Shown: positions 1-64,000 of the stretch, one piece after another
How positions within the stretch are numbered: position 1 is the stretch's first letter
Layout of the letters: each line of letters opens with the position of its first letter
NCBI GenBank assembly: GCA_904384245.1
Contig: CAJFJM010000001.1
Coordinates: forward strand, 21,252 to 85,251
Length of the DNA: 64,000 nucleotides
Direction of reading: 5' to 3'
From: an uncultured Clostridia bacterium
GTDB taxonomy: Bacteria; Bacillota; Clostridia; TANB77; CAG-508
Program-made: the position numbers and the translations under genes
Notes under the pieces: model-generated
Told to the model about the DNA's origin: nothing
Databases searched by the model: none
Seen by the model: the letters and a program-made list of their open reading frames with translations, nothing else

Positions 1-20
1 TTAAAATTAGCAAGATAAAA

Positions 21-1025
21 ATGGAAGAAGAAAGAATTATAAATCCAGAGCTAGAAGATGCAAAAGAAGAAAGACTAGAAAATTCATTAAGACCAAAAAC
101 ATTAGACGAATATATCGGACAAGACAAAATAAAAGAAAATATGAAAATATATATAGAAGCAGCCAAAAAAAGAGGAGAGCCATTAGACCATGTTTTATTA
201 TATGGACCACCAGGGCTTGGAAAAACAACATTATCTAATATTATATCAAATGAAATGAATTCAAATATAAAAATAACATCAGGACCTGCAATAGAAAAAC
301 CAGGAGATTTAGCAGCATTATTAACAAACTTATCTGAATTTGATGTGCTTTTTATAGATGAAATCCATAGACTTAGTAAAAGTGTAGAAGAAATATTATA
401 TCCAGCATTAGAAGATTATACTTTAGACATAATAATAGGAAAAGGTCCAAGTGCAAGGTCTATACGTTTAGATTTACCAAAGTTTACTCTTATTGGAGCA
501 ACAACAAAAGCAGGTTCATTAACAACACCATTAAGAGACCGTTTTGGAATTGTCCATCGATTAGAATTATATTCAGTAGAAGACCTAACAAAAATTGTAA
601 AAAGGTCAGCAGGAATTTTAAATGTAAAAATTGAAGATGAAGCAGCAATTGAAATAGCAAGAAGGTCAAGAGGAACACCAAGAATTGCAAATAGACTTTT
701 AAAAAGAGTAAGAGATTATGCAGCAGTTTTAGGAGATGGAAATATAAATTTAAAAATAACAAAAATAGCATTAAATAAACTAGAAATAGATGAATTAGGT
801 TTAGATGAAATAGACAGAAAATTGTTAGACACAATGATAAATCAATATTCAGGAAGACCAGTAGGAATAGAAGCATTAGCAGCAACAGTTGGAGAAGAAG
901 TAGATACAATAGAAGATGTTTATGAACCATATTTAATACAAATTGGTTTTATAGCAAGGACTCTAAGAGGAAGACAAGTATTACCAGCAGCATATAAACA
1001 TATGGGATATGAATATAATGGTTAA
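21..1025 (+). CDS. ruvB: Holliday junction branch-migration ATPase RuvB
   Basis: 334 aa; Walker [10 protein letters not shown], typical RuvB N-terminus (…[12 protein letters not shown]…), AAA+ and C-terminal winged-helix layout; ATG at 21. Confidence 0.95.
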
Positions 1026-1063
1026 AATATGATAAAATATTCGATTTTTGAAAGGATATATTT

Positions 1064-2638
1064 ATGGACAAATTAAAAAGAGTTTTTAAAAAAGAATATT
1101 TGCTTGTTCTATTTTTTGCTTTTGTAATTTTATCTTTTTTAATACTAGAACCAATAGAAGATTTAGATGAATTATGGAATTATAATACAGCAAGATGTAT
1201 AGCAGATGGTTTAATACCATATAAAGATATAAGTATGATAACAACACCACTTTTGCCAATGATAAATGCAGTATTTTTAAAAATATTAGGCAATGAAGTT
1301 TTGGTAATGAGGATTTTAGCAGGAATTCTAGGAGCTTTAATTTTATTTTTAACATTTAATATTTTAAAAAAACTTTTTAAAGAGACAAATATAAGTCTAA
1401 TTTGTACATTTTTATTATATTTATTATATCAAGATTTCTTTTGTATAGATTATAATTTTTTTGTTTTATTTTTAGTATTATGTATTTTAAATTTGGAAAT
1501 TAAATATACAAATAAAATATATAGTGGTAAATTTAAAGGAAGAAAAATATTAGTAAATTTAAATAAAAACCAAAAAACAAATTTAATAATTGGAATATTA
1601 GCAGGATTATGTATATGTACTAAGCAAAGTATAGGCGTATTAGTTGCATTTATTACAGCGATATATCCAATAGTATGGATAAGAAACAAAAAAGATATAA
1701 AGCTTGCAATTTCAAGTATTATAATTAGAGTTTTAGGAATTATTATACCTGGAGTTATATTTTTAATATATCTTATTGCAACAGGAGCATTAAATGATTT
1801 TATAGGTTATGCAATAAAAGGAATATCACATTTTGATAATAGTATATTATATAAAACACTATTTGAAAGTGAAAAATTACCAATTTCAATAATATCAAAA
1901 GCTTTACCACTAATGTTTATAATTTGTTTAGGTTTTAGCATTTTTAGTAAGAAAAATAAAAATGAATACAGAAATTTATTACTTTTAAATATGTACTCAA
2001 TCCCAATGCTTATATTGATGTATCCAATTTCTGATGAGATTCATTTTCTAATAGCGGTATATTTATTTTTAGTAACATTTTTATACTTGATTTTTGGAAT
2101 ATTGGCAAAATGGATATATAATAAAATAAATTTACGTAAAAAGAAAAAGATATATAAAATTTTAACACTTTTAATCTTTATATTTATATTTGCAGATGTT
2201 ACATCTAAAGCAGTTACTAATTATTATGATTATTATAAACTAGATAAAAATAATGTAATTAAGCATTATAATGGAATATCTATACATGATTATTTAGTGC
2301 AAAGAATAAATGGAATTGATGAATTTATAACAAACCAAAATTCTAATGGAAAAAGAGTATATATTTTAGATGCAGAAGCGGCTGTATACAATATTCCTTT
2401 AAATATATATAATAAAGATTATGACATGTTTTTAAAAGGAAACATAGGAGAAAATGGACAAGAAGGACTTATAGGAAAAGTAAAAAAACAATCAGAAGAC
2501 AAAAATAATTTATTTTTAGTACGTCAAATTCAATATTCACAAAACTGGCAAACACCATTAAAAGTTCTTGAATATGTGAGAAATAATTTAGAAAAAATAG
2601 ATGAAGTAGAATTTTATGATGTATATGTGGGCAAATGA
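1064..2638 (+). CDS. polytopic membrane protein, GT-C-fold glycosyltransferase-like (ArnT/PMT-like)
   Basis: 524 aa, many predicted TM helices, acidic DE-type motif near N-terminus (EDLDELWNY); AAAGGA RBS before ATG 1064; paralog-like to next gene. Confidence 0.45.
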   Translation: MDKLKRVFKKEYLLVLFFAFVILSFLILEPIEDLDELWNYNTARCIADGLIPYKDISMITTPLLPMINAVFLKILGNEVLVMRILAGILGALILFLTFNILKKLFKETNISLICTFLLYLLYQDFFCIDYNFFVLFLVLCILNLEIKYTNKIYSGKFKGRKILVNLNKNQKTNLIIGILAGLCICTKQSIGVLVAFITAIYPIVWIRNKKDIKLAISSIIIRVLGIIIPGVIFLIYLIATGALNDFIGYAIKGISHFDNSILYKTLFESEKLPISIISKALPLMFIICLGFSIFSKKNKNEYRNLLLLNMYSIPMLILMYPISDEIHFLIAVYLFLVTFLYLIFGILAKWIYNKINLRKKKKIYKILTLLIFIFIFADVTSKAVTNYYDYYKLDKNNVIKHYNGISIHDYLVQRINGIDEFITNQNSNGKRVYILDAEAAVYNIPLNIYNKDYDMFLKGNIGENGQEGLIGKVKKQSEDKNNLFLVRQIQYSQNWQTPLKVLEYVRNNLEKIDEVEFYDVYVGK

Positions 2639-2672
2639 TATAAAATATAAAGATTGAAGGAATAAAATTTAA

Positions 2673-4283
2673 ATGGAAGATTTAATAAAAAAAGACAATG
2701 AAAATTTTTTAAAAAAATATAAAATAAAAATTATCATAGGAATAATAGTATTATTTGGTGTACTTATTAGAACTATAGGAATAGGAAGTATTCCAAATGC
2801 TCTAAATGTAGATGAGGCATCAGCTGGTTTTGAATCATATTCTATATTGAATTATGGAATAGACAGAAATGGGAATTTTCTACCAGTGTTTTTAGTAGCA
2901 TGGGGAAGTGGACAAAATGCACTATATACATATTTAATAATGCCATTTATTGCAATGTTTGGTTTAACAACATTTGCAATAAGGCTTCCAATGGCAATTA
3001 TAGGTGGAATAAGTTTAATAGTATTTTATTTATTATTAAAAAGAATGATAAACCAAAAGACAGCAATTATAGGGTTAATATTTTTAGCAATATGTCCATG
3101 GCATATTATGAAATCAAGATGGGGATTAGAATCAAATTTATTTCCAGACTTAATGCTACTTTCTGTTTTTTTAATAATAAAAGGGATTCAAGATAAAAAA
3201 AGAATTTGTCAAATTTTAGGCTATATAGTAGCAGGCTTAACAGCATATGCATATGGTACATCATATTTCTTTTTGCCATTATTTTTTATACCTGTATTAT
3301 TTATTATGTTAAAGAAAAAAGAACTAACATTAAAAGAGTTAATTATAAATTTGGCTGTAATTGGAATAGTAGCATTACCAATAATTATTTTTGTAATAAT
3401 AAATACATTTAATTTGCCAGAAATAGAATTACCTTTTTTGACCATACCAAGAATGGAAGTAAATAGATATGAAGAAATAACTTCAATATTTTCAAGTGAC
3501 TTTCTAGAAAAAAGTTTAGATAATTTTGCTGGTGGATTACAAATACTAATATATCAAGTAGATGGACTTCCATGGAATTCTTTAGAAGATATAGGAACAA
3601 TATATACTTTTTCTACTATATTTACAATATTGGGGATAATTGTTGCAATAAAGAATAGAAAAGATATAAAATATGGTTATATTATGGGAATATGGCTTAT
3701 TGTATCTATATTATTACTTTTTGTTTGTGAACCAAATATAAATAGATTAAATATAATATTTTTCCCAATTATTTTTTATACAGTTGTTGGAATAGATGAA
3801 ATAGCAAAACAAGGGAAGGTTTTTGCTGTGTTGTTGGCTATTGTATATATATTAAGTTTTGGACTATTTGTAAATTCTTATTTTAGTGAAAATGCAAATG
3901 ATTATATGACATTTGAAAGTAATCTGGAAGAACCAATAGAATATTTAAATACTTTACAGGATAAAGAGATTTATATAACAAATTCTATAAAAGAACCATA
4001 TATTTATGTGTTGTTTTATACAAAATATGATACAAGAGATTTTGTTAATACTGTGGAATATTATAATGAGGATGGAGCTTTTAGACAGGTAAAAAGTTTT
4101 GGGAATTATAATTTTGTGAGTATAAATATGTTGGATAATAGGCAGGAAAATGTGTATTTGCTTAGAGAGAATGAATATGAAGATGTGAAAAATAATCCTG
4201 AAAAATATGGCATAGATAGTTTGGATGGAGAATTTGAAGTTAAGGAGTTTTTGGGATATGTTGTTTTAGAAGGGAAGGTTTAA
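2673..4283 (+). CDS. GT-C family (GT39/GT83-like, ArnT/PMT-type) membrane glycosyltransferase
   Basis: 536 aa; N-terminal TM then DEASAGF motif characteristic of ArnT/PMT-type GT-C enzymes, about 12 TM segments and a C-terminal soluble domain. Confidence 0.6.
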   Translation: MEDLIKKDNENFLKKYKIKIIIGIIVLFGVLIRTIGIGSIPNALNVDEASAGFESYSILNYGIDRNGNFLPVFLVAWGSGQNALYTYLIMPFIAMFGLTTFAIRLPMAIIGGISLIVFYLLLKRMINQKTAIIGLIFLAICPWHIMKSRWGLESNLFPDLMLLSVFLIIKGIQDKKRICQILGYIVAGLTAYAYGTSYFFLPLFFIPVLFIMLKKKELTLKELIINLAVIGIVALPIIIFVIINTFNLPEIELPFLTIPRMEVNRYEEITSIFSSDFLEKSLDNFAGGLQILIYQVDGLPWNSLEDIGTIYTFSTIFTILGIIVAIKNRKDIKYGYIMGIWLIVSILLLFVCEPNINRLNIIFFPIIFYTVVGIDEIAKQGKVFAVLLAIVYILSFGLFVNSYFSENANDYMTFESNLEEPIEYLNTLQDKEIYITNSIKEPYIYVLFYTKYDTRDFVNTVEYYNEDGAFRQVKSFGNYNFVSINMLDNRQENVYLLRENEYEDVKNNPEKYGIDSLDGEFEVKEFLGYVVLEGKV

Positions 4284-4286
4284 AAA

Positions 4287-4841
4287 ATGAAATTGTTAAT
4301 GCATACATGTTGTGCACCTTGTAGTGTGTATTGTATAGATAGTTTAAGAAAAGAAGAAATAGAACCTACTGTATATTGGTATAATCCAAATATTCATCCT
4401 TATATGGAATATAAAATGAGAAGAGATACATTAAAAGAATATACAAAAAGTATAGATGTAAAAGCAATATTCCAAGAGGATTATGGTTTGGATAATTTTT
4501 GCAAAAATGTTATAGGTGATTTAGGCAATAGATGTATGAATTATTGCTATCCAGTAAGACTTGAGCAAACTGTTAAATATGCAAAAGAAAATGGATATGA
4601 TACATTTACTACAACATTACTTGTGAGTCCATACCAAAATCATGAAGGAATATGCGAGGTTGCAGAAAGAATAGCTAAAATATATGATTTGAAATTTTTA
4701 TATAGAGATTTTAGAGTAGGTTTTAGAGAGGGACAAGCAAAAGCAAGAGAATTAGGATTATATATGCAAAAATATTGTGGATGTATATTTTCAGAGGAAG
4801 ATAGGTATAGAAAGAAGATAGAAAAGGATAAGAAAATGTAA
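4287..4841 (+). CDS. queH: epoxyqueuosine reductase QueH
   Basis: 184 aa; N-terminal LMHTCCAPCS motif and further Cys pair (CGC) typical of QueH/DUF208. Confidence 0.85.
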   Translation: MKLLMHTCCAPCSVYCIDSLRKEEIEPTVYWYNPNIHPYMEYKMRRDTLKEYTKSIDVKAIFQEDYGLDNFCKNVIGDLGNRCMNYCYPVRLEQTVKYAKENGYDTFTTTLLVSPYQNHEGICEVAERIAKIYDLKFLYRDFRVGFREGQAKARELGLYMQKYCGCIFSEEDRYRKKIEKDKKM

Positions 4842-5089
4842 ATTTTATTTCCAGTGAAGAGACATGTTAATTGTTTGGGGTAGATGAAGATGCTGTAATA
4901 AAAATGAAGAAAGATCCTGCAAATTTGTGTAATAACACATCTAAAATCTCTCCAACAATTTCTTTAGTTAAAGTATTAAATGAAATGCAAATTAAAGATG
5001 TTAATAAAATGTCAGTTAAAGAATTTAATGCATCAAATGAGTTCTTCAGATACGAAAAAATCGAAAAGATTATATATAGGAGACCAACT

Positions 5090-5767
5090 ATGAAAAAAAT
5101 ATTAGTAGTAGAAGATGATGTTGATATTCATTTACTAATAAAAGATATTCTAGAAAAAGAAAGATACAAAGTAATTAGTGCATACTCTGGAACAGAGGCA
5201 ATATTATTGATTGAAAAAAATGATATAGACTTAATTTTGTTAGATTTAATGTTACCAGGATTGCTAGGAGAAGAAATAATAAAAAAAGTAAAAAATATCC
5301 CAATTATAGTCATAAGTGCAAAAATATCTTTAGAAGACAAAGTAAATACATTATTAAGTGGAGCAAATGATTATATAGTAAAACCATTTGAACCAAAAGA
5401 ATTATTAGCAAGGATAAAAGTCCAACTAAGAATGAAAAATAATAAAGAAAATAAAGAGCTAAAATATAAAGACATGTTTTTAGACAAAATGACTCAAACA
5501 TTATATATAAAAAATAATAAAATAAATTTAACAAAAACAGAATATACAATATTAAAACAATTATTATTAAACCCTAAACAAATTATAACCAAAACAAAGC
5601 TAATTCAAATATTAAATGAAAATAACAAAGTAAGTACTAAAACCCAATTATATGACGAAAATTCTTTAAAAGTACATATAAGTAATATAAGAAAAAAGAT
5701 AAGAAATGTTACAACTAATGAATATATAGAATCTGTATGGGGAATAGGATTCAAATTATATGATTAA
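5090..5767 (+). CDS. OmpR-family two-component response regulator
   Basis: Receiver domain (MKKILVVEDD…D at LLDLMLPG…K) and C-terminal winged-helix (…VWGIGFKLYD). The ORF track starts at 4871, but an AGGAG RBS precedes the ATG at 5090, which matches receiver-domain N-termini. Confidence 0.85.
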   Translation: MKKILVVEDDVDIHLLIKDILEKERYKVISAYSGTEAILLIEKNDIDLILLDLMLPGLLGEEIIKKVKNIPIIVISAKISLEDKVNTLLSGANDYIVKPFEPKELLARIKVQLRMKNNKENKELKYKDMFLDKMTQTLYIKNNKINLTKTEYTILKQLLLNPKQIITKTKLIQILNENNKVSTKTQLYDENSLKVHISNIRKKIRNVTTNEYIESVWGIGFKLYD

Positions 5768-5839
5768 AAATAATTTAAATATCTCTATAACTGATTAAAG
5801 AACTAATTAAACATTATTTAAATTATGCAAACAACAATC

Positions 5840-5881
5840 TTAACTATTTCTTAACTACTTTTTAACTATTTTCTTAACTAT
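5840..5881. promoter_or_regulatory. four direct repeats TTAACTA(T/C) with 11-12 bp phasing upstream of ABC operon promoter (-10 TATGAT about 5885)
   Basis: Copies at 5840, 5851, 5863, 5874; helical phasing is typical of OmpR/PhoB-type regulator binding sites; followed by -10-like TATGATAAAAT and RBS GAGGAGG before ATG 5920. Confidence 0.4.
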
Positions 5882-5919
5882 CTTATGATAAAATTTTTTC
5901 ATAAGAGAGGAGGAAAAAA

Positions 5920-6834
5920 ATGGAATATGTTTTAGAAACAAATAATATTGAAAAAAGATATGGCCATTTTAAAGCACTAACTAATCTTAATATGCATATC
6001 CCAAAGGGAGCTATATATGGTTTAATAGGAAAAAATGGAGCAGGAAAAACCACTTTGATAAGATTGGTTTGCGGTTTACAAAAAGCAACATCAGGAGAAT
6101 ATACGATTTTTGGTATCTCAAATAATAGTAAAAAAATTATCAATGTACGAAAAAGAATAGGAGCAATTATTGAAACACCTTCTATTTGTCTAGATATGAC
6201 GGCAGAGGATAATTTAAAAGAACAGTATAAAATTATAGGTTTACCATCATTTGATAATTTACAAGAAATATTAAAATTAGTAGGTCTAGAAAATACAGGG
6301 AAAAAAACTGTCAAACATTTTTCTTTAGGTATGAAACAAAGATTAGGAATAGCTGTTGCATTAGTTGGAAATCCAGATTTGCTAATTTTAGATGAACCTA
6401 TAAATGGATTAGATCCAGAAGGAATAATAGAAATTAGAGAATTGATTTTAAAATTAAATATAGAAAAAAGAATTACATTTTTAATATCAAGTCACTATTT
6501 AGATGAATTATCTAAAATAGCAACATGTTTTGGTATTATAGATAAAGGAAAAATTATTAAAGAAATAACTAAAGAAGAATTAGAGCAAAATTTTAAGAAA
6601 AGAACACAAATAAATGTAAGTAATATAAAAGAATGTGTTAAATATTTAGAAGAGAAAAATTTAAATTATAAAGTTATTACTAACAACATAATTGATATAT
6701 ATGAAAAAATAAATGTATCAGAACTTGTAGTTGCACTTTCCAAAAGAGATTGTATGGTAAATAATTTTCAGGAAAAAGAAGAATCATTAGAAAATTATTA
6801 TTTAAATTTAATTGGAGGTGCAAGTGATGATTAA
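5920..6834 (+). CDS. ABC transporter ATP-binding protein (lantibiotic/bacitracin-immunity type)
   Basis: Walker A GKNGAGKTT, signature LSLGMKQRL, Walker B LLILDEP; 304 aa. Confidence 0.9.
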   Translation: MEYVLETNNIEKRYGHFKALTNLNMHIPKGAIYGLIGKNGAGKTTLIRLVCGLQKATSGEYTIFGISNNSKKIINVRKRIGAIIETPSICLDMTAEDNLKEQYKIIGLPSFDNLQEILKLVGLENTGKKTVKHFSLGMKQRLGIAVALVGNPDLLILDEPINGLDPEGIIEIRELILKLNIEKRITFLISSHYLDELSKIATCFGIIDKGKIIKEITKEELEQNFKKRTQINVSNIKECVKYLEEKNLNYKVITNNIIDIYEKINVSELVVALSKRDCMVNNFQEKEESLENYYLNLIGGASDD

Positions 6835-7640
6835 ATTATTAAAAGCAGGTTTTTTTAGGTTAAAAAAAGATGTAGTATTTTGGCTATTTATTTTTTTATC
6901 AATTGGAATAGCAGGATATACATTATTTAGGCTAACATCAAGTGAAGATATAATATTAGATAAAGTTATAAATGATTATATTATGTATATAGGACTTTTT
7001 ATTGCAATATTTGTAAGTATATTTGTAGGAAAAGAATATTCACAAGGAATTATAAGAAATAAAATAATTGTACGGTCATACAAGAATTTCTATTTATTTA
7101 TCTAATTTAATTATTAGTATAATTGTATCAATATTATGTGAGGCGATTTATGTTATATTGCTTTTGGCAGTAGGAATTCCTTTAGTTGGTGGATTACAAA
7201 TGCAAATATCTCAATTTTTAATGATTATATTAAATACTATTTTAATAATTATATCATTTTGCTCTATATATAATTTTATATCAATGATATGTACAGAAAT
7301 AACTATTTCAACAACAATATGTACACTTTTATTTATAGCAATGTTTATTATGCAAGCAAGTTTTGGCTATATTGCATCTAGTACAAAATATATAACAAAT
7401 ACATCTATAGATGAAAATGGAAATAAAGTTGTAACTCAAGAACCAGACCCTAATTATCCAGGAGACCAAAAAGTTAGACAAGCAAAAATAATTTATTTTT
7501 CTATACCTCAAGGACAGGCTATGGAAATAAAGAATGGAAGCTCAGAAGATTTATATCAAATGCCAATATATTCTATTATTTTAATAATTATTATAAATGT
7601 TTTAGGATTATTTATTTTTTCTAAAAAGGAATTAAAATAG
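6827..7640 (+). pseudogene. ABC-2 family permease, interrupted by a frameshift near 7068-7076
   Basis: ORFs 6812..7105 (2 TM) and 7068..7640 (4 TM plus loop) lie in different frames and together make one 6-TM ABC-2 permease; the junction reads …IRNKIIV | (Y)GHTRISIYLS…; GGAGGTG RBS before ATG 6827. Confidence 0.6.
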
Positions 7641-7649
7641 GAGGAAGAT

Positions 7650-8534
7650 GTGAATATTGTATTATTGTTGATTTTTATATTAGTTCTTATTTGTGTAATA
7701 CTCGTGGTTAAATTATATCTAATAAAGCACTCAATTAAAGAAATAAAAAATGGTTTTACAGATGTTTTAGAATCAGATACAAATAATATAATAACAATAT
7801 CTTCATCAGATAAAGATATAAAAGCTTTAACTATAAATTTAAATAATAATCTTATAGAATTAAGAAATCAAAAATTGAAATATGAAAATGGTAATCAAGA
7901 ACTAAAAAAAATAATAACAAATATTTCACATGATTTAAGAACTCCATTAACAGCTATTAACGGATATATAGATTTATTAAAAGAGGAAGACATATCTAAA
8001 ACTCAAGAAAAATATTTAAAAATAGTACAAAGAAAATCAAATGAATTAAAAGAACTAACAGAGCAACTATTTGAATTTTCAAAAACAATGGATGTTGATA
8101 TAAATATAAAAAAAGAGAATTGTTGTATAAATGAAATTTTTGAAGAAACATTGATAAGTTATTATAATATTTTTAAAGAAAAAAATATAATTCCTACAGT
8201 TTTAATTTGTAATGAAAAAATATATAAAGCAATAAATAAAAATTCACTAATTAGAATATTTGAAAATATTTTATCAAATGTATTAAAATATAGTAGTGGA
8301 GACTTCAAAGTAGAGCTTAAAAATAATGGAGAGATAATATTTTCAAATAAAGCAACTTCATTAGATGCAACAACAGTACAAAAAATATTTGATAGATATT
8401 TTACAGTAGAAAATGCTAAAAAATCTACGGGATTGGGATTAGCTATTGTAAAACAATTAGTAGAATTGAATAGTGGGAGTATAGAGGCTAATTTTATTAA
8501 AGATATGTTGACTATAAAAATTAAATTTAATTAA
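7650..8534 (+). CDS. sensor histidine kinase (single N-terminal TM, HisKA + HATPase_c)
   Basis: H-box [16 protein letters not shown]-box [15 protein letters not shown] start 5 nt after GGAGG. Confidence 0.85.
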
Positions 8535-8656
8535 AAAATAGAGGAGTAATCCTTTATTTTTTTGTTCTTAATTCTTATTTATTATTGATAATTACTGGAA
8601 AACTTTCAATAAGTATGATAAAATCTAAATGTATTTTAGAAATAAAGGAGAAAAGT

Positions 8657-9259
8657 ATGTTAAAAAATAAATTAGAAATAGATAATCCAATAGAACTTGC
8701 AAAAGAAGAAGAAAGAATAACAAAATTAAAAGCATTAGAATTATTTGAAACAGGAAAATTAAATTTATTTGAAGTAGGAACATTTAATGGATTAGCACAA
8801 ATTCATAGATATCTATTTGAAGAAATATATGATTTTGCAGGGAAAATTAGAACAGAAAATATTTCAAAAGGTAATTTTAGATTTGCATCAGTTATGTATT
8901 TAGAAGAAGCATTAGAGAAAATAGACAAAATGCCTCAATCTAATTTTGATGAAATAATAGAAAAATATGTAGAAATGAATATTGCACATCCATTTAGAGA
9001 AGAAAATGGAAGAAGTACAAGAATATGGTTAGATATGATTTTAAAAAAAGAAATTAATAGAGTAGTAGATTGGAGTAAAGTAAGCAAAGAGGATTATTTA
9101 CTTGCAATGGAAAGAAGTCCAATAAAAAATACAGAAATAAAAATTTTGTTAAAAGAAGCATTAACAGATAAAATAAATGATAGAGAAGTTTATGTGAAAG
9201 GTATAGATGCAAGTTATAATTATGAAGGATATAATGTATATAAAATAGAAAACTTATAA
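8657..9259 (+). CDS. Fic/DOC family protein with non-canonical Fic motif
   Basis: Motif [12 protein letters not shown] fits HxFx(D/E)GNGRxxR except for E in place of the first G; AGGAG RBS before ATG 8657. Confidence 0.65.
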
Positions 9260-9306
9260 TATTTAGATATACAAACTCAAGAAATTCGGAAATGGAGGAA
9301 TAACAA

Positions 9307-12045
9307 TTGGATAAATTAGTATTAGTTGATGGGAATAGTATAGCAAATCGTGCATTTTATGGAATTATGGGAAGCAAAATGTTAACAACAAAAGATGGAA
9401 AATACACAAATGCAGTATATGGATTTTTAGCAATATTATTTAAAATATTAGAAGATGTAAAACCACAATATATAGCTGTAGCATTTGATTTAAAAGCACC
9501 AACAGCAAGACATAAAATGTATGAAGGATATAAAGCAAACAGAAAAGGCATGCCAGAAGAACTTGCAGAGCAAATGCCAATAATTAAACAAATATTAAAA
9601 GCAATGAATATAGATATAATAGAAAAAGAAGGATATGAGGCAGATGATGTTTTAGGAACTTTATCTAGATTCGGAGAAAAGCAAGGTTTAGAAGTGCATA
9701 TACTTTCAGGAGATAGAGATACTTTTCAACTAGCAACAGATAATGTAAAAATTCATATACCAAGAACAAAACAAGGAAAAACAGAAACAGAAATATATGA
9801 CAGAAACAAAGTAAAAGAAGTATATGGAATAGAGCCAAAACAGTTAATAGAAGTAAAAGGTCTTCAAGGAGATACATCAGACAATATACCAGGGGTACCA
9901 GGAATAGGAGAAAAAACAGCACTTTCTTTAATTCAAAAATATGGAACAATAGAAAATTTATATAATTTATTAGAAAAAAATGAAACAGATTTAAAAGGAA
10001 AACAAAAAGAAAAAATAGAACAAAACAAAGACTTAGCAGAACTTTCACATTTTCTAGGAACAATAAATCTAGAAGTACCAATAGAAGACACTTTAGAAGA
10101 TTTAAAATTAGAAGAATGGAATAAAGATGAAGTTTTAAAAATATTTAAAGAATTAAATTTTAAAAGATATATAGAAAGATTTAATTTAGAAAATCAGTCA
10201 AAAGAACAATTACAAAATGGAGAAATATCAGAAAACGAAGATAATAAATTACAAAATTTATTTAATATTGTGGATATTTCAATAGAAAATATTTTAGAGA
10301 TAATAAAAAATCAAAAACAAATGATATTTTATATACAAACAGCAGAGGATAATATAGAAGAAAAAATAATAAAGAAAAAAATTACATCAATGGCTATATA
10401 TAATAAGGAAAAAAACGAAGTATATAATATTTTTTTCAAGGAAGAAAAAGATGCAAAAATACTAAAAGAAGTTTTAGAAGATGAAAATATAAAAAAGAAA
10501 AGTCATCATTTAAGTGAGACATATATTTTATTAAAACAAATAGATATAGAAATAAGAGGAATAGAATATGATGCAAAAATTGCAGGATATATTTTAAATC
10601 CAACAGATAATAAATTAAAATTAGATGATTTAATAGAACAATATTTAGGTTTAAATATTCAAGACTATACAGGAAAAGAGCAACAAGAACAAATAACACT
10701 ATTTGAAGAAAATAATAAAGACGAAAATAAAGAAAATGATATAAAGAAAAAACAAATTTCATTTTATGCATATGCAATTTCAAAATTAGAAGAAATGATG
10801 ATAGAAAAACTAAAAGAAATAAACGCATTAGATTTATTTTATAATATAGATATACCAACAATAACAGTTTTATCTGATATGCAATGGAATGGAATGTATG
10901 CAAATATTGACGAATTAAATAAATTTGGAGAAGAATTAAAATTAAAAATAGATGAAAAAATGAAAAATATTCACAAATTAGCAGGAGAAGAGTTTAATGT
11001 TAATTCTACAAAACAACTAGGAGAAATACTTTTTGAAAAGATGAAATTACCAGTTATAAAAAAGACAAAAAGTGGATATTCAACAGATGTAGATGTATTA
11101 GAAAAATTAAGAGGAGAAGACCCAATAATAGAAGAAATTTTAGACTATAGACAACTTGCAAAATTAAATTCAACATATATAGAAGGATTAAGACCATATA
11201 TAAATCCAAAAACACACAGAATACACTCATTTTTCCACCAAACAATCACAGCAACAGGAAGAATAAGTTCAACAGAACCAAATTTACAAAACATACCAAC
11301 AAGATTTGAATTAGGAAAAAGAATAAGAAAAATATTTGAACCAGAAAAAGGAAATGTATATATAGATGCAGATTATTCACAAATAGAACTAAGAGTGCTT
11401 GCACATATATCAGGAGACAAACATATGATACAAGCATTTGAGAACAATGAAGATATTCATAAACAAGCAGCATCAAAAGTATTTAAAACACCAATAGACC
11501 AAGTAACAAAAGAGCAAAGAAGTGATGCAAAAGCAGTAAACTTTGGAATAGTATATGGAATAAGTGATTTTGGTTTAGGAGAACAATTAGGAATATCAAG
11601 AAAAATAGCTAAAAAATATATAGATGAATATTTAACAGAATATTCAGGAATAAAAGAATTTATGGAAAACATAACAGAAGAAGCAAAAGAAAAAGGATAT
11701 GTAGAAACATTATTCCACAGAAGAAGATATATTCCAGAACTAAAATCAAAAAATTATATGGTAAGGCAATTTGGAAGCAGAGCAGCAATGAACACACCAA
11801 TTCAAGGAACAGCAGCAGACATTATGAAAATAGCAATGATAAATGTATATAATGAATTAAAGAAAAGAAATTTAAAATCAAAAATTGTATTACAAGTACA
11901 TGATGAAATGATGATAGAAGTACCAGAAAATGAAATAGAAGAAGTTAAAAATATTCTTCAAGAATGTATGCAAAATGCAGTAAAACTAAAAGTACCACTA
12001 ATAGCAGAAGTATCAATAGCTAATAACTGGTATGATTGTAAATAA
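9307..12045 (+). CDS. polA: DNA polymerase I
   Basis: 912 aa; 5'-3' exonuclease N-terminus (LVLVDGNSIANRAFYG), polymerase motifs A (DYSQIELR), B (RSDAKAVNFGIVYG) and C (QVHDE); TTG start after GGAGG. Confidence 0.95.
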   Translation: MDKLVLVDGNSIANRAFYGIMGSKMLTTKDGKYTNAVYGFLAILFKILEDVKPQYIAVAFDLKAPTARHKMYEGYKANRKGMPEELAEQMPIIKQILKAMNIDIIEKEGYEADDVLGTLSRFGEKQGLEVHILSGDRDTFQLATDNVKIHIPRTKQGKTETEIYDRNKVKEVYGIEPKQLIEVKGLQGDTSDNIPGVPGIGEKTALSLIQKYGTIENLYNLLEKNETDLKGKQKEKIEQNKDLAELSHFLGTINLEVPIEDTLEDLKLEEWNKDEVLKIFKELNFKRYIERFNLENQSKEQLQNGEISENEDNKLQNLFNIVDISIENILEIIKNQKQMIFYIQTAEDNIEEKIIKKKITSMAIYNKEKNEVYNIFFKEEKDAKILKEVLEDENIKKKSHHLSETYILLKQIDIEIRGIEYDAKIAGYILNPTDNKLKLDDLIEQYLGLNIQDYTGKEQQEQITLFEENNKDENKENDIKKKQISFYAYAISKLEEMMIEKLKEINALDLFYNIDIPTITVLSDMQWNGMYANIDELNKFGEELKLKIDEKMKNIHKLAGEEFNVNSTKQLGEILFEKMKLPVIKKTKSGYSTDVDVLEKLRGEDPIIEEILDYRQLAKLNSTYIEGLRPYINPKTHRIHSFFHQTITATGRISSTEPNLQNIPTRFELGKRIRKIFEPEKGNVYIDADYSQIELRVLAHISGDKHMIQAFENNEDIHKQAASKVFKTPIDQVTKEQRSDAKAVNFGIVYGISDFGLGEQLGISRKIAKKYIDEYLTEYSGIKEFMENITEEAKEKGYVETLFHRRRYIPELKSKNYMVRQFGSRAAMNTPIQGTAADIMKIAMINVYNELKKRNLKSKIVLQVHDEMMIEVPENEIEEVKNILQECMQNAVKLKVPLIAEVSIANNWYDCK

Positions 12046-12087
12046 ATGTTAGTTTTGTTTTTAAAATTTGAAAAGGAGAAAAATATT

Positions 12088-12675
12088 TTGAAAAAAGTAA
12101 AAAACAAGAAAAAACTAATTTTAACAGTTACAGTGTTAATAATTTTATTTGTAATGATTATTCTATTTGGAGTATTTAAATTGCATACAAGAATAATGGA
12201 GATAATATATCCTAGGGAGTATGATAATTTTGTAGTGCTTTATGCACAAGAATTTCAAGTAGATGAAAATTTAATATATGCTATTATAAAAGCAGAAAGT
12301 AATTTTAATCCAGAAGCGGTTTCTGGAAAATCAGCAAAAGGACTAATGCAATTGGTTGATGATACAGCTTTAGATATTGCTAAACAATTAGGGATAGATA
12401 TGGAAGAAGAAGAAATTATACAGAAATTAAATGATGTAGATTTTAATATTAGGCTTGGAACAAAGTATATATCTATGTTAATTGAAAAATATGAAAATAT
12501 ATCTTTAGCATTAACAGCATATAATGCGGGAATAGGGACTGTAGATACATGGATTGAAAAAGGAACAATTCAAGAGGATGGTTCAGATGTGGAAAATATT
12601 CCATATAAAGAAACAAATCAATATGTTAGAAAAATTTTGAGAGATTATAAAATATATCAAAATTTGTATGCCTAA
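12088..12675 (+). CDS. membrane-anchored lytic transglycosylase (SLT domain)
   Basis: SLT motif ESNFNPEAVSGKSAKGLMQL, AYNAG; N-terminal TM; GGAG RBS before in-frame TTG 12088 (ORF track starts at ATG 12046). Confidence 0.7.
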   Translation: MKKVKNKKKLILTVTVLIILFVMIILFGVFKLHTRIMEIIYPREYDNFVVLYAQEFQVDENLIYAIIKAESNFNPEAVSGKSAKGLMQLVDDTALDIAKQLGIDMEEEEIIQKLNDVDFNIRLGTKYISMLIEKYENISLALTAYNAGIGTVDTWIEKGTIQEDGSDVENIPYKETNQYVRKILRDYKIYQNLYA

Positions 12676-12828
12676 AATACGAATGAAAAGCGAATGAAAT
12701 ATGAATGAATTTGCCTAAAATACCAAATAAAATACGAATAAAATAAGGACTGGACAAATTAAAAAAAATGCAATAAAATATATAATGTAGTTTAGAAAGA
12801 ATAGGAGAATAAAAAATGCGGAGAACAA

Positions 12829-14049
12829 TTGATTTTTGCTGTAATTGCATTTGGATTATTCATATACATGTTTTATGAAATGATAAGAAAAAATGATACA
12901 AGTTATGTGGTAATTCTTATTATTCAGGCATTAGGAATAGCATGCAATTTTATAGAAGTTTTGTTTGATATAAAAGCAAATGCTTTTGTAGTTATTTTAA
13001 AATATATTTTAGCAATACTTATACCGGGGGCAATTATAATATTAACTAAAAAGAATATACCTTTAATGGAGGTAGAAAATGTAGCATTAGCAAATTTTTG
13101 GCTTATGTTAGGTAATAGAAAGATGGCTAAACAATGTTTAATAAATTTAGTTACAAAATATCCTGAAAATTATCAAGGGCATAAAATGTTAGCTGTAATT
13201 TATGAAAAAGAAGGTGGAATGAGAAAAGCAATTGACGAATATGTACAAGCAATTGATAGTAATAAAAAAGATTATGATTCATATTATAAGGTTGCAGAAC
13301 TTTTAACACAATTAGATAAAAAAGATGAAGCAGCTCAGATGTTATTTAATTTATTACAAAAAAAACCAGAATATTATCAGGCAACAATTTTACTTGGTGA
13401 TATTTTAATAGAAAAGGAGCTTTATAAAGAGGCTGCAAATGTTTATCAAGATGCTTTAAGATTTAACCCAGGAAGTTTTGATTTAAATTATAATTTAGGA
13501 ATAGTATATACAATGCTTAATGATTTTCAAAGTGCAAAAATATGTTATGAAAAAGCGGCAGAATTAAATGCAATGTCTTATGTTTCTAAATATTCTTTGG
13601 CAGAGATTGCACTTATTTATAAGGATTTAGAAGAAGCAGAAAAATATTTTATGGAAGTGTTGCAGGATGATGCTTTATCAGCAGATGGATATTATGAATT
13701 GGCAAAAATTGAACTTATAAAAGGGAATAAAGATATGGCTATAAAGTATGTGAATACAGCTATAGATGCAGATTCTAAAAGAATAGTGGCAAAAGTAAAA
13801 AAAGATCCAATTTTTATACCAATTATAGCTAAAATTGCAATTCCTTTTAATTTGGAGGAAAAAGAAGGGGCTAAAAAATTGGCGGAAAAAGAGGTAAGGG
13901 TTAAAGAGCATTTGGAGGAAATGTTTGAGATAACTAGACATTTGAGTTATAGTGATATTGAGCTTTTGAATTATAATAAGGAGAGGGATTTTGATAAAGT
14001 TCATGGTGTGGAGGAAGAGTATAGAAATTTTGATGAGAGACAAAAGTAG
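12829..14049 (+). CDS. TPR-repeat protein with N-terminal transmembrane segments
   Basis: 406 aa; 2-3 N-terminal TM helices then multiple 34-aa TPR-like repeats (…AIDEYVQAI…, …AANVYQDALRFNP…); start codon uncertain. Confidence 0.65.
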   Translation: MIFAVIAFGLFIYMFYEMIRKNDTSYVVILIIQALGIACNFIEVLFDIKANAFVVILKYILAILIPGAIIILTKKNIPLMEVENVALANFWLMLGNRKMAKQCLINLVTKYPENYQGHKMLAVIYEKEGGMRKAIDEYVQAIDSNKKDYDSYYKVAELLTQLDKKDEAAQMLFNLLQKKPEYYQATILLGDILIEKELYKEAANVYQDALRFNPGSFDLNYNLGIVYTMLNDFQSAKICYEKAAELNAMSYVSKYSLAEIALIYKDLEEAEKYFMEVLQDDALSADGYYELAKIELIKGNKDMAIKYVNTAIDADSKRIVAKVKKDPIFIPIIAKIAIPFNLEEKEGAKKLAEKEVRVKEHLEEMFEITRHLSYSDIELLNYNKERDFDKVHGVEEEYRNFDERQK

Positions 14050-14172
14050 GTTTTTGGACCATTAGTGGAGGCTAGTGGTCTATTTTTTTATGAGTCTATT
14101 TTCGAAGTACTAATAATTTTTTATATTGTTTTGAGTTTGTTTGCAAAGGTTACCAATATTTATTGTGAGTCC

Positions 14173-14349
14173 GTTTCCAAAGGTTACTAATAATTTTTTT
14201 ATATTTAAAAACACTCCATAGCAGGGTCGTTTGAAAACCTAATTGGTTGCTCACGCATGTGGGTCTAGGTACGGTTTTCAAGCTGACGCGGGTCTTAGGG
14301 AACTGTCGGTGTTTTAAATATAAAAAAATTATTAGTAACCTTTGGAAAC
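14173..14349. repeat. MITE-like element: near-perfect 42-bp inverted repeats flanking a 94-nt GC-rich core
   Basis: Left arm 14173-14214 (GTTTCCAAAGGTTACTAATAATTTTTTTATATTTAAAAACAC); right arm 14309-14349 is its reverse complement with one indel; core about 50% GC in a mid-20s% genome; partial arm-like copies at 14107-14133 and 14137-14170. Confidence 0.5.
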
Positions 14350-14670
14350 TACTGAGAGATTGTAAATAAAGTGATTTGAGTTTTATGTTATATTGTTTAT
14401 GTTATATTTTATTTTAGATGTTATATTATATTGTTTTTATTTTTTAGATAAATATATAGTGAGTATAAATGTTTATTGTTTTTGAATGACTTTAGTTTAA
14501 AATACTTTTTATTTATCATATCTTTAAATAAAATTATGGTGACTATAGTGATCTCTTTTATTAAAATATTTTTTAAAAATATAGTTGAGTGTTTTTAATT
14601 GTAGCATAATATATGTGGTCTTTTAATAATATTTATAGAAGTATAAAATTTGGAGGTGCTGTGTATTTAT

Positions 14671-15534
14671 ATGGAAAAGGTTTATGGAATTTTGGGTGGA
14701 GATAATAGAAATATAAAATTGGCAAAATTGCTTGCAAAAGAAAATAATATAGTATATACTTATGGCTTAGAAGAGGCAGAGGAATTGTTAGGGATAAGTA
14801 AAATATATAATTGTAATTCAGTTGAGGAATTGGCTTCTAGTAGTGGAATTATAGTTGGACCTATACCATTTTCAAAGGATGGTGTGAATGTTTTAATGCC
14901 TTATAGTAATCAAAAGATAACAATTAAAGAATGTGTAAAAAAGATTTGTAATAATAATAAACTTGTAGTAGGTCAGGTTTCAGATGATATTTATAATTTA
15001 GCTAAAGATAGTAACTTGGAAATTGTAGATATAATGAAGTGTGAAGAGTTAGTTATTTTAAATACGATAGCTACAGCTGAGGGGACAATTCAAGTTTTGA
15101 TGAAAAATACAGATACTATTTTGCAAGGGTTATCTGTTTTGATATTAGGTTTTGGAAAAGTTGCAAAGACTTTGGCATATAAATTGTATAATATGCAAAT
15201 GGATGTGACTTGTGCTGTTAGAAAAAGTACAGATTTAGCATGGATTAAGGCATATGGATATAAAGAAAAAAATATTCATGAATTATCTTCATATGTTGGA
15301 GATTATGATATTATTATAAATACTATTCCAGCTATTGTTGTTGGGAAAAAAGAAATAGAAAAAATAAATAATGAAACACTAGTAGTAGACTTAGCTTCTT
15401 ATCCGGGGGGGATAGATGTTGATGAAATAAAGAAAAAAGACATAAAATATGTATGGGCATTAGGTTTACCAGGAAAAGTAGCACCAGTGACTAGTGCAAA
15501 ATATATTAGGCAAACAATAGAATTATATTTGTAA
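14671..15534 (+). CDS. dpaA: dipicolinate synthase subunit A (SpoVFA/DpaA)
   Basis: N-terminal Rossmann-like GILGGDNRNIKLAKLL, overall DpaA-like; GGAGG RBS 14 nt before ATG 14671. Confidence 0.7.
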   Translation: MEKVYGILGGDNRNIKLAKLLAKENNIVYTYGLEEAEELLGISKIYNCNSVEELASSSGIIVGPIPFSKDGVNVLMPYSNQKITIKECVKKICNNNKLVVGQVSDDIYNLAKDSNLEIVDIMKCEELVILNTIATAEGTIQVLMKNTDTILQGLSVLILGFGKVAKTLAYKLYNMQMDVTCAVRKSTDLAWIKAYGYKEKNIHELSSYVGDYDIIINTIPAIVVGKKEIEKINNETLVVDLASYPGGIDVDEIKKKDIKYVWALGLPGKVAPVTSAKYIRQTIELYL

Positions 15535-15625
15535 TATTATATATGTAAAAAATATAAATATAAAAATTATAATTTGAATAACTATTTGTGTTTTCATAGA
15601 AAAAAGGAAGGGATGAATAAAAAAA

Positions 15626-16416
15626 TGAATGAAGTTTTACAAGCACTAATTTTAGGAGTAGTTCAAGGACTAACAGAATTGTTACCAATATCAAGTTCTG
15701 CACATTTAAATTTAATACCTTGGATATTTAATTGGAATGTTCCAGAGAGTTTTGATGTTGCTTTACATTTTGGGACATTACTTGCAATAGCACTATTTTT
15801 CTTTAAAGATTGGATTTCTTTAATAAAAGGTGGGTATAAACAAGTAGTTAAAAAGGAAAAGTCATTTGAAGGTAAAATGTTTTGGTATATAGTAATAGCA
15901 ACAATACCAGGAGGAATAATAGGATTTCTATTAGATCATTTTGTAGGGGAATCTTTAGGAAAAATGCCATTACTTATAGCCATAGCACTAATTGTTATGG
16001 GAATTATTTTATATGTTGTAGATAAAAAAGCACCAAATAAAACAAAGTATAAAGATATGACTTTTAAACAAACATTTATTATAGGTGTTTCTCAAGCTTT
16101 AGCATTTATACCAGGAGTTTCACGTTCTGGTATAACAATGACAACAGGAAGATTGATGGGTGTTGATAGAGCATCAACTGCTAAATATTCTTTTATGTTA
16201 TCAGCACCAATTGTTTTAGGGGCAACACTTTATAAGTTTAAAGATTTTGTTTTTGGTATGCCTTTTGTAGTAGGAGTTTTATCTAGCTTTTTAGTTGGAT
16301 TACTTGTAATTAAATTTTTATTACAATATTTGCAAAAGGGAAGTTTTAAGGTATTTGCAATTTATAGAATAATTATAGGATTAGTTGTAATTGCAATTTA
16401 TTTTTCTAGAATTTAG
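15626..16416 (+). CDS. uppP: undecaprenyl-diphosphate phosphatase UppP/BacA
   Basis: GLTELLPISSSAHL motif, 8 TM; AGGAAGG RBS before ATG 15626. Confidence 0.9.
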
Positions 16417-16474
16417 AATAAAAATTTTTTCTTAGTGATATTTTTATTAAAAATAAAATTTTCACATATTTAAA

Positions 16475-16517
16475 AGATGAATTGCCAAAAATAATAATGC
16501 GAATTCATCTTTTTTTG
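16475..16517 (+). terminator. rho-independent terminator after uppP
   Basis: AGATGAATT…AATTCATCT hairpin followed by T7. Confidence 0.6.
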
Positions 16518-16617
16518 AATTTATAATGAAAAATTTAGAAATAAATGCTATAATACTTTTAAAGTATTATTATTTAATTTTGCAGATAATGTCTGCAAAA
16601 TTAGAAAGAAGGTAGAA

Positions 16618-17666
16618 ATGGAAAATGAAATAGATATAAGTAAATATAAACAAATTTTTGAGAATATAAAACAAGAGGTACTAAAATCACAATATAAAGC
16701 AATGCAAGCAGTAAATACAGAAATGATATATATGTATTGGAATATTGGAAAAATCATATCAGAAAACATTGAATGGGGAAATAAATTCGTTGATAATCTT
16801 TCTATTGATTTGAAAAATGAATTTCCAAATATTCAAGGTTTTTCAGTTAGAAATTTAAGAAATATGAGAAAGTTTTATGAAGAATATCCTAGTATTGAAA
16901 TTTTGCAGACATTGTCTGCAAAATTGACTTGGTCGCATAATATTTTGCTAATAAATAAAATTAAGGATATGGAAATTAGAAAATGGTATATGAAAGAAAC
17001 AATCAAAAATGGTTGGTCACATGATGTTTTAGCAGACCAAATAAAATATAAATTATATGAAAGACAAGCTATAGCAGAGAAAGTAACAAATTTTGAAAAT
17101 ACATTGCCAGATGCTCAAAGTGATTTAGCTATGCAAACAATGAAAGATCCATATATATTTGATTTTATTGTTTTAAAAGGACAAGTGAAAGAAAAACAAA
17201 TAGAAGATGCTATGATTGAAAAAATAAAAAATGTGCTTATTGAGTTAGGAAATGGATTTGCATTTGTAGGAAATCAGTATAAGATAACAGTAAGTGATAC
17301 AGATTATTTTATAGATTATTCTATCATTTAGAATTAAGATGTTATGTTGTAGTGGAATTAAAAGCGAGAAAATTTAAACCTACTGATGCAGGACAATTGA
17401 ATTTCTATTTATCAGCGATAGATGATATGTTAAGAAAAGATGGAGATAATCCAACAATTGGGATATTACTATGTAAAGAAAAAGACAAACTAACAGCAGA
17501 ATATGCTTTAAAAGATATAAATAAACCTGTTGGCGTAAGCGAATATAAACTTTTACAAGATATACCAGAATATTTGCAATCACAATTACCAAAAGCAGAA
17601 GAAATTGAATTGCATATTAAAGATATTGAAGAAATAGAAAAACAGCAAGATAATGAAGAAGAATAA
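16618..17666 (+). pseudogene. DUF1016/YhcG-family PDDEXK nuclease gene disrupted by a frameshift near 17316
   Basis: ORF 16618..17331 carries the family N-terminal region (…LSAKLTWSHNILLI…); ORF 17352..17666 in another frame carries the C-terminal VELKARKFKPTDAGQLNFYLSAIDD motif; the alternative frame reads …LFYHLELRCYVVVELK… across the gap. Confidence 0.65.
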
Positions 17667-17710
17667 TATATCATTTTAAATTATGCAACCGCAGTTGCAA
17701 AATTATAAAA

Positions 17711-17750
17711 AAATCGTTTTAGATTAAAAATATCTAAAGCGATTTTTTAA
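17711..17750 (+). terminator. rho-independent terminator
   Basis: AAATCGTTTTAG…CTAAAGCGATTT hairpin then T6. Confidence 0.55.
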
Positions 17751-17759
17751 TGAAAATTT

Positions 17760-18900
17760 TTTATCTACATCAAAAAAGATATAAAGTTATACCAAAAACA
17801 ATCAAAAAAGGCTAAAAATTGAAAATGAAGCGAATGAACGGAAGAAGGGAGGGTATGTCTAACTTAAATTTAAACAGTAAGTAATATAGCTTGTGAATAT
17901 ATAATAACATCTGATAAAGAATTTTTTGAAAGAATAGGGGAAAAAAAAACAAAAAGATATTTTGAAGTAGCATATCAATTTGTTTGTGAATACAAGAATT
18001 TAGGAGAACAATATATTTTATCTGCAAAAGTGCATATGGATGAGTAAAGTCCACATATGCACTTAGTTTTTTTGCCAGTTGTTCATACAAAAGATAAAAA
18101 AGGAAATAATATAGATAAACTTGCTAATGTTTTATTGCATAAGGAATTGTCAAAATAAGCAAAGGTTATAGAAAAAGCAGAAAAATATCAAAATGAAAGA
18201 GATAAAATACTTGCAGATAATGAAGAATTACACAATACAGTAAAGCATTTAGAAAATCAGAAGAAAGAATAAAACAGTTAGAAGAGTTAGAAGAAAAGGA
18301 AGATTCATTAGTAGACATTGATAAACTTGTTAAAGATTTTGTAAATATGAAAGAAATAACAAGAACAATGCTTGTATCTTTAGTTGATAAGATAGAAGTA
18401 TCAGAAAATAAAGAAATAACTATATATTATAAATTCAATATTTTAAATGTGGGAAAAGAAGAAACAGGATATGAAGAAACAGAAGGAGCAAAACAAAAAT
18501 ATGTAATATATATGCAAATACAGAATTAGCAGATGAAGTAAGAAGTATAAGAATAGAAGATATAAATAGAGCAGTAGGAGTAGAATTAGGGACAGATGAA
18601 GAAGGAAAGCAAATAGTATATAGAATAGATGATTCAGAGAAAACAAATATTGATCAAATGGGTGTATTAGGAAATGTATATAATTATTGTTCAGGAAATT
18701 ATGACCAGAAAATTATTTAATAGACATGGCAAAAAAGGAAAAACATTAGAAGGAATAACAGAAAAATATGTAGGAGATTCTAATACAGCAACAGCATATT
18801 GACAATACAGATTCATTGGCAGATGGGGGATATTTAGCAGGAACAGACGGAAAGCTTGGAGCAGAAGATAATGGTGAGGAGAATTACTAATATAACAAAA
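17760..18900. mobile_element. decayed remnant of a mobilisable element (Mob/Pre relaxase pseudogene plus serine-recombinase C-terminal fragment plus further fragments)
   Basis: 17890-18270 translates to …SDKEFFERIGEK…AKVHMDE*SPHMHLVFLPVV…ANVLLHKELSK*…, the Mob_Pre HMDE-TPH-HLV motif with in-frame stops and a poly-A frameshift; 18302-18529 gives …LVDKIEVSENKEITIYYKF…, like large serine recombinase C-termini; no intact ORF longer than 60 aa. Confidence 0.55.
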
Positions 18901-19124
18901 AATGAAAGCGATATTTATAAAATTTAATAAAATAGATTCAAATTAAGTGTATAAAATAAAATCTAACATTTTGAATTAACTATATACATTATGTCAAAAC
19001 GATATATTTGTATATAGTTTTTTTATATATAATATTTTATATAAACACAAATATAAAAAATCACATTGTTTTTTTACTCAATATATGTTAAAATAACCAA
19101 AGAATCAAAAAAAGAGGGATAACG

Positions 19125-20996
19125 ATGTTAGAAAAAATAAATTCACAACAAGACCTAAAAAAATTAACACTAGAAGAAAAGAAAATACTTGCACAAGAAA
19201 TTCGAGAATATATATTAGATATAGTATCAAAAAATGGAGGGCATTTAGCCTCTAATCTAGGTGTAGTAGAATTAACTATTGCTCTTCATAGTGTTTTTGA
19301 TGTTCCAAAAGATAAAATTGTTTGGGATGTAGGACATCAAACTTATGTGCATAAAATTTTAACAGGAAGAAAAGAAGAATTAAAAACATTAAGAAAGTTA
19401 GATGGAATAGCAGGTTTTCCTAAAACAAATGAATCTGAATCAGATTGTTTTAATACAGGTCATAGTAGTACATCAATTTCAGCAGCACTTGGGATGGCTA
19501 GAGCAAGAGATATAAAAAATGAACATAATTCAGTATTAGCAGTTATAGGTGATGGGGCTTTAACTGGAGGTATGGCAATAGAAGCATTAAATGACGCAGG
19601 ATATAGTAGGTCAAAAATAACAGTTATTTTAAATGATAATGAAATGAGTATCTCTAAAAATGTTGGCGGACTAAATATGTTCTTAAGTAAGCTAAGAACA
19701 AAAAAATTATATACAAAATCAAATGTTTCAGCAAAAAAAATCATATTAAAAATTCCAGTTGTAGGAAGACCATTTGTACGATTAGTTCAAAGAGCTAAAA
19801 GGAGTATAAAACAGTTAATTATACCTAAAATGTTTTTTGAAGATATTGGTTTTACATATTTAGGTCCAGTTGATGGGCATAATATACAAGAATTAGAAAA
19901 TATTTTAAGATTAAGTAAACAAGTAGATACACCAGTTTTAATACATGTTTTAACTAAAAAGGGTAAAGGATATGAAATAGCAGAAAAAAATCCAGATAAA
20001 TTTCATTCAATTTCCCCTTTTAATGTAGAAACAGGAGAGACCAAAAAAGCAAAATCAAAAGATTATTCAGCAGTTTTTGGAGAAAAATTGGTAAGTTTGG
20101 CAGAAAAAAATGATAAAATAGTAGCAATTACAGCATCTATGAAAGATGGGACAGGTCTTACTAAATTTCAAAAGCAATTTCCAAAAAGATTTTTCGATAT
20201 AGGAATTGCAGAACAACATGCTGTAGGGCTTGCAGCAGGAATGGCAAAGGCTGGAATGATACCTGTTGTTCCAATATATTCGTCTTTTTATCAAAGGGCA
20301 TATGATCAAGTTATTCATGATGTAGCAATACAAAATTTACCAGTCATAATGTGTGTAGATAGAGCTGGAATAGTTGGGGCAGATGGAGAAACACATCAAG
20401 GTTTATTGGATATGGCATTTTTTAGATTAGTACCAAATTTAACAATTATGGCACCTAAAAATTTTAAAGAATTAGAAAAAATGTTAGAATTTGCTGTTAA
20501 TTTAAATAAACCAGTAGTTATAAGATATCCAAGAGGTGGAGAAGATAGTATAGATATAAATACTGATTTAGAAATAAATGAAGGAAAAGCAGAGATTTTA
20601 AAAGATGGAACAGACATTACAATTGTAGCAATAGGAAAAATGGTTTCAAGAGCATATAGAGTAGCTGATAAATTAAAACAAAATAATATTGATGCACAAG
20701 TTATAAATGCAAGATTTTTAAAACCATTTGATAATAATACTGTAAAAAATGCAATAGAAAAAACAAAAGCAGTTGTTACAATTGAAGATGGAACTATTAT
20801 AAATGGACTAGCAACAACAGTTAATGAACTTGTAATAAATGAAAATTTATTAGGAATAAAAATTAAAAACTTTGCTTATCCAGATATCTATGTAAAACAT
20901 GGAAGTGTAGAAGAATTAGAAAAAATATATGGATTAGATGAAGAAAATATAACAGAGAAAATAGAAAAAATGCTAAAAGATGAGGTATTAGTTTAA
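19125..20996 (+). CDS. dxs: 1-deoxy-D-xylulose-5-phosphate synthase
   Basis: 623 aa; TPP-binding GDGALTGGMAIEALN, typical Dxs N-terminus. Confidence 0.95.
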   Translation: MLEKINSQQDLKKLTLEEKKILAQEIREYILDIVSKNGGHLASNLGVVELTIALHSVFDVPKDKIVWDVGHQTYVHKILTGRKEELKTLRKLDGIAGFPKTNESESDCFNTGHSSTSISAALGMARARDIKNEHNSVLAVIGDGALTGGMAIEALNDAGYSRSKITVILNDNEMSISKNVGGLNMFLSKLRTKKLYTKSNVSAKKIILKIPVVGRPFVRLVQRAKRSIKQLIIPKMFFEDIGFTYLGPVDGHNIQELENILRLSKQVDTPVLIHVLTKKGKGYEIAEKNPDKFHSISPFNVETGETKKAKSKDYSAVFGEKLVSLAEKNDKIVAITASMKDGTGLTKFQKQFPKRFFDIGIAEQHAVGLAAGMAKAGMIPVVPIYSSFYQRAYDQVIHDVAIQNLPVIMCVDRAGIVGADGETHQGLLDMAFFRLVPNLTIMAPKNFKELEKMLEFAVNLNKPVVIRYPRGGEDSIDINTDLEINEGKAEILKDGTDITIVAIGKMVSRAYRVADKLKQNNIDAQVINARFLKPFDNNTVKNAIEKTKAVVTIEDGTIINGLATTVNELVINENLLGIKIKNFAYPDIYVKHGSVEELEKIYGLDEENITEKIEKMLKDEVLV

Positions 20997-21058
20997 ATAG
21001 TCAAATAATTTTTATATGTGTAGAATTTGCTTAAAAATATAATGAAAGGATGAAATAA

Positions 21059-21862
21059 ATGCAAAAGGTAGAAATACTAAATGAATATAAAAAACAAGAT
21101 GATAAAATATTGCTTTCACATATTTTAGATAAAATAGAAATATCTAAGAAAAAACAAGAAATACAAATTACAGATTTTTTGGATATGTACCAAATAGTAT
21201 TAGTTAGAAATTTTTTAAAGAAAATAAATTTTGGCGAAATTATCTTTAATGGAGGATTTGAAAATTCAGAAAGAAAAGTAGCAATTTTTTATCCAGAAAA
21301 TATTGAAGAAGATGAAGTAAGCCAAGAATTTCTAAAAAAATGTAAAATCATAAGAATCACATTACCAGAAGAAGAAAAAGGAAAATATGTACACAGAAAC
21401 TATTTAGGTGGAATTATAAAATTAGGAATAAAAAGAGAAAAAGTTGGAGATATATTAGTTTTTGAAGATGGAGCAGATATAGTAGTAAAAGAAGAAACAG
21501 CACAAATATTGGCAGATGAACTAAAAACTTTAACAAGATTTTCTAATTCTATTATACAAGTAAAGGAAATTCTAGAAATTAGAAAACCAGAAATAAAAAA
21601 AGAAGAAATAAATATAATAGTTCCATCATTAAGATTAGATAATATAGTATCAGACTTAGCTAGAACATCTAGAAATAAAGCTGTGCAAATATTAAATCAA
21701 GAAAGAGTTTTTGTAAATGGACAAAATGAAACAAAACCATCAAAAAATATAAAAGTAAATGATATAATAACTATAAGAGGAAAGGGAAGATTTGTGATAA
21801 AAGAAAATACCGGAACTACAAGAAGTGGAAGAATAATTTTAAAAATAGAAAAGTTTGTATAA
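21059..21862 (+). CDS. YlmH-like RNA-binding protein with C-terminal S4 domain
   Basis: 267 aa; C-terminal S4 fold (…LRLDNIVSDLARTSRNKAVQILNQERVFVNGQ…). Confidence 0.55.
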   Translation: MQKVEILNEYKKQDDKILLSHILDKIEISKKKQEIQITDFLDMYQIVLVRNFLKKINFGEIIFNGGFENSERKVAIFYPENIEEDEVSQEFLKKCKIIRITLPEEEKGKYVHRNYLGGIIKLGIKREKVGDILVFEDGADIVVKEETAQILADELKTLTRFSNSIIQVKEILEIRKPEIKKEEINIIVPSLRLDNIVSDLARTSRNKAVQILNQERVFVNGQNETKPSKNIKVNDIITIRGKGRFVIKENTGTTRSGRIILKIEKFV

Positions 21863-22026
21863 AGAGGGCATAAAGCCTTCTTTTTTTTGAAAAAAGTTAA
21901 AAAAAGTCAAAAATTAAAAAAAGATAAAAAATTTTTTTAAAAAAGTTTCTAAAAATGAAACTTTTTTGGGTATAAAATGAATCTTATATATAGAGAGCAA
22001 AATATGAAGTAACAAAGGGGATACTA

Positions 22027-22566
22027 ATGGAAAAATTGATATTAAAAGCAAAAAAAGGAGATAAAGCAGCTTTTACAGAATTGTTTGTTAAAATTGAAAA
22101 TGATTTATATAAATTAGCAAAAGTAAAAATAAAAAGTGAAGAAGATGTAGAAGACGTAGTCCAAGAAACTATGATAAAAGCTTTTATATCAATTCGTAAA
22201 TTAAAGTCTAATAAAGCTTTAAAAAAATGGATTGTGCAAATATTATTTAACAATTGTAAAAGATATTTTAAAAAGAAGGAGAGGAGGGAATGTAGTTATG
22301 AAATAGAAATTATTAAATTGGACAAGGCCGACCAAAAAGATTTTTTTGAAAGTACAGAAAATGATGTTGATTTTAAATTGTTACTTCATTCTTTAAGTGA
22401 AGAAGAAAAAATAATTATTTTACTTTTTTACAATGAAAGATATACCACAAAGGAAATAGGAAGTTTGCTAGGAATTAATGAAAATACTGTAAAATCTAAA
22501 TTAGCAAGAGCCAAAAAGAAAATAAAAATCCTAAAGGAAAGTGAGGAAGAAATATGGATGAAATAG
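22027..22566 (+). CDS. ECF-type RNA polymerase sigma-70 family factor
   Basis: 179 aa; region 2 (…DVVQETMIKAF…) and region 4 HTH (…YTTKEIGSLLGINENTVKSKLARAKKKI…). Confidence 0.8.
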   Translation: MEKLILKAKKGDKAAFTELFVKIENDLYKLAKVKIKSEEDVEDVVQETMIKAFISIRKLKSNKALKKWIVQILFNNCKRYFKKKERRECSYEIEIIKLDKADQKDFFESTENDVDFKLLLHSLSEEEKIIILLFYNERYTTKEIGSLLGINENTVKSKLARAKKKIKILKESEEEIWMK

Positions 22567-23702
22567 ACAGATATCTTGAAAAAAAGTTTAAAGAAGAAGT
22601 AGAAGTGCCAGAAAGTTTTGAAAAAGCTATAAGACAAGCTTTATATTCAGAAAGATTTGAAAAAGTATGTAGAAAAAGAAAACTTATAAAAAATATATCA
22701 ATTTTTTGTTTATTACTTATTTGTACTTCTGGATGTGCAATTGGTGGATATATAGCATATGAAAATGTATGGAAGGAGCCGAAGCAGTATACGTATGCAG
22801 AATTAAAAAATACGATTGAACAATCAAATGTAATGGAAGAAGAAAAAGCAAATTTAATTTCAGAGGAAGAGGCAAAAGAAAAAACATTGGAAATTGTGAA
22901 TAATTTAGGATATAAGAATCAGGAAATAACTAAGATTGAGTTGAATCAGAATAAAGAAGAGGGATATGAAGAAGTATATTATTCAATAGAGAGTAAAAAT
23001 AATTATAATGAAAATTTAAAAATAAGTTTAGATGCTGTGACAGGAGAATTAAACTTTTTAGAAGATGAAAGAAATATGACTAATAGTAATAACAAAGTTT
23101 CAATTGAACAGGCAACTAATATATCAAATAAAATTTATAATGATGCAGGATTAACCCAAGAATATAAGATGAGTTCATGTCAAGAGGAAATAAGAGTATA
23201 TAAAGGTCAAGATATTGAGATGTGGGTGTCAAAATATAATAAAATATATGATAATTTAATAAATCCATATGAAGAAATAGAAATATTGTTTACAATACAT
23301 AATGATGAGACAAAGATAGCATCAATTATTAAATCTAAAAATGGGATGTATGAGGACAATGAAGAAGTTATAACAGAGAATGAAGCAATTGAAATCGCAA
23401 AAAATAAAGAAAAGGAGCTAACCGATAACGAGGTATCTAAGATTGATTCAACTATAGGAATAAGAAAATTTAATAAATATATATATGACTTAGAAAATAA
23501 TGTTGTTATTAATAATGAAAAGGTAGATAGCGATGATAAGATGATTGCTGAAACTGAGAATAGAGTTAGAAAAGTATGGATAATTAGTATATATCATGAA
23601 GAAATTGAAACAGATAGTATAGAGAATTATTTAAAATCAAAAGATAAATCTTATTATATTGATGTTACAACAGGAGAAATTGTAGGAGGGTCAAAAATTT
23701 AA
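22554..23702 (+). CDS. putative membrane-anchored anti-sigma factor with extracellular PepSY-like repeats
   Basis: Overlaps the sigma gene by 13 nt (translational coupling); single TM (ISIFCLLLICTSGCAIGGYIAY); repeated about 60-aa PepSY-like modules. Confidence 0.5.
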   Translation: MDEIDRYLEKKFKEEVEVPESFEKAIRQALYSERFEKVCRKRKLIKNISIFCLLLICTSGCAIGGYIAYENVWKEPKQYTYAELKNTIEQSNVMEEEKANLISEEEAKEKTLEIVNNLGYKNQEITKIELNQNKEEGYEEVYYSIESKNNYNENLKISLDAVTGELNFLEDERNMTNSNNKVSIEQATNISNKIYNDAGLTQEYKMSSCQEEIRVYKGQDIEMWVSKYNKIYDNLINPYEEIEILFTIHNDETKIASIIKSKNGMYEDNEEVITENEAIEIAKNKEKELTDNEVSKIDSTIGIRKFNKYIYDLENNVVINNEKVDSDDKMIAETENRVRKVWIISIYHEEIETDSIENYLKSKDKSYYIDVTTGEIVGGSKI

Positions 23703-23710
23703 ATAAAAAC

Positions 23711-23745
23711 AGAGCCAGTTGTTTGTAACTGGCTCTGTCTTATGA
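23711..23745. terminator. bidirectional hairpin terminator between convergent genes
   Basis: AGAGCCAGTT…AACTGGCTCT perfect 10-bp stem; T-run on minus-strand side. Confidence 0.6.
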
Positions 23746-23774
23746 TGGAAAACAGGAAAGAAAAGAAGAGAAAA

Positions 23775-24341
23775 TTAGATTATTGCATAATCATAATCTA
23801 CAAATGCACTCCTGTATATCCCAGGAGGATTGGCAACACTAGAAGCATCGAAAAACAATTGTATTGTTTCCCCTTGAGAGACACTACAAGAAACTGAAAA
23901 AGCGGTTGAACCTGACCGATCATCTACAACGACAGTAGAAGATTTTATGCTACCTGAAGTAGAACGAATTTGGACTGTTAATTTAATGCGGCTAACATTA
24001 GCATAGCCATCTGTACCTCTAAAAATACCAGAGATAACTAATGTACCGCTTTGTCCCATTGTCTTAATTGGAGTAAGGTTATAATCTGTGAAAGTATAAC
24101 TTCCTCCAAAACCTGAACCAACCCATGTTTCGTTGCCAGCTCTGGGTTCCAAATTGATATCGGAGATAATTGTTGATAAATCAACAGTTTTAACAGTTTC
24201 AACATCTTCAACAGGTGTTTCTTCAGAGTTTGTGCTTTCCATTTCCTGCGCAAATACTGGTGATACAGAAAATGTCAGCATTGAAGCAATCATGCTTAAG
24301 CAAAAGATACACCGCTTGATTTTTGATTTCAAGAATTTCAT
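23775..24341 (-). CDS. secreted beta-rich protein of unknown function, compositionally foreign (about 40% GC)
   Basis: Signal peptide (…MIASMLTFSVSPVFAQE) then Gly/Ser/Thr-rich beta-type sequence; a hand count of 100 nt gives 43% GC versus 21% in the sigma-factor gene nearby; AAGGAG RBS 8 nt before the second ATG (24341). Confidence 0.55.
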   Translation of the reverse strand: MKFLKSKIKRCIFCLSMIASMLTFSVSPVFAQEMESTNSEETPVEDVETVKTVDLSTIISDINLEPRAGNETWVGSGFGGSYTFTDYNLTPIKTMGQSGTLVISGIFRGTDGYANVSRIKLTVQIRSTSGSIKSSTVVVDDRSGSTAFSVSCSVSQGETIQLFFDASSVANPPGIYRSAFVDYDYAII

Positions 24342-25047
24342 AAATTTTTCTCCTTTCATGAAAAGAAATCAAATAATAGTTGCCTAATTTTTCTTTCAAG
24401 TTTTCCATATCTAAAATCATTTCCACAAGAGAAATGATTAAAGACCGAACGAGTCTTGACATAAATCGAATACTAAATACTATAAAACTGCAGTTTTCGA
24501 TATAATATGAAAAAAAAATAAATAATTTTAAAAAATTAAAAATAAATATTTTTAATTAGGTATTTTTATAATACTAATAAATTTATATAAATCATTATAT
24601 TACTCAAAAAGTTCTGATTATAAAACAAAATACAATATTAAAAAATAAAAATTACCTAATGTCGAATTTTGTCAATGAAAAGTCAAGAAATTTTAGCACA
24701 AACTCTTGTATTCTCTAAATAAATCTGTTATATTGATTATATCTTTTTAATCCAATATTTTTACATAAAGTTAATTATTGTTCATTGTTCCATTTTTTTA
24801 TATTTTTTTGTTATAATATATTTTTATTTATGAATCTTTACATTTCATTTTACTAATAATATTTATAAGTCTTTGAAAAAACAGCATTTTATTAAATAAT
24901 TTTTTATTCAATAATTTTTAATCAAATATATTGTAAAAAATCATATAAATTTATTAAAAATTTTTAAAAATTGAGAAATTCCACAAAAATTTTATTCTAA
25001 TATATTGAAAAAATATATTAGTTTGATAAAATAGAAAGAGAGGTAAT

Positions 25048-26025
25048 ATGAATAAACCAACTAATGAACTTAAATTTTCACTAAAGAACGATTATATATT
25101 CAAAAAAATATTTGCAAAAGAAGAAAACAATAGTAAATTAAAAGATTTTTTAGAAGCTATTTTAAATATAGAAATAAAAAAAGTAGAAGTAAAAAATCCA
25201 GAAATACCAAAGAATATGTTAGATGAAAAACTAGCAATATTAGACATAAGAGCAGAAATAAATGAAGATACAATGATTGATATAGAAATGCAAGTAGCAA
25301 ACCAATATAACATATCAGAAAGAAGTACAATATATACAGCAAAAATGATATCATCAGATGTTAAAGTAGGTGAAGAATATAAAGATATGAAAAAAACAAT
25401 ATCAATAAATATATTAAACTTCAATTACTTTAAAACAAATACATATCATAATATAGCACATATGAAATTTGAAAAAGTAAAAAAAGAAGAATATGTGGAT
25501 ATGGGATATGAAGAAGAACAAGAGATAGTAACAGAAAAAGTAGAGATGCATTTTATTGAATTACCAAAATTTGTCCAGAAAGATTCAGGAACAAAAAGTA
25601 AATTAGAACAATGGCTCTGGGTAATGGTAGGAAAGGGGGACAAAATGGAAAAGGCAGGAAAAGAAAATAAAGAAGTAGAAAAAACAATAGATGAATTAAA
25701 CACAATGAACCTAAGTGAAGAAGAAAGAATAATGTATGAAGAAAGAGAAAAAGCTATTATAAATTATAATTTTGGAATGGCATCAGCAGAAAGACATGGA
25801 AGAGAAGAAGGATTGAAAGAAGGTATAGAGAAAGGTCAAAGAAAAGGCAAAATGGAAGGGCGAAAAGAAGGTATAGAAAAAAAGAAAAGTGATATGATAA
25901 AAAATATGTTGCTTTTAAAAATTGATGATGATACTATAAAGAAAGTAGCCGAAATTACAGATTCTGAGTTAGAATCTTATAAAAAGAAATTTAATATGAT
26001 AGAAAAGGAAAAGTTAGATAAATAG
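25048..26025 (+). CDS. Rpn-family recombination-promoting nuclease / transposase_31-like (PDDEXK_7)
   Basis: N-terminus …LKNDYIFKKIFAKEEN…LKDFLEAIL…ILDIRAE… typical of Rpn/YhgA; C-terminal EG/KG-rich repeats. Confidence 0.75.
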   Translation: MNKPTNELKFSLKNDYIFKKIFAKEENNSKLKDFLEAILNIEIKKVEVKNPEIPKNMLDEKLAILDIRAEINEDTMIDIEMQVANQYNISERSTIYTAKMISSDVKVGEEYKDMKKTISINILNFNYFKTNTYHNIAHMKFEKVKKEEYVDMGYEEEQEIVTEKVEMHFIELPKFVQKDSGTKSKLEQWLWVMVGKGDKMEKAGKENKEVEKTIDELNTMNLSEEERIMYEEREKAIINYNFGMASAERHGREEGLKEGIEKGQRKGKMEGRKEGIEKKKSDMIKNMLLLKIDDDTIKKVAEITDSELESYKKKFNMIEKEKLDK

Positions 26026-26109
26026 TACTGAAAAATAGATATAGTTATCAATAAAAAAAGGATTATGAGGTAATTCAAAAAAATATCATGATATTACTTG
26101 GAGGTAAAT

Positions 26110-26940
26110 ATGAAAACACAAAAAAAATCAAAAGAAGAGCTAGAAAAACTAGCAAAAAAAATACGATTAGGGATAATAGATGAAGTATATTATGGAAAAT
26201 CAGGGCATCCAGGAGGTTCTTTGTCAATTGCAGATATTATGACGGTTTTATATTTTGATGAAATGAACATAGATAATGAAAATCCTAACTGGGAAGATAG
26301 AGACAGATTAGTATTATCTAAGGGACATTGTTCACCAGCATTGTATGCAGCACTTGCATATAGAGGATTTTTTCCAGTCGAAGATTTAAAGACTTTTAGA
26401 AATATAAATAGTTATTTACAAGGACATCCAGATAAAAAAAATATACCAGGAGTTGATATGAGTACAGGTTCATTAGGACAAGGGCTGTCAGCAGCAAATG
26501 GAATGGCAATATCAGCAAAATTAAACAAAAAAAATTATAGAGTATATTGTATTTTAGGTGATGGAGAAATAGAAGAAGGTCAAATATGGGAAGCTGCAAT
26601 GTCATCTAGTAAGTATAAATTAGATAATTTATGTGTAATTGTAGACAATAATAATTTGCAAATAGATGGAACAATTGATGAAGTTATGAGTTCAAAACCA
26701 ATAGATGATAAATTTAGAAGTTTTGGGTTTGAAATAATAAAAATAGATGGACACAACATAGAAGAAATTAAAAATGCTTTTGAAGTAGCAAAAAATGTAA
26801 AAGAAAAGCCAGTATGTATTATTGCAAAAACAATAAAAGGTAAAGGTGTAAAATATATGGAAAACAAAGTTGATTGGCATGGAAAAGCACCTAATGAAGA
26901 TGAATATAAACAAGCTATTATAGATATTGAAAATATGTGA
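26110..26940 (+). CDS. transketolase, N-terminal (TPP-binding) subunit
   Basis: GHPGGSLS, GDGE…EG motifs; 277-280 aa; GGAGG RBS before ATG 26110; no C-terminal subunit gene follows. Confidence 0.9.
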   Translation: MKTQKKSKEELEKLAKKIRLGIIDEVYYGKSGHPGGSLSIADIMTVLYFDEMNIDNENPNWEDRDRLVLSKGHCSPALYAALAYRGFFPVEDLKTFRNINSYLQGHPDKKNIPGVDMSTGSLGQGLSAANGMAISAKLNKKNYRVYCILGDGEIEEGQIWEAAMSSSKYKLDNLCVIVDNNNLQIDGTIDEVMSSKPIDDKFRSFGFEIIKIDGHNIEEIKNAFEVAKNVKEKPVCIIAKTIKGKGVKYMENKVDWHGKAPNEDEYKQAIIDIENM

Positions 26941-27147
26941 TAAAAAAAGATTTTGAACTACTTCAAAATCTCCACAAGAATTAAATAAAGTATAGCACAA
27001 AAAACAAAAAAAAACAAATATTAAAAAAGTAAAATAAAATAAGATAAATGAATAAAAAAAGAGATAAAACCATATAATAATATTAAAATAGAAAAAATTA
27101 AAAGAAATATTATTTGTAAATTAAAATATCATATGTTAAAATATAAA

Positions 27148-27475
27148 TAACTTCAAAGAAGAAGTTAAAAATAATAAGTTAATAATTTTCCCTGCATAGT
27201 ACGTGTAGACAGAATTTTTAGAACCAACACACATAGAAGAGGGGCCAATCTCGAAAATATGGCGTGCATGCTCACCGTTTGAATTGTGAGAAGCCCATGA
27301 GTATTTTGGTAGGCACCCACCTGTTTTTAGGAACAGGTCCTTAAAAATTCAAGACATCTTGCGGCTAAGGCGGGGGGTATTTTTAATAAAAAATTAAATT
27401 AAGTAAATTTTTAAGTGCACTGCTAAAAAGTTTGTATATGGAATAAATAAAATTCGTATACAAACTTTTTTTAAT
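27148..27475 (+). ncRNA. candidate structured RNA of about 330 nt (family not recognised)
   Basis: Possible sigma-A promoter (TTGTAA 27113-27118, 17 nt spacer, TAAAAT 27136-27141); GC-rich core 27181-27370 with several local stems; no convincing ORF; strong terminator AAGTTTGTATA…TATACAAACTT then T7 at 27430-27475; the downstream gene has its own promoter. Confidence 0.3.
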
Positions 27476-27549
27476 TCGTTTTAAATATTGCATTTTGAGC
27501 ATTTTTTATGTATAATATGAAAAAAAGTCGAAGGGTGGAGAATTGTGTC

Positions 27550-29460
27550 ATGTATGAAAGGAGTGCAATAGTACTAGAGAGATATTTTAATTATTTATTT
27601 GGACTTCAAAAAGAAAAAAACTTAAGCACTAACTATCAAAATTATATTTCACTGGTAGACGAATTAGAAAAATACCAAAATATAATAGACGAAGAAGAAA
27701 AAGTTATCAAAAGTTTTGATGAAGTTGCAACTAAAATACAAGAGATACAAAAGAAACAAGAAAAATTAAGTAATATAAATATAAAACTGGAAGAAGAAAG
27801 AGGCAAATTATTTAATGCCCTTGATGAATCCCCTTCTTTAATAGAAAAAAAATTAGAAAAAATAGAGAGCACCATTGAAAATAATGCACAAGAATTACAA
27901 AATTTAAAAGAAGATTTTATAGATTCTTTAAAAAGCTTTTCAGATAGACAAGTAGAAAGAAATAAATGTTCAAGAACAAAAAGAGTTGTAGAAGCAAATC
28001 ATATATCTTTTATAAAACAAGTAACAGAAGAAATACAAGCAATAGATATATCAGATTTAAAAAAGGTCAAATTATTTTTGACAAATGAAGATACAAAAAT
28101 GCAAGATGAGCTTATAAAAATAATGATGGAAAATGGAAAAAATGAAAAAGTAAAGTTTAATAAAGAAGTCATTCAAAAAGCTGTTATTGCAAGAATAGGT
28201 ATAGCAAAAAAAGAAGCAGAAGGATATTTACTTTCTTATGATAAAATGAGAAGGCTTTTATCAGAAATAGATAATGATACTTTAAAACTTTCAAAATATC
28301 AAAAAGTTTTCAGAGATTTAAGTGTAAAATTTTCTTTTTTGGAAGCAGAAAAGAATTATATTTTTGGCTTTTTAGATAATGAAAGAATGACAGCAATAAA
28401 TGGAGAAAAAATTCATTCTGAAATGATGAAAGAAGCATGCCAAAATTTTGATGTAGATATGGCTCAAATAAAAAATCTATATGAACTAATTTTAAGAGAA
28501 GTAGCAGGGAAATCAACTAAAAAAGCATATAATGAATTATATAATAAAACATATTTAAAAGATATAGAAGATAAAGAAAAGAATTTTGAAGAAGAAGTAA
28601 CACATATGAAGATTCAAGGAACAGTAATAAATTCTAATTACTGGAGAATAGAAGGAATTAAAAATTTGTATGATGTATTCCAAAAAGAAGTAAGCGAAAA
28701 ATTCAATAAAGATTTATCAGAATATAAAATTGAAGAGGAAGAAGAACCCAATACAGATATTGATATTGATTTAGATATATTTGGAGATTCTGATTATGAA
28801 GAAGATTATACAAATGATGTAGATGATGAAGATTTAAAAAATACGAAAGATAAAGAAGATGAAGAAAACGAAAATTATATTGACGACGAAGAAGATGAAT
28901 ATGAATATGAGGAACAATATGATGAGGAAGAAAACGAAGATGATGAAGATTTAGAAGATGAATATAATTCAGAAGAGGATTTAGAAGATGACCTAGAAGA
29001 GGATGACGAAGAAGAATTCGAAGATGAAGAATATGAAGATGAAGAAGATTATGAAGAAGAATATCAAGAATCAGAATATGATGAAGAAGATGAGGATACT
29101 GAAGATGAAGATAATTATGAAGAAGATGAAGAAGATGATGATGAAGATTTAGAAGAAAGTTATGACGAAGAAGATGAAGAAGATTATGACAATAAATATG
29201 AAGAAGATGAAGGGAATGATAGCAGATTCAAAAAAATAACAAATAAAAATTATAAATCTCCAAAATACTATGAAGATGAAGACGAAGAAGACGAGGAAGA
29301 TGAAGATTACGAAGATGATGTAGACATTTATAGAAATAATAGAGTAAATAAAAGAAATAGAGGAAATATTGATGATAGACTAGCAAAATACAAAGAAAAA
29401 ATGAAAGGAGAAAAACAAGCAAAAGGACTTTTAGGATTTTTTAAAGATAGAAAAAGATAA
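27550..29460 (+). CDS. coiled-coil protein with about 250-aa poly-acidic (D/E/Y-rich) C-terminal tract and short basic tail
   Basis: Promoter TTGCAT-17-TATAAT (27488-27516) lies inside the ORF-track start; GGTGGAG RBS 9 nt before ATG 27550; residues about 400-600 are almost entirely D/E/Y. Confidence 0.6.
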   Translation: MYERSAIVLERYFNYLFGLQKEKNLSTNYQNYISLVDELEKYQNIIDEEEKVIKSFDEVATKIQEIQKKQEKLSNINIKLEEERGKLFNALDESPSLIEKKLEKIESTIENNAQELQNLKEDFIDSLKSFSDRQVERNKCSRTKRVVEANHISFIKQVTEEIQAIDISDLKKVKLFLTNEDTKMQDELIKIMMENGKNEKVKFNKEVIQKAVIARIGIAKKEAEGYLLSYDKMRRLLSEIDNDTLKLSKYQKVFRDLSVKFSFLEAEKNYIFGFLDNERMTAINGEKIHSEMMKEACQNFDVDMAQIKNLYELILREVAGKSTKKAYNELYNKTYLKDIEDKEKNFEEEVTHMKIQGTVINSNYWRIEGIKNLYDVFQKEVSEKFNKDLSEYKIEEEEEPNTDIDIDLDIFGDSDYEEDYTNDVDDEDLKNTKDKEDEENENYIDDEEDEYEYEEQYDEEENEDDEDLEDEYNSEEDLEDDLEEDDEEEFEDEEYEDEEDYEEEYQESEYDEEDEDTEDEDNYEEDEEDDDEDLEESYDEEDEEDYDNKYEEDEGNDSRFKKITNKNYKSPKYYEDEDEEDEEDEDYEDDVDIYRNNRVNKRNRGNIDDRLAKYKEKMKGEKQAKGLLGFFKDRKR

Positions 29461-29478
29461 TAAAGGTGGTGAAGTAAT

Positions 29479-30324
29479 ATGACAATAAGACAAGCAATAG
29501 AAAAAGGTGTAATTGAGTTAAAAGTAGCAAATGTAGAAACACCAAAATTAAAAGCAAGATTACTTATGCAATATGTATTAAATAAAACTAGACAATATAT
29601 AATAGTACATGATACAGAGAATTTATTAGAGGTTAAACAAAATGAATATTTTAGATGTATAGATAAACTTAAAAAAGGATATCCAATAGAGCATATTACT
29701 CACCAAAAAGAATTTATGAAACTAAACTTTTTTGTAAATGGAGATGTTTTAATACCAAGGCAAGATACAGAAATATTAGTAGAAGAGGTAATAAAAATTT
29801 CAAAAGAAATGAGAGTAAAAAAAATACTAGATTTATGCACAGGAAGTGGAGCTATTGCAGTTTCTCTTGCCAAATACCTTAGTGATGTTGAAATAACAGC
29901 AATAGATATTAGTCATAAAGCAATTAAAACAGCAAAAAAGAATGCAGTATTTCATAAGGTAGAAGATAGAATTACTTTTTTGGAATCTGATTTATTTGAA
30001 AACTTAAAAAATCAAAAGTATGATTTAATTGTTTCAAACCCACCATATATAAAAAAAGATTTAATAAAAAAATTAGATAAACAGGTTCAAAAAGAACCAT
30101 ATATTGCATTAGATGGAGGATATGATGGACTAGATTTTTATAGAAAAATTATTAAAAATGCATATGAATATTTAAAATATGGAGGGTATTTATGTTTAGA
30201 AATAGGTTATGATCAAAAAGATGATGTAATAGATTTAATAAATAAGGAACATCAATATTCTAAAACATATGTAAAAAAAGATTTATGTAATAATGATAGA
30301 GTTGTTATTACAAGAGTTTTGTAA
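29479..30324 (+). CDS. prmC: release-factor glutamine N5-methyltransferase PrmC/HemK
   Basis: NPPY motif (VSNPPYI), SAM motif DLCTGSGAIA. Confidence 0.9.
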   Translation: MTIRQAIEKGVIELKVANVETPKLKARLLMQYVLNKTRQYIIVHDTENLLEVKQNEYFRCIDKLKKGYPIEHITHQKEFMKLNFFVNGDVLIPRQDTEILVEEVIKISKEMRVKKILDLCTGSGAIAVSLAKYLSDVEITAIDISHKAIKTAKKNAVFHKVEDRITFLESDLFENLKNQKYDLIVSNPPYIKKDLIKKLDKQVQKEPYIALDGGYDGLDFYRKIIKNAYEYLKYGGYLCLEIGYDQKDDVIDLINKEHQYSKTYVKKDLCNNDRVVITRVL

Positions 30325-30474
30325 GAAAATTGTTGTAAGATAGATAAAAAGAAAATAATATTGTTTTTTAAATAGGAATGGTTAATCACGAGAGCTTAGA
30401 AAATGAAAATGGCAAGTTTTATCTTGCCATATTAAGATATAATAAAATATTTTAAAATTAAAGAAGGGATAAAA

Positions 30475-31386
30475 ATGTCATTTTCATCAGATATAAAAAA
30501 GGAATTGGGAAAAATAAACAATTTATCAAATAAAGTTCAAGTTTTGTATGAGCTAATAGGATATCTTATTACATATAATACAAAAATAATAAATAAAAAA
30601 ACATTAAGATTTGCAACAGAAAGTGATTATAATATAAACAGATTTTCTAAATTATTAGAGAATTTAAAAATAGAGCATAATATAGAAATGGAAGGAAATC
30701 TTTTTGTAATAAGTTTTAAATTAAAAGATATATCACAAAAATTAAAAGACATATCACAAGACTTTTTAGAAGAAAGTACATTAACATTGAATAACGATTT
30801 TGATAAATTAGAATTAAGCGAAGAAGAAATAAAGTCGCTTGTAAGAGGTTGTTTCTTAGGTTCTGGATCTGTAAATAATCCAGATATAAATTATCATTTA
30901 GAAATTACTTTTTCACAAATAATAAATATGAAAAAAATACAAAATCTTATTGAGCAAAAAGGAATTAAAGTAAAAATATTAGAAAAAGAAAATAGATATT
31001 CAATATATATTAAAGAAGCGGAAGAAATTTCAAGATTACTTGCTTTAATGGGAGCAAACAAAGGTGTTTTAAAATTTGAAGAAATAAGAATTCAAAGAGA
31101 AATGAGAGGAAAAGTAAATAGAATAGTAAATTGTGAAACTGCAAATTTAAACAAAACGATAAATGCAGCAGTACAACAAATTGAAGCAATAAAAAAATTA
31201 AAAGAACAAGGTAAATTTGGAAAGCTAAATGATAATTTAAAAGAAATAGCAAATTTAAGACTAAAAAATCCGGACATATCTTATGAAGAATTAGGAAACA
31301 TGCTAAAAAATCCTGTAGGAAAATCAGGAGTGAATTATAGACTAAAAAAAATAATAGAAATAGCACAAGAAGGAGAAGAAAAATAA
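30475..31386 (+). CDS. whiA: DNA-binding sporulation/cell-division regulator WhiA
   Basis: 303 aa; degenerate LAGLIDADG-like domains (RGCFLGSGSV) and C-terminal HTH (…LRLKNPDISYEELGNML…). Confidence 0.8.
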   Translation: MSFSSDIKKELGKINNLSNKVQVLYELIGYLITYNTKIINKKTLRFATESDYNINRFSKLLENLKIEHNIEMEGNLFVISFKLKDISQKLKDISQDFLEESTLTLNNDFDKLELSEEEIKSLVRGCFLGSGSVNNPDINYHLEITFSQIINMKKIQNLIEQKGIKVKILEKENRYSIYIKEAEEISRLLALMGANKGVLKFEEIRIQREMRGKVNRIVNCETANLNKTINAAVQQIEAIKKLKEQGKFGKLNDNLKEIANLRLKNPDISYEELGNMLKNPVGKSGVNYRLKKIIEIAQEGEEK

Positions 31387-32759
31387 TGAAAAAAGAGTTA
31401 GGCATATATTTGCATATTCCTTTTTGTAAGAAAAAATGTTATTATTGTGATTTTGTATCATATGCAGATAAATTATTATACCAAGAAAGATATATAAATG
31501 CATTACTTTTAGAAATAGAATCACAAAAAGACATATTAAAAGAAAGTAATATAACTACAATATATATAGGAGGAGGAACACCTTCTATTATAGATGTAAA
31601 ATATATAAAATTAGTTATAAATAAATTGAATGAAATATTAAATTTTAATAATTCAAACATAGAAATAGATAAATCTAATTTATTAGATAATAATGAAAGA
31701 GATTTATTAAATAATAATGAGAAAGACTTATTAAATATAGAAAATTTAAATTTGATAAAAAAGCCTATAGAAATAACAATAGAATTAAATCCAGGAACAG
31801 TAACAAAAGAAAAATTAGAGCAATACTATAATTTAGGAATAAATAGGCTAAGTATAGGGCTTCAATCTACACAAGATAAACTATTAAAACAAATAGGAAG
31901 AATACATACATATAGTGAATTTCTTCAAACCTATAAATTAGCAAGAGAAATAGGTTTTAAAAATATAAATATAGATTTAATGATAGGCTTACCAAATCAA
32001 AGTATAGAAGATATAAAAGAAACAGTAGAAAATATAATCAATTTAAATCCAGAACATATTTCTGTATATTCTTTAATAGTAGAACAAGGAACAAAAATTG
32101 CAGAACTAATAGATTCTGGAGATTTAAAATTACCAGATGAAGACCTAGAAAGAATGGAATACTCATATGTAAAAAACAAATTAGAACTTGCAGGTTTTAA
32201 CCAATATGAGATATCTAATTTTGCAAAAGAAAATTATTATTCAAAACATAATGTAAATTGTTGGAAACAAAAAGAATATATAGGTTTTGGAATTTCAGCA
32301 CATTCATATTTTGAAAATATAAGATTTTCAAATACAGAAGATTTTAACAAATATATAGATTCAGGATATTCAGACTTTGAAAAATTTAATATAAAAAATT
32401 TATTAAAAAATATTAACTGTAGTGAATTAGAAGAAGAAACGATTATTGAAAATCAAGAACTTAGTAGAGCGAAAATTATTAAGTATATTGAATTAGAAAG
32501 TAAAGGATTAAAAACAATACATGAAATACAAACAACAGAAGAAAAGCAAAAAGAATATATGTTACTGGGATTAAGAATGCTAGAAGGTGTTTCAATATCT
32601 GAATTTAAGCAAAAGTTTGGCGAAAATCCAATATATTTATTTAGAGAAAGTTTAAGCAAATTGGTAGAAGAAGAATTAATAAAAATAGATTTGGATAATA
32701 TTTTTCTAACAAGAAAAGGATTAGATTTAGCAAATTTAGTTTGGGAAGAATTTGTTTAA
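31386..32759 (+). CDS. hemW: radical SAM heme chaperone HemW (HemN-like)
   Basis: LHIPFCKKKCYYCDF CxxxCxxC motif, HemN C-terminal domain; overlaps the whiA stop by 1 nt. Confidence 0.85.
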   Translation: MKKELGIYLHIPFCKKKCYYCDFVSYADKLLYQERYINALLLEIESQKDILKESNITTIYIGGGTPSIIDVKYIKLVINKLNEILNFNNSNIEIDKSNLLDNNERDLLNNNEKDLLNIENLNLIKKPIEITIELNPGTVTKEKLEQYYNLGINRLSIGLQSTQDKLLKQIGRIHTYSEFLQTYKLAREIGFKNINIDLMIGLPNQSIEDIKETVENIINLNPEHISVYSLIVEQGTKIAELIDSGDLKLPDEDLERMEYSYVKNKLELAGFNQYEISNFAKENYYSKHNVNCWKQKEYIGFGISAHSYFENIRFSNTEDFNKYIDSGYSDFEKFNIKNLLKNINCSELEEETIIENQELSRAKIIKYIELESKGLKTIHEIQTTEEKQKEYMLLGLRMLEGVSISEFKQKFGENPIYLFRESLSKLVEEELIKIDLDNIFLTRKGLDLANLVWEEFV

Positions 32760-32830
32760 AATCCCTTTTCTTAGGTTTATAGGTAAAACCATAAACAAAA
32801 AACCTAAATAAAAATAAGGAAAAATAAACA

Positions 32831-34117
32831 ATGGATAAAAAATTAGAATGGAGAAGATTAGATAATTCAGCTAAAATCTTTCCCATATCAGCTGGAAAAA
32901 AGTACAGTACAGTATTTAGATTATCTGTAGTACTAAAAGAAAAAGTAAATGCAAATATTTTAAAAGAAGCAGTAAAAATTGCTTTAAATAAATATAAATA
33001 TTTTAAAGTAAGGATGAAAGAAGGATTTTTTTGGAACTATTTTGAATATAATCCAAAAGAACCAATAATAGAACAAGAACAAGAATATCCATGTAAATAT
33101 ATAGATCCTAATAAAAATAATCAATATTTATTTAAAGTAACATATTTTAACTGTAAAATTAACATAGACATTTTTCATTCTTTAACAGACGGAAATAGTG
33201 GAGTAGTATTTTTTAGAGAAATAATATATGATTATCTAGAACTATCTTATCCAGAAGTTTTTCAAGAAGAATTAAGAAAAATAAGAAAAGTAGATATATC
33301 TTCAGAAGATAGTTATATAAAAAATTATGATAAAAAATCTAAAAATCATATTCAATCTAAAAAAGCATATAAATTATATGGAAAAAAAATAAAATTAGGA
33401 GCAATTTCTGCAATTCATGAAATAATAGAACTAGATAAACTAAAAGAAGAATGCAAAAAAAATGATGCAACTATTACTCAATATTTAACAGCTGTTTTAA
33501 TATATAGTATATATACTGAAAATTATTTAAAACACAAAGGAAAAAGACCAATTAAAGTATGTATACCAATAAACTTAAAAAAATATTTCCCATCTAATAC
33601 AATTTCTAATTTCTTTTCATATATGACAGTGGAAGCAGAAATGAAAAAAGACAATTTAACAGATTTTGAAAAAATATTAGAATTTGTAAAACAAGAATTT
33701 AAGAAAAAATTAACACAAGAAGAAATTCAAAACACAATGTCAAATAATGTAAAACTAGGAATAAATCCATTTATAAAAACAATACCACTATTCCTAAAAA
33801 AGCCAATAGTAAGATTAAGTTATATAGAAATAAGAAAATATACAACAACAACATTTTCTAATATAGGAAGAATAGGTATAATAGGAAAATACAAAGACTA
33901 TATAGAGGAATTTTTAATGCTAATTGCTCCAGAGCCAGTAGAAAAAATAAAATGTTCAGCATGTTCATTTGAAAACAAAATAGTTTTTACATTTACATCT
34001 ATATTAGATGATGCAAAAATAGAAAAAAGATTTTTTGAATTTTTACAAGGAAAAGGTATTCCAGTAAAAATAGAAAGTAATGGTGTTTTAGATGTTATAT
34101 CCACAAAAATTAAGTAG
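32831..34117 (+). CDS. putative acyltransferase of the condensation/WS-DGAT/AATase-like superfamily
   Basis: 428 aa; HSLTDGNSG (HxxxDG) catalytic-type motif about 115 aa from the N-terminus. Confidence 0.4.
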   Translation: MDKKLEWRRLDNSAKIFPISAGKKYSTVFRLSVVLKEKVNANILKEAVKIALNKYKYFKVRMKEGFFWNYFEYNPKEPIIEQEQEYPCKYIDPNKNNQYLFKVTYFNCKINIDIFHSLTDGNSGVVFFREIIYDYLELSYPEVFQEELRKIRKVDISSEDSYIKNYDKKSKNHIQSKKAYKLYGKKIKLGAISAIHEIIELDKLKEECKKNDATITQYLTAVLIYSIYTENYLKHKGKRPIKVCIPINLKKYFPSNTISNFFSYMTVEAEMKKDNLTDFEKILEFVKQEFKKKLTQEEIQNTMSNNVKLGINPFIKTIPLFLKKPIVRLSYIEIRKYTTTTFSNIGRIGIIGKYKDYIEEFLMLIAPEPVEKIKCSACSFENKIVFTFTSILDDAKIEKRFFEFLQGKGIPVKIESNGVLDVISTKIK

Positions 34118-34655
34118 TAAAAAAAGTAATTTAATAATAAAAAGTTTGCTCATAGTTTCAATAATTATAGCAATATTATTAGTTATAATTAACAAATTAA
34201 CAACTCCAGAAATACACTGGGCAGCTTTAGCAAATAGTGGTATAATTTATACATGGCTTACAGTATTATATTCAATAAATAAAAATACAAATATAGCAGC
34301 ACATGTTATGATTCAAACAATTGCAATATCAATATTAACAACATTTATAGATTATAGAATAGGATTTAAAGGTTGGTCATTAGAAATAGCTATTCCAATT
34401 ATTTTAATAATAGCAAATGTAACAATGCTTATTTTAACAATAGTAAGTCATAGAAAATACATAAGATATGCAATATATCAGTTAATTATATGTATATTTA
34501 GTTTATTACCATTATATTTTATTTATGAGAAATTTATATATCAAAATGTATTAAGTTATATAGCAGTAGGAATATCAATTCTAAATTTTTTAATAACAAT
34601 ATTATTATGTGCAAGAGATGTAAAAGAAGTAATAATAAGGAAATTCCATGTTTGA
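34092..34655 (+). CDS. small polytopic membrane protein (about 5 TM), unknown function
   Basis: 187 aa, hydrophobic helices; overlaps the upstream gene by 26 nt. Confidence 0.4.
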   Translation: MLYPQKLSSKKSNLIIKSLLIVSIIIAILLVIINKLTTPEIHWAALANSGIIYTWLTVLYSINKNTNIAAHVMIQTIAISILTTFIDYRIGFKGWSLEIAIPIILIIANVTMLILTIVSHRKYIRYAIYQLIICIFSLLPLYFIYEKFIYQNVLSYIAVGISILNFLITILLCARDVKEVIIRKFHV

Positions 34656-34662
34656 TTTTCCT

Positions 34663-34758
34663 CGGATAATGGGGACACGCCATTTCGTCCGAATCGGATA
34701 ATGGGGACAGGCTGTTTTATCCGAATCGGATAATAGAGACGCGCCATTTTCTCAGAAA
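34663..34758. repeat. perfectly periodic 32-bp tandem repeat x3 (TCGGATAATGGGGACACGCCATTTCGTCCGAA-like)
   Basis: Units at 34663, 34695, 34727; unit junctions form TTATCCG-AAT-CGGATAA palindromes; begins 8 nt after the stop of the upstream gene. Confidence 0.85.
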
Positions 34759-34818
34759 ACTAAAATATTAGATGGATTTACTTAGTTAGAATTTAAAAAG
34801 AAATTTAGGTGATAATAT

Positions 34819-34992
34819 ATGTCAAATAATAAAACAGGACTTATATTAGTAAAAGATACAAAATTTGATAAAATAAGAAGAAAATTGTTGATGTTTTTTT
34901 GGGGAAAGGATTATAAGATAATAGAAGAGTTTCAATCTATAATTCAGGTAAAAAGACCAAAAAATATAATAATTCCCAAAGAAATAAAGTGA
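34819..34992 (+). CDS. possible 57-aa small ORF between the two repeat sets
   Basis: AGGTGA RBS 7 nt before ATG 34819; MSNNKTGLILVKDTKFDKIRRKLLMFFWGKDYKIIEEFQSIIQVKRPKNIIIPKEIK; its stop overlaps the start of the next repeat. Confidence 0.25.
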   Translation: MSNNKTGLILVKDTKFDKIRRKLLMFFWGKDYKIIEEFQSIIQVKRPKNIIIPKEIK

Positions 34993-35150
34993 ACGATAGG
35001 GACACGCCATTTTGTTTCCGTTCTTACTAGGAGTGGCTTTTAGCTGTTAGTATTTATACTTTTTGAGATGAACGTTAGGGACATGCCATTTTGTTCACGA
35101 TTTTGCTATGAGTGGCTTTCAGCTGTCAGCTTTCACTGCTTTTTTGAGAT
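34990..35150. repeat. about 80-bp tandem repeat x2 sharing the GGGACAYGCCATTTTGT core, each ending in CTTTTTTGAGAT
   Basis: Unit A 34990-35068 and unit B 35070-35150 (about 75% identical); each contains AGTGGCTTT(T/C)AGCTGT(T/C)AG. Confidence 0.75.
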
Positions 35151-35397
35151 ACTTTTTAAGGATACACCTTAAAAATTCGAATATAGAACAAAGAGTAGTT
35201 TTTAACTAATACGAAAAATAAATGAGTAATGGAGAAGGTTAAAAAATAATTATAATTTTGACTGTGTTAAATTTTATTTAAAACGTGGTTACATACAATG
35301 TATGAGTATGTCTTTACTTTTTAAATATAATTTTCCTTGCCAAAATTTAAATCTTAAAAAACCAAATTTGTGCGTTTGGAAAGGAATGAATTAAAAA

Positions 35398-36423
35398 ATG
35401 AAAAATATAAAGGATTATACATTAGAAGAATTAAAAGAAGAAGTGAAAAATCTTGGAGAAAAGCCATTTAGAGCAGAGCAGATTTTTAAATGGCTATATG
35501 AAGACAAGGTTTTATCATTTGATGATATGACAAATTTATCAATTGATTTAAGAAACAAATTGAAAGAAATATATGAAATCAAACAATTTAAGATTTTAAA
35601 GAAACAAGTAGCTTCAGATGGTACTAAAAAATATTTGTTTGATTTATTAGACGGAAATGCCATAGAGACAGTTTTAATGCAATATCATCATGGATATAGT
35701 TTATGTGTTTCATCACAGGTTGGTTGTAAAATGGGTTGTAAATTTTGTGCATCTACAGGGATACCATTTGTAAGAAATTTAACTACAGGTGAGATTTTGG
35801 AACAAATAATGGCAGTAGAAAGAGATGAGAATATCCGTATTTCAAATGTAGTATTTATGGGAATAGGTGAACCATTAGATAATTATGATAATGTAGTAAA
35901 AGCTATACATTTGATAAATAATCCAAAATGTTTAAATATAGGAGCAAGACATATTAGTATTTCTACAAGTGGATTAGTTCCTAAAATATATAAATTAGCA
36001 GAAGAAAATATACAATGTACATTATCTATATCTTTACATGCAACAACAAACGAGCAGAGAAGCAAAATGATGCCAGTTAATAATACATATCATATAGAAG
36101 AATTGTTACAGGCATGTAAGGATTACATAGAAAAAACTAATCGTAGAATTTCTTTTGAATATGCATTGGCAAAAGAAAATAATGATAATTTAGAAGATGC
36201 TAAAAGATTAGTAAAATTATTAAAAGGAATGTTATGCCATGTTAATTTAATACCAATAAATAAAATAGAAAATGGTGAATTTACAAAAAGTTCAAATGAA
36301 AATATAATAAAATTTAGAGATTATTTAAATGAACATGGAATTGTTGCAACAATTAGAAGAGAACTAGGTTCAGATATAGATGCAGCTTGTGGACAACTAA
36401 GAAGAAAAAATTTACATGAATAA
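35398..36423 (+). CDS. rlmN: 23S rRNA (A2503-C2)/tRNA methyltransferase RlmN
   Basis: radical SAM CKMGCKFCAS, typical RlmN length and N-terminus. Confidence 0.9.
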   Translation: MKNIKDYTLEELKEEVKNLGEKPFRAEQIFKWLYEDKVLSFDDMTNLSIDLRNKLKEIYEIKQFKILKKQVASDGTKKYLFDLLDGNAIETVLMQYHHGYSLCVSSQVGCKMGCKFCASTGIPFVRNLTTGEILEQIMAVERDENIRISNVVFMGIGEPLDNYDNVVKAIHLINNPKCLNIGARHISISTSGLVPKIYKLAEENIQCTLSISLHATTNEQRSKMMPVNNTYHIEELLQACKDYIEKTNRRISFEYALAKENNDNLEDAKRLVKLLKGMLCHVNLIPINKIENGEFTKSSNENIIKFRDYLNEHGIVATIRRELGSDIDAACGQLRRKNLHE

Positions 36424-36604
36424 TATTATTACAAATATAATGTTGATTTTGATTGTTATCCTATAATATTTTAGCTTATAAAATAAGCTTTAACATGAAT
36501 AATGGTTGATAAAACAGTCAAAACAATATTGACATAATATCACAAACTATGATAATATTATATATAGTAAATAAATTTAAAAACTTTCTTTAGGAGGAAT
36601 GTAA

Positions 36605-37045
36605 ATGCGGAAAATAAAAAGAATAGACGGATTTAAACCAATGGATTGGAATCTGGAATGTAGTTGTTATGATTATGCAATAAATTATCCAGAGCCGATT
36701 AACTATGTAGGGGAATTTTCAGGATTTTCTGGTGAACAAGAAAGCTATACTAATGAGGAATTATTTGAACGGCTTTTTTGTGACATGAAATGTTTAGGTA
36801 TAAAGATAAGAAAAGCTAAATATAATACAAAATGTCGTAAAAGAGAGTGGAAAATAGCACTATTTGTTCAAAAAGAAGATTATGATTATCATTTTATGAG
36901 AGAAGATTCCCACAACAGTTGGTCACATAAGTTTAGAGATGAATATCCAAAAAGAACAGATTTTAAGGGGAAAAAAATTATAGACCCTAGAATAGCAGAT
37001 ATAGGTGAATATGAGTTTGTTTGTTTTTTTATTTTAAAAGTATGA
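36605..37045 (+). CDS. hypothetical Cys-rich protein
   Basis: 146 aa; AGGAGG RBS 7 nt before ATG; no recognisable family. Confidence 0.4.
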   Translation: MRKIKRIDGFKPMDWNLECSCYDYAINYPEPINYVGEFSGFSGEQESYTNEELFERLFCDMKCLGIKIRKAKYNTKCRKREWKIALFVQKEDYDYHFMREDSHNSWSHKFRDEYPKRTDFKGKKIIDPRIADIGEYEFVCFFILKV

Positions 37046-37152
37046 AAATTATAAAGAAAGTTGATTTTAAAATGGAGTTTAAAGTAAGAACTTCAAAAAG
37101 TAAAAAATCCAGCTCTTATTGAGCTGGATTTTTTGCTTTTTATTTTTGTTGT

Positions 37153-38631
37153 TCACAAAATTATGCAAATCAATCCGCCACTACCTTCATTGACAATTCT
37201 TTCTAAAGTTTCTTGCAATTTAATTTGAGCATCTTCTGGCATTTTAGAAAGTTTTGCTTGAAGTCCTTCGTTAACAAGTTCATGTAAGCTTTTTCCAAAA
37301 ATGTTTGATTCCCAAATTTGTTTAGGGTCATTTTCAAAGCCAGAAAGCAAATAATTTACTAATTCTTCAGATTGTTTTTCTGAACCAACAATAGGAGATA
37401 CTTCAGTTGTTACATTTGTTTTTATCATATGTATTGATGGTGCAGTTGCTTTTAGTTTTACTCCAAATCGAGAACCCTGTTTTACCATTTCTGGTTCTTC
37501 AAGTACTAGTTCATCAATGGAAGGAGTAACTATACCATAACCTTTTGCATTAACTTCTTCTAATGCATATGCAATTTTATCATATTTTTGTTTTGTACTA
37601 GATAATGTAGAAATTATACTAAATAAATCACCTTCATTATCTATTTGAACTCCAGTTATTTCTGACAAGATTTTGTAGAAAAGTTCTTCTTTAAGTTCAA
37701 TTTTTATATTTACATTTCCAGTACCTAATTGAATATTTTCTAAATTAGTTTTACTTATTATATCTGTAGAAGAAATAGAAGAAGTGCAAGTAGAAATATC
37801 TTTTAAAACTAGTACATCAGAAAAAGCTTTTTTAATTTCATCTAGTAATTGTTTTTTTAATGGATGTGATGTAGAAAGACCATCTATCCATCTAGGTAAT
37901 TTAATAGCTATTCTGTTTACAGGAAATTCATATAGAACTTTAGAAAATATATTGTTAATATCATCTAAATTTAAATTTGCACAATTTATAGGAATAACAC
38001 TATTATTATATTTTTGTGATAACTTAGTAGCTAATTCTTGAGTATAATCAGAGTTAGGTTCAGCAGAGTTTAGCAAAATTACAAAAGGCTTATTTATAGC
38101 TTTTAATTCTGTAACTACTCTTTCTTCAGCTTTAATATAATCTTCTCTTGGAATATCTGTAATACTTCCATCTGTTGTAACAAGAATACCTATTGTAGAA
38201 TGTTCCTCAATTACTTTCTTTGTGCCAATTTCAGCAGCTTTTTCAAAAGGAATTTCATCATCAGACCAAGGTGTTTTTACCATTCTAGGCATATCATCTT
38301 CTAAATATCCAATAGCATTGTCAACCAAATATCCAACACAATCAACAAGTCTAGTTTTAAATTTAAGTTGATTATTTAAAGTAATTTCAATAGCCTCATT
38401 AGGTACAAATTTTGGCTCAGTTGTCATTATTGTTTTACCACCAGCACTTTGAGGTAATTCATCTTTAGCACGATTTTTTTTGTACTCATTATCAATGTTA
38501 GGAATAACAAGTAAATCCATAAATTTCTTGATAAATGTAGATTTACCAGTTCTTACAGGCCCCACCACTCCTACATAGATATCCCCATCTGTTCTTTTTG
38601 CGATGTCTTGATATAATTTTGTATTTTCCAT
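37153..38631 (-). CDS. spoIVA: stage IV sporulation protein A (spore coat morphogenetic ATPase)
   Basis: 492 aa; Walker A GPVRTGKSTFIKKFM, characteristic N-terminus MENTKLYQDIAKRT. Confidence 0.9.
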   Translation of the reverse strand: MENTKLYQDIAKRTDGDIYVGVVGPVRTGKSTFIKKFMDLLVIPNIDNEYKKNRAKDELPQSAGGKTIMTTEPKFVPNEAIEITLNNQLKFKTRLVDCVGYLVDNAIGYLEDDMPRMVKTPWSDDEIPFEKAAEIGTKKVIEEHSTIGILVTTDGSITDIPREDYIKAEERVVTELKAINKPFVILLNSAEPNSDYTQELATKLSQKYNNSVIPINCANLNLDDINNIFSKVLYEFPVNRIAIKLPRWIDGLSTSHPLKKQLLDEIKKAFSDVLVLKDISTCTSSISSTDIISKTNLENIQLGTGNVNIKIELKEELFYKILSEITGVQIDNEGDLFSIISTLSSTKQKYDKIAYALEEVNAKGYGIVTPSIDELVLEEPEMVKQGSRFGVKLKATAPSIHMIKTNVTTEVSPIVGSEKQSEELVNYLLSGFENDPKQIWESNIFGKSLHELVNEGLQAKLSKMPEDAQIKLQETLERIVNEGSGGLICIIL

Positions 38632-38961
38632 CTATAATACCCTCCTTTAGATTCAAGAAAATGTTTGTACTAATAACTTAATAAATGTATATTAAGTTTT
38701 ATTTTTGCTTATGACAAGTTTAATAAAAAAATTTGCTAAAAAATAAAATTTGTGATAAAATACATTTGTTATAGTGTATAAGAAAAGCTACAACTAAAAC
38801 TAGTATGCTTCATGTAAAATTTTATGAGTAGCTTTTGTTATTGTATACGGAAAATAATATGCAAATTGTTAAGATAATATACATATAATGTTAATTTATT
38901 TATAGCAAAAAAATAAAAACAGAATAAAATATTAGAGTAAACGAATTTAAAATCTAATGAA

Positions 38962-40251
38962 ATGACGAAGGGAATGAAAGCGATGGATAAAATGCAAGAT
39001 GTAATAAAACTTTTAGAGGAATATCATCAAGAACATATTATTAAATGGATGGATAAATTAGATGATGAAAGTAAAAGAAAATTAGTAGAACAAATAAAAA
39101 ATATTGATTTACATCAAATAGTGGAATTATATGAAACTACAAGAAAAGAAATAGAAATAAAAGAAAATAAAATAGAAGCAATAAAATATTTAGACAAAGA
39201 AAAAATAAATCCAATTGAGAAAGAAAGACTTGATGATTTAGCAGAAAATGTTATAAAAAAATCGCAATATGCAGTAGTCACAATGGCAGGTGGTCAAGGA
39301 ACAAGACTTGAACATCCAGGACCTAAAGGTACATTTAAATTAGATGTATATGGAAAGGGAAAATATTTATTTGAAATATTAGCAGAAAATTTAAAAGAAG
39401 CAAATAATAAATATGATGTTATAATTCCATGGTATATAATGACAAGTAGAGAAAACAATGATGAAACATATAACTTTTTGGAAAAACATAATTATTTTGG
39501 ATATGACAAAGATAATGTAATATTATTCAAGCAAGGAGAATTGCCAATATTAGATATGAATGGAAAGTTAATGATTGATAAAAATGGTTTTATAAAAGAA
39601 GCATCAGACGGTAATGGAGGAGTTTTTACATCATTAAGGACATCAGGAGCTTTAGCAGATATGAAAGAAAGAGGAATAAAATGGATTTTCATAGGTGGTG
39701 TCGATAATGTATTATTAAAGATGTGTGATACTACTTTACTTGGTATGGCAATTGATAAAAATGTAGAAGTTGCATCAAAATCTGTAGTAAAAGCAAATCC
39801 ACACGAAAAAGTAGGAGTTTTTTGTAAAATGAATAACCATCCAAAAGTTATAGAATATTCAGAATTACCAGAAAAAATGGCAGAAGAGGTAGATTCAAAT
39901 GGTGAATTAAAATATGGAGAATCACATATAATGTGTAATTTATTTACAATAGATGCAATAGAGAAAGTAAGTAAAGAACCTTTAATATATCATTATGCAA
40001 TAAAGAAAAATTCATATTTAGATGAAGATGGAAAAGAAGTAATCCCGCTAGAACCTAATTCATATAAATTTGAAGCTTTTATTTTTGATGCCTTTGAATT
40101 TTTTGATGACATTGCAATTCTAAGAGGAAAAAGAGAAGATGATTTTGCACCTGTAAAAAATAAAGAAGGTGTAGATAGTCCAAAAACAGCAAAAGAATTA
40201 TACGAAAAGTTCTGGGAAAGAAATAAAAATGTGTTAGTAAATGCGAGCTAA
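38962..40251 (+). CDS. UDPGP-family sugar-1-phosphate uridylyltransferase (UAP1/UDP-GlcNAc pyrophosphorylase-like)
   Basis: VTMAGGQGTRLEHPGPKGTF nucleotide-binding motif, about 429 aa; start codon uncertain. Confidence 0.7.
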   Translation: MTKGMKAMDKMQDVIKLLEEYHQEHIIKWMDKLDDESKRKLVEQIKNIDLHQIVELYETTRKEIEIKENKIEAIKYLDKEKINPIEKERLDDLAENVIKKSQYAVVTMAGGQGTRLEHPGPKGTFKLDVYGKGKYLFEILAENLKEANNKYDVIIPWYIMTSRENNDETYNFLEKHNYFGYDKDNVILFKQGELPILDMNGKLMIDKNGFIKEASDGNGGVFTSLRTSGALADMKERGIKWIFIGGVDNVLLKMCDTTLLGMAIDKNVEVASKSVVKANPHEKVGVFCKMNNHPKVIEYSELPEKMAEEVDSNGELKYGESHIMCNLFTIDAIEKVSKEPLIYHYAIKKNSYLDEDGKEVIPLEPNSYKFEAFIFDAFEFFDDIAILRGKREDDFAPVKNKEGVDSPKTAKELYEKFWERNKNVLVNAS

Positions 40252-40444
40252 TTAAAAAGAAAATATTATACATATGAATTTAAGTAGTTATATAATAAAT
40301 CATTATAATTTAAAGCTATAAATAGAAAACTTGAAGATATATTTTAATATAATTATTTAAAGTTTATATAGAAAAATCTTTGAAAATTCTAGTAAAGTAA
40401 AGCTGTAAATCATATAAATAAAATAGGAAAGGAAAAAATTAAAA

Positions 40445-41116
40445 ATGGAAGAATGCAAAATACAAAATTTATTTGATTTAAATCAAACAATTGCAAAAGA
40501 TATTTTTGAAAATGCAATATATCCATGGGAAGTTTTATCTAAAATTTCAGAATTTATAATAGAACTTGGAAATACATTAGATCCAGAAGTTTTCGAAAAA
40601 AAAGGAGAAAATATTTGGATTGCAAAATCAGCAATTGTTGCAAAAACAGCATCAATCACAGGACCTGTAATAATTGATGAAGGTGCAGAAATTAGACATT
40701 GTGCATTTATTAGAGGAAAAGCAATTATAGGAAAAAATGCAGTAGTTGGAAATTCAACAGAACTAAAAAATGTAATATTATTTAATAATGTTCAAGTACC
40801 ACATTATAATTATGTAGGAGATTCAATATTAGGTTACAAAGCACATATGGGAGCAGGTTCAATAACATCAAATGTAAAATCTGATAAAAAATTAGTAGTT
40901 ATAAAAAATGGAAGAGAACAAATAGAAACAGGGATAAAAAAAGTAGGAGCGATGTTAGGAGATAATGTAGAAGTAGGGTGTGGAACAGTATTAAATCCAG
41001 GAAGTATAGTAGGAAGAAATTCAAATATCTATCCGCTAACTTCAGTAAGAGGAGTAATACCAGCAAACAGTATATGTAAAGGTGGAAATCCATTACAAGT
41101 AGTTCAAAAAGTATAG
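40445..41116 (+). CDS. left-handed beta-helix (hexapeptide) acyltransferase resembling the GlmU C-terminal domain
   Basis: NYVGDSILGYKAHMGAGSITSN matches the GlmU acetyltransferase core (NYVGD…IGAGTIT). Confidence 0.6.
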   Translation: MEECKIQNLFDLNQTIAKDIFENAIYPWEVLSKISEFIIELGNTLDPEVFEKKGENIWIAKSAIVAKTASITGPVIIDEGAEIRHCAFIRGKAIIGKNAVVGNSTELKNVILFNNVQVPHYNYVGDSILGYKAHMGAGSITSNVKSDKKLVVIKNGREQIETGIKKVGAMLGDNVEVGCGTVLNPGSIVGRNSNIYPLTSVRGVIPANSICKGGNPLQVVQKV

Positions 41117-41290
41117 AGTTGTTACAAAAACAAAATTATTTTATTTTTTTAATATTTAAAAAAATAACAAAAGTATAGAAACATATTAAGTAGTTTTAGA
41201 GATATAATTTTTTTTTGAAAATAAAATATTATTTATTTTCATTTTAAGCTCGCGTAACTTAAAGTTTCATATTGTTTACTATATAATAAA

Positions 41291-41325
41291 AAAGAATGGT
41301 GGAAAAATCTACCATTCTTTTTTTG
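41291..41325. terminator. bidirectional terminator between convergent genes
   Basis: AGAATGGTGG…CTACCATTCT hairpin flanked by A-run and T-run. Confidence 0.6.
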
Positions 41326-41330
41326 GAAAG

Positions 41331-41702
41331 CTACATAGCTTGTTTTCCTGGTAAAAAGTAATCAATAACACCATATATTAAAGCACCAATAATTGCTGCC
41401 ATCCATGAAATAGAATATCCTGCTACAAAGAATTGAGTTACATATAATGTAATTGCAGCTAGTGCAAATCCTACAAATCCTTTACCAAATGGACTTGCAT
41501 GTAAACCTGTAAATTTTACAACTAGATAATCTATAGCAGTTAAAACTACAGCAGCTAATGCTAATGTCCAAATATTATTGATAGTAAAACCAGGTGTAAA
41601 GAAAGCAGTTATAGCTAATACAACAGCAGCACCTATAAATCTTCCAACAACTTGCATAACTGTAGAACTTCCTGTTTTTACATTTGATTCTGTATTAGAC
41701 AT
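41331..41702 (-). CDS. small membrane protein (DUF360/holin-like 4-TM family)
   Basis: GGAGG RBS 9 nt before ATG (MSNTESN…); 3-4 TM helices. Confidence 0.45.
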   Translation of the reverse strand: MSNTESNVKTGSSTVMQVVGRFIGAAVVLAITAFFTPGFTINNIWTLALAAVVLTAIDYLVVKFTGLHASPFGKGFVGFALAAITLYVTQFFVAGYSISWMAAIIGALIYGVIDYFLPGKQAM

Positions 41703-41864
41703 TTTGTTAACCTCCTTGGTTTTCATTTTTTTAAGCTAAAAAAAACTAAAGTCTAATTTTATTATTTACAAATTAAATAAAAATATTCAAATATAATTGC
41801 ATAAAAAAAGGAGATTTTGTAAAAAATAGAAAAAAGAAATTTTAAAAAAGAAAGGTTGATTTAG

Positions 41865-42536
41865 ATGCTTATAACATTTTTTAGAGCAGTAATTTTATAT
41901 ATTTTTGTTTTAATAGTAATGCGACTAATGGGAAAAAGAGAAATAGGACAATTACAACCTTTTGAACTTGCAATATCTATAATGATAGCAGACTTATCAA
42001 CTGTACCAATGGCAGATATTGGAATTCCTATTTTTAATGGAATTATTCCAATTTTAGGATTATTATTGATGCATTTAATAATTTCAATTTTAAATTTAAA
42101 AAGCATAAAAGCAAGAGAAATAATATGTGGAAAACCTAGAATTTTAATATATAGAGGTAAAATTGACGAAAATGCATTAAGAAAAGAAAGATTTACAATA
42201 AATGAATTACAAGAAAGATTAAGAGGAAATAATATAGTAAATATATCTGATGTAGAATACGCGATTTTAGAAACAAGTGGACAAGTAACAGTAATACAAA
42301 AACCAGAAAAAAGAAATACAATTCCAGAAGATTTTAATATATATCCAGAATATGAAGGAATAACATATGATTTAGTAGTAGATGGAAAAATCATGCAAAA
42401 AAATTTAGATACTTTAGGAAAAGATTATCAATGGTTAGAAAAAGAATTATCAAAAATGAATATCAAACCAGAAGAAGCCCTTATTGCTACTTTAGATGGT
42501 AAAGGCAAAATATTCTGTCAAAAGAAAGGGGAATAA
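41865..42536 (+). CDS. DUF421 (YetF-like) membrane protein
   Basis: N-terminus MLITFFRAVILYIFVLIVMRLMGKREIGQLQPFELAI typical of DUF421. Confidence 0.7.
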   Translation: MLITFFRAVILYIFVLIVMRLMGKREIGQLQPFELAISIMIADLSTVPMADIGIPIFNGIIPILGLLLMHLIISILNLKSIKAREIICGKPRILIYRGKIDENALRKERFTINELQERLRGNNIVNISDVEYAILETSGQVTVIQKPEKRNTIPEDFNIYPEYEGITYDLVVDGKIMQKNLDTLGKDYQWLEKELSKMNIKPEEALIATLDGKGKIFCQKKGE

Positions 42537-42542
42537 AGGCTA

Positions 42543-42938
42543 ATGAAAAAAGAGTTAATAATTTGTATAATTATTCTTATTTTAATTATAATAGGAAATA
42601 TTTTAACACAAAAATATACAACTAATTCAGTTGATGTAATAACAGAAAGTTTAAAAGATTTAAGAAAAGATATTTTAAAAGATATAGAAAATGTAGACAA
42701 AGAATATACATTAAAAAAAGTAAATGAAGTAGATGAAAAGTGGCATAAATTTTATAATTTGTTAGCATATTATATAGAACACAATGAATTAGAAAAAGCA
42801 GAAACAAATTTAATTGCAATAGAAAGTTATTTAGAAGGAGAGGAATATGGTGAGGGAGTAAGTAAAATAGATGAAACAATTTTTGTACTTGAACATATTG
42901 AAAGAAAATATAAAGTAACATTGCAAAATATTTTTTAA
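42543..42938 (+). CDS. DUF4363-like small membrane-anchored protein (usual DUF421 partner)
   Basis: 131 aa, N-terminal TM, gene order conserved with DUF421. Confidence 0.55.
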   Translation: MKKELIICIIILILIIIGNILTQKYTTNSVDVITESLKDLRKDILKDIENVDKEYTLKKVNEVDEKWHKFYNLLAYYIEHNELEKAETNLIAIESYLEGEEYGEGVSKIDETIFVLEHIERKYKVTLQNIF

Positions 42939-43121
42939 AAAATGCTTTTAAATTATATTTTTCTGACCAATGTAGAATAATACTCTTAAAAAAGTTATAC
43001 ATTTAAAAGATTTCAGAGTTAATAAATGTTTGAAGATTTTTTTAAGATAAAATAAAAGAGGTTCTCAAATTTATGATATTGAGAACTTCTTTTATTTTAT
43101 CTTTAGAATGGCTTTAAGCAT

Positions 43122-45515
43122 TTATTTATTTCCATCAATTTCTGCATATTTTTTCAATTTCTCATAAACTAAATAATTAACAGTACCAGCAGGGAAGTGG
43201 CCAGTAGAATCTTTTTTACCAGCAGGAACGCCAGTTAAAACTTCAATACCTTCTTCAATAGTAGAAACTGAATAGATGTGGAATAATTTATTTTTAACAG
43301 CTTCAATAATTTCATCAGAAAGTTGTAGATTATCAACATTTTGAACAGGAATCATTACACCATGTTCACCTGTTAAACCTCTCATTTTACAAATTTGAAA
43401 ATAACCTTCTATTTTTTCATTTACACCGCCAATTGGTTGAATTTGTCCTTTTTGATTTACAGAACCTGTAACAGCTATTGCTTGGTTAATTGGAATACCA
43501 GAAAGACTAGAAAGCAATCCATATAGTTCTGTACTAGAAGCACTATCTCCATCAACTCCATTATATAATTGTTCAAAACAAATACTTGCAGTTAAACAAA
43601 GTGGAATATCTTGTGCAAACATTTCTCCTAAGTATCCAGTTAAAATTAAAACACCTTTAGAATGAGAAGGGCCAGAAATTTCAACTTCTCTTTCAATATT
43701 TACAACGCCATTTTTTCCAGTATAAGTATTAACAGTTATTTTAGCAGGTTTTCCAAAAGTATAATCTCCAATTGTCATAATAGTTAAACCATTTAAAGTA
43801 CCTACTTCATAACCTGAAGTATCAATTAGTAATGAATGATTTTCAATCATTTCCATATATTTTGCATCATATTTTTTAACACGATTTATTTGTTCTTCTA
43901 AGGCTTTAGTTATAAAACCTTCTGTAATAATTTTAGATTTAGCAATTTTTGCCCATGTAGCAGCTTCTCCAACAATCTGTATTAAATCGTCAAATCTAGT
44001 AGAAATTTTAGAATGACTTCCAGCAAGTTTCGAAGCATATTCAATTAACCTTGCCATAGCTTTTTTATCTAGGTGAGGAAGTTCTGCATGTTCACAAAAT
44101 CCATGAACAATGCAAGCAAGTTTATTTAAATTTTCTTTTGTTATAGGTGCATCATCTTCAAATTCAACTTTTATTTTAAATAACTTTCTAAAATCAGAAT
44201 CCATTGAAAGTAGTGTTTGATAAATTGAACTATTTCCAATTAAAATTACTTTTAAATTTAAAGGAATAGGCTCAGGTTTTAAAGAAATCATTACCATCGA
44301 AGCTCTTTGTTCATTAGCATGTTCTATTGCAATTTCTTTTATTCTTAAGGCTTTTTTTAAAGCCTCATAACAAGCAGGATTAGATAATAAATCTTTTGCT
44401 TGAAATATAATATATCCACCATTTGCTAAATGTAATAGTCCTGGTTTTAACATTGTGTGATCAGTTTTTAAAGTTCCATAATAATTTTCATATTCAAGAA
44501 AACCAAAAATATTATTATAAGAATAATTAGAATCCATAATAACTGGAGCACCTTCACGTTGAGAATTATCCACAAATAAATTTACTCTATAATTTAAAGA
44601 AGGGTCAGTCTTTCTCATAGCAGGATTCATTGACATTTGTTGTTGTTGATTATTTTTATTATCTTCTTCTAGAAAATAAGATACATTTTTTAGAACATCT
44701 TGTTTTACATCATTTAAGAATTTATTTATTTTTTTATTTCTTTTATATTTTGATTTTAGATAATTTATATGAACATTTATTGTTAAAAGAGCAATATTTG
44801 ATTGCCATTCAGAAATTCTTTTATCAGAGGCACGTTCAATTTCCTTAATTTGACCTATTACATTCATAATTTGTTCTTGAACAATAGCAGAATTATCTTC
44901 ATAATTTTGCTTAGTTTCATTATCTAATTTATCAAATTCTTCTTCTTCAATAATTCTTCCATCTACAATAGGCATCATATATATACCATTTTGAGAGGCT
45001 TTTACATGAAAATTATATTTAGAAGCATCTTCATTTAATTTATTTAAAAGAGCACTTCGTTTTTCTTCAAATTCTTGTTTAATTAAAGCTTTTTCTTTTT
45101 CAAAATCATCTGCATTAAAAGTTTTTTTGATATCTTTTTTAATTTCTTTAATAAATCCATCCATTGCATCTTTGAATTCTTTTCCTTGTCCTGCAGGTAA
45201 AGAAACTGCAATTGGTTCATTTGGATTATCAAAATTATAGATATAACACCAGTCAGAAGGGACTTTCTTCTTGCTAGAAATTTTATTTAGGTAATTTTTA
45301 GTATACATTGTTTTTCCAACACCACTTGGCCCTTCAATGTATATGTTATAACCTTTTACATCAACTTGAACACCAAATTCTAAAGCTTTTATTCCTCTAT
45401 CTTGACCTATTCCAGATTGAATTGGTTCAAGTTCTGCAGTTGTGTCAAAATTTAATAAACTTTCATCACATGTGAATTTTAAATCTTTATAATTTAATTC
45501 ATTTTTTTTCTTCAT
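43122..45515 (-). CDS. Lon-related ATP-dependent protease (AAA+ plus C-terminal S16 domain; TIGR00764-like)
   Basis: 797 aa; Walker A GPSGVGKTM, C-terminal Lon proteolytic domain with the catalytic Ser in GDSASSTE. Confidence 0.8.
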   Translation of the reverse strand: MKKKNELNYKDLKFTCDESLLNFDTTAELEPIQSGIGQDRGIKALEFGVQVDVKGYNIYIEGPSGVGKTMYTKNYLNKISSKKKVPSDWCYIYNFDNPNEPIAVSLPAGQGKEFKDAMDGFIKEIKKDIKKTFNADDFEKEKALIKQEFEEKRSALLNKLNEDASKYNFHVKASQNGIYMMPIVDGRIIEEEEFDKLDNETKQNYEDNSAIVQEQIMNVIGQIKEIERASDKRISEWQSNIALLTINVHINYLKSKYKRNKKINKFLNDVKQDVLKNVSYFLEEDNKNNQQQQMSMNPAMRKTDPSLNYRVNLFVDNSQREGAPVIMDSNYSYNNIFGFLEYENYYGTLKTDHTMLKPGLLHLANGGYIIFQAKDLLSNPACYEALKKALRIKEIAIEHANEQRASMVMISLKPEPIPLNLKVILIGNSSIYQTLLSMDSDFRKLFKIKVEFEDDAPITKENLNKLACIVHGFCEHAELPHLDKKAMARLIEYASKLAGSHSKISTRFDDLIQIVGEAATWAKIAKSKIITEGFITKALEEQINRVKKYDAKYMEMIENHSLLIDTSGYEVGTLNGLTIMTIGDYTFGKPAKITVNTYTGKNGVVNIEREVEISGPSHSKGVLILTGYLGEMFAQDIPLCLTASICFEQLYNGVDGDSASSTELYGLLSSLSGIPINQAIAVTGSVNQKGQIQPIGGVNEKIEGYFQICKMRGLTGEHGVMIPVQNVDNLQLSDEIIEAVKNKLFHIYSVSTIEEGIEVLTGVPAGKKDSTGHFPAGTVNYLVYEKLKKYAEIDGNK

Positions 45516-45767
45516 TGGTTATTCCTCCATTTTTTGTTTTAGTATTTCCATTTTCTTTCGAATTTATTAAAGTTATTTTATATTAACATTAAAAAAAAGT
45601 AAAGTTTTTTAAAAAAGTTTCTTTAATAAGTTTGAACTTTAAAGAGTATGTCCAAGGTTCAACTCAAAATTCGAATAAACTGTACAAAAACTTTAAAAAC
45701 TATTGAAATCTTAAACAATAAAATATATAATAAGACTGTTATTATTCTATTGGAAAGGATTCAAAAA

Positions 45768-46334
45768 ATGAATAAAACCAAAAGAAAGATATTTGAAACT
45801 TCAATGAAGTTATTTGCAGAAAAAGGATATGATGCAACAAGTATAGAAGAAATTACAGCAACTGTAGGAGTTGCAAAGGGAACATTATATTATCATTTTT
45901 CAAGCAAAGAAGAAATTTTTAATTTTTTAATTGAAGAAGGTATGAAACTATTACAAAACAGTATAGAAATAAAAACATCAAAATTCCAAAATTATATAGA
46001 CAAACTAAAAGCTATAGTTTTAATACAAATAAAAATAGTAATGAAATATGAAGATTTAATTACTATTTTGCTTAGTCAATTTTATGGAAATGAAGCAAGA
46101 AATCAAAAATGTCAAAAACATGTTTATGATTACATAAATAAAATTGAAGAAATAGTAAAAGAAGGAATAGAATGTAATCAAATAAAAAAAGGAAATCCTA
46201 AAGTAATAGCTTCAGAAATTTATGGTCTAATTGCATCCTGTTTAGTATATAAATTAAGAAATAGAGATGAAATAGACATAATGAAATTATACAGAGAATT
46301 TGAAAATACTGTAATTGAAGGATTAAAAATATAA
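45768..46334 (+). CDS. TetR/AcrR-family transcriptional regulator (FadR-like context)
   Basis: HTH …SIEEITATVGVAKGTLYYHFSSKEEIF; GGAAAGGA RBS before ATG 45768; precedes an acyl-CoA ligase. Confidence 0.8.
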   Translation: MNKTKRKIFETSMKLFAEKGYDATSIEEITATVGVAKGTLYYHFSSKEEIFNFLIEEGMKLLQNSIEIKTSKFQNYIDKLKAIVLIQIKIVMKYEDLITILLSQFYGNEARNQKCQKHVYDYINKIEEIVKEGIECNQIKKGNPKVIASEIYGLIASCLVYKLRNRDEIDIMKLYREFENTVIEGLKI

Positions 46335-46352
46335 AAATAAGGGGAATTGATT

Positions 46353-48068
46353 ATGAGAGAGCCTATATATAAAGTTGAAAAATATACAGATATAAAAGAT
46401 ATGTTAAATAAATCAGGAGAAAAATATGGTGATAGACCAGCATATTTATTTAGAACAGACAAGCCAGGTAAATTAAGAGAAATAACACATAGAGAATTTA
46501 GAGAACAAGTAACAAAGCTTGGTACTAAATTGATAGATATGGGATTAAAAGATAAAAGAATTGCTGTTATTGGAGAAAATTGTTATGAATGGGCTGTTAG
46601 TTATTTAGCAGTTGTTACAGGTACAGGAATAGTAGTTCCATTAGATAAAGCATTACCAGAAAATGAAATAGAAAGTTTAATTTTACGTTCAGAAGTTGAA
46701 GCAATATTTTATACAAATAAATATACAGAAATAATGAACAAAATTAAAGAAAAACATAATACAAAAATCCAATATTTTATATCAATGAATTCTGAAAAAA
46801 ATGAAAATGATATATATTCTTTTAAACAACTAATTGAAGAAGGAGAAGAATTAGTTAAAAATGGTGATAGAAGATTTATAGATGCAAAAATAGACCCAGA
46901 TGTTATGGGAATAATGCTATTTACATCTGGAACAACAGCAATGTCTAAAGCAGTTATGTTATCACATAAAAATATTGTAAGTAATTTATTTGATATAACA
47001 TCAGTAATAAAATTAGTTCCAGAAGATAGAATGTTATCATTTTTACCATTACATCATACATTTGAATCAACAGTTGGATTTTTATATCCAATTTCTTGTG
47101 GATGTGCAATAGTATTTTGTGATGGAATACGTCATATTGGAGATAATATAAAAGAATTTGATATTACTGCAATGATTTCTGTTCCAGCACTTTTTGAAGG
47201 AATGTATAGAAAAGTGAAAAAAGGAATAGAGAAAAAAGGAAAATGGGAAAAAGTTCAAAAAGGAGTTAAAATTAGTAATTTCTTAAGAAAATTTGGAATA
47301 GATTTAAGACAAAAACTATTTAAAGAAGTTCATGAAGCAGTAGGAACAAAATTAAGATTATTTGTAGCAGGAGGAGCAGCATTAGATCCAGAATATGAAA
47401 AAGGTTTTCAGGATTTAGGATTTACTATATATCAAGGTTATGGTTTAACAGAAACTTCACCTGTTGTTGCAGCAGAAGATGATAAATATCAAAGATTAGG
47501 TTCAATAGGTAAAGCATTTCCAAGTATGGAAGTAAAAATAGATAATCCAAATAAAGAAGGTATAGGAGAACTTATGGCAAAAGGACCAACAGTTATGCTT
47601 GGATATTATCAAAATGAAGAAGCAACTAAAGAAACAATAGAACCAGATGGTTGGTTACATACTGGAGATTTAGCAAAAATTGATAAAGATGGGTATATTT
47701 TTATAACAGGAAGAAAGAAATTTGTTATAGTTCTTAAAAATGGTAAAAATATTTACCCAGAAGAATTAGAAGCTTTGATAAATAAAATAGAAGGTGTAAA
47801 AGAAAGTTTTGTTTATGGTAGACCAGAAGATGATGGCGATTATAAAATTTGTGCTAAAATAGTTTATGATGCAGAAATTATTAAAGAATTATATAATAAA
47901 CAAAATGAAGATGAAATAAAAGAAATTATTTGGAATGAAGTTAAAAAAATAAATAAACAAATGCCTGCTTATAAGTATGTACGAGATATTATTGTAACAG
48001 AAAAAGAATTAATAAAAACAACAACTCAAAAAATAAAAAGACATGAGGAAATAAAAACTGTAATGTAA
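46353..48068 (+). CDS. long-chain fatty-acid--CoA ligase (AMP-binding family)
   Basis: AMP-binding motif LFTSGTTAMSKAV, YGLTETS, …GDLAKIDKDGYIFITGRKK. Confidence 0.85.
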   Translation: MREPIYKVEKYTDIKDMLNKSGEKYGDRPAYLFRTDKPGKLREITHREFREQVTKLGTKLIDMGLKDKRIAVIGENCYEWAVSYLAVVTGTGIVVPLDKALPENEIESLILRSEVEAIFYTNKYTEIMNKIKEKHNTKIQYFISMNSEKNENDIYSFKQLIEEGEELVKNGDRRFIDAKIDPDVMGIMLFTSGTTAMSKAVMLSHKNIVSNLFDITSVIKLVPEDRMLSFLPLHHTFESTVGFLYPISCGCAIVFCDGIRHIGDNIKEFDITAMISVPALFEGMYRKVKKGIEKKGKWEKVQKGVKISNFLRKFGIDLRQKLFKEVHEAVGTKLRLFVAGGAALDPEYEKGFQDLGFTIYQGYGLTETSPVVAAEDDKYQRLGSIGKAFPSMEVKIDNPNKEGIGELMAKGPTVMLGYYQNEEATKETIEPDGWLHTGDLAKIDKDGYIFITGRKKFVIVLKNGKNIYPEELEALINKIEGVKESFVYGRPEDDGDYKICAKIVYDAEIIKELYNKQNEDEIKEIIWNEVKKINKQMPAYKYVRDIIVTEKELIKTTTQKIKRHEEIKTVM

Positions 48069-48260
48069 AAAAATTAAAAAGTAAGGGAAAAACAGAGATT
48101 ACAAAAAGTACAATAAAAATGTAACAAAAATGTAATATTCTTGTAACTAAAATGTAAACAAAAAAAACTAAAATAGCATTGTAGTTTTTTGTTACATAAT
48201 GTATAATTATAAATGAAATACAAGAAAGCATTTAAGCGTAGGATAAGGAGGTAGTTTACA

Positions 48261-58085: not shown

Positions 58086-58910
58086 ATGTATAAATTTGTC
58101 GCAATAGATTTAGACGGAACAATGCTAAATAGTTATGGTATTGTAACAGAAAATACAAAAGAAGTTATAAAAAAAGTGATAGAAAAAGGAATTGATGTTA
58201 TTATAGCATCTGGAAGACCGATAGATTCAATAAAAACAATTGCAAAAGAAATAGGTTCAAATAAATATTTTATAGCAGGAAATGGAGCATTAGTATATGA
58301 TATACAAAATGAAGAAATTATATACGAAAAATATATTTCAAAAGAAAAAGCATTAGAAATTATAAAAATATGTGAAGAAAATAGTATATCATATAATCTT
58401 TATACAGAAACAACAATTATAGCAAAAGCATTAAAATATAATGTGCTTTATTATCATAAAGAAAATTTAAAAAAAGAAGAAAACAAAAGAACAAAAATTA
58501 CCATTATAGATGATATATATAATTATGTAAAAAATTTGGAAGAACCAAGATTTTTGAAAATTACAATATGTGATAGCAATAAATTTGTATTTCAATCAAT
58601 AATAAAAAAACTAAGAAAAGTAAATAATATTGAAGTATTAGATGTATCACATATGTCAAGAAAAGTTATTAAACAGGGAACAGAAGATATACCGATAGAA
58701 TATTACTATACAGAAATTTCACAAAAAGATGTTGATAAATGGAATGCAATTACTTTTTTAGCACAAAAAATGAATGTAAAAGAAGAAGAAATTATGGCAA
58801 TTGGAGATAATATCAATGATAAAAATATGATAAAAAATGCAAAACTTGGAATAACAATGGAGGGAAGTTCACCAGATATAATTGAAATAGCAGATATTGT
58901 GACTCGGTAG
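58086..58910 (+). CDS. Cof-type HAD-IIB phosphatase
   Basis: MYKFVAIDLDGTMLNS DxD motif; …GDNINDKNMI…; AGGAG RBS before ATG 58086. Confidence 0.85.
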   Translation: MYKFVAIDLDGTMLNSYGIVTENTKEVIKKVIEKGIDVIIASGRPIDSIKTIAKEIGSNKYFIAGNGALVYDIQNEEIIYEKYISKEKALEIIKICEENSISYNLYTETTIIAKALKYNVLYYHKENLKKEENKRTKITIIDDIYNYVKNLEEPRFLKITICDSNKFVFQSIIKKLRKVNNIEVLDVSHMSRKVIKQGTEDIPIEYYYTEISQKDVDKWNAITFLAQKMNVKEEEIMAIGDNINDKNMIKNAKLGITMEGSSPDIIEIADIVTR

Positions 58911-59116
58911 TAATGATGAAGAAGGTGTTGCAAATGCACTAATAAATTATTGTTTAAAATAAATATTACAAAAGCATTACAAAAATATTACAATGATATT
59001 AACTTTTCATGACACCCATGTTTTTTATTGATTTTACACTAACTTTGGTTTAAAATAAAATAAAGGTTATTTTGCAGAAATTATGCGAATTTATAAAAAT
59101 AAAGGAGGAATTTGGC

Positions 59117-60235
59117 ATGGCTATAAATCCAATGCAAAGAAAAGCAAGAAATTCATTTTTATTAGGAATGTTGTTAATGTTAGTAATAGCAGGAGCTGTT
59201 GTTGCATTACTAGTATTACAACTAAAAAATTATAAGGACGAGGAATTAGCAGAACAAGCTGCTAGTGTTAATATTGCAGTATTAAATCAAGATGTTAAAT
59301 CTGGACAAATTATAACTTCAGATATGCTTACAACACAAACAGTTAATAGAAATTATATTCCATCAGATGCTATAGGAGATGCAGCTATTTTAGAAAATTA
59401 CAATTTACAAGATAAAGAAGGAAATATAGTAACAACTGTATATGATGAAGATGAGGATACTTCAAAATTATACATAAATATCGATGGAAGAGATCAAGAA
59501 TTATTACAAGAAGAGGAAACAGGAAATTATTATATTCAAACAAATAATGATGAAAAACAATATATAGAGTTAAATTCAGTTCCTGTTGTGGCAAAAGTTG
59601 ATATGACAAAAAATACAATTTTAACAAGAGAACTTGTATCAAGAGCTGATAATACATCATCTGACGATGTTAGACAACAAGAATATAATATGATTGTATT
59701 ACCAATGCAAATTGAAACTGGAGATTATATAGATATTCGTTTATCATTACCTTCAGGACAAGATTATATTGTAGTATCTAAAAAAGAAGTAACAGTACCA
59801 GAAATAGCAGGATTACCATCAGAAAATACTATTTGGGTTAATTTATCAGAAGCAGAAATTATTTTATTAAATAATGCAATAGTTGAAGCATATAAAATAC
59901 CAGGAAGCAAAATATATGCAAACCTTTATACAGAACCTGGAATGCAAACAGCAGCTATTATAACATATACACCAAGTAGAGAAGTTGCAAACTTAATTGA
60001 TGCAGATCCAAATATTGTAGATAGAGCTAAGAGTGAATTACAAAGTCGTTATAATGCAGATCAAAGAAATAATGTTATAAATCAAGCTCTTCAAAACAAT
60101 GCTGATGAAGCAGATGCAAATGTGGAAGCAGGAGTAGAAGAGGAAGTTACAACAACACAAGAAAATAGAAAAAATTATTTAGATGGATTAGCAGGAGCAT
60201 CAAATACAACAAGTACTACTACAACAGCACAATAA
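59117..60235 (+). CDS. CpaB/RcpC-like Flp-pilus assembly protein with Thr/Ser-rich C-terminal tail
   Basis: AGGAGG RBS before ATG 59117; N-terminal TM, SAF-like segment (VVAKVDMTKNTILTRELV), …GDYIDIRLSLPSG…. Confidence 0.5.
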   Translation: MAINPMQRKARNSFLLGMLLMLVIAGAVVALLVLQLKNYKDEELAEQAASVNIAVLNQDVKSGQIITSDMLTTQTVNRNYIPSDAIGDAAILENYNLQDKEGNIVTTVYDEDEDTSKLYINIDGRDQELLQEEETGNYYIQTNNDEKQYIELNSVPVVAKVDMTKNTILTRELVSRADNTSSDDVRQQEYNMIVLPMQIETGDYIDIRLSLPSGQDYIVVSKKEVTVPEIAGLPSENTIWVNLSEAEIILLNNAIVEAYKIPGSKIYANLYTEPGMQTAAIITYTPSREVANLIDADPNIVDRAKSELQSRYNADQRNNVINQALQNNADEADANVEAGVEEEVTTTQENRKNYLDGLAGASNTTSTTTTAQ

Positions 60236-60260
60236 TATTATTAGAAAGGGAGAAAAACAG

Positions 60261-60953
60261 ATGAAAAAAATAGGGTTTATTGGAGCATATGATAAAACTG
60301 ATATGATTTTAAATGTAGCTAAAATAATGACAACAATGGGGCATAAAGTATTGCTAATAGATTCAACTTTAGATCAAAAGGCAAAATATATCGTACCTGT
60401 AATAAACCCTACTACATCTTATGTTACAAATTTTGAAGATATAGATGTTGCGGTAGGATTCAATAATCCAGAACAAATAAAACAGTATTTGGGAGTTTCT
60501 GGAGAGGAAATGAACTATGATGTATGGTTGATTGATGTTGATTCGGCTGAAAGAATAGAAACATTTGATATTTTAAAAGCTGATAAAAATTTCTTTGTTA
60601 CAGCTTTTGATTTATACTCATTAAAAAAAGGATTAGAAATTTTAAGTGAGATAAAAGAACCAATTGCATTAACAAAAGTTTTATTTGCAAAAGAGGTATT
60701 AAAGGAAGATGATGATTATTTAAATTTCTTATCTTTAGGATATAAAGTTATTTGGGATGAAGAAAGAATATATTTTCCAATAGAAAATGGTGATTGGTCA
60801 GTTCTTATTGAAAATCAAAGAGTTTCAAAAATAAAATTTAAAAGATTAAGTGCACAATATAAAGATAGCTTGGCTTTTATAGTATTAGAAGCATTAAATA
60901 CAAGTGATTCTAATGTAAGAAAAGCAATGAAAATTATAGAAAGAGGAGTTTAA
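60261..60953 (+). CDS. degenerate ParA/MinD-fold protein (no intact Walker A), TadZ/CpaE-like accessory
   Basis: 230 aa; …KIGFIGAYDKTDMILNVAKIMTTMGHKVLLID… fold-like but lacks GxxGxGK(S/T). Confidence 0.35.
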   Translation: MKKIGFIGAYDKTDMILNVAKIMTTMGHKVLLIDSTLDQKAKYIVPVINPTTSYVTNFEDIDVAVGFNNPEQIKQYLGVSGEEMNYDVWLIDVDSAERIETFDILKADKNFFVTAFDLYSLKKGLEILSEIKEPIALTKVLFAKEVLKEDDDYLNFLSLGYKVIWDEERIYFPIENGDWSVLIENQRVSKIKFKRLSAQYKDSLAFIVLEALNTSDSNVRKAMKIIERGV

Positions 60954-60954
60954 T

Positions 60955-61794
60955 ATGGCAATTATTACTTTTTATAATGCTAATAGCGAAGAAACGGGAA
61001 AAACATCATCACTAATAGCAATTGCAACATATATGTCTATAGAGCACAATGTTAAAAATTTAATTGTTTCTACTACTAATAAAGAAGACAGGATTAGAAG
61101 AGCTTATTGGAAAGAAGAAAAAAAGCCTAAATTTAGTTTTGGTATTTTTGGTCCAAACAAAAATAATATTTTGGAACAAGAAGGTGGTATTTTAGGATTA
61201 GCTAAGATGGCAAAAAGTAATAAAGTAGCACCTGAAATTATTACAAACTATACAAAAGTAGTTTTTAAAGATAGATTAGAAATACTTATAGGACCAGAAA
61301 AACAAATAGATGATATATATGAAGTATATCCAGATATATTAACAGTTGCAAACCAATATTATGATAGAATTTTTGTGGATTTAGATGACAATGTGCCAAA
61401 AGATATTGCAGAAAAAATATTAAAAAAATCAGATATTATTGTTATTTGTACAAATCAAAGATTAAGTAGTATTGAACAGGTAAGACAAAGAAAAGCAGAA
61501 GATCCTTTATTTAAATCAAGTAAAACAGTATTATTGATAGGAAGATATGATAAATATTCAAAATATAATATAAAAAATATTACTAGATATTTAGGAGAAA
61601 AAAATCAAGTACTTACAATACCATATAATACTTTATATTTTGAAGCAACAGATGAAGCTGGTGTACCAGATTTATTTTTAAAGTTCAAAAAATTTTTAGA
61701 CCCAGAAGACAGAAATGCATCTTTTGTTGAAGAAGTAAAAAGAGCTTCTGAAGGGATTATATATAGAATGCAATCAATTCAGGCAGGGTTATAG
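60955..61794 (+). CDS. degenerate ParA/MinD-like protein, TadZ/CpaE-like
   Basis: 279 aa; deviant P-loop region …NSEETGKTSSLIAIATYM…; 1-nt gap from the upstream gene. Confidence 0.4.
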   Translation: MAIITFYNANSEETGKTSSLIAIATYMSIEHNVKNLIVSTTNKEDRIRRAYWKEEKKPKFSFGIFGPNKNNILEQEGGILGLAKMAKSNKVAPEIITNYTKVVFKDRLEILIGPEKQIDDIYEVYPDILTVANQYYDRIFVDLDDNVPKDIAEKILKKSDIIVICTNQRLSSIEQVRQRKAEDPLFKSSKTVLLIGRYDKYSKYNIKNITRYLGEKNQVLTIPYNTLYFEATDEAGVPDLFLKFKKFLDPEDRNASFVEEVKRASEGIIYRMQSIQAGL

Positions 61795-61808
61795 AAAGGA
61801 GAATATCA

Positions 61809-63779
61809 ATGACTATAACTAATATTTTATTAACAATAGTTGTGTTAGTAGTAGCAATAGCAGCAATATACTATTATTTAAAAAAGAAAAAAAATCAAGA
61901 AGTAGAAACAACTATTAATGTAGATGACAAAACATATACATTAGATGTAATGAAAGAATTTGTTAAAAAAAGATTAGATGAAATAACAAAAGTAAACTTA
62001 TATGATATTGGTTTATCAGAAGAAGAGTTAAAAAGAAGAAAAAATAAGAAATATGAATTGAAAAAAGCTTTAAAAGGTTGTACATATGGAGATGTAAATG
62101 ATAAAAAATATGTACAAGAACTAATATTTGATTTACTTTCTAGTGAATATGGTGTAGATGAAACTAATATATCTAAAGCAATTCCATTTGATATTCCTTC
62201 TTTATTAACTGCACAAGATAAATTCGATATTTTAATTTATGCCTATAAAAAAGATTTTGGCTATGAAGCTCTAACAGAACTAATAAAGAAATATAATTTA
62301 GCAGAATTAAAATATGTAGAAGGAGAATCAAAACCTTCATATGTTATAACTGCAAAAGAAATAGAAGATATATATGAAAAAGAAAATATAGAATTAAGTT
62401 TTTCAGATAAATTATCTATTGTAGTTCAAAGAATATATCAACATTATAAAGGATATAGCACAATAGATGAAATAAGAGATATGAACATAGATGGTGTATC
62501 TGGTGGTGTATCTGGACTTCCAGAAAGTTTCTTAAGCCAAGTTGCACAAACTGCATCAGGAGATTATCTAAATCAAGTTGCAGAACATAAAGTACCAAGA
62601 GCATGTGATAGTATTTGGATATTTTTCCAAGGTAAATCTATACGTTTAGCGTTCTTATCATTTGGAACAGAAGCAGAACTAAAAAGGGTTTGTCAAAATA
62701 TATATAAATACAATAACCCAGGACAATTATCAGATACAAATGGTTATAAAATAAATGAAATGAAAGATGGTTCACGTGTCGTTGTTGTTAGACCAAGTTT
62801 CTCAGAAACATGGGCATTCTTTGTAAGAAAATTTGACGTAAAACGTGCAACACTAGAACAATTAGTAACTTTACCAGGAAAAGAAGATGCAATAGAATTA
62901 TTAAAATTCTTAGTAAAAGGAGCAAGAATCACAGCAATTACTGGTGAGCAAGGTTCTGGTAAAACAACATTACTTATGGGTATGATAGAAAATATTTATG
63001 AAACAATGAACATAAGGGTTCAAGAAACTGCATTCGAGCTTCACTTAAGAAAAATTTATCCTACAAGAAACATACTTACATTCCGTGAAACAGATACAAT
63101 TTCTGGACAAGAAGGTTTGGACGTTCAAAAGAAAACTGATGGTTCTGTTAACATCATAGGTGAGGTTGCAACAGACCCCGTAGCATCTTGGATGATACAA
63201 GCAGCCCAAGTTGCATCTAAATTTACATTATTCACACACCATGCTAAAACATTTCCAAACTTAGTTACAGCACTTCGTAACTCAATGTTAAGAACAGGAG
63301 TGTTCACAGATGAAAAAACAGCAGAGGAACAAGTTGTACAAGTACTAAACTTTGATATACACCAAGTAAAAGACTTTAGAGGACAAAGATATATAGAAAG
63401 AATTACAGAATGTATCCCAGTAGAAAGTAAAAATGAATATACATATGATCATAGAAATGAAAAGACATTAGAAGGAAAATTTGATAAATTCTTTGATAAT
63501 GCAACACATTATTTCACAAAATCAACAGATAGGCAATTATATACATATCGAAACATTATGGAATATATTGATGGAGAATATGTAATAACAAACCCAATTT
63601 CTGCACAAAACATCAAAGAAATGAGAAATAATATGGACGCAGCAGATGTAGAAGAATTTGATAAATTTGTTCAAAAACACTGGGGAAATCAATTAGAATC
63701 AGTATTAGTTTCAGCAGATCCTGATGAAACAGAAACAAAAAAAGTATCAAGAAGAGGTAGAAAACCAAAAGAAATATAG
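61809..63779 (+). CDS. CpaF/TadA-family secretion ATPase with about 200-aa N-terminal extension containing a TM helix
   Basis: Walker A GEQGSGKTT, …DGSRVVVVRP…RKF, …IIGEVATDP…, His-box FTHHAKT; N-terminal ILLTIVVLVVAIAAIYYYL TM. Confidence 0.7.
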   Translation: MTITNILLTIVVLVVAIAAIYYYLKKKKNQEVETTINVDDKTYTLDVMKEFVKKRLDEITKVNLYDIGLSEEELKRRKNKKYELKKALKGCTYGDVNDKKYVQELIFDLLSSEYGVDETNISKAIPFDIPSLLTAQDKFDILIYAYKKDFGYEALTELIKKYNLAELKYVEGESKPSYVITAKEIEDIYEKENIELSFSDKLSIVVQRIYQHYKGYSTIDEIRDMNIDGVSGGVSGLPESFLSQVAQTASGDYLNQVAEHKVPRACDSIWIFFQGKSIRLAFLSFGTEAELKRVCQNIYKYNNPGQLSDTNGYKINEMKDGSRVVVVRPSFSETWAFFVRKFDVKRATLEQLVTLPGKEDAIELLKFLVKGARITAITGEQGSGKTTLLMGMIENIYETMNIRVQETAFELHLRKIYPTRNILTFRETDTISGQEGLDVQKKTDGSVNIIGEVATDPVASWMIQAAQVASKFTLFTHHAKTFPNLVTALRNSMLRTGVFTDEKTAEEQVVQVLNFDIHQVKDFRGQRYIERITECIPVESKNEYTYDHRNEKTLEGKFDKFFDNATHYFTKSTDRQLYTYRNIMEYIDGEYVITNPISAQNIKEMRNNMDAADVEEFDKFVQKHWGNQLESVLVSADPDETETKKVSRRGRKPKEI

Positions 63780-63798
63780 GCATAGGAGGTGAAAGCAG

Positions 63799-64000
63799 GT
63801 GTCAAATCAAACCATATATATAATTATGGGGCTTGCAGCAGGATTATTTGTACTAATTATATTAGCATATTACATAATATCTAAAAAAATGCAAAAATCC
63901 GAATATAAAGCTATACAAAAATTGCAACAAGGTACAAAGCAAAAGAAATTTTCATTAGAAATCTTATATCAAAAATTATATATTACATATGTAAAAATAC
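63799..64000 (+). CDS. TadB/TadC-like membrane protein (5' part; runs off the window)
   Basis: AGGAGGTG RBS before GTG 63799; N-terminal TM IYIIMGLAAGLFVLIILAYYI. Confidence 0.35.
   Translation, partial: MSNQTIYIIMGLAAGLFVLIILAYYIISKKMQKSEYKAIQKLQQGTKQKKFSLEILYQKLYITYVKI

Follow-up and report, generated by a model that had tools for sequence, protein, structure and literature searches.

A long inverted repeat with a G+C-rich interior lies in the spacer ahead of the sporulation gene dpaA of an uncultured bacterium (~25% GC). Such a structure could belong to the gene as a regulatory RNA leader, or it could be a piece of mobile DNA that has little to do with the gene. We analyzed the locus in the window (the whole 64,000-nucleotide stretch of DNA under study) and in other contigs of the species, which occur only in ENA metagenome assemblies.

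Structure and setting of the inverted repeat

A repeat search of the window identified a perfect 38-nt inverted repeat with 100% complementarity (14173-14210 and 14312-14349, with 101 nt between), and this is the only pair of perfect inverted repeats longer than 30 nt in the 64 kb. In the sequence, the left arm has one unpaired A, beyond which pairing continues for another three or four bases (CAC/GTG) to a total of ~42 nt, which confirms the near-perfect terminal inverted repeats of the preliminary description. The G+C-rich core that it reported was also found, as the enclosed 101 nt are 51.5% GC in a window of 25.2% GC. The element folds far better than shuffled sequences both as RNA (-82.1 kcal/mol, z = -10.4) and as DNA (z = -10.2). 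Folded separately, the core is more stable than shuffles on the plus strand (z = -3.15) but not on the minus strand (z = -0.77). No T-run follows the element hairpin. The features of the spacer, in window coordinates, are listed here.

14055-14082, plus strand: intrinsic-terminator-like hairpin and T-run of the upstream TPR gene, placing the element outside the TPR transcript
14091-14126, plus strand: copy 0, an older solo left-arm remnant, retained even in strains without the element
14132-14163, plus strand: copy 1, a degenerate solo left-arm copy (TGAGTTTGTTTGCAAAGGTTACCAATATTTAT) abutting the element, 79% like the arm; haplotype B breaks at its first base, where the strain deletion also has its left limit
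14133-14437, unstranded: 305-nt segment absent in L035 and L037, with the 12-nt direct repeat TTATATTGTTTT at either limit (14121-14132 and 14426-14437)
14164-14353, plus strand: element proper, 190 nt, TGTGAGTCC...GGAAACTACT, the unit in common with locus 2 (91.7% identical in the alignment to L039-L042; nhmmer limits 14164-14353)
14173-14210, plus strand: left arm, perfect 38-nt inverted repeat, with an imperfect outer extension GAGTCC (14167-14172) and an inner extension AACAC to ~14215
14211-14311, plus strand: G+C-rich core (51% GC) with nested inverted repeats CGTTTGAAAACC / GGTTTTCAAGCTG and CTCAC / GTGGG; 7 differences from locus 2
14312-14349, plus strand: right arm, perfect 38-nt inverted repeat, with a terminal extension TACT to 14353
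14385-14443, unstranded: AT-rich tandem repeat (ATGTTATATTGTTT-like units), indel-variable among strains
14605-14613, plus strand: CATAATATA, sigmaK-like -10 matching CATA---TA, the predicted dpaA promoter, ~250 nt downstream of the element

The spacer is 621 nt long, and the gene that follows it has a Pfam DpaA_N match. The -10 consensus CATA---TA comes from sigmaK promoters of B. subtilis, and homology with the divergent haplotype in L036 resumes at 14602, next to the sigmaK-like -10. Because a terminator precedes the element and the probable dpaA promoter follows it, the element appears to lie between the two and outside any leader. The ~600-bp dpaA leader proposed earlier is therefore not supported: the spacer contains both the terminator-like site and the sigmaK-like -10, and two strain contigs (L035 and L037) have no element. 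The RNase III substrate of the preliminary description would require transcription to read through into the element, and this framing is likewise not supported.

The closest other DpaA among 5.8 billion proteins is 58-60% identical, and the nearest sampled relative (58%) retains the gene order PolA-SLT-TPR-DpaA-BacA. Its TPR-dpaA spacer is 191 nt long and lacks the element. The comparison of relatives suggested in the preliminary description thus returned a conserved gene order and an element whose position is not conserved. In the window species and in the 58% relative alike, the DpaA_N gene (14671-16416 in the window; 4001-5712 in L012) is followed by bacA (undecaprenyl-diphosphatase family), not by dpaB.

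Two left-arm copies sit upstream of the element, at 14091-14126 and 14132-14163, in agreement with the partial copies described before. Each is roughly 79-81% like the arm, and they are arranged in tandem with a period of ~34 nt.

A second copy at an unrelated locus

We searched for further copies with the translation of a 69-codon read-through frame that is open across the whole element on the minus strand (no start codon precedes 14281). With this query, phmmer against 1.84 billion representative proteins matched P0241, a spurious ORF (E = 4e-25). P0241 and its cluster mate P0243 are carried by four contigs (L039-L042) from four samples, which define locus 2. The similarity to the window covers exactly 14164 to 14353 and stops at both ends. 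The flanks of the two loci are no more alike than shuffled sequences (the score was reached by 632/1000 shuffles on the left and 1000/1000 on the right), and neither an extension of homology into the flanks nor a partial arm at locus 2 was significant. The sequence ends of the 190-nt unit are GAGTCCGTTTCCAAA...TTTGGAAAC(G/T)(G/A)ACTC. The imperfect outer bases beyond the 38-nt perfect repeat reach these common limits, as terminal inverted repeats of a MITE would, and the unit also has the size and coding content of one (190 nt, below the ~500 bp usual for MITEs, and no ORF with a family match).

At locus 2 the copy is flanked by two unknown genes, both on one strand. The gene downstream has a perfect TTGACA-17-TATAAT promoter, and the copy lies ahead of it. 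Both copies are thus intergenic, each is upstream of the next gene's own promoter, and their orientation relative to the flanking genes is the same. Locus 2 comes from samples that overlap with the samples of the 58% relative but not with those of the window species, so the host of locus 2 is probably another genus. With the loci probably in separate genera, a small gene could also have passed horizontally between their hosts.

The second locus bears directly on the idea of a purely local scar, in which the palindrome formed in place by template-switch inverted duplication of a copy 0-like sequence, captured foreign DNA and never moved. The tandem arm copies with their 34-nt period and a spacer prone to slippage and deletion would suit such an origin. 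However, the 190-nt unit, core included, is present at an unrelated locus with unrelated flanks, which independent local events cannot yield, and locus 2 is unlikely to be an assembly artefact as it is found in four independent assemblies. The second locus with its 190-nt unit therefore excludes the local scar, and we regard such an origin as scarcely credible.

Evidence of target-site duplication differs between the loci. At locus 2 the element is flanked by ...GGGTATTTTTTTGTG / TTGTGCTTTTTG..., and a 5-nt direct repeat, TTGTG, abuts both of its ends; with two loci only, this could be chance. No comparable duplication was seen at locus 1 in haplotypes A and C. The proposed check for target-site duplications thus gave a 5-nt candidate at one locus and none at the other. 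The tetranucleotide TGTG precedes AGTCC at both loci and may simply belong to the element.

Further copies were sought in several collections. No second copy was found in the same genome, as far as this was covered by the 64-kb window (one copy) and assembly ERZ1643246 (one matching contig, that of dpaA). The arm pattern had five matches in 185,579 species genomes, all in unrelated phyla, and the home species is not among these representatives. A metagenome scan returned five stretches, four being chance matches and the fifth the dpaA locus itself (L018). Among viral contigs, nine matched the arm pattern weakly and in part, and none matched three core patterns; phages and plasmids had no match with blastn in distant mode. 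A five-sequence nhmmer profile detected no further copies in 341 kb of collected sequence. Two loci, probably in different genera, are thus known in all, and the genome-wide search for arm copies proposed earlier had a mixed outcome: one extra copy at an unrelated locus in another gut-type bacterium, and a single copy in the window and in assembly ERZ1643246. The species-genome, metagenome, viral, phage and plasmid searches yielded no autonomous IS with matching ends; exact-match scans would miss diverged ones.

Mirrored changes in the arms and the question of an RNA

The arms at locus 2 are also perfect over 38 nt. They differ from the window arms in a block (AAGGTTACTAATAAT vs AAAGGGTAATAATAT) that is mirrored in the opposite arm. 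Nine aligned arm pairs differ between the loci, every one of them on both sides, and the covariation score of 0.177 (0.069 in shuffles) was reached by 0/500 shuffles. One inner-stem pair has changed as well, from C-G in the window through C.A (L041 and L033) to U-A (L039, L040 and L042), and the other core differences between the loci fall in predicted loops or the apical hairpin. The complementarity of the hairpin is actively kept, as is equally expected for a DNA palindrome and for an RNA. In DNA palindromes, template-switch correction of quasipalindromes can keep the arms complementary. The two indications of strand conflict: the fold favors the plus strand, whereas the C.A intermediate is a mismatch on the plus strand and a wobble (G.U) only on the minus strand.

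The main rival to a mobile DNA element is a small structured RNA gene or a mobile RNA-encoding cassette, with a three-way-junction core RNA and a long processing stem read from the plus strand and the DNA as its carrier only. We consider it unlikely. Such an RNA would account for a core of 51% GC in a 25% GC genome, for its better fold on the plus strand only, for the compensatory changes in the arms and one inner stem with the other substitutions in loops, and for the constant orientation to flanking genes. However, every compensatory change is equally expected for a DNA palindrome, and the C.A intermediate contradicts the strand that the fold suggests. The similarity between the loci ends at the hairpin base, leaving no conserved promoter or terminator on either side; there is no convincing promoter before the element and no T-run after the hairpin. 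The dispensability of the element in L035 and L037 also speaks against such an RNA.

Nor does the element belong to an Rfam family by our searches. The 801-nt region had no match in Rfam 15 at E <= 10, and the 131-nt core had only chance matches (mir-4766 and an HCV stem-loop) far below gathering scores. A 5S rRNA-like RNA, considered because CCAUAGC and UAGGGAACUG occur at opposite ends of the core, was rejected, as RF00001 was absent at E <= 10 and UAGGG is UCGGG at locus 2. Across the whole window, Rfam contained nothing relevant to the element; its matches were a 6S RNA (27186-27380, RF00013, 73.8 bits) and two tRNAs (tRNA-Met at 49379 and tRNA-Gln at 54337).

Strain variation and the origin of the element

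Same-species contigs gathered by protein look-ups have four arrangements of the spacer. In haplotype A (the window, L006-L010, L034 and L038) the element is identical. One of these contigs, L010, has a 39-nt deletion (window 14401-14442) within the AT-rich ATGTTATATTGTTT-like tandem repeat, a further sign of a slippage-prone spacer. Haplotype E (L035 and L037) lacks 14133-14437 and keeps copy 0. The missing segment exceeds the 190-nt unit by 115 nt. Repeats of 12 nt occur in 3% of random AT-rich window pairs and those of at least 11 nt in 7.6%; with an ordinary alignment score in addition, we rejected the bounding repeat TTATATTGTTTT as a target-site duplication. Because the deletion is larger than the unit and ends in a chance-level repeat, haplotype E is a microhomology deletion around the palindrome and not a precise excision. 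Haplotypes B and E have SNPs and a downstream insertion in common, and by parsimony haplotype E represents loss of the element. The two strains of haplotype E lack the element, which is thus dispensable and would not be required for dpaA expression.

The other two arrangements are rearranged next to the element. In haplotype B (L018/L032, L031 and L033, from three samples), the sequence left of 14133 is replaced by the left end of an IS91-like element, with its tyrosine-recombinase gene cut at codon 96 and a 2-nt microhomology at the join. The eight differences in the last 70 nt of L033, at the end of a contig of 2.9x coverage, were not relied on. Haplotype C (L036) is identical to the window up to 14354 and continues with 89 nt of unrelated sequence, within which there is a degenerate right-arm remnant. 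The decayed arm copies at this site (copy 0, copy 1 and the remnant in L036) are consistent with the nested insertion proposed in the preliminary description. The spacer is a rearrangement hot spot among strains.

Strain divergence around the locus is mosaic. Between the window (9240-16520) and L010 and L035-L037, blocks of 95-97% identity abut blocks of >99.6%, indicating that homologous recombination is frequent in the species; one of the block boundaries in L036 is right at the right end of the element. Farther downstream, two 27-nt palindromes (AATTTTGCAGAyAwTGTCTGCAAAATT, at 16576-16602 and 16899-16925) are located just upstream of and inside the start of a YhcG/DUF1016 gene, and in L031, L035 and L037 a 2.2-kb AAA-ATPase_like/PDDEXK_9 gene replaces window 16475-16760.

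The IS91-like elements of these organisms include a full copy in L030 (~4885-7262), where an upstream tyrosine-recombinase gene (Phage_int_SAM_4) is followed by Zn_Tnp_IS91 and Y2_Tnp, and where the element splits the hydrophobic N-terminus of a prepilin-like gene. Such an element is also present in the left parts of L018/L032, L031 and L033. Its recombinase has >200 homologues, almost all being fragments of 90-185 aa, pointing to a multi-copy element with many truncated copies or with assembly breaks in it. In L032 (~1530-3400; L018 is the same in reverse), the left (terIS-like) end of the IS91-like element is the exact insertion point of a group II intron (RVT_1 and GIIM, 5' GTGTG, domain V). 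The intron is present at this end in L018 and L031 and absent there in L033.

This neighbor suggests another route of mobility, in which the element is a single-stranded DNA hairpin mobilized by an HUH enzyme (candidate: the Y2 transposase that IS91-like elements encode, perhaps aided by their tyrosine recombinase) through a rolling-circle or 'peel-and-paste' mechanism, not as a cut-and-paste MITE. We give this only a slim chance. The element is one large nested hairpin, the type of substrate that HUH enzymes recognize, IS91-like Int and Y2 elements are common in these organisms, and haplotype B carries a truncated copy of one, fused at a distance of 30 nt from the element. That junction, however, with its microhomology inside the int gene, is like those of illegitimate rearrangement. 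The IS91 family also has hairpin-rich ends, no target-site duplication and a fixed flanking tetranucleotide that serves as the target (PMC13181058); locus 1 likewise has no duplication, and TGTG stands before AGTCC at both loci as such a target would, although it may be element sequence. By contrast, the two ends of IS91-family elements are not inverted repeats of each other (PMC13181058), and long terminal inverted repeats, present here, are absent from IS91- and IS200/IS605-family elements. IS91-family ends carry subterminal palindromes. The element has no similarity to either end of the full IS91-like copy in L030. The IS91-like right end was also tried as the source of the element and rejected, with alignment scores no better than those of shuffles.

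The arms could also be binding sites for a recombinase, with the element serving as an inverton upstream of dpaA or as the remnant att region of a lost integrative element. This we find very unlikely. In a gut-type Firmicute, a short segment between perfect inverted repeats and ahead of a gene invites the comparison, the direct and inverted arm copies recall arm-type sites, and haplotype B has a tyrosine-recombinase fragment next to the element, but that recombinase is truncated and belongs to the IS91-like element. No recombinase gene is adjacent in the window, where the neighbors are TPR, DpaA and BacA. The core has the same orientation in all assemblies examined (at locus 1, the window, L006-L010, L018, L031-L034, L036 and L038; at locus 2, L039-L042) and its G+C-rich sequence contains no promoter-like hexamers. 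A locus-specific switch is also hard to reconcile with a second occurrence of the unit at an unrelated locus.

An integron attC site was rejected for this element. Such sites occur in cassette arrays close to intI and fold into imperfect hairpins that have extrahelical bases and R''/L''-L'/R' core sites, with AAC...GTT at their ends. Here the arms are perfect, the ends are GTTTCC...GGAAAC and not ...AAC/GTT..., and neither an array nor intI is nearby.

A probable low-copy foldback element

With some reserve, we consider it probable that this is non-autonomous mobile DNA of the foldback (MITE-like) type, from a low-copy family not described before. It is most likely not a regulator of dpaA. The mobile reading rests on the same 190-nt unit with sharp, identical limits at two unrelated intergenic sites, on its absence from the syntenic spacer of the relative, on its dispensability among strains and on the decayed solo ends around it. 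The preliminary description's assignment to MITEs thus stands in part: the unit is discrete non-coding DNA with terminal inverted repeats in two unrelated contexts, while neither several copies per genome nor a consistent target-site duplication was found. Counting against a MITE, the core is conserved, G+C-rich and internally paired beyond what a transposase needs.

The unit has features in common with several known families. Like the Correia elements (CREE/NEMIS) of Neisseria, which are 100-155 bp, non-coding and intergenic, with ~26-bp terminal inverted repeats, it forms a long hairpin. Correia hairpins are cut by RNase III if co-transcribed (PMC10969869). Correia elements differ in occurring in Proteobacteria at hundreds per genome, with a duplicated TA target and IHF and promoter motifs, whereas the dpaA-spacer element is low-copy, has 38-bp perfect arms and a conserved G+C-rich core, lacks the TA duplication and is unrelated in sequence. 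RUP of Streptococcus pneumoniae and bcr1 of the Bacillus cereus group are small non-autonomous inverted-repeat elements of low-GC Gram-positives, intergenic and strain-variable, that can form stable hairpins; both families are multi-copy, and the parent IS of RUP is IS630-Spn1. The dpaA-spacer element is like them in size class, inverted repeats and strain-variable intergenic placement, but has no sequence similarity to them and no known parent.

A low copy number does not exclude the MITE class. Prokaryotic MITE families may have as few as one copy per genome, and MITEAba12 of Acinetobacter has 1-22 (PMC10969869). MITEAba12 differs in its defined 9-bp target-site duplications and in the identified IS family that supplies its transposase, neither of which was found for the dpaA-spacer element.

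Long inverted repeats and quasipalindromes are mutational hot spots and are subject to template-switch correction. This DNA behavior matches a long interrupted palindrome beside deletion and rearrangement breakpoints, and the correction could explain the perfect arms. It is not an element family, however, and leaves the same unit at two unrelated loci unaccounted for.

As a foldback element, the unit would consist of two ~45-bp terminal inverted repeats (38 bp perfect) around a conserved G+C-rich core of ~100 bp with nested palindromes. As it encodes nothing, it would have to be moved in trans by some enzyme. We infer that it transposed into an untranscribed AT-rich spacer between the TPR terminator and the dpaA promoter, where earlier copies of the family may have left decayed ends (copy 0, copy 1 and the right-end remnant in L036), suggesting that a foldback element entered this spacer more than once. 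The perfect arms may reflect a young copy, or intrastrand template switching on the hairpin (quasipalindrome correction) may have homogenized them by copying changes from arm to arm. The long palindrome would in turn destabilize the spacer and promote the strain deletion and the rearrangement breakpoints.

Two features stand out: the core, which is conserved and structured, and the changes in the arms, which are mirrored perfectly. A hairpin-shaped mobile unit with a functional core would address both, the core acting as a structured RNA (guide, ribozyme or regulator) or as a single-stranded DNA recognition module for an HUH/tyrosine-recombinase system such as the Int and Y2 IS91-like elements. 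The arms would then be regenerated in each round of copying from a snap-back intermediate, producing mirrored changes. We offer this as a long shot.

For the organism, the result removes the tempting reading of a long structured leader that controls dipicolinate synthase. A poorly sampled, very AT-rich group of spore-formers now has a defined 190-bp element family. The mirrored arm changes around a conserved core make the element a useful natural system in which to ask by what means foldback elements maintain identical arms and whether the core has any activity. It also marks a strain-level rearrangement hot spot by a sporulation gene, which is relevant to assembling and comparing these genomes.

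Follow-up and report, generated by a model that had tools for sequence, protein, structure and literature searches.

6S RNA is a widespread and long-known family of RNAs that mimic an open promoter and sequester RNA polymerase. In B. subtilis 6S-1, whose mechanism and structure have been described in several studies (PMC8876501, PMC10578484, PMC3923129), as in the 6S-1-type consensus, the central bubble shows an open 5' strand and a pre-formed hairpin in its 3' strand (PMC8876501, PMC3923129). The product RNA (pRNA) 14-mer of B. subtilis 6S-1 reads 5'-GUUCGGUCAAAACU (PMC8876501), which gives AGUUUUGACCGAAC as the complementary template, and an 11-nt 5' precursor segment of this RNA is removed by RNase J1 (PMC10578484). 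6S RNA has also been described in clostridial genomes (PMC3649979). The 6S RNA of C. difficile (RCd3, CD630_n00410) has a sigma-A promoter and has been validated experimentally, and northern blots revealed forms of ~200 and 175 nt, which point to a primary RNA and its processed product (PMC3649979).

The window analysed here is a stretch of 64,000 nucleotides (64 kb) from an uncultured Clostridia bacterium. A first-pass annotation of this DNA had singled out a GC-rich intergenic region as a candidate for a novel small RNA, for a ribozyme or for a riboswitch leader of c-di-AMP-like type, and had recognised no 6S hallmarks in it. When the region was scanned with Rfam, it proved to belong to a known family instead: the 6S/SsrS model (RF00013) matches the core over its full length, from model position 1 to 187 of 187, with 73.8 bits (gathering score 46.4; E = 1.1e-12 with the whole window searched, E = 1.2e-14 with 26900-27600 searched). 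This score lies in the lower part of the range of Firmicutes-like relatives, some of which reach ~100 bits. The scan of the whole window with Rfam 15 returned three matches above their gathering scores, namely two tRNAs and 6S/SsrS. Riboswitch and ribozyme families, including c-di-AMP (ydaO/yuaA), gave no match in 26900-27600 at E <= 1, on which ground the riboswitch idea was rejected, and the sole other match in that interval at E <= 1 was a chance hit to a miRNA model (21 bits; gathering score 85). Based on these results and on the evidence presented below, the locus is with a probability of about 95% the ssrS gene that encodes 6S RNA in this uncultured member of the Clostridia, the genome of which is very AT-rich. 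It is a standard, independently transcribed gene of an already known kind and not a novel one, and every sequence- and structure-based feature of the 6S family that the tests could reach was found in it. The coordinates of its parts are collected in Table 1.

Table 1 Features of the 6S RNA locus, with positions counted from the first letter of the 64-kb window.
Feature	Position	Strand	Basis
Sigma-A-type promoter of the 6S gene	27114..27142	+	Promoter scan; relatives
5' leader, ~36 nt, with small hairpin (27148-27154 with 27161-27167)	27148..27185	+	
6S RNA (SsrS) body, 195 nt	27186..27380	+	RF00013, fold, covariation
Closing stem	27187-27204 with 27361-27378	+	
Predicted pRNA template, 5'-AAUUUUUAGAACCAAC-3'	27213..27228	+	Analogy with B. 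subtilis 6S-1
Helix P2	27215-27225 with 27336-27348	+	
5' strand of central bubble, single-stranded	27226..27239	+	Predicted unpaired; Rfam and RNAalifold consensus
Apical stem-loop arm	27240-27318	+	
Conserved GGCACCCACCUG block, directly 5' of the 3'-bubble hairpin	27312-27323	+	
Hairpin of the 3' bubble strand, ACCUGUUU-UUAG-GAACAGGU	27319..27338	+	Minimum-free-energy fold, RNAalifold
T5 run right after the closing stem, possible proximal 3' end	27380..27384	+	Relatives
Intrinsic-terminator hairpin, 18 bp, 10-nt loop, plus T7	27425..27472	+	Fold energy

All of the sequence features that had drawn attention to the region held up. The GC-rich core measures ~195 nt and contains 44-45% G+C, compared to 10-25% in its flanks. 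In 100-nt windows, G+C amounts to 43-44% across 27200-27350, to 10-17% in the 250 nt upstream and to 21-29% downstream, while the window as a whole has 25.2%. As had been stated, no open reading frame of note is present, all of those overlapping 27100-27510 being 51 aa or shorter; one of 51 aa runs on the minus strand at 27165-27320, antisense to the 6S RNA.

Threading the Rfam consensus on the window sequence yields canonical pairs at 46 of 51 positions, with five non-canonical ones, and the unconstrained minimum-free-energy and centroid folds both give the same rod as the consensus. In the minimum-free-energy fold, the closing stem of this rod is followed by helix P2, which is rich in A/U (GAAUUUUUAG with CUUAAAAAUUC), by a large internal loop and by the apical arm. 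The folding z-score is modest for the 195-nt body (-1.6) and reaches -3.5 for a 336-nt unit. The 5' strand of the bubble (RNA positions 40-54) has a mean predicted unpaired probability of 0.97, compared to 0.39 for the whole RNA. A GAAUUUUUAGAACC block, in the form GAAUUUUUAGAACC(A/U)AC, is near-invariant in 22 aligned relatives. The hairpin of the 3' bubble strand comprises 8 bp, is seen in the minimum-free-energy fold as well as in the RNAalifold consensus, and is kept in distant relatives with other inner pairs (CCUGGU/ACCAGG, CCUGCC/GGCAGG, CCUGCUC/GAGCGGG). An open 5' strand and a 3'-bubble hairpin, the combination that marks the 6S-1 subtype, are thus both present in the predicted fold, and on this model the RNA of the window is placed with the B. 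subtilis 6S-1 type. The pairing GAACC/GGUCC that Rfam sets atop P2 covaries in the wide set of relatives (helix 5). It is in competition with the hairpin of the 3' bubble strand, which leaves the precise borders of the bubble ambiguous. Pairing and hairpin probably represent alternative states of the kind known from 6S-1. A further small hairpin at 27357-27375, proposed by the terminator scan, was discarded, as its 5' arm varies (CTTGC, CTTAC, CTGAC) without compensation and its bases pair in the closing stem.

Relatives of the RNA were sought by scanning metagenome contigs for two of its conserved blocks (GTGCATGC-N25-55-GGCACCCACCTG) and by means of a covariance model built from the window sequence and the Rfam structure. 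This locus-built model matched 61 further metagenome sequences with scores graded from 249 down to 29 bits, and found no 6S-2 paralogue within the 64-kb window. Rfam called 6S in all 14 relatives that were submitted to it, in 13 of them at the same coordinates and in one (L092) over a longer span. Six loci that carried the pattern without a call by either the locus-built model or Rfam (L029, L032, L047, L060, L069, L085) were regarded as chance or non-6S occurrences and excluded.

Covariation analysis of such homologues, which the first-pass annotation had proposed as a check, revealed compensatory changes and supports a structured RNA. In the model-fitted alignment of 56 distinct sequences, 88.9% of cells pair, compared to 40-45% in controls slid by 1-3 columns, and changes on both sides occur in 41 of 51 pairs, values that none of 500 shuffles reached. 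As an alignment fitted to a model is biased towards its own structure, 22 close relatives were aligned with MAFFT, blind to structure, and the count was repeated with the Rfam structure mapped on via the row of the window. Here, 86.5% of cells pair (36-47% in slid controls), both-side changes are found in 9 pairs (2-6 in slid controls) and the covariation score is 0.129 (0.02-0.06 in slid controls). Applied to the MAFFT alignment, RNAalifold independently yields the closing stem, P2 and the apical arm, leaves the 5' bubble strand open and forms the hairpin of the 3' strand.

Contigs of the same species, found via their identical PrmC protein in many ENA metagenome assemblies, are too alike for covariation. 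Among them, the 195-nt body differs at a single position (G/T at 27377, at the 3' end), and in the most divergent strain, L003, the remaining 11 mismatches and 2 gaps all fall in the 3' tail (27385-27480). An invariant body next to a variable tail is the pattern that would be expected under selection on the RNA body. A scan of species-representative genomes with WhiA retrieved five MAGs of uncultured Clostridia (from chicken, rabbit and other sources) with 56-66% WhiA identity; the species of the window was itself absent from that collection. A 6S match was absent from all five MAGs; in the two closest, the contigs stop short of the 6S position, inside the gene for an acidic protein that lies between 6S and prmC.

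The promoter-like pair upstream of the RNA was recovered by the promoter scan, the first-pass coordinates being off by a few bases at most. It consists of a -35 element TTGTAA (27114-27119), a 17-nt spacer with a TG at 27134-27135, and a -10 element TAAAAT (27137-27142). In such an AT-rich stretch, matches of this kind are no commoner than chance (4 found, 4.8 expected from shuffles). Among the 26 closest relatives, all 26 carry a TGnTAnnnT -10 element and, ~17 nt upstream of it, a TTG-containing -35 element; the promoter element precedes the 6S boundary by 12-60 nt in these relatives, which indicates that the promoter is conserved and that the length of the leader is free. Within the species the promoter is invariant except for the 'n' of TGn. 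In the window, the -10 hexamer ends 43 nt ahead of the Rfam 6S boundary, which puts the start near 27149 and leaves a leader of ~36 nt. We infer that transcription starts at ~27148-27150; the 6S RNA would thus be transcribed from its own sigma-A promoter with an extended -10 element. The hairpin in the leader folds with -6.2 kcal/mol (z = -4.4), and both length and sequence of the leader vary freely among relatives. By analogy with B. subtilis 6S-1, the leader is presumably either trimmed or retained as a precursor segment.

At the 3' end, the reported terminator is present as an AT-rich stem (27425-27442 with 27453-27470) with T7 at 27466-27472. It folds with -17.1 kcal/mol (z = -6.9), and none of 200 shuffles fold as well. 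The consensus terminator scan missed this hairpin because it demands three G-C pairs. In the divergent strain L003, the terminator is kept despite three substitutions (-15.5 kcal/mol, z = -8.5). Among the 26 closest relatives, 23 have a run of T4-T9 directly past the closing stem, which suggests that in relatives the closing helix of the 6S RNA itself serves as the terminator stem. The distal hairpin sits 45-90 nt downstream of the closing stem and its T5 run, and would act as a back-up or as the main terminator, insulating the next gene. Transcription would consequently end either at the T-run (~27384) or at the strong hairpin terminator (~27472), and the transcript would probably be trimmed to a mature RNA of ~195-205 nt. 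The unit of about 330 nt that had originally been proposed hence agrees with the maximal primary transcript; the mature RNA most likely has the shorter length. A tentative reading, which we consider possible though rather doubtful, is that in the lineage of the window the proximal T-run has decayed and the distal hairpin has taken over, giving a ~325-nt precursor that needs trimming or a long isoform. The 5' leader of ~36 nt, unusually long and with a hairpin at its start, may belong to the same variation in biogenesis. If true, such a terminator switch would be a small variation in how 6S RNA is made and no new kind of RNA.

Another reading would be that the whole ~325-nt transcript (27149-27472) is the functional species, with leader hairpin and trailer as functional extensions of the 6S core. 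Conservation of leader, promoter and terminator within the species is in line with it, as are the low energy of the 336-nt unit relative to shuffles, with its extended closing stem, and the state of the proximal T-run, which is short here (T5) and degenerate in a sister lineage (L077) that shares the distal terminator. We nevertheless consider it unlikely, as no other part varies more within the species than the 3' trailer, most relatives are without a trailer and have T5-T9 adjoining the closing stem, and the leader is free to vary among relatives. A GC-rich, structured intergenic island upstream of the next gene and on the same strand would also fit the original proposal, according to which this gene is controlled by a novel sRNA, by a ribozyme or by a leader that resembles a riboswitch (for example of the c-di-AMP type). 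The proposal is highly improbable in light of a full-length 6S match that explains the entire core and of an Rfam scan of 26900-27600 that returned no riboswitch or ribozyme family at E <= 1. In addition, the strong terminator and a separate promoter stand between the RNA and the next gene: as had been noted, this gene (start at 27550 according to the gene callers) has a promoter of its own, with a perfect TATAAT (27511-27516) located 17 nt past a weak TTGCAT (27488-27493), both read from the sequence, TTGCAT being below the -35 threshold of the promoter scan. Among relatives, the RNA is followed by unrelated genes or by a convergent tRNA.

The transketolase genes led to yet another explanation, in which the region is the remnant of a missing transketolase C-subunit gene or, alternatively, codes for a small protein, for instance through the 51-aa antisense frame. 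The complete gene for the 280-aa N-terminal (thiamine-diphosphate-binding) subunit (tktN, 26098-26940) is orphaned, and the statement that a C-subunit partner is missing beside it holds for the whole 64 kb, in which tblastn detects only the homologous half of Dxs (19125-20996); in the relative L017, tktN is followed by tktC, and the minus-strand frame does exist. Searching with the C subunit of a relative, however, tblastn yields nothing in 26940-27500 and matches only the Dxs gene, so that the degraded-tktC idea was rejected. Substitutions among relatives are base-pair compensatory rather than codon-like, and the element is also present in relatives without a transketolase gene nearby. An origin from a protein-coding gene, which the first-pass annotation had named as an outcome that would speak against an RNA, is thus extremely improbable, and the locus is best described as a stand-alone structured non-coding RNA gene, the 6S gene, with its own promoter and terminator; to this extent the first-pass annotation was right.

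The neighbourhoods of 6S genes in relatives are varied. In some, the gene lies 0.1-3 kb upstream of prmC-whiA-radical SAM-rlmN, in others ahead of a dnaE-like gene or beside a convergent tRNA, and in the L017 lineage directly upstream of tktN-tktC. Such variety indicates that the RNA is not the leader of any particular gene. The earlier remark that it occupies the place where the C-subunit gene is expected is therefore of little meaning, related 6S genes being found in quite different surroundings. The position after the orphan tktN is incidental and may stem from a rearrangement near the gene of an Rpn-family PD-(D/E)XK recombination nuclease / putative transposase (25048-26025), which adjoins tktN. 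The order 6S, tktN, tktC in L017 likewise suggests a rearrangement in the genome of the window. The 6S RNA of L017 is without a T-run. It is followed, at ~11650-11825 (minus strand) and just upstream of tktN, by a long-range inverted repeat whose arms (GGGGGACAGGT ... ACCTGTCCC) are ~60 nt apart.

Linkage of ssrS within 0.1-3 kb to prmC, whiA, a HemN-like radical SAM gene and rlmN was observed in many related contigs (L018, L023, L025, L026, L037, L050, L056, L062, L071, L078, L082 and others), and the cluster spans 27186-36423 in the window. Here, the gene at 27550-29460 encodes a 636-aa protein without a Pfam or NCBIfam match, composed of a ~415-aa N-terminal part, a ~200-aa hyper-acidic, D/E-rich tail and, at the C-terminus, a short basic stretch. 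Depending on the strain, the protein is called with 636, 639 or 650 aa. In MAGs of relatives, the contigs break within its counterpart, and several relatives have 6S immediately ahead of prmC, with this gene absent. WhiA (30475-31386) also shows a length polymorphism among same-species contigs, being called with 303 aa in some and with 296 aa in others (L002, L003, L005 and L007 compared).

Some further observations concern the DNA upstream of the 6S gene. Just past the tktN stop, a 10-12-bp hairpin (26948-26971) is preceded by an A7 run but not followed by a T-run (z = -5.0 on the plus strand, -3.1 on the minus strand). It would resemble an intrinsic terminator only on the minus strand, on which no gene is evident upstream of it. 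The interval 22027-23702 contains a gene for an ECF-type sigma factor (179 aa) and an open reading frame of 382 aa whose start overlaps it. This frame is without a family match and possibly encodes an anti-sigma factor. The opposite strand at 23775-24359 encodes a secreted-looking protein of 194 aa, again without a family match.

The analysis shows family membership, structure, covariation and the conservation of promoter and T-run; expression, RNA ends, polymerase binding and pRNA synthesis are inferred. Indirect evidence for an abundant, stable RNA of ~200 nt comes from the conserved promoter (26 of 26 relatives), the conserved T-run (23 of 26) and a body that varies by a single base within the species. 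By homology, the 5' bubble strand would mimic the template strand of an open promoter. The bubble as a whole would imitate an open promoter, such that the 6S RNA could sit in the active site of the sigma-A holoenzyme, the housekeeping form of RNA polymerase, and damp sigma-A-dependent transcription in stationary phase. Once nucleotides return, the polymerase would use the 5' strands of both the bubble and P2 as template for a short pRNA, predicted as 5'-GUUGGUUCUAAAAA..., and this synthesis would unwind P2, refold the 6S RNA and free the polymerase. With the start placed opposite C27228, the candidate pRNA would read 5'-GUUGGUUCUAAAAAUU, with 5'-GUUGGUUC as its predicted beginning. Constrained folding, used to mimic pRNA-induced refolding, removed P2 and gave no clear 'collapse helix'.

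In practical terms, the locus should be labelled ssrS (6S RNA) and dropped from lists of novel-RNA candidates. It is a routine member of its family, and standard annotation would assign the label automatically. In a genome of 25% G+C, a GC-rich island is a good flag for structured RNA, and known RNA families still need to be checked with covariance models. Two minor points of biology can be added, namely the ssrS-prmC-whiA-rlmN linkage in uncultured gut Clostridia and the variation in what is probably the formation of the 6S 3' end.

When compared to the RF00013 family, the RNA shares the length of ~195 nt, the closing stem, the central bubble, the apical arm, the GGCACCCACCUG block and the covarying consensus helices. 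Nothing of substance differs; its host genome is very AT-rich (25% G+C), and five of its consensus pairs are non-canonical. The C. difficile RNA RCd3 is likewise a 6S RNA of the class Clostridia with a sigma-A promoter, although it belongs to another lineage and another genomic context, and the two are likened by description. The resemblance to B. subtilis 6S-1 extends to the own sigma-A promoter and the 5' precursor segment (PMC10578484), with a leader of ~36 nt predicted here compared to 11 nt in B. subtilis. It also includes a U-rich-GA(A)CC-AAC template block like that of 6S-1 (bsrA), implying a pRNA that would start with GUU (PMC8876501); the predicted template AAUUUUUAGAACCAAC resembles AGUUUUGACCGAAC of B. 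subtilis by analogy only. The 3'-bubble hairpin is slightly longer in the window, with 8 bp compared to 5-7 bp in 6S-1, and, unlike B. subtilis 6S-1, the 6S gene of the window is followed by a second strong terminator 45-90 nt downstream.

Follow-up and report, generated by a model that had tools for sequence, protein, structure and literature searches.

What is the conspicuous G+C-rich block of repeats that lies just upstream of rlmN in a very AT-rich Clostridia genome? The block occurs in the 64-kb stretch of DNA analysed here (the window), within the gene order radical-SAM HemN-like, 428-aa transferase-like, DUF6320 (34092-34655), 57-aa ORF, rlmN (35398-36423), 146-aa ORF and spoIVA, the last on the opposite strand. 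A first-pass annotation had described the whole region between the DUF6320 gene and rlmN as untranslated and had proposed, for its two sets of tandem repeats, a protein-binding array, a group of small structured or terminated RNAs or a satellite-like element. Our analyses point to an explanation of the last kind: we estimate at roughly 60% the probability that the five repeat units are locally amplified copies of a dispersed repeat similar to REP/REPIN or MITE elements, non-coding, able to form hairpins and confined to one lineage. The units are:

34663..34694, plus strand: u1, 32-bp unit with the sequence CGGATAATGGGGACACGCCATTTCGTCCGAAT; Tandem Repeats Finder; covariance model R1, 46 bits, E 1e-9
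34695..34726, plus strand: u2, 32-bp unit; sequence, Tandem Repeats Finder and repeat finding; R1, 24.7 bits
34727..34758, plus strand: u3, 32-bp unit; sequence, Tandem Repeats Finder and repeat finding; R1, 40.7 bits
34990..35068, plus strand: unit A, 79 bp; repeat finding; R1, 45.1 bits at 34988-35022
35069..35149, plus strand: unit B, 81 bp; repeat finding and fold; R1, 44.6 bits at 35067-35101

The tandem organization of both sets is as first described. According to Tandem Repeats Finder, positions 34662-34749 hold 2.8 copies of a 32-bp period (80% matches, score 120), and repeat finding recovers three copies in exact 32/32 register at 34663-34758, while the two units initially given as about 80 bp long measure 79 and 81 bp (34990-35149) and contain a 61-nt block that recurs 79 bp apart with 84% identity. 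All five units have a GGGACAYGCCATTT-like core in common. When the window is searched with the pattern GGGACAYGCCATTTT at up to three mismatches, the only matches are the five units and one unrelated site, a count reached by none of 100 shuffles, so that the array is indeed beyond chance; the core that had been read in all five units is, however, exact in A and B only, with one mismatch in u1, two in u3 and three in u2. The TTATCCG-AAT-CGGATAA hairpins described at the junctions of the 32-bp units are likewise only partly there: the u2/u3 junction forms a perfect one, but the u1/u2 junction reads TCCGAATCGGA. Nor do both sets begin at a stop codon in the same sense, the first starting 7 nt after the TGA of the DUF6320 gene and the second having the TGA of the small ORF inside the stem of its unit A. 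Searches with an nhmmer profile and with the covariance model R1, filters off, detected no units in the window beyond these five (5 units per 64 kb), which all lie at one locus in direct orientation, none of them as part of an inverted doublet; long G+C-rich inverted repeats are not found in the window.

Alignment of the five units with their relatives reveals a unit of about 31 nt, with the consensus CGAAYRTTRGGGACACKCCATTTTGTTCGGA, whose conserved 19-nt loop corresponds to the shared core and is closed by a 5-bp stem. The stems form subfamilies, namely CGGAT/ATCCG in the 32-bp units, TGAAC/GTTCA in unit B and in the single unit of short-form strains (see below), and CGAAC/GTTCG in a relative, the congeneric species presented below. 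Across 19 units, 95.8% of the stem cells are paired, with both-sided compensatory changes in three of the five pairs, and pairing reaches 97.7% across 35 distinct units collected with the covariance model; in a control with the 3' partner shifted by 1-3 columns, it drops to only 4-40%. These values show that the stem is maintained through compensatory changes between subfamilies. Conservation is higher in the loop than in the stem, a pattern that would also fit a sequence-specific function at the protein or RNA level. An additional inner loop helix, AATGG/CCATT, was considered and rejected, its R (A/G) position having no compensating partner.

The individual units depart from this consensus in different ways. 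Among the hairpin-repeat units, u1 falls in the CGGAT/(A/G)TCCG stem subfamily; u2 has the most diverged loop among the copies (GGGGACAGGCTGTTTT) and yet the best stem (CGGATAA/TTATCCG, 7 bp), and the stem of u3 is degenerate (CGGAT...CTCAG). Unit A is composed of a hairpin-repeat unit at 34990-35020 (TGAAC.../GTT(T)) and a 48-nt locus-specific tail that includes a weak stem and a T-run (…ACTTTTTGAGA). Unit B is similarly made of a hairpin-repeat unit at 35069-35099 (stem TGAAC/GTTCA) and a tail that closes with an imperfect stem and the run TTTTTT, which together might act as an intrinsic terminator. We found no relatives of the A and B tails in any locus fetched, nor of a 230-bp segment further downstream; the 79-bp 'unit' is therefore best understood as a segmental duplication comprising one hairpin unit and adjacent local sequence.

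The description of the region as untranslated does not hold, since the possible 57-aa ORF mentioned by the first-pass annotation, to be checked for conservation, has numerous homologues:

34819..34992, plus strand: gene for a 57-aa small protein; 71 homologues with 51-100% identity

As judged from these homologues, it is a real conserved small gene that is not part of the repeat family and is located between both repeat sets. It occurs directly upstream of rlmN in every relative examined, even with rearranged flanks. The small protein alignment is conserved up to ...IIIPKEIK, with a variable tail beyond; the protein of the window ends exactly at ...IIIPKEIK, and its TGA (34990-34992) is placed inside the 5' stem of unit A, an overlap of 3 nt between gene and repeat that corresponds to the stop codon.

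Evidence on the nature of the units also comes from outside the window. We scanned one genome per species, for 185,579 species in total, with the query TRGGGACAYGCCATTTYGT, and obtained nine loci. Five of them, in genomes of high GC, are unrelated or occur as single copies, and the other four are contigs of one MAG, 'uncultured Clostridia bacterium BRZ_CS__bin99', with 26-30% GC and at least 12 units. One of these contigs (L086) is syntenic with positions 8996-19883 of the window at 74-82% nucleotide identity, and the MAG therefore represents a different species of the same genus, hereafter the congener. The unit has more than 30 distinct matching copies at further loci of the congener (E 1e-8 to 1e-11), which shows, by sequence similarity, that the family exists outside the rlmN locus and occurs in this close relative at many unrelated intergenic sites. 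All copies of the congener are intergenic, often immediately 3' of a stop codon or intrinsic terminator, and they adjoin genes as unrelated as SLT, bacA, dxs, tsaE, pcrA and aspS. They occur mainly as inverted doublets, with arms of 42-67 nt that are 76-93% complementary and separated by 1-5 nt, and some are solo units, found in both orientations relative to transcription. We distinguished 16 doublets of 72-92 nt, all predicted to fold into near-perfect hairpins (-45 to -68 kcal/mol); the top strand is the more stable one in 13 of the 16, an asymmetry that is not significant because the doublets represent only about six independent loci. In each of ten strains of the congener species, gathered via their BacA protein, a locus of 11-21 kb holds 2-4 doublets, or 4-8 units; one strain has 8 units in 20.8 kb, and we estimate the copy number of the unit at tens, not hundreds. 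R1 scores are 43-55 bits for the doublet units, 50-52 bits for three solo units of the congener and 24.7-46 bits for the copies of the window, to be read with the caveat that R1 was built from the same sequences.

By contrast, sister species that have the DUF6320-small ORF-rlmN order in common with the window, and an RlmN that is 91% identical, have spacers of 27-78 bp and 93-161 bp devoid of units. The units were therefore gained in the lineage of the window, one set per spacer. Units were equally absent from the other congeners surveyed at their rlmN neighbourhoods (L070-L085, L100-L112) and bacA neighbourhoods (L123-L127). In other collections, JGI metagenomes contained one true family member (L098), all remaining matches lying in apparent coding sequence of unrelated G+C-rich contigs (52-56% GC). 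In viral contigs, the 15-mer core gave 63 single chance matches, unrelated and mostly in high-GC contexts, among which one seemingly extended match (L058) was discarded as it falls inside an RNA-virus polymerase ORF. No relevant match was found in plasmid and phage collections, and a full-text search of the literature for the core sequences returned none. Together, the many unrelated intergenic sites of the congener and the empty orthologous spacers of sister species lend support to the satellite-like option among those originally proposed. Because the unit is dispersed between genes in a close relative, we regard it as an ordinary repeat of the REP/MITE type and not as a conserved regulatory array or small-RNA locus.

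A cis-regulatory array would work differently: the GGGACAYGCCATTT loops would be operators, bound by a regulator that might be the small protein, and would control the small ORF and rlmN. The exact 32-bp spacing (about three helical turns), the conservation of the loop sequence above that of the stem and the position of sites on both sides of the small gene are all in line with this idea. However, relatives retain the small protein and rlmN without the sites, for which reason we abandoned an operator array for the small protein as the main reading, and the units of the congener adjoin genes that have nothing in common with this locus. The small protein itself, with no match in Pfam or NCBIfam, is predicted as a two-helix hairpin with low confidence only (pLDDT 68), and short-form strains have lost one of the two downstream sites, seemingly unharmed. 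The dispersal of the unit in the congener and its absence from the orthologous spacers of sister species thus disfavour a locus-specific operator array, which we consider quite improbable.

The regular phasing of a partly palindromic unit of about 32 bp is also reminiscent of CRISPR, which the first-pass annotation had rightly set aside. We reject it because spacers are absent: the units abut, the period of 32 bp being the unit length, and there are only three diverged copies; no cas genes or domains were detected among the neighbouring ORFs scanned.

Small RNAs are a further candidate explanation. Each 79/81-bp unit might encode a short RNA ending at its T-run, with the 32-bp array serving as a 3' stabiliser or terminator. 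In agreement with this, A and B both end in a T-run after an imperfect stem, a terminator-like site is found within unit A (35018-35036; one vs 0.2 expected) and a possible compensatory change links the two tail stems (ACT..AGT vs GCT..AGC); the 32-bp array folds somewhat better than shuffles, with z values of -2.1 (plus strand) and -3.3 (minus strand). For units A and B themselves, folding is no better than in shuffled sequence (z -0.36 and +1.04), so that the folding statistics of the window units are weak, and the stems of the candidate terminators in A and B are weak too. There is no plus-strand promoter-like site upstream of A, B or the 32-bp array, the only ones being at 34819, within the small ORF, and 35560, within rlmN. 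Likewise, no Rfam family covers the units: between 33500 and 36500, three chance-level matches appear at E<=10, none of them overlapping the repeats. To this must be added that the tails lack relatives in the loci fetched, that the units are not conserved outside the species, being missing from sister species, that the second unit is dispensable in short-form strains and that the solo units of the congener occur in both orientations relative to transcription. We therefore judge a small-RNA locus improbable. Taken with what was said above on operators, this means that the repeat block should not be mistaken for a regulatory array, a small-RNA locus or a degenerate CRISPR.

Variation among strains of the window species allowed us to examine how the two sets change. 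The 32-bp array has three copies in all strains seen, in a spacer with 0-1 substitutions, and this invariance indicates that slippage is not active there. Downstream, the block comes in two versions, a long form with a 405-bp gap and a short form with a 96-bp gap, the latter found in three strains (L003, L131 and L132). The difference of 309 bp, one boundary of which adjoins unit B, corresponds to 79 bp plus a 230-bp segment, both missing from the short form, which keeps a single hybrid A/B unit. Alignment and strain comparison define the parts downstream of the units as follows:

35109..35338, plus strand: 230-bp segment missing from the short form
35339..35397, plus strand: rlmN leader with the ribosome-binding site GGAAAGGAA, present in long and short forms

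The 230-bp segment is itself free of units and is flanked by an 8-bp direct repeat, ATTTTGCT / ATTTT(C/G)CT, the right-hand copy of which is a perfect ATTTTGCT in one strain (L130).

Could the block be merely a local accident, that is, random spacer DNA duplicated in tandem by slippage in one strain or species, with no wider family? The head-to-tail tandem arrangement of both sets and the lack of units in sister species would agree with it, and the first-pass annotation had already reasoned that units not conserved in close relatives would indicate simple strain-specific slippage. Such conservation is indeed lacking, but slippage does not explain everything, as the unit belongs to a dispersed family, of which another species has more than 30 distinct copies elsewhere, and the two sets occupy two separate spacers with units of two different stem subfamilies. 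Slippage is refuted as a complete explanation, one to which we attach hardly any likelihood, and survives only as the amplification step.

The explanation that we prefer, a dispersed hairpin repeat, can be framed as follows. In the manner of REP/REPIN or MITE elements, the hairpin would be, or would once have been, mobile but non-autonomous, spreading through the action in trans of a transposase that recognises the hairpin and its loop, most plausibly one acting on single-strand DNA (HUH/Y1, RAYT-like). One copy might have inserted into each spacer flanking the small gene, and local amplification by slipped-strand or unequal recombination would then have produced the head-to-tail array of three 32-bp units and the segmental duplication of two 79-bp units. 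Compared with the doublets, the copies of the window, solitary or in direct orientation, have diverged further, and they are probably relics that are decaying or no longer mobile. At present they would have a likely incidental effect, by forming RNA or DNA hairpins at the 3' end of each of the two upstream transcripts (DUF6320 and small ORF); in strains with the long form, the block with its terminator-like T-run would separate the small ORF from rlmN. Against a mobile dispersed repeat speak the head-to-tail arrangement of the window, which is not that of the relative, the invariance of the 32-bp array, the conservation of the loop above that of the stem and a copy number of only tens, as do the negative results, detailed below, of our searches for a transposase in about 0.3 Mb of the two species, for a target-site duplication and for a lone doublet that is cleanly present or absent.

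REP and REPIN sequences, including the BIME clusters, are known from Enterobacteria and Pseudomonas, where they are mobilised by RAYT (Y1/HUH) transposases. By analogy, the element studied here would work like REP/REPIN or a small MITE. As in REP sequences, its unit is a short imperfect palindrome (~30 nt) and extragenic, all copies lying between ORFs except for the 3-nt overlap of unit A; it forms tandem clusters, has a lineage-specific distribution and is often found just after stop codons or terminators. The inverted doublet with a short variable spacer, which makes a long hairpin, is its main form in the congener, not in the window, where the copies are head-to-tail singlets. Doublets of REP sequences are better conserved than singlets, which are seen as decaying remnants, and tandem clusters occur (PMC3337134). 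Moreover, Group 1 RAYTs have been reported in Clostridia (PMC5581495). The element differs from REP/REPIN in its low-GC uncultured Clostridia host, in that the loop and not the stem is conserved, without a GTAG-type 5' motif, and in a copy number seemingly of tens, with no RAYT gene in the sequence examined. Membership of the REP/REPIN class is not established, precisely because of the conserved loop, the lack of GTAG, the modest copy number and the missing RAYT.

MITEs such as Correia in Neisseria and RUP and BOX in Streptococcus pneumoniae offer a second comparison. Like them, the element is small, non-coding and intergenic in an AT context, consists of two inverted arms (terminal inverted repeats, 76-93% complementary) around a short centre, is patchy among close species and is linked with local rearrangements. 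It differs in that the doublet, of 72-92 bp, is smaller than most MITEs, no target-site duplication is seen, the doublets being flanked by no direct repeat, and we found no parent insertion sequence whose ends match. In none of the loci examined is a transposase gene bounded by units; no transposase was recognised among the ~37 window and MAG ORFs scanned, PF01797 (Y1/RAYT) has no match among the called genes of L113-L122, and neither Y1/RAYT nor another transposase with such ends was found in the ~0.3 Mb of the two species. In one locus (L087), a PDDEXK_2 'transposase-like' nuclease gene is located 2.6 kb from a doublet, and nothing links them. If a cognate transposase or recombinase were to emerge, the conserved 19-nt loop would provide a well-defined recognition element. 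Independently of this, the data document a REP/REPIN-like hairpin family in an uncultured spore-forming genus of low-GC gut Clostridia, where such elements are poorly catalogued, although the practical value of the finding is modest.

In the congener species, the copies also mark sites of insertion/deletion polymorphism, as shown by two loci. Between bacA and dxs, 'filled' strains have a 924-aa RCC1-repeat gene (3 kb) with a doublet on either side, whereas 'empty' strains have a single doublet composed of the left half of the first and the right half of the second. A diagnostic K position, T/T and G/G in the filled strains, has the T/G hybrid in some empty alleles. The empty allele is the product expected of recombination between directly repeated doublets or, in reverse, of circle integration. 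In two strains, the first doublet is cut at an ACTCCA microhomology, and one doublet (L113) has a different centre with a longer spacer. Between tsaE and mreB, strains have either both or neither of a doublet and a 196-aa gene, and the boundaries are ragged, with 8 nt of filler. No clean presence/absence of a lone doublet was seen, and the insertion boundaries were not definable by comparing the doublet sites of the congener with the orthologous spacers of the window, which are too diverged.

These rearrangements raise a more exotic prospect, namely that doublets, and the units of the window by descent, are attC-like recombination sites for gene cassettes, with the spot upstream of rlmN as a cassette hotspot. 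They would belong to an undescribed dispersed cassette-exchange system of low-GC gut Clostridia, in which a trans-acting recombinase inserts and excises single genes at hairpin centres. If true, this would explain the bracketed RCC1-repeat gene, the hybrid doublet of the empty allele, which fits site-specific circle integration or excision, and the variable doublet centre with its different, longer spacer in L113. The joint presence or absence of the 196-aa gene and its adjacent doublet would also agree, as would the varied cargo held by the small ORF-rlmN interval of relatives (CBAH, GNAT, NTase+HEPN). As with integron attC sites, the imperfect palindrome is found 3' of a gene and a single gene lies between two sites, with a hybrid in the empty allele. 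Nevertheless, homologous recombination between direct repeats of ~75 bp suffices to account for the hybrid doublet just as well, units are missing from those rlmN loci of relatives that bear cargo and the tsaE-mreB deletion is ragged, with its 8 nt of filler. Furthermore, no integrase or recombinase adjoins any copy among the called genes, IntI, attI and a cassette array are absent, sequence inspection reveals neither integron-type R''/L''-L'/R' boxes nor a GTTRRRY box, and the copies are scattered among core housekeeping genes. We hold both the cassette-site reading and the exchange system that it implies to be very doubtful. Whatever the mechanism, the repeats coincide with gene presence/absence in the congener species, and they are therefore useful markers of plastic sites and strain types.

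A gene for a small protein of 57–70 aa lies directly 5' of rlmN in all congeners examined (window 34819-34992; rlmN neighbourhoods L070-L085 and L100-L112), and among these congeners the adjacency holds also at loci with rearranged flanks. In some species, cargo is found between the small gene and rlmN, namely a choloylglycine hydrolase, a GNAT acetyltransferase, or an NTase+HEPN pair. The protein carries the conserved motifs TKFDKIRR and NRPKNIIIPKE and had no family match in Pfam or NCBIfam; AlphaFold predicted only a two-helix hairpin with low confidence (pLDDT 68). About 0.75 kb 3' of rlmN, three strains of the window species (L002, L004, L006) retain only a 91-aa C-terminal fragment of spoIVA, followed by radC and metK; the gene is full length (492 aa) in the window and in strain L001. 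The short version reflects either a rearrangement breakpoint within the sporulation gene or an assembly chimera.

Strain-level variation also marks the bacA-dxs spacer. Here the window carries a YhcG/DUF1016 PD-(D/E)XK nuclease gene split in two ORFs, probably a pseudogene due to a frameshift, at the position where sister-species strains gain or lose an RCC1-repeat gene with flanking hairpin doublets (inverted pairs of the main ~31-nt unit):

16618-17331, first ORF of the split nuclease gene
17352-17666, second ORF of the split nuclease gene

The sister species harbors other repeats as well. A second G+C-rich palindromic family, GTGGTCAATTGGGGACGGGT ... ACCCGTCCCCAATTGACCAC, occurs in two of its strain loci (L114, about 15790-16000; L115, about 15800-16980), where it shares ATTGGGGAC with the main hairpin family and adjoins both a doublet and a 196-aa lipoprotein-like gene that is variably present among strains. 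In addition, the first 11 nt of the main unit, CGAATTTTGRG, form short tandem copies before or after full units:

L087 (sister-species contig), 4555-4590
L113 (sister-species strain locus), 13850-13875
L086 (sister-species contig), 3775-3800

The orthologous spacer in the window (12676-12828) holds degenerate CGAATGAAA-type repeats without any unit. Outside the genus, Halalkalibaculum sp. DA3122 (L088, L094) presents several copies of the perfect palindrome GGGACAYGCCATGGCRTGTCCC within 8 kb, which look like an independent REP-like family sharing the GGGACAYGCCAT core by coincidence.

Two further features of the window deserve mention. The first 26 nt of the DUF6320 gene (34092-34117) are shared with the end of the 428-aa transferase-like gene before it; gene calls in relatives show this overlap too, suggesting that the two genes are translationally coupled. 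The other, a possible bidirectional terminator unrelated to the main hairpin family, reaches into the 3' end of the LonC-like protease gene (43122-45515, minus strand):

43021-43126, AT-rich long inverted repeat with 48-nt arms, 83% complementary, and a 10-nt loop

Follow-up and report, generated by a model that had tools for sequence, protein, structure and literature searches.

A Tad-like gene cluster at the window end

The 3' end of the 64,000-nucleotide stretch of DNA that we analyzed (the window) raises the question of which structure its co-oriented genes encode. The initial annotation had read 5 genes there as a possible divergent Tad (type IVc)-like pilus or secretion apparatus. All 5 open reading frames are present on the + strand between positions 59117 and 64000 (Table 1), in one tight operon with intergenic gaps of 25, 1, 14, and 19 nt, in the order SAF/CpaB-like protein, 2 degenerate MinD/ParA-like proteins, membrane-anchored CpaF/TadA-family ATPase, and the start of a 692-aa protein with 8 transmembrane (TM) segments. 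This order is not due to chance: more than 80 related genomes share it, as do relatives whose ATPases are only 33% to 39% identical. The rest of the cluster was read from contig L002, which is 100% identical to the window end. On this contig the full-length 692-aa protein continues to window-equivalent position 65877 and is followed by 5 to 8 pilin-like genes, the genes for a 177-aa and an 876-aa protein, a strong terminator 3' of the latter, and spoIVB. The window holds the 5' third of an approximately 14-kb chromosomal operon, the very divergent Tad-type pilus cluster of TANB77, an uncultured order of gut bacteria. The Tad-like reading is borne out by the CpaF-type ATPase and, past position 64000, by a polytopic membrane protein of platform size and a battery of pilin-like genes. 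The first gene has an alternative TTG start at 59072, and the promoter proposed upstream of it is a weak candidate because such matches are no commoner in this AT-rich region than in shuffled sequences (51 found, 47 expected).

Table 1. Features of the cluster within the window
Feature	Position	Strand	Remarks
Candidate sigma-70-like promoter, TTTACA-17-TAAAAT	59033..59061	+	Within the 206-nt gap 5' of the first gene; weak evidence
CpaB/RcpC-like bitopic protein, 372 aa	59117..60235	+	N-terminal TM helix, SAF domain, acidic insertion, S/T-rich tail
Degenerate MinD/ParA-fold protein 1, 230 aa	60261..60953	+	P-loop reduced to GAYDKTD; Walker-B-like YDVWLIDVD retained
Degenerate MinD/ParA-fold protein 2, TadZ/CpaE-like, 279 aa	60955..61794	+	EETGKTS, YDRIFVDLD
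CpaF/TadA-family secretion ATPase, 656 aa	61809..63779	+	Pfam T2SSE; N-terminal TM anchor and family-specific N-terminal domain
ATPase TM anchor, residues ~5-23, then KKKK	61821..61877	+	Read from sequence
ATPase Walker A GEQGSGKTT, residues 379-387	62943..62969	+	Aligned to CpaF GGTGSGKTT
Putative platform protein, 692 aa, 8-TM, start only	63799..64000	+	GTG start; cut by window end

A Tad-like interpretation, which our results support, had already been published in 2024. This cluster was described as a pilus cluster conserved in TANB77 and present in 122 of 129 species of the order (Kim et al., Nat Commun 2024;15:10726, PMC11680825). AlphaFold/Foldseek matches of its proteins in that study were CpaB, TadZ, CpaE, TadA, TadC/TadB, and TadE/PilV, in agreement with the Tad-like core initially annotated in the window, and the ATPase and the platform were reported with 1 and 8 TM helices, respectively. 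The reference cluster of the paper (genes 927-938 of HRGM_Genome_2725) is the same locus in the same order (358/231/280/640/693 aa compared with 372/230/279/656/692 aa here). As in the present locus, pilin-like proteins come after its 693-aa protein and a large protein comes last, although the latter has 621 aa instead of 876 aa and the species or strain differs. Our locus matched genomes of relatives of the organisms of the paper, uncultured gut Clostridia including CAG:575, CAG:389, and Ca. Merdicola. Beyond the published description, we report the leaderless M-E-N-A starts of the pilin-like proteins, the TM anchor as the norm of the ATPase family, and the presence of the module outside TANB77.

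The ATPase groups with CpaF and retains its catalytic motifs

The ATPase matched Pfam T2SSE with 29.4 bits (cut-off 24.9), and its top NCBIfam match was 'TadA family conjugal transfer-associated ATPase'. Its best solved relative was CpaF (E 8e-11 with the single sequence and 1e-26 with the family profile); the others were FlaI (2e-13) and PilT, VirB11, GspE, and PilB (1e-7 to 1e-9). The protein accordingly falls inside the CpaF/VirB11 group, next to CpaF, and identity to the canonical CpaF of Rhizobium is only 28%, over residues 267-541. When aligned to CpaF, all catalytic motifs are present (GEQGSGKTT, ETAFEL, IIGEV, and THHA), the Walker A, Asp box, Walker B, and His box being intact, and residues G384 and K385 are invariant across the family alignment. 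An N-terminal extension with a TM helix had been noticed in this protein, and approximately 215 to 265 residues indeed precede the CpaF-alignable part. The N-terminal TM segment is retained in 99 of 120 full-length family representatives, indicating that the anchor is the family norm. The Pfam match of the ATPase stands out among the cluster proteins: those of all the others lie far below curated family cut-offs, except for the match of the CpaB-like protein to SAF (21.5 bits, cut-off 21).

The SAF protein, the MinD/ParA-like proteins, and the platform

The CpaB-like protein matched TIGR03177 (CpaB) with 31.6 bits, well below the cut-off of 71, over the N-terminal 73 positions only, and its family profile had no sequence match in the PDB. 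Homologues are present in the distant loci L086 and L087 (E ~1e-20), and those on plasmids are annotated as 'SAF domain-containing protein'. The acidic insertion (...VYDEDEDTSKLYINIDGRDQELLQEEETGNYY...) and the S/T-rich tail (ASNTTSTTTTAQ) that had been ascribed to this protein are read directly in its translation.

Motif reading agreed with the initial annotation that both MinD/ParA-fold proteins lack a canonical Walker A. By sequence, protein 1 matched only CbiA (E=0.013). Its AlphaFold model (pLDDT 69, pTM 0.76) has MinD, NifH, ParF, FlhG, and FleN as best fold matches (E 5e-3 to 2e-2, TM up to 0.54), and the predicted fold is MinD/ParA-like. The P-loop position reads GFIGAYDKTD, not GxxxxGK[ST]; the Clostridium argentinense plasmid orthologue retains a canonical GADRTGKS (GxxxxGKS). 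The family profile of protein 2 gave weak matches to CooC, ParF, ParA, Get3, and Soj (E 0.03-1.3), and hhalign matched this protein to protein 1 around the Walker-B strand (E 0.0026). Its P-loop, NANSEETGKTS, retains GKT but not the initial Gly or the signature Lys of MinD/ParA proteins, and orthologues from plasmids and distant loci have lost the Walker Lys.

The fifth protein had been called TadB-like. It is polytopic, with 8 hydrophobic segments, but likeness to TadB was not shown by sequence: Pfam T2SSF was not matched by 4 diverse members, the PDB gave no match, hhalign did not relate it to TadB or TadC of Rhizobium, and no internal repeat was detectable. Its TadC-like and TadB-like halves come from the Foldseek structure search of the published study (PMC11680825).

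The pilin-like subunits are leaderless

The pilin-like proteins (120-270 aa) start directly at M-E-N-A-x-x-A-L-x-x-A-G followed by a hydrophobic helix. Among 197 distinct downstream proteins from 80 loci, M1, E2, N3, A4, A7, A11, and G12 are invariant and precede approximately 16 hydrophobic residues. These proteins have no leader, Flp motif, or conserved cleavage glycine, and match no pilin by sequence or Foldseek (best PDB fold matches: NTF2-like designs, E 0.37). A subunit of approximately 130 aa occurs as tandem paralogues in which the first 57 or so residues hardly vary, in contrast to the variable C-terminal 70 or so; its model (pLDDT 84.7) predicts a 34-residue N-terminal helix and a small alpha/beta head. 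Further proteins encoded downstream have 226, 147, 214, and 177 aa.

As initially annotated, no Flp-type pilin ORF lies immediately upstream of the cluster. The Flp motif (G-xxxx-E-Y and a hydrophobic run) was found neither in the window nor in a 16-kb extension, the extension held no tadV or Flp gene downstream of the window, and class III leaders and prepilin peptidases were absent from the 64-kb window and from the cluster. To our knowledge, all known type IV filaments are defined by such features, the Flp motif or class III leader and the prepilin peptidase. The part of the cluster past position 64000, where the initial annotation suggested looking for flp and a prepilin peptidase, holds neither, the subunits being of a different, leaderless kind. 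This odd feature went unremarked in the published description (PMC11680825), the text of which has zero occurrences of 'prepilin' and mentions neither leader peptides nor a prepilin peptidase.

A Tad-related filament is the likely product

From its gene content, we consider it likely that the cluster of these uncultured TANB77 bacteria encodes a type IV filament related to Tad pili and assembled on a Gram-positive envelope. A hexameric CpaF/TadA-type ATPase, tethered to the membrane via its own N-terminal helix, would dock on the 692-aa polytopic platform, the 2 catalytically degenerate MinD/ParA-like proteins would act as TadZ/CpaE-type organizers or localizers, and the bitopic SAF protein may form an extracytoplasmic collar. 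Upon ATP hydrolysis, the platform would lift small bitopic subunits from the membrane to be stacked via their N-terminal helices. The major subunit would come from the tandem paralogues and the minor ones would be the proteins of 226, 147, 214, and 177 aa, with the 876-aa protein serving as a tip or adhesin subunit; a prepilin peptidase would be dispensable.

With Tad/Flp (type IVc) systems, such as Caulobacter Cpa and Aggregatibacter Tad, the cluster shares a CpaF-nearest ATPase, a SAF/CpaB-type protein, MinD/ParA-type TadZ/CpaE-like proteins, a platform of about the size of TadB plus TadC, and small subunits followed by larger TadE/G-like proteins. In contrast to these systems, it has no Flp pilin (G/XXXXEY), no TadV/CpaA in the cluster or the 64-kb window, and no secretin, as expected for a monoderm. 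In addition, its platform is a single fused protein lacking a T2SSF sequence signal, its ATPase is TM-anchored with a family-specific N-terminal region, and it contains 2 TadZ-like genes.

The module occurs on megaplasmids outside TANB77

In TANB77 the module occupies a fixed chromosomal site in many species (ATPase 79-95% identical), between hpf-SASP-Cof and spoIVB. We compared 55 related loci for which 7 kb or more of sequence 5' of the cluster was available: hpf, SASP, and Cof precede the cluster in 39 to 47, SipW-island genes in only 2, and the 288-aa class-III pilin-like gene in only 3. The functional link to the SipW island and the 288-aa gene that had been suggested for the window is therefore not supported.

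Several cultured Bacillota also carry the whole module, on megaplasmids (Thermobacillus, Paenibacillus, Lysinibacillus pBsph, and Clostridium); full-length ATPase relatives (37-61% identity) occur on 32 Bacillota plasmids, and the module is found again in metagenome loci at 33-39% identity. The module is not exclusive to TANB77, unlike what the authors of the published study stated (PMC11680825), and our literature search found no paper describing the megaplasmid modules. On the plasmids (pTHECO01, pBsph, and pRSJ17_1, and those of Paenibacillus, Cohnella, Sporosarcina, and Butyrivibrio), the order is the same as here: SAF protein, ~233-aa and ~260-285-aa proteins, ATPase, ~670-690-aa protein, small leaderless subunits, and ~176-184-aa and ~325-342-aa proteins. 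Plasmid homologues were detected of the ATPase, of the major subunit (E 2e-10), and, for its N-terminal part, of the 876-aa protein (E 1e-16). Unlike the chromosomal TANB77 cluster, these plasmid-borne modules carry extra SLH or cell-wall-binding, DUF5704, GGDEF, and HD genes, the TM anchor is missing from some of their ATPases, and the modules sometimes adjoin conjugation-type genes.

Such plasmid carriage, together with the conjugal label of the top NCBIfam match, would fit a DNA-transfer or mating apparatus, in which the module supplies the pilus or surface component of a conjugation-type system of Gram-positive bacteria and serves TANB77 in cell-cell contact or DNA exchange, not in adhesion to a host or substrate. 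The pTHECO01 module lies a few kb from type IV coupling and replication-relaxation proteins, that of pRSJ17_1 is preceded by an 870-aa ATP-binding protein, a JAB protein, and a C40 cell-wall peptidase, and an NlpC/P60 gene is located upstream in metagenome locus L086. However, we regard this reading as unlikely: the TANB77 cluster is chromosomal, at a conserved site, with no coupling protein, relaxase, or VirB4 nearby, the extra plasmid genes suggest regulated adhesion, and the plasmid adjacency may be mere co-carriage.

Subunit features and other possible machines

Several subunit classes sharing one very conserved N-terminal helix resemble a pseudopilin set, and the last gene of the operon encodes a large extracytoplasmic protein. 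The short subunits could thus be an in-wall piston exporting cargo such as the 876-aa protein, as in type II secretion, in line with the 'secretion apparatus' also left possible initially. Such a machine is improbable, since the hypervariable C-terminal half and the tandem ~130-aa copies fit a surface-exposed major pilin under diversifying pressure, and the 876-aa protein looks like a subunit and not cargo because it has its own N-terminal hydrophobic helix and a 342-aa homologue in the plasmid clusters.

The missing leader, Flp or class III motif, peptidase, and detectable pilin homology, and the surroundings rich in sporulation genes (SASP, spoIVB, spoIVA, and dpaA), would also suit a filament-free membrane complex, with the leaderless proteins as type II signal-anchor proteins and the ATPase-platform pair acting, for instance, in envelope remodelling or a sporulation-linked process. 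We find this quite improbable. The CpaF-type ATPase, SAF, and TadZ-like proteins co-occur in Tad pilus systems (PMC11680825 and family knowledge). Moreover, the very first residues do not vary between paralogue classes, which suits a packing interface and not a mere anchor, and plasmid copies exist in varied hosts independently of sporulation loci.

Archaeal type IV filaments (the archaellum with FlaI/FlaJ, and Epd-type pili) provide the next-best solved ATPase relatives, FlaI and archaeal GspE, and likewise have a single long platform protein (FlaJ in the archaellum) and multiple tandem subunit genes (the archaellins), but their subunits, unlike those of TANB77, carry class III signal peptides, which are cut by FlaK, PibD, or EppA. 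A rotary archaellum-like motility filament is highly improbable, as the E value of CpaF is 13 orders of magnitude lower than that of FlaI, no archaellum (FlaH, FlaF, FlaG, or FlaX) or chemotaxis family was matched when the cluster proteins and the scanned window genes were searched against Pfam, and SAF/CpaB and MinD/ParA-type partners are Tad features.

Organization of the cluster and its continuation beyond the window

The window (approximately 25% G+C, with nearly all genes on the + strand) is an unremarkable chromosomal segment from a spore former of the class Clostridia, and Pfam scans identified ruvB, queH, polA, dpaA, uppP, dxs, whiA, spoIVA, lonC-like, hpf, and SASP genes in it (the identities of the SASP and hpf genes, and of a Cof gene, are precomputed Pfam labels). 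The initial annotation had described five consecutive genes at its end, encoding a CpaB-like protein, two ParA/MinD-like proteins (proteins 1 and 2), a CpaF/TadA-family ATPase, and a TadB-like membrane protein (the platform). This layout was borne out, with intergenic gaps of 25, 1, 14, and 19 nt. The exact ATPase protein is present on several metagenome contigs (representative P0121 was placed on no contig). The cluster was extended past position 64000 using contig L002, which is a valid continuation of the window because the two are 100% identical over 6,245 nt, and the rest of the cluster was recovered in this way (L002 positions were converted to window positions by adding 57755). None of the downstream cluster proteins on L002 produced a significant Pfam match. 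A faint match of the 177-aa protein to DUF4320 (E 0.071) was absent in five homologues and was discarded. Promoter scans in this approximately 25% G+C DNA yielded matches about as often as in shuffled sequences.

Coordinates of the cluster, its continuation, and other features (positions refer to the window unless another sequence is named)
Feature	Position	Strand	Size	Remarks
ORF	1064-2638		524 aa	no Pfam match (E ≤ 1e-3 or 1e-4)
YhcG/DUF1016 PD-(D/E)XK nuclease	16618-17331 and 17352-17666			split over two ORFs
ORF	22554-23702		382 aa	no Pfam match (E ≤ 1e-3 or 1e-4)
ORF	27508-29460		650 aa	no Pfam match (E ≤ 1e-3 or 1e-4)
SipW-type signal peptidase region	50357-54129		peptidase 122 aa	Peptidase_S24/S26 matches
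Orphan class III protein	54489-55355		288 aa	KNERG/ITLMALV...
GtrII-type glucosyltransferase	56015-57487		490 aa	polytopic; between hpf and SASP
Segment identical to L002	57756-64000		6,245 nt	100% identity
Five-ORF part of the cluster	59117-64000	+	372, 230, 279, 656, and 692 aa	CpaB-like, protein 1, protein 2, ATPase, platform
Platform	from 63799	+	692 aa (full length on L002)	GTG start; open at window end; 8 hydrophobic segments
Proteins 3' of the platform	L002		226, 147, 143, 122, 129, 135, 214, and 177 aa	
Large protein	L002		876 aa	after the 177-aa protein
Terminator, then spoIVB	L002		16-bp stem	after the 876-aa gene
Pilin-like genes	L002:8149-11878 (window-equivalent 65904-69633)			start directly at MENAxxALxxAG
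Major-subunit copy difference, L001 and L002	window-equivalent ~67700-69000		one copy	both >99.7% identical to the window
Locus with a shorter ATPase	C. botulinum pCLJ (L091) 163313-184515		ATPase 468 aa	25% identity over residues 112-546

In its twelve-gene order and gene sizes, the cluster agrees with one described for the uncultured order TANB77, in which 122 of 129 species carry it and it comprises 10 to 14 genes (Kim et al., Nat Commun 2024;15:10726, Table 1, PMC11680825). The published proteins are a CpaB of 358 aa, a TadZ of 231 aa, a CpaE of 280 aa, a TadA/CpaF of 640 aa with one TMH, and a platform of 693 aa with 8 TMH, of which the first half is TadC-like and the second half TadB-like; after these come six pilin-like proteins and, at the end, a large protein whose N-terminus is TadE/PilV-like (PMC11680825). 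The pilus assignment in that study is computational, based on AlphaFold and Foldseek, and experimentally the study dealt with how the recombinant last protein stimulates the immune response; the product of the last gene was reported to activate dendritic cells via TLR4, and TANB77 abundance to predict the response to checkpoint immunotherapy (PMC11680825). The Tad-like locus is thus already known from in-silico annotation (PMC11680825), and what we add are the absence of leaders from its subunits and the presence of the module outside TANB77. The cluster is a signature trait of this order, and the true nature of the machine matters for work on immunotherapy and dendritic cells. Genome matches of the cluster were to uncultured gut Clostridia, including CAG:575, CAG:389, and Candidatus Merdicola. 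We take these three to belong to the GTDB order TANB77.

The ATPase is a distant, membrane-anchored relative of CpaF

The ATPase passes Pfam T2SSE (29.4 bits), and its alignment with Caulobacter CpaF showed that the Walker A, Asp box, Walker B, and His box are all intact. In a search of PDB sequences with the single protein, CpaF was matched at E 8e-11 and all others at 0.05 or worse. A profile built from 42 diverse family members matched CpaF (1e-26), archaeal FlaI (2e-13), archaeal GspE (1e-12), PilT and VirB11 (approximately 1e-9), GspE (1e-8), and PilB (1e-7). This places the protein in the CpaF/VirB11 clade, as had been proposed, with CpaF as its best PDB relative, and it shares with Tad/type IVc systems a TadA/CpaF-clade ATPase with intact motifs. 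Its scores with TIGR03819 (34 bits) and T2SSE (29 bits) are low and therefore indicate a distant branch; canonical Rhizobium CpaF is only 28% identical, over the core. An exhaustive search of 1.84 billion representatives yielded just 1,343 proteins at E ≤ 1e-3; 380 of them reached E ≤ 1e-30, and the best 150 of the 1,343 were mostly full-length matches with identities down to 33%. Judged by these sequences, the ATPase family is distinct despite its kinship with CpaF.

In the ATPase, a hydrophobic helix spans residues 5-23 and precedes a KKKK run, and the part aligned with CpaF begins at residue 271. The N-terminal extension and TM anchor noted in the initial annotation are conserved in relatives: an N-terminal hydrophobic segment is present in 99 of 120 full-length representatives, which makes extension and anchor features of the family and not an annotation artefact.

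Kinship of the platform and the other partner proteins

The size of the platform and its hydrophobic segments are compatible with a TadB/TadC platform, and its halves were reported to match TadC and TadB by Foldseek (PMC11680825). The TadB-like reading of this protein was reproduced by no sequence method. Pfam T2SSF had no match in four diverse members, the family profile found nothing in the PDB, hhalign detected no similarity to Rhizobium TadB or TadC, and no internal duplication was detected.

The CpaB-like protein has a TM segment at its N-terminus, and the acidic insertion and Ser/Thr-rich tail ascribed to it are both present, the tail being ASNTTSTTTTAQ. In CpaB/RcpC proteins, a SAF domain is joined by an RcpC domain at the C-terminus. 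The SAF match here is barely above the cut-off (21.5 versus 21 bits), its score with TIGR03177 (CpaB) is 31.6 bits against a cut-off of 71, covering only the first 73 profile positions, and its family profile had no match among PDB sequences. Proteins 1 and 2 carry nearly no signal at the sequence level. The AlphaFold model of protein 1 (pLDDT 69, pTM 0.76) has MinD, NifH, BchL, ParF, FlhG, and FleN as its nearest folds, and its Foldseek matches to the MinD/ParA class are weak (E 5e-3, TM up to 0.54); the corresponding family profile found nothing meaningful among PDB sequences. With the protein 2 profile, weak matches to CooC, ParF, ParA, Get3, and Soj were obtained (E 0.03-1.3), and the profiles of the two proteins align weakly with each other near the Walker-B strand (E 0.0026). 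At the P-loop position, protein 1 reads GFIGAYDKTD and protein 2 NANSEETGKTS, and both deviate from GxxxxGK[ST] and from the MinD/ParA form KGGxxGK[ST], in agreement with the earlier remark that neither has a canonical Walker A. Because the orthologue of protein 1 on a Clostridium argentinense plasmid retains GADRTGKS, the TANB77 protein has a decayed P-loop. TadZ/CpaE proteins belong to the MinD/ParA superfamily and have an atypical Walker A. No TadZ-specific signal was found in proteins 1 and 2, that is, no receiver-like N-domain and no solved TadZ among the matches. The CpaB and TadZ assignments are thus weak.

The pilin-like subunits start without a leader

Subunits of type IV filaments carry a class III signal peptide, a short charged leader with Gly or Ala at position -1 that is processed by a prepilin peptidase. 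To our knowledge, all known type IV filaments depend on such a leader peptide and cleavage site. In Tad/type IVc systems, the Flp pilin is cut at G/XXXXEY and a dedicated prepilin peptidase, TadV/CpaA, is present. In contrast, a regular-expression search for G-xxxx-E-[YFW] followed by a hydrophobic run found no instance in any of the six reading frames of either the window or L002, in agreement with the initial annotation, which saw no Flp-type pilin gene immediately upstream. Pfam Flp and TadE did not match the subunit candidates, and Peptidase_A24 matched none of the proteins scanned, which were the cluster proteins and approximately 60 of the other window ORFs of at least 90 aa, cluster neighbours included.

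Downstream of the platform lie instead pilin-like genes whose products begin M-E-N-A-x-x-A-L-x-x-A-G followed by approximately 16 hydrophobic residues, an arrangement found in 197 distinct proteins from 80 related loci (MENA-type proteins). M1, E2, N3, A4, A7, A11, and G12 are invariant in all 197, with the proviso that the search pattern fixed M1, E2, and G12 and confined A7 and A11 to two residue types. N3 and A4 are independent observations, because the pattern left these positions loose (six and three residue types, respectively). In 189 of 201 cases there is no alternative in-frame start upstream; a stop codon lies 0-24 codons before the gene, and ahead of the ATG is a strong ribosome-binding site of the AGGAGG type. 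No class III leader was found on MENA-type subunits. A concealed prepilin site after Gly12 is improbable for the family as a whole, because this residue is not conserved in the leaderless plasmid orthologues MSTNASKALYFGAS..., MESPVVKAIILAVT..., and MDSPVVKKIFLALA....

The approximately 130-aa class, the proposed major subunit, is frequently duplicated in tandem. Across 75 sequences, residues 1-57 are near-invariant and the C-terminal 70 or so residues variable, and the model (pLDDT 84.7) consists of an N-terminal helix (residues 2-35) and a small alpha/beta head. This is the pattern expected for a type IV pilin, and the predicted fold is one that suits such a subunit. Neither a PDB profile search at the sequence level nor Foldseek found a pilin match for it. 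Two contigs nearly identical to the window, L001 and L002, carry two and three copies, respectively, of the major-subunit gene (122, 129, and 135 aa), which suggests a recent tandem gain or loss.

The module is carried by plasmids of other Bacillota

Metagenome loci with an ATPase 34-39% identical retain the same gene order with the SAF protein first, followed by proteins of approximately 200-212 and 261-277 aa, the ATPase, a membrane protein of approximately 674-727 aa, and many TM proteins with short N-termini. A tblastn search of plasmids yielded 32 records in which at least 80% of the ATPase was covered at 37-61% identity. The carriers are megaplasmids of cultured Bacillota: Thermobacillus composti pTHECO01, one Cohnella plasmid, ten Paenibacillus plasmids, eight Lysinibacillus plasmids including pBsph, and plasmids of Alkalihalophilus pseudofirmus OF4, Sporosarcina, Cytobacillus, C. 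argentinense, C. botulinum, C. beijerinckii, and Butyrivibrio proteoclasticus. Annotated plasmid regions contain the same module and then SLH or cell-wall-binding, DUF5704 (approximately 1,000-1,200 aa), GGDEF, and HD proteins. Upstream of it, pTHECO01 encodes a type IV coupling protein and a replication-relaxation protein, and the plasmid pRSJ17_1 an 870-aa ATP-binding protein, a JAB protein, and a C40 peptidase. Homology between TANB77 and pTHECO01 extends to the major subunit (E 2e-10) and, in the 876-aa protein, to roughly its first 415 residues (E 1e-16). We found no paper on this plasmid module family, which appears to be undescribed. A prophage origin was rejected because a phage collection contained no relative of the ATPase.

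Several carriers, including Lysinibacillus sphaericus C3-41, T. composti, Paenibacillus polymyxa, and A. pseudofirmus, are easily grown, and the proposed pilus is therefore directly testable without culturing TANB77. Plasmids of approximately 240-275 kb from C. botulinum and C. sporogenes, presumably the conjugative neurotoxin plasmids, encode a shorter ATPase of 468 aa, with genes for 298- and 359-aa proteins and a number of very small ORFs after it. This locus is a second, more remote Tad-like module.

The cluster as a probable Tad-derived filament machine

Altogether, we consider it probable that the cluster encodes a Tad-related filament or secretion machine, and a Tad-derived filament machine of a monoderm is the most likely form. 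The original Tad/type IVc reading was largely right and already in the literature; its link to the SipW genes was not supported, and the kinship with TadB was not reproduced at the sequence level. The self-anchored CpaF-type ATPase would drive the fused platform, which would polymerise the leaderless subunits. We lean towards an external pilus built from the MENA-type proteins. The spoIVB neighbourhood raises the alternative of a SpoIIIA-like sporulation channel, which we set aside because the CpaF-type ATPase and the SAF and ParA-like partners oppose it, as presumably do gene sizes and order.

More tentatively, and with some doubt, we propose that these are leaderless type IV-like subunits operating without a prepilin peptidase, in an unrecognised, mostly megaplasmid-borne branch in Bacillota. 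(f)Met-Glu-Asn-Ala would then be the mature end, with Glu2 filling the role of Glu5 in classical pilins. The TANB77 cluster would be a chromosomally fixed member of a branch that lost the class III signal-peptide step, and on plasmids the apparatus may function as a pilus for mating or adhesion in Gram-positive cells. A filament, if one is made, would show that a prepilin peptidase is dispensable in the type IV filament superfamily.

Genes neighbouring the cluster

A functional link of the cluster with the nearby SipW island and the 288-aa protein had also been suggested. The upstream flank of the CpaB-like gene was compared across 55 related loci in which it spans at least 7 kb. The usual neighbours there are SASP (47/55), a Cof hydrolase (45/55), and hpf (39/55). 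Only 2 loci, both of the window's own species, contain SipW-island proteins, and only 3 contain the 288-aa protein. The proximity is therefore species-specific and lends no support to the link, which we rejected.

The SipW-type peptidase is flanked by secreted or anchored proteins of 201, 205, 206, and 448 aa with no Pfam match, and the region may be a TasA-like fibre island. The unrelated 288-aa protein carries the sole classical class III signal in the window, with Ala in place of Glu at +5, and no PilB, PilC, or PilD gene lies near it; given this signal, the genome may encode a prepilin peptidase at another site. The GtrII-type gene (Pfam E 7.5e-17) is found at this site in only 2 of the 55 loci and may be a surface-glycosylation accessory. 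Farther upstream, the YhcG/DUF1016 profile runs across both of its ORFs, which probably represent a frameshifted pseudogene or a sequencing error. The 382-aa ORF may encode an anti-sigma partner, since it overlaps the end of an ECF sigma-factor gene.
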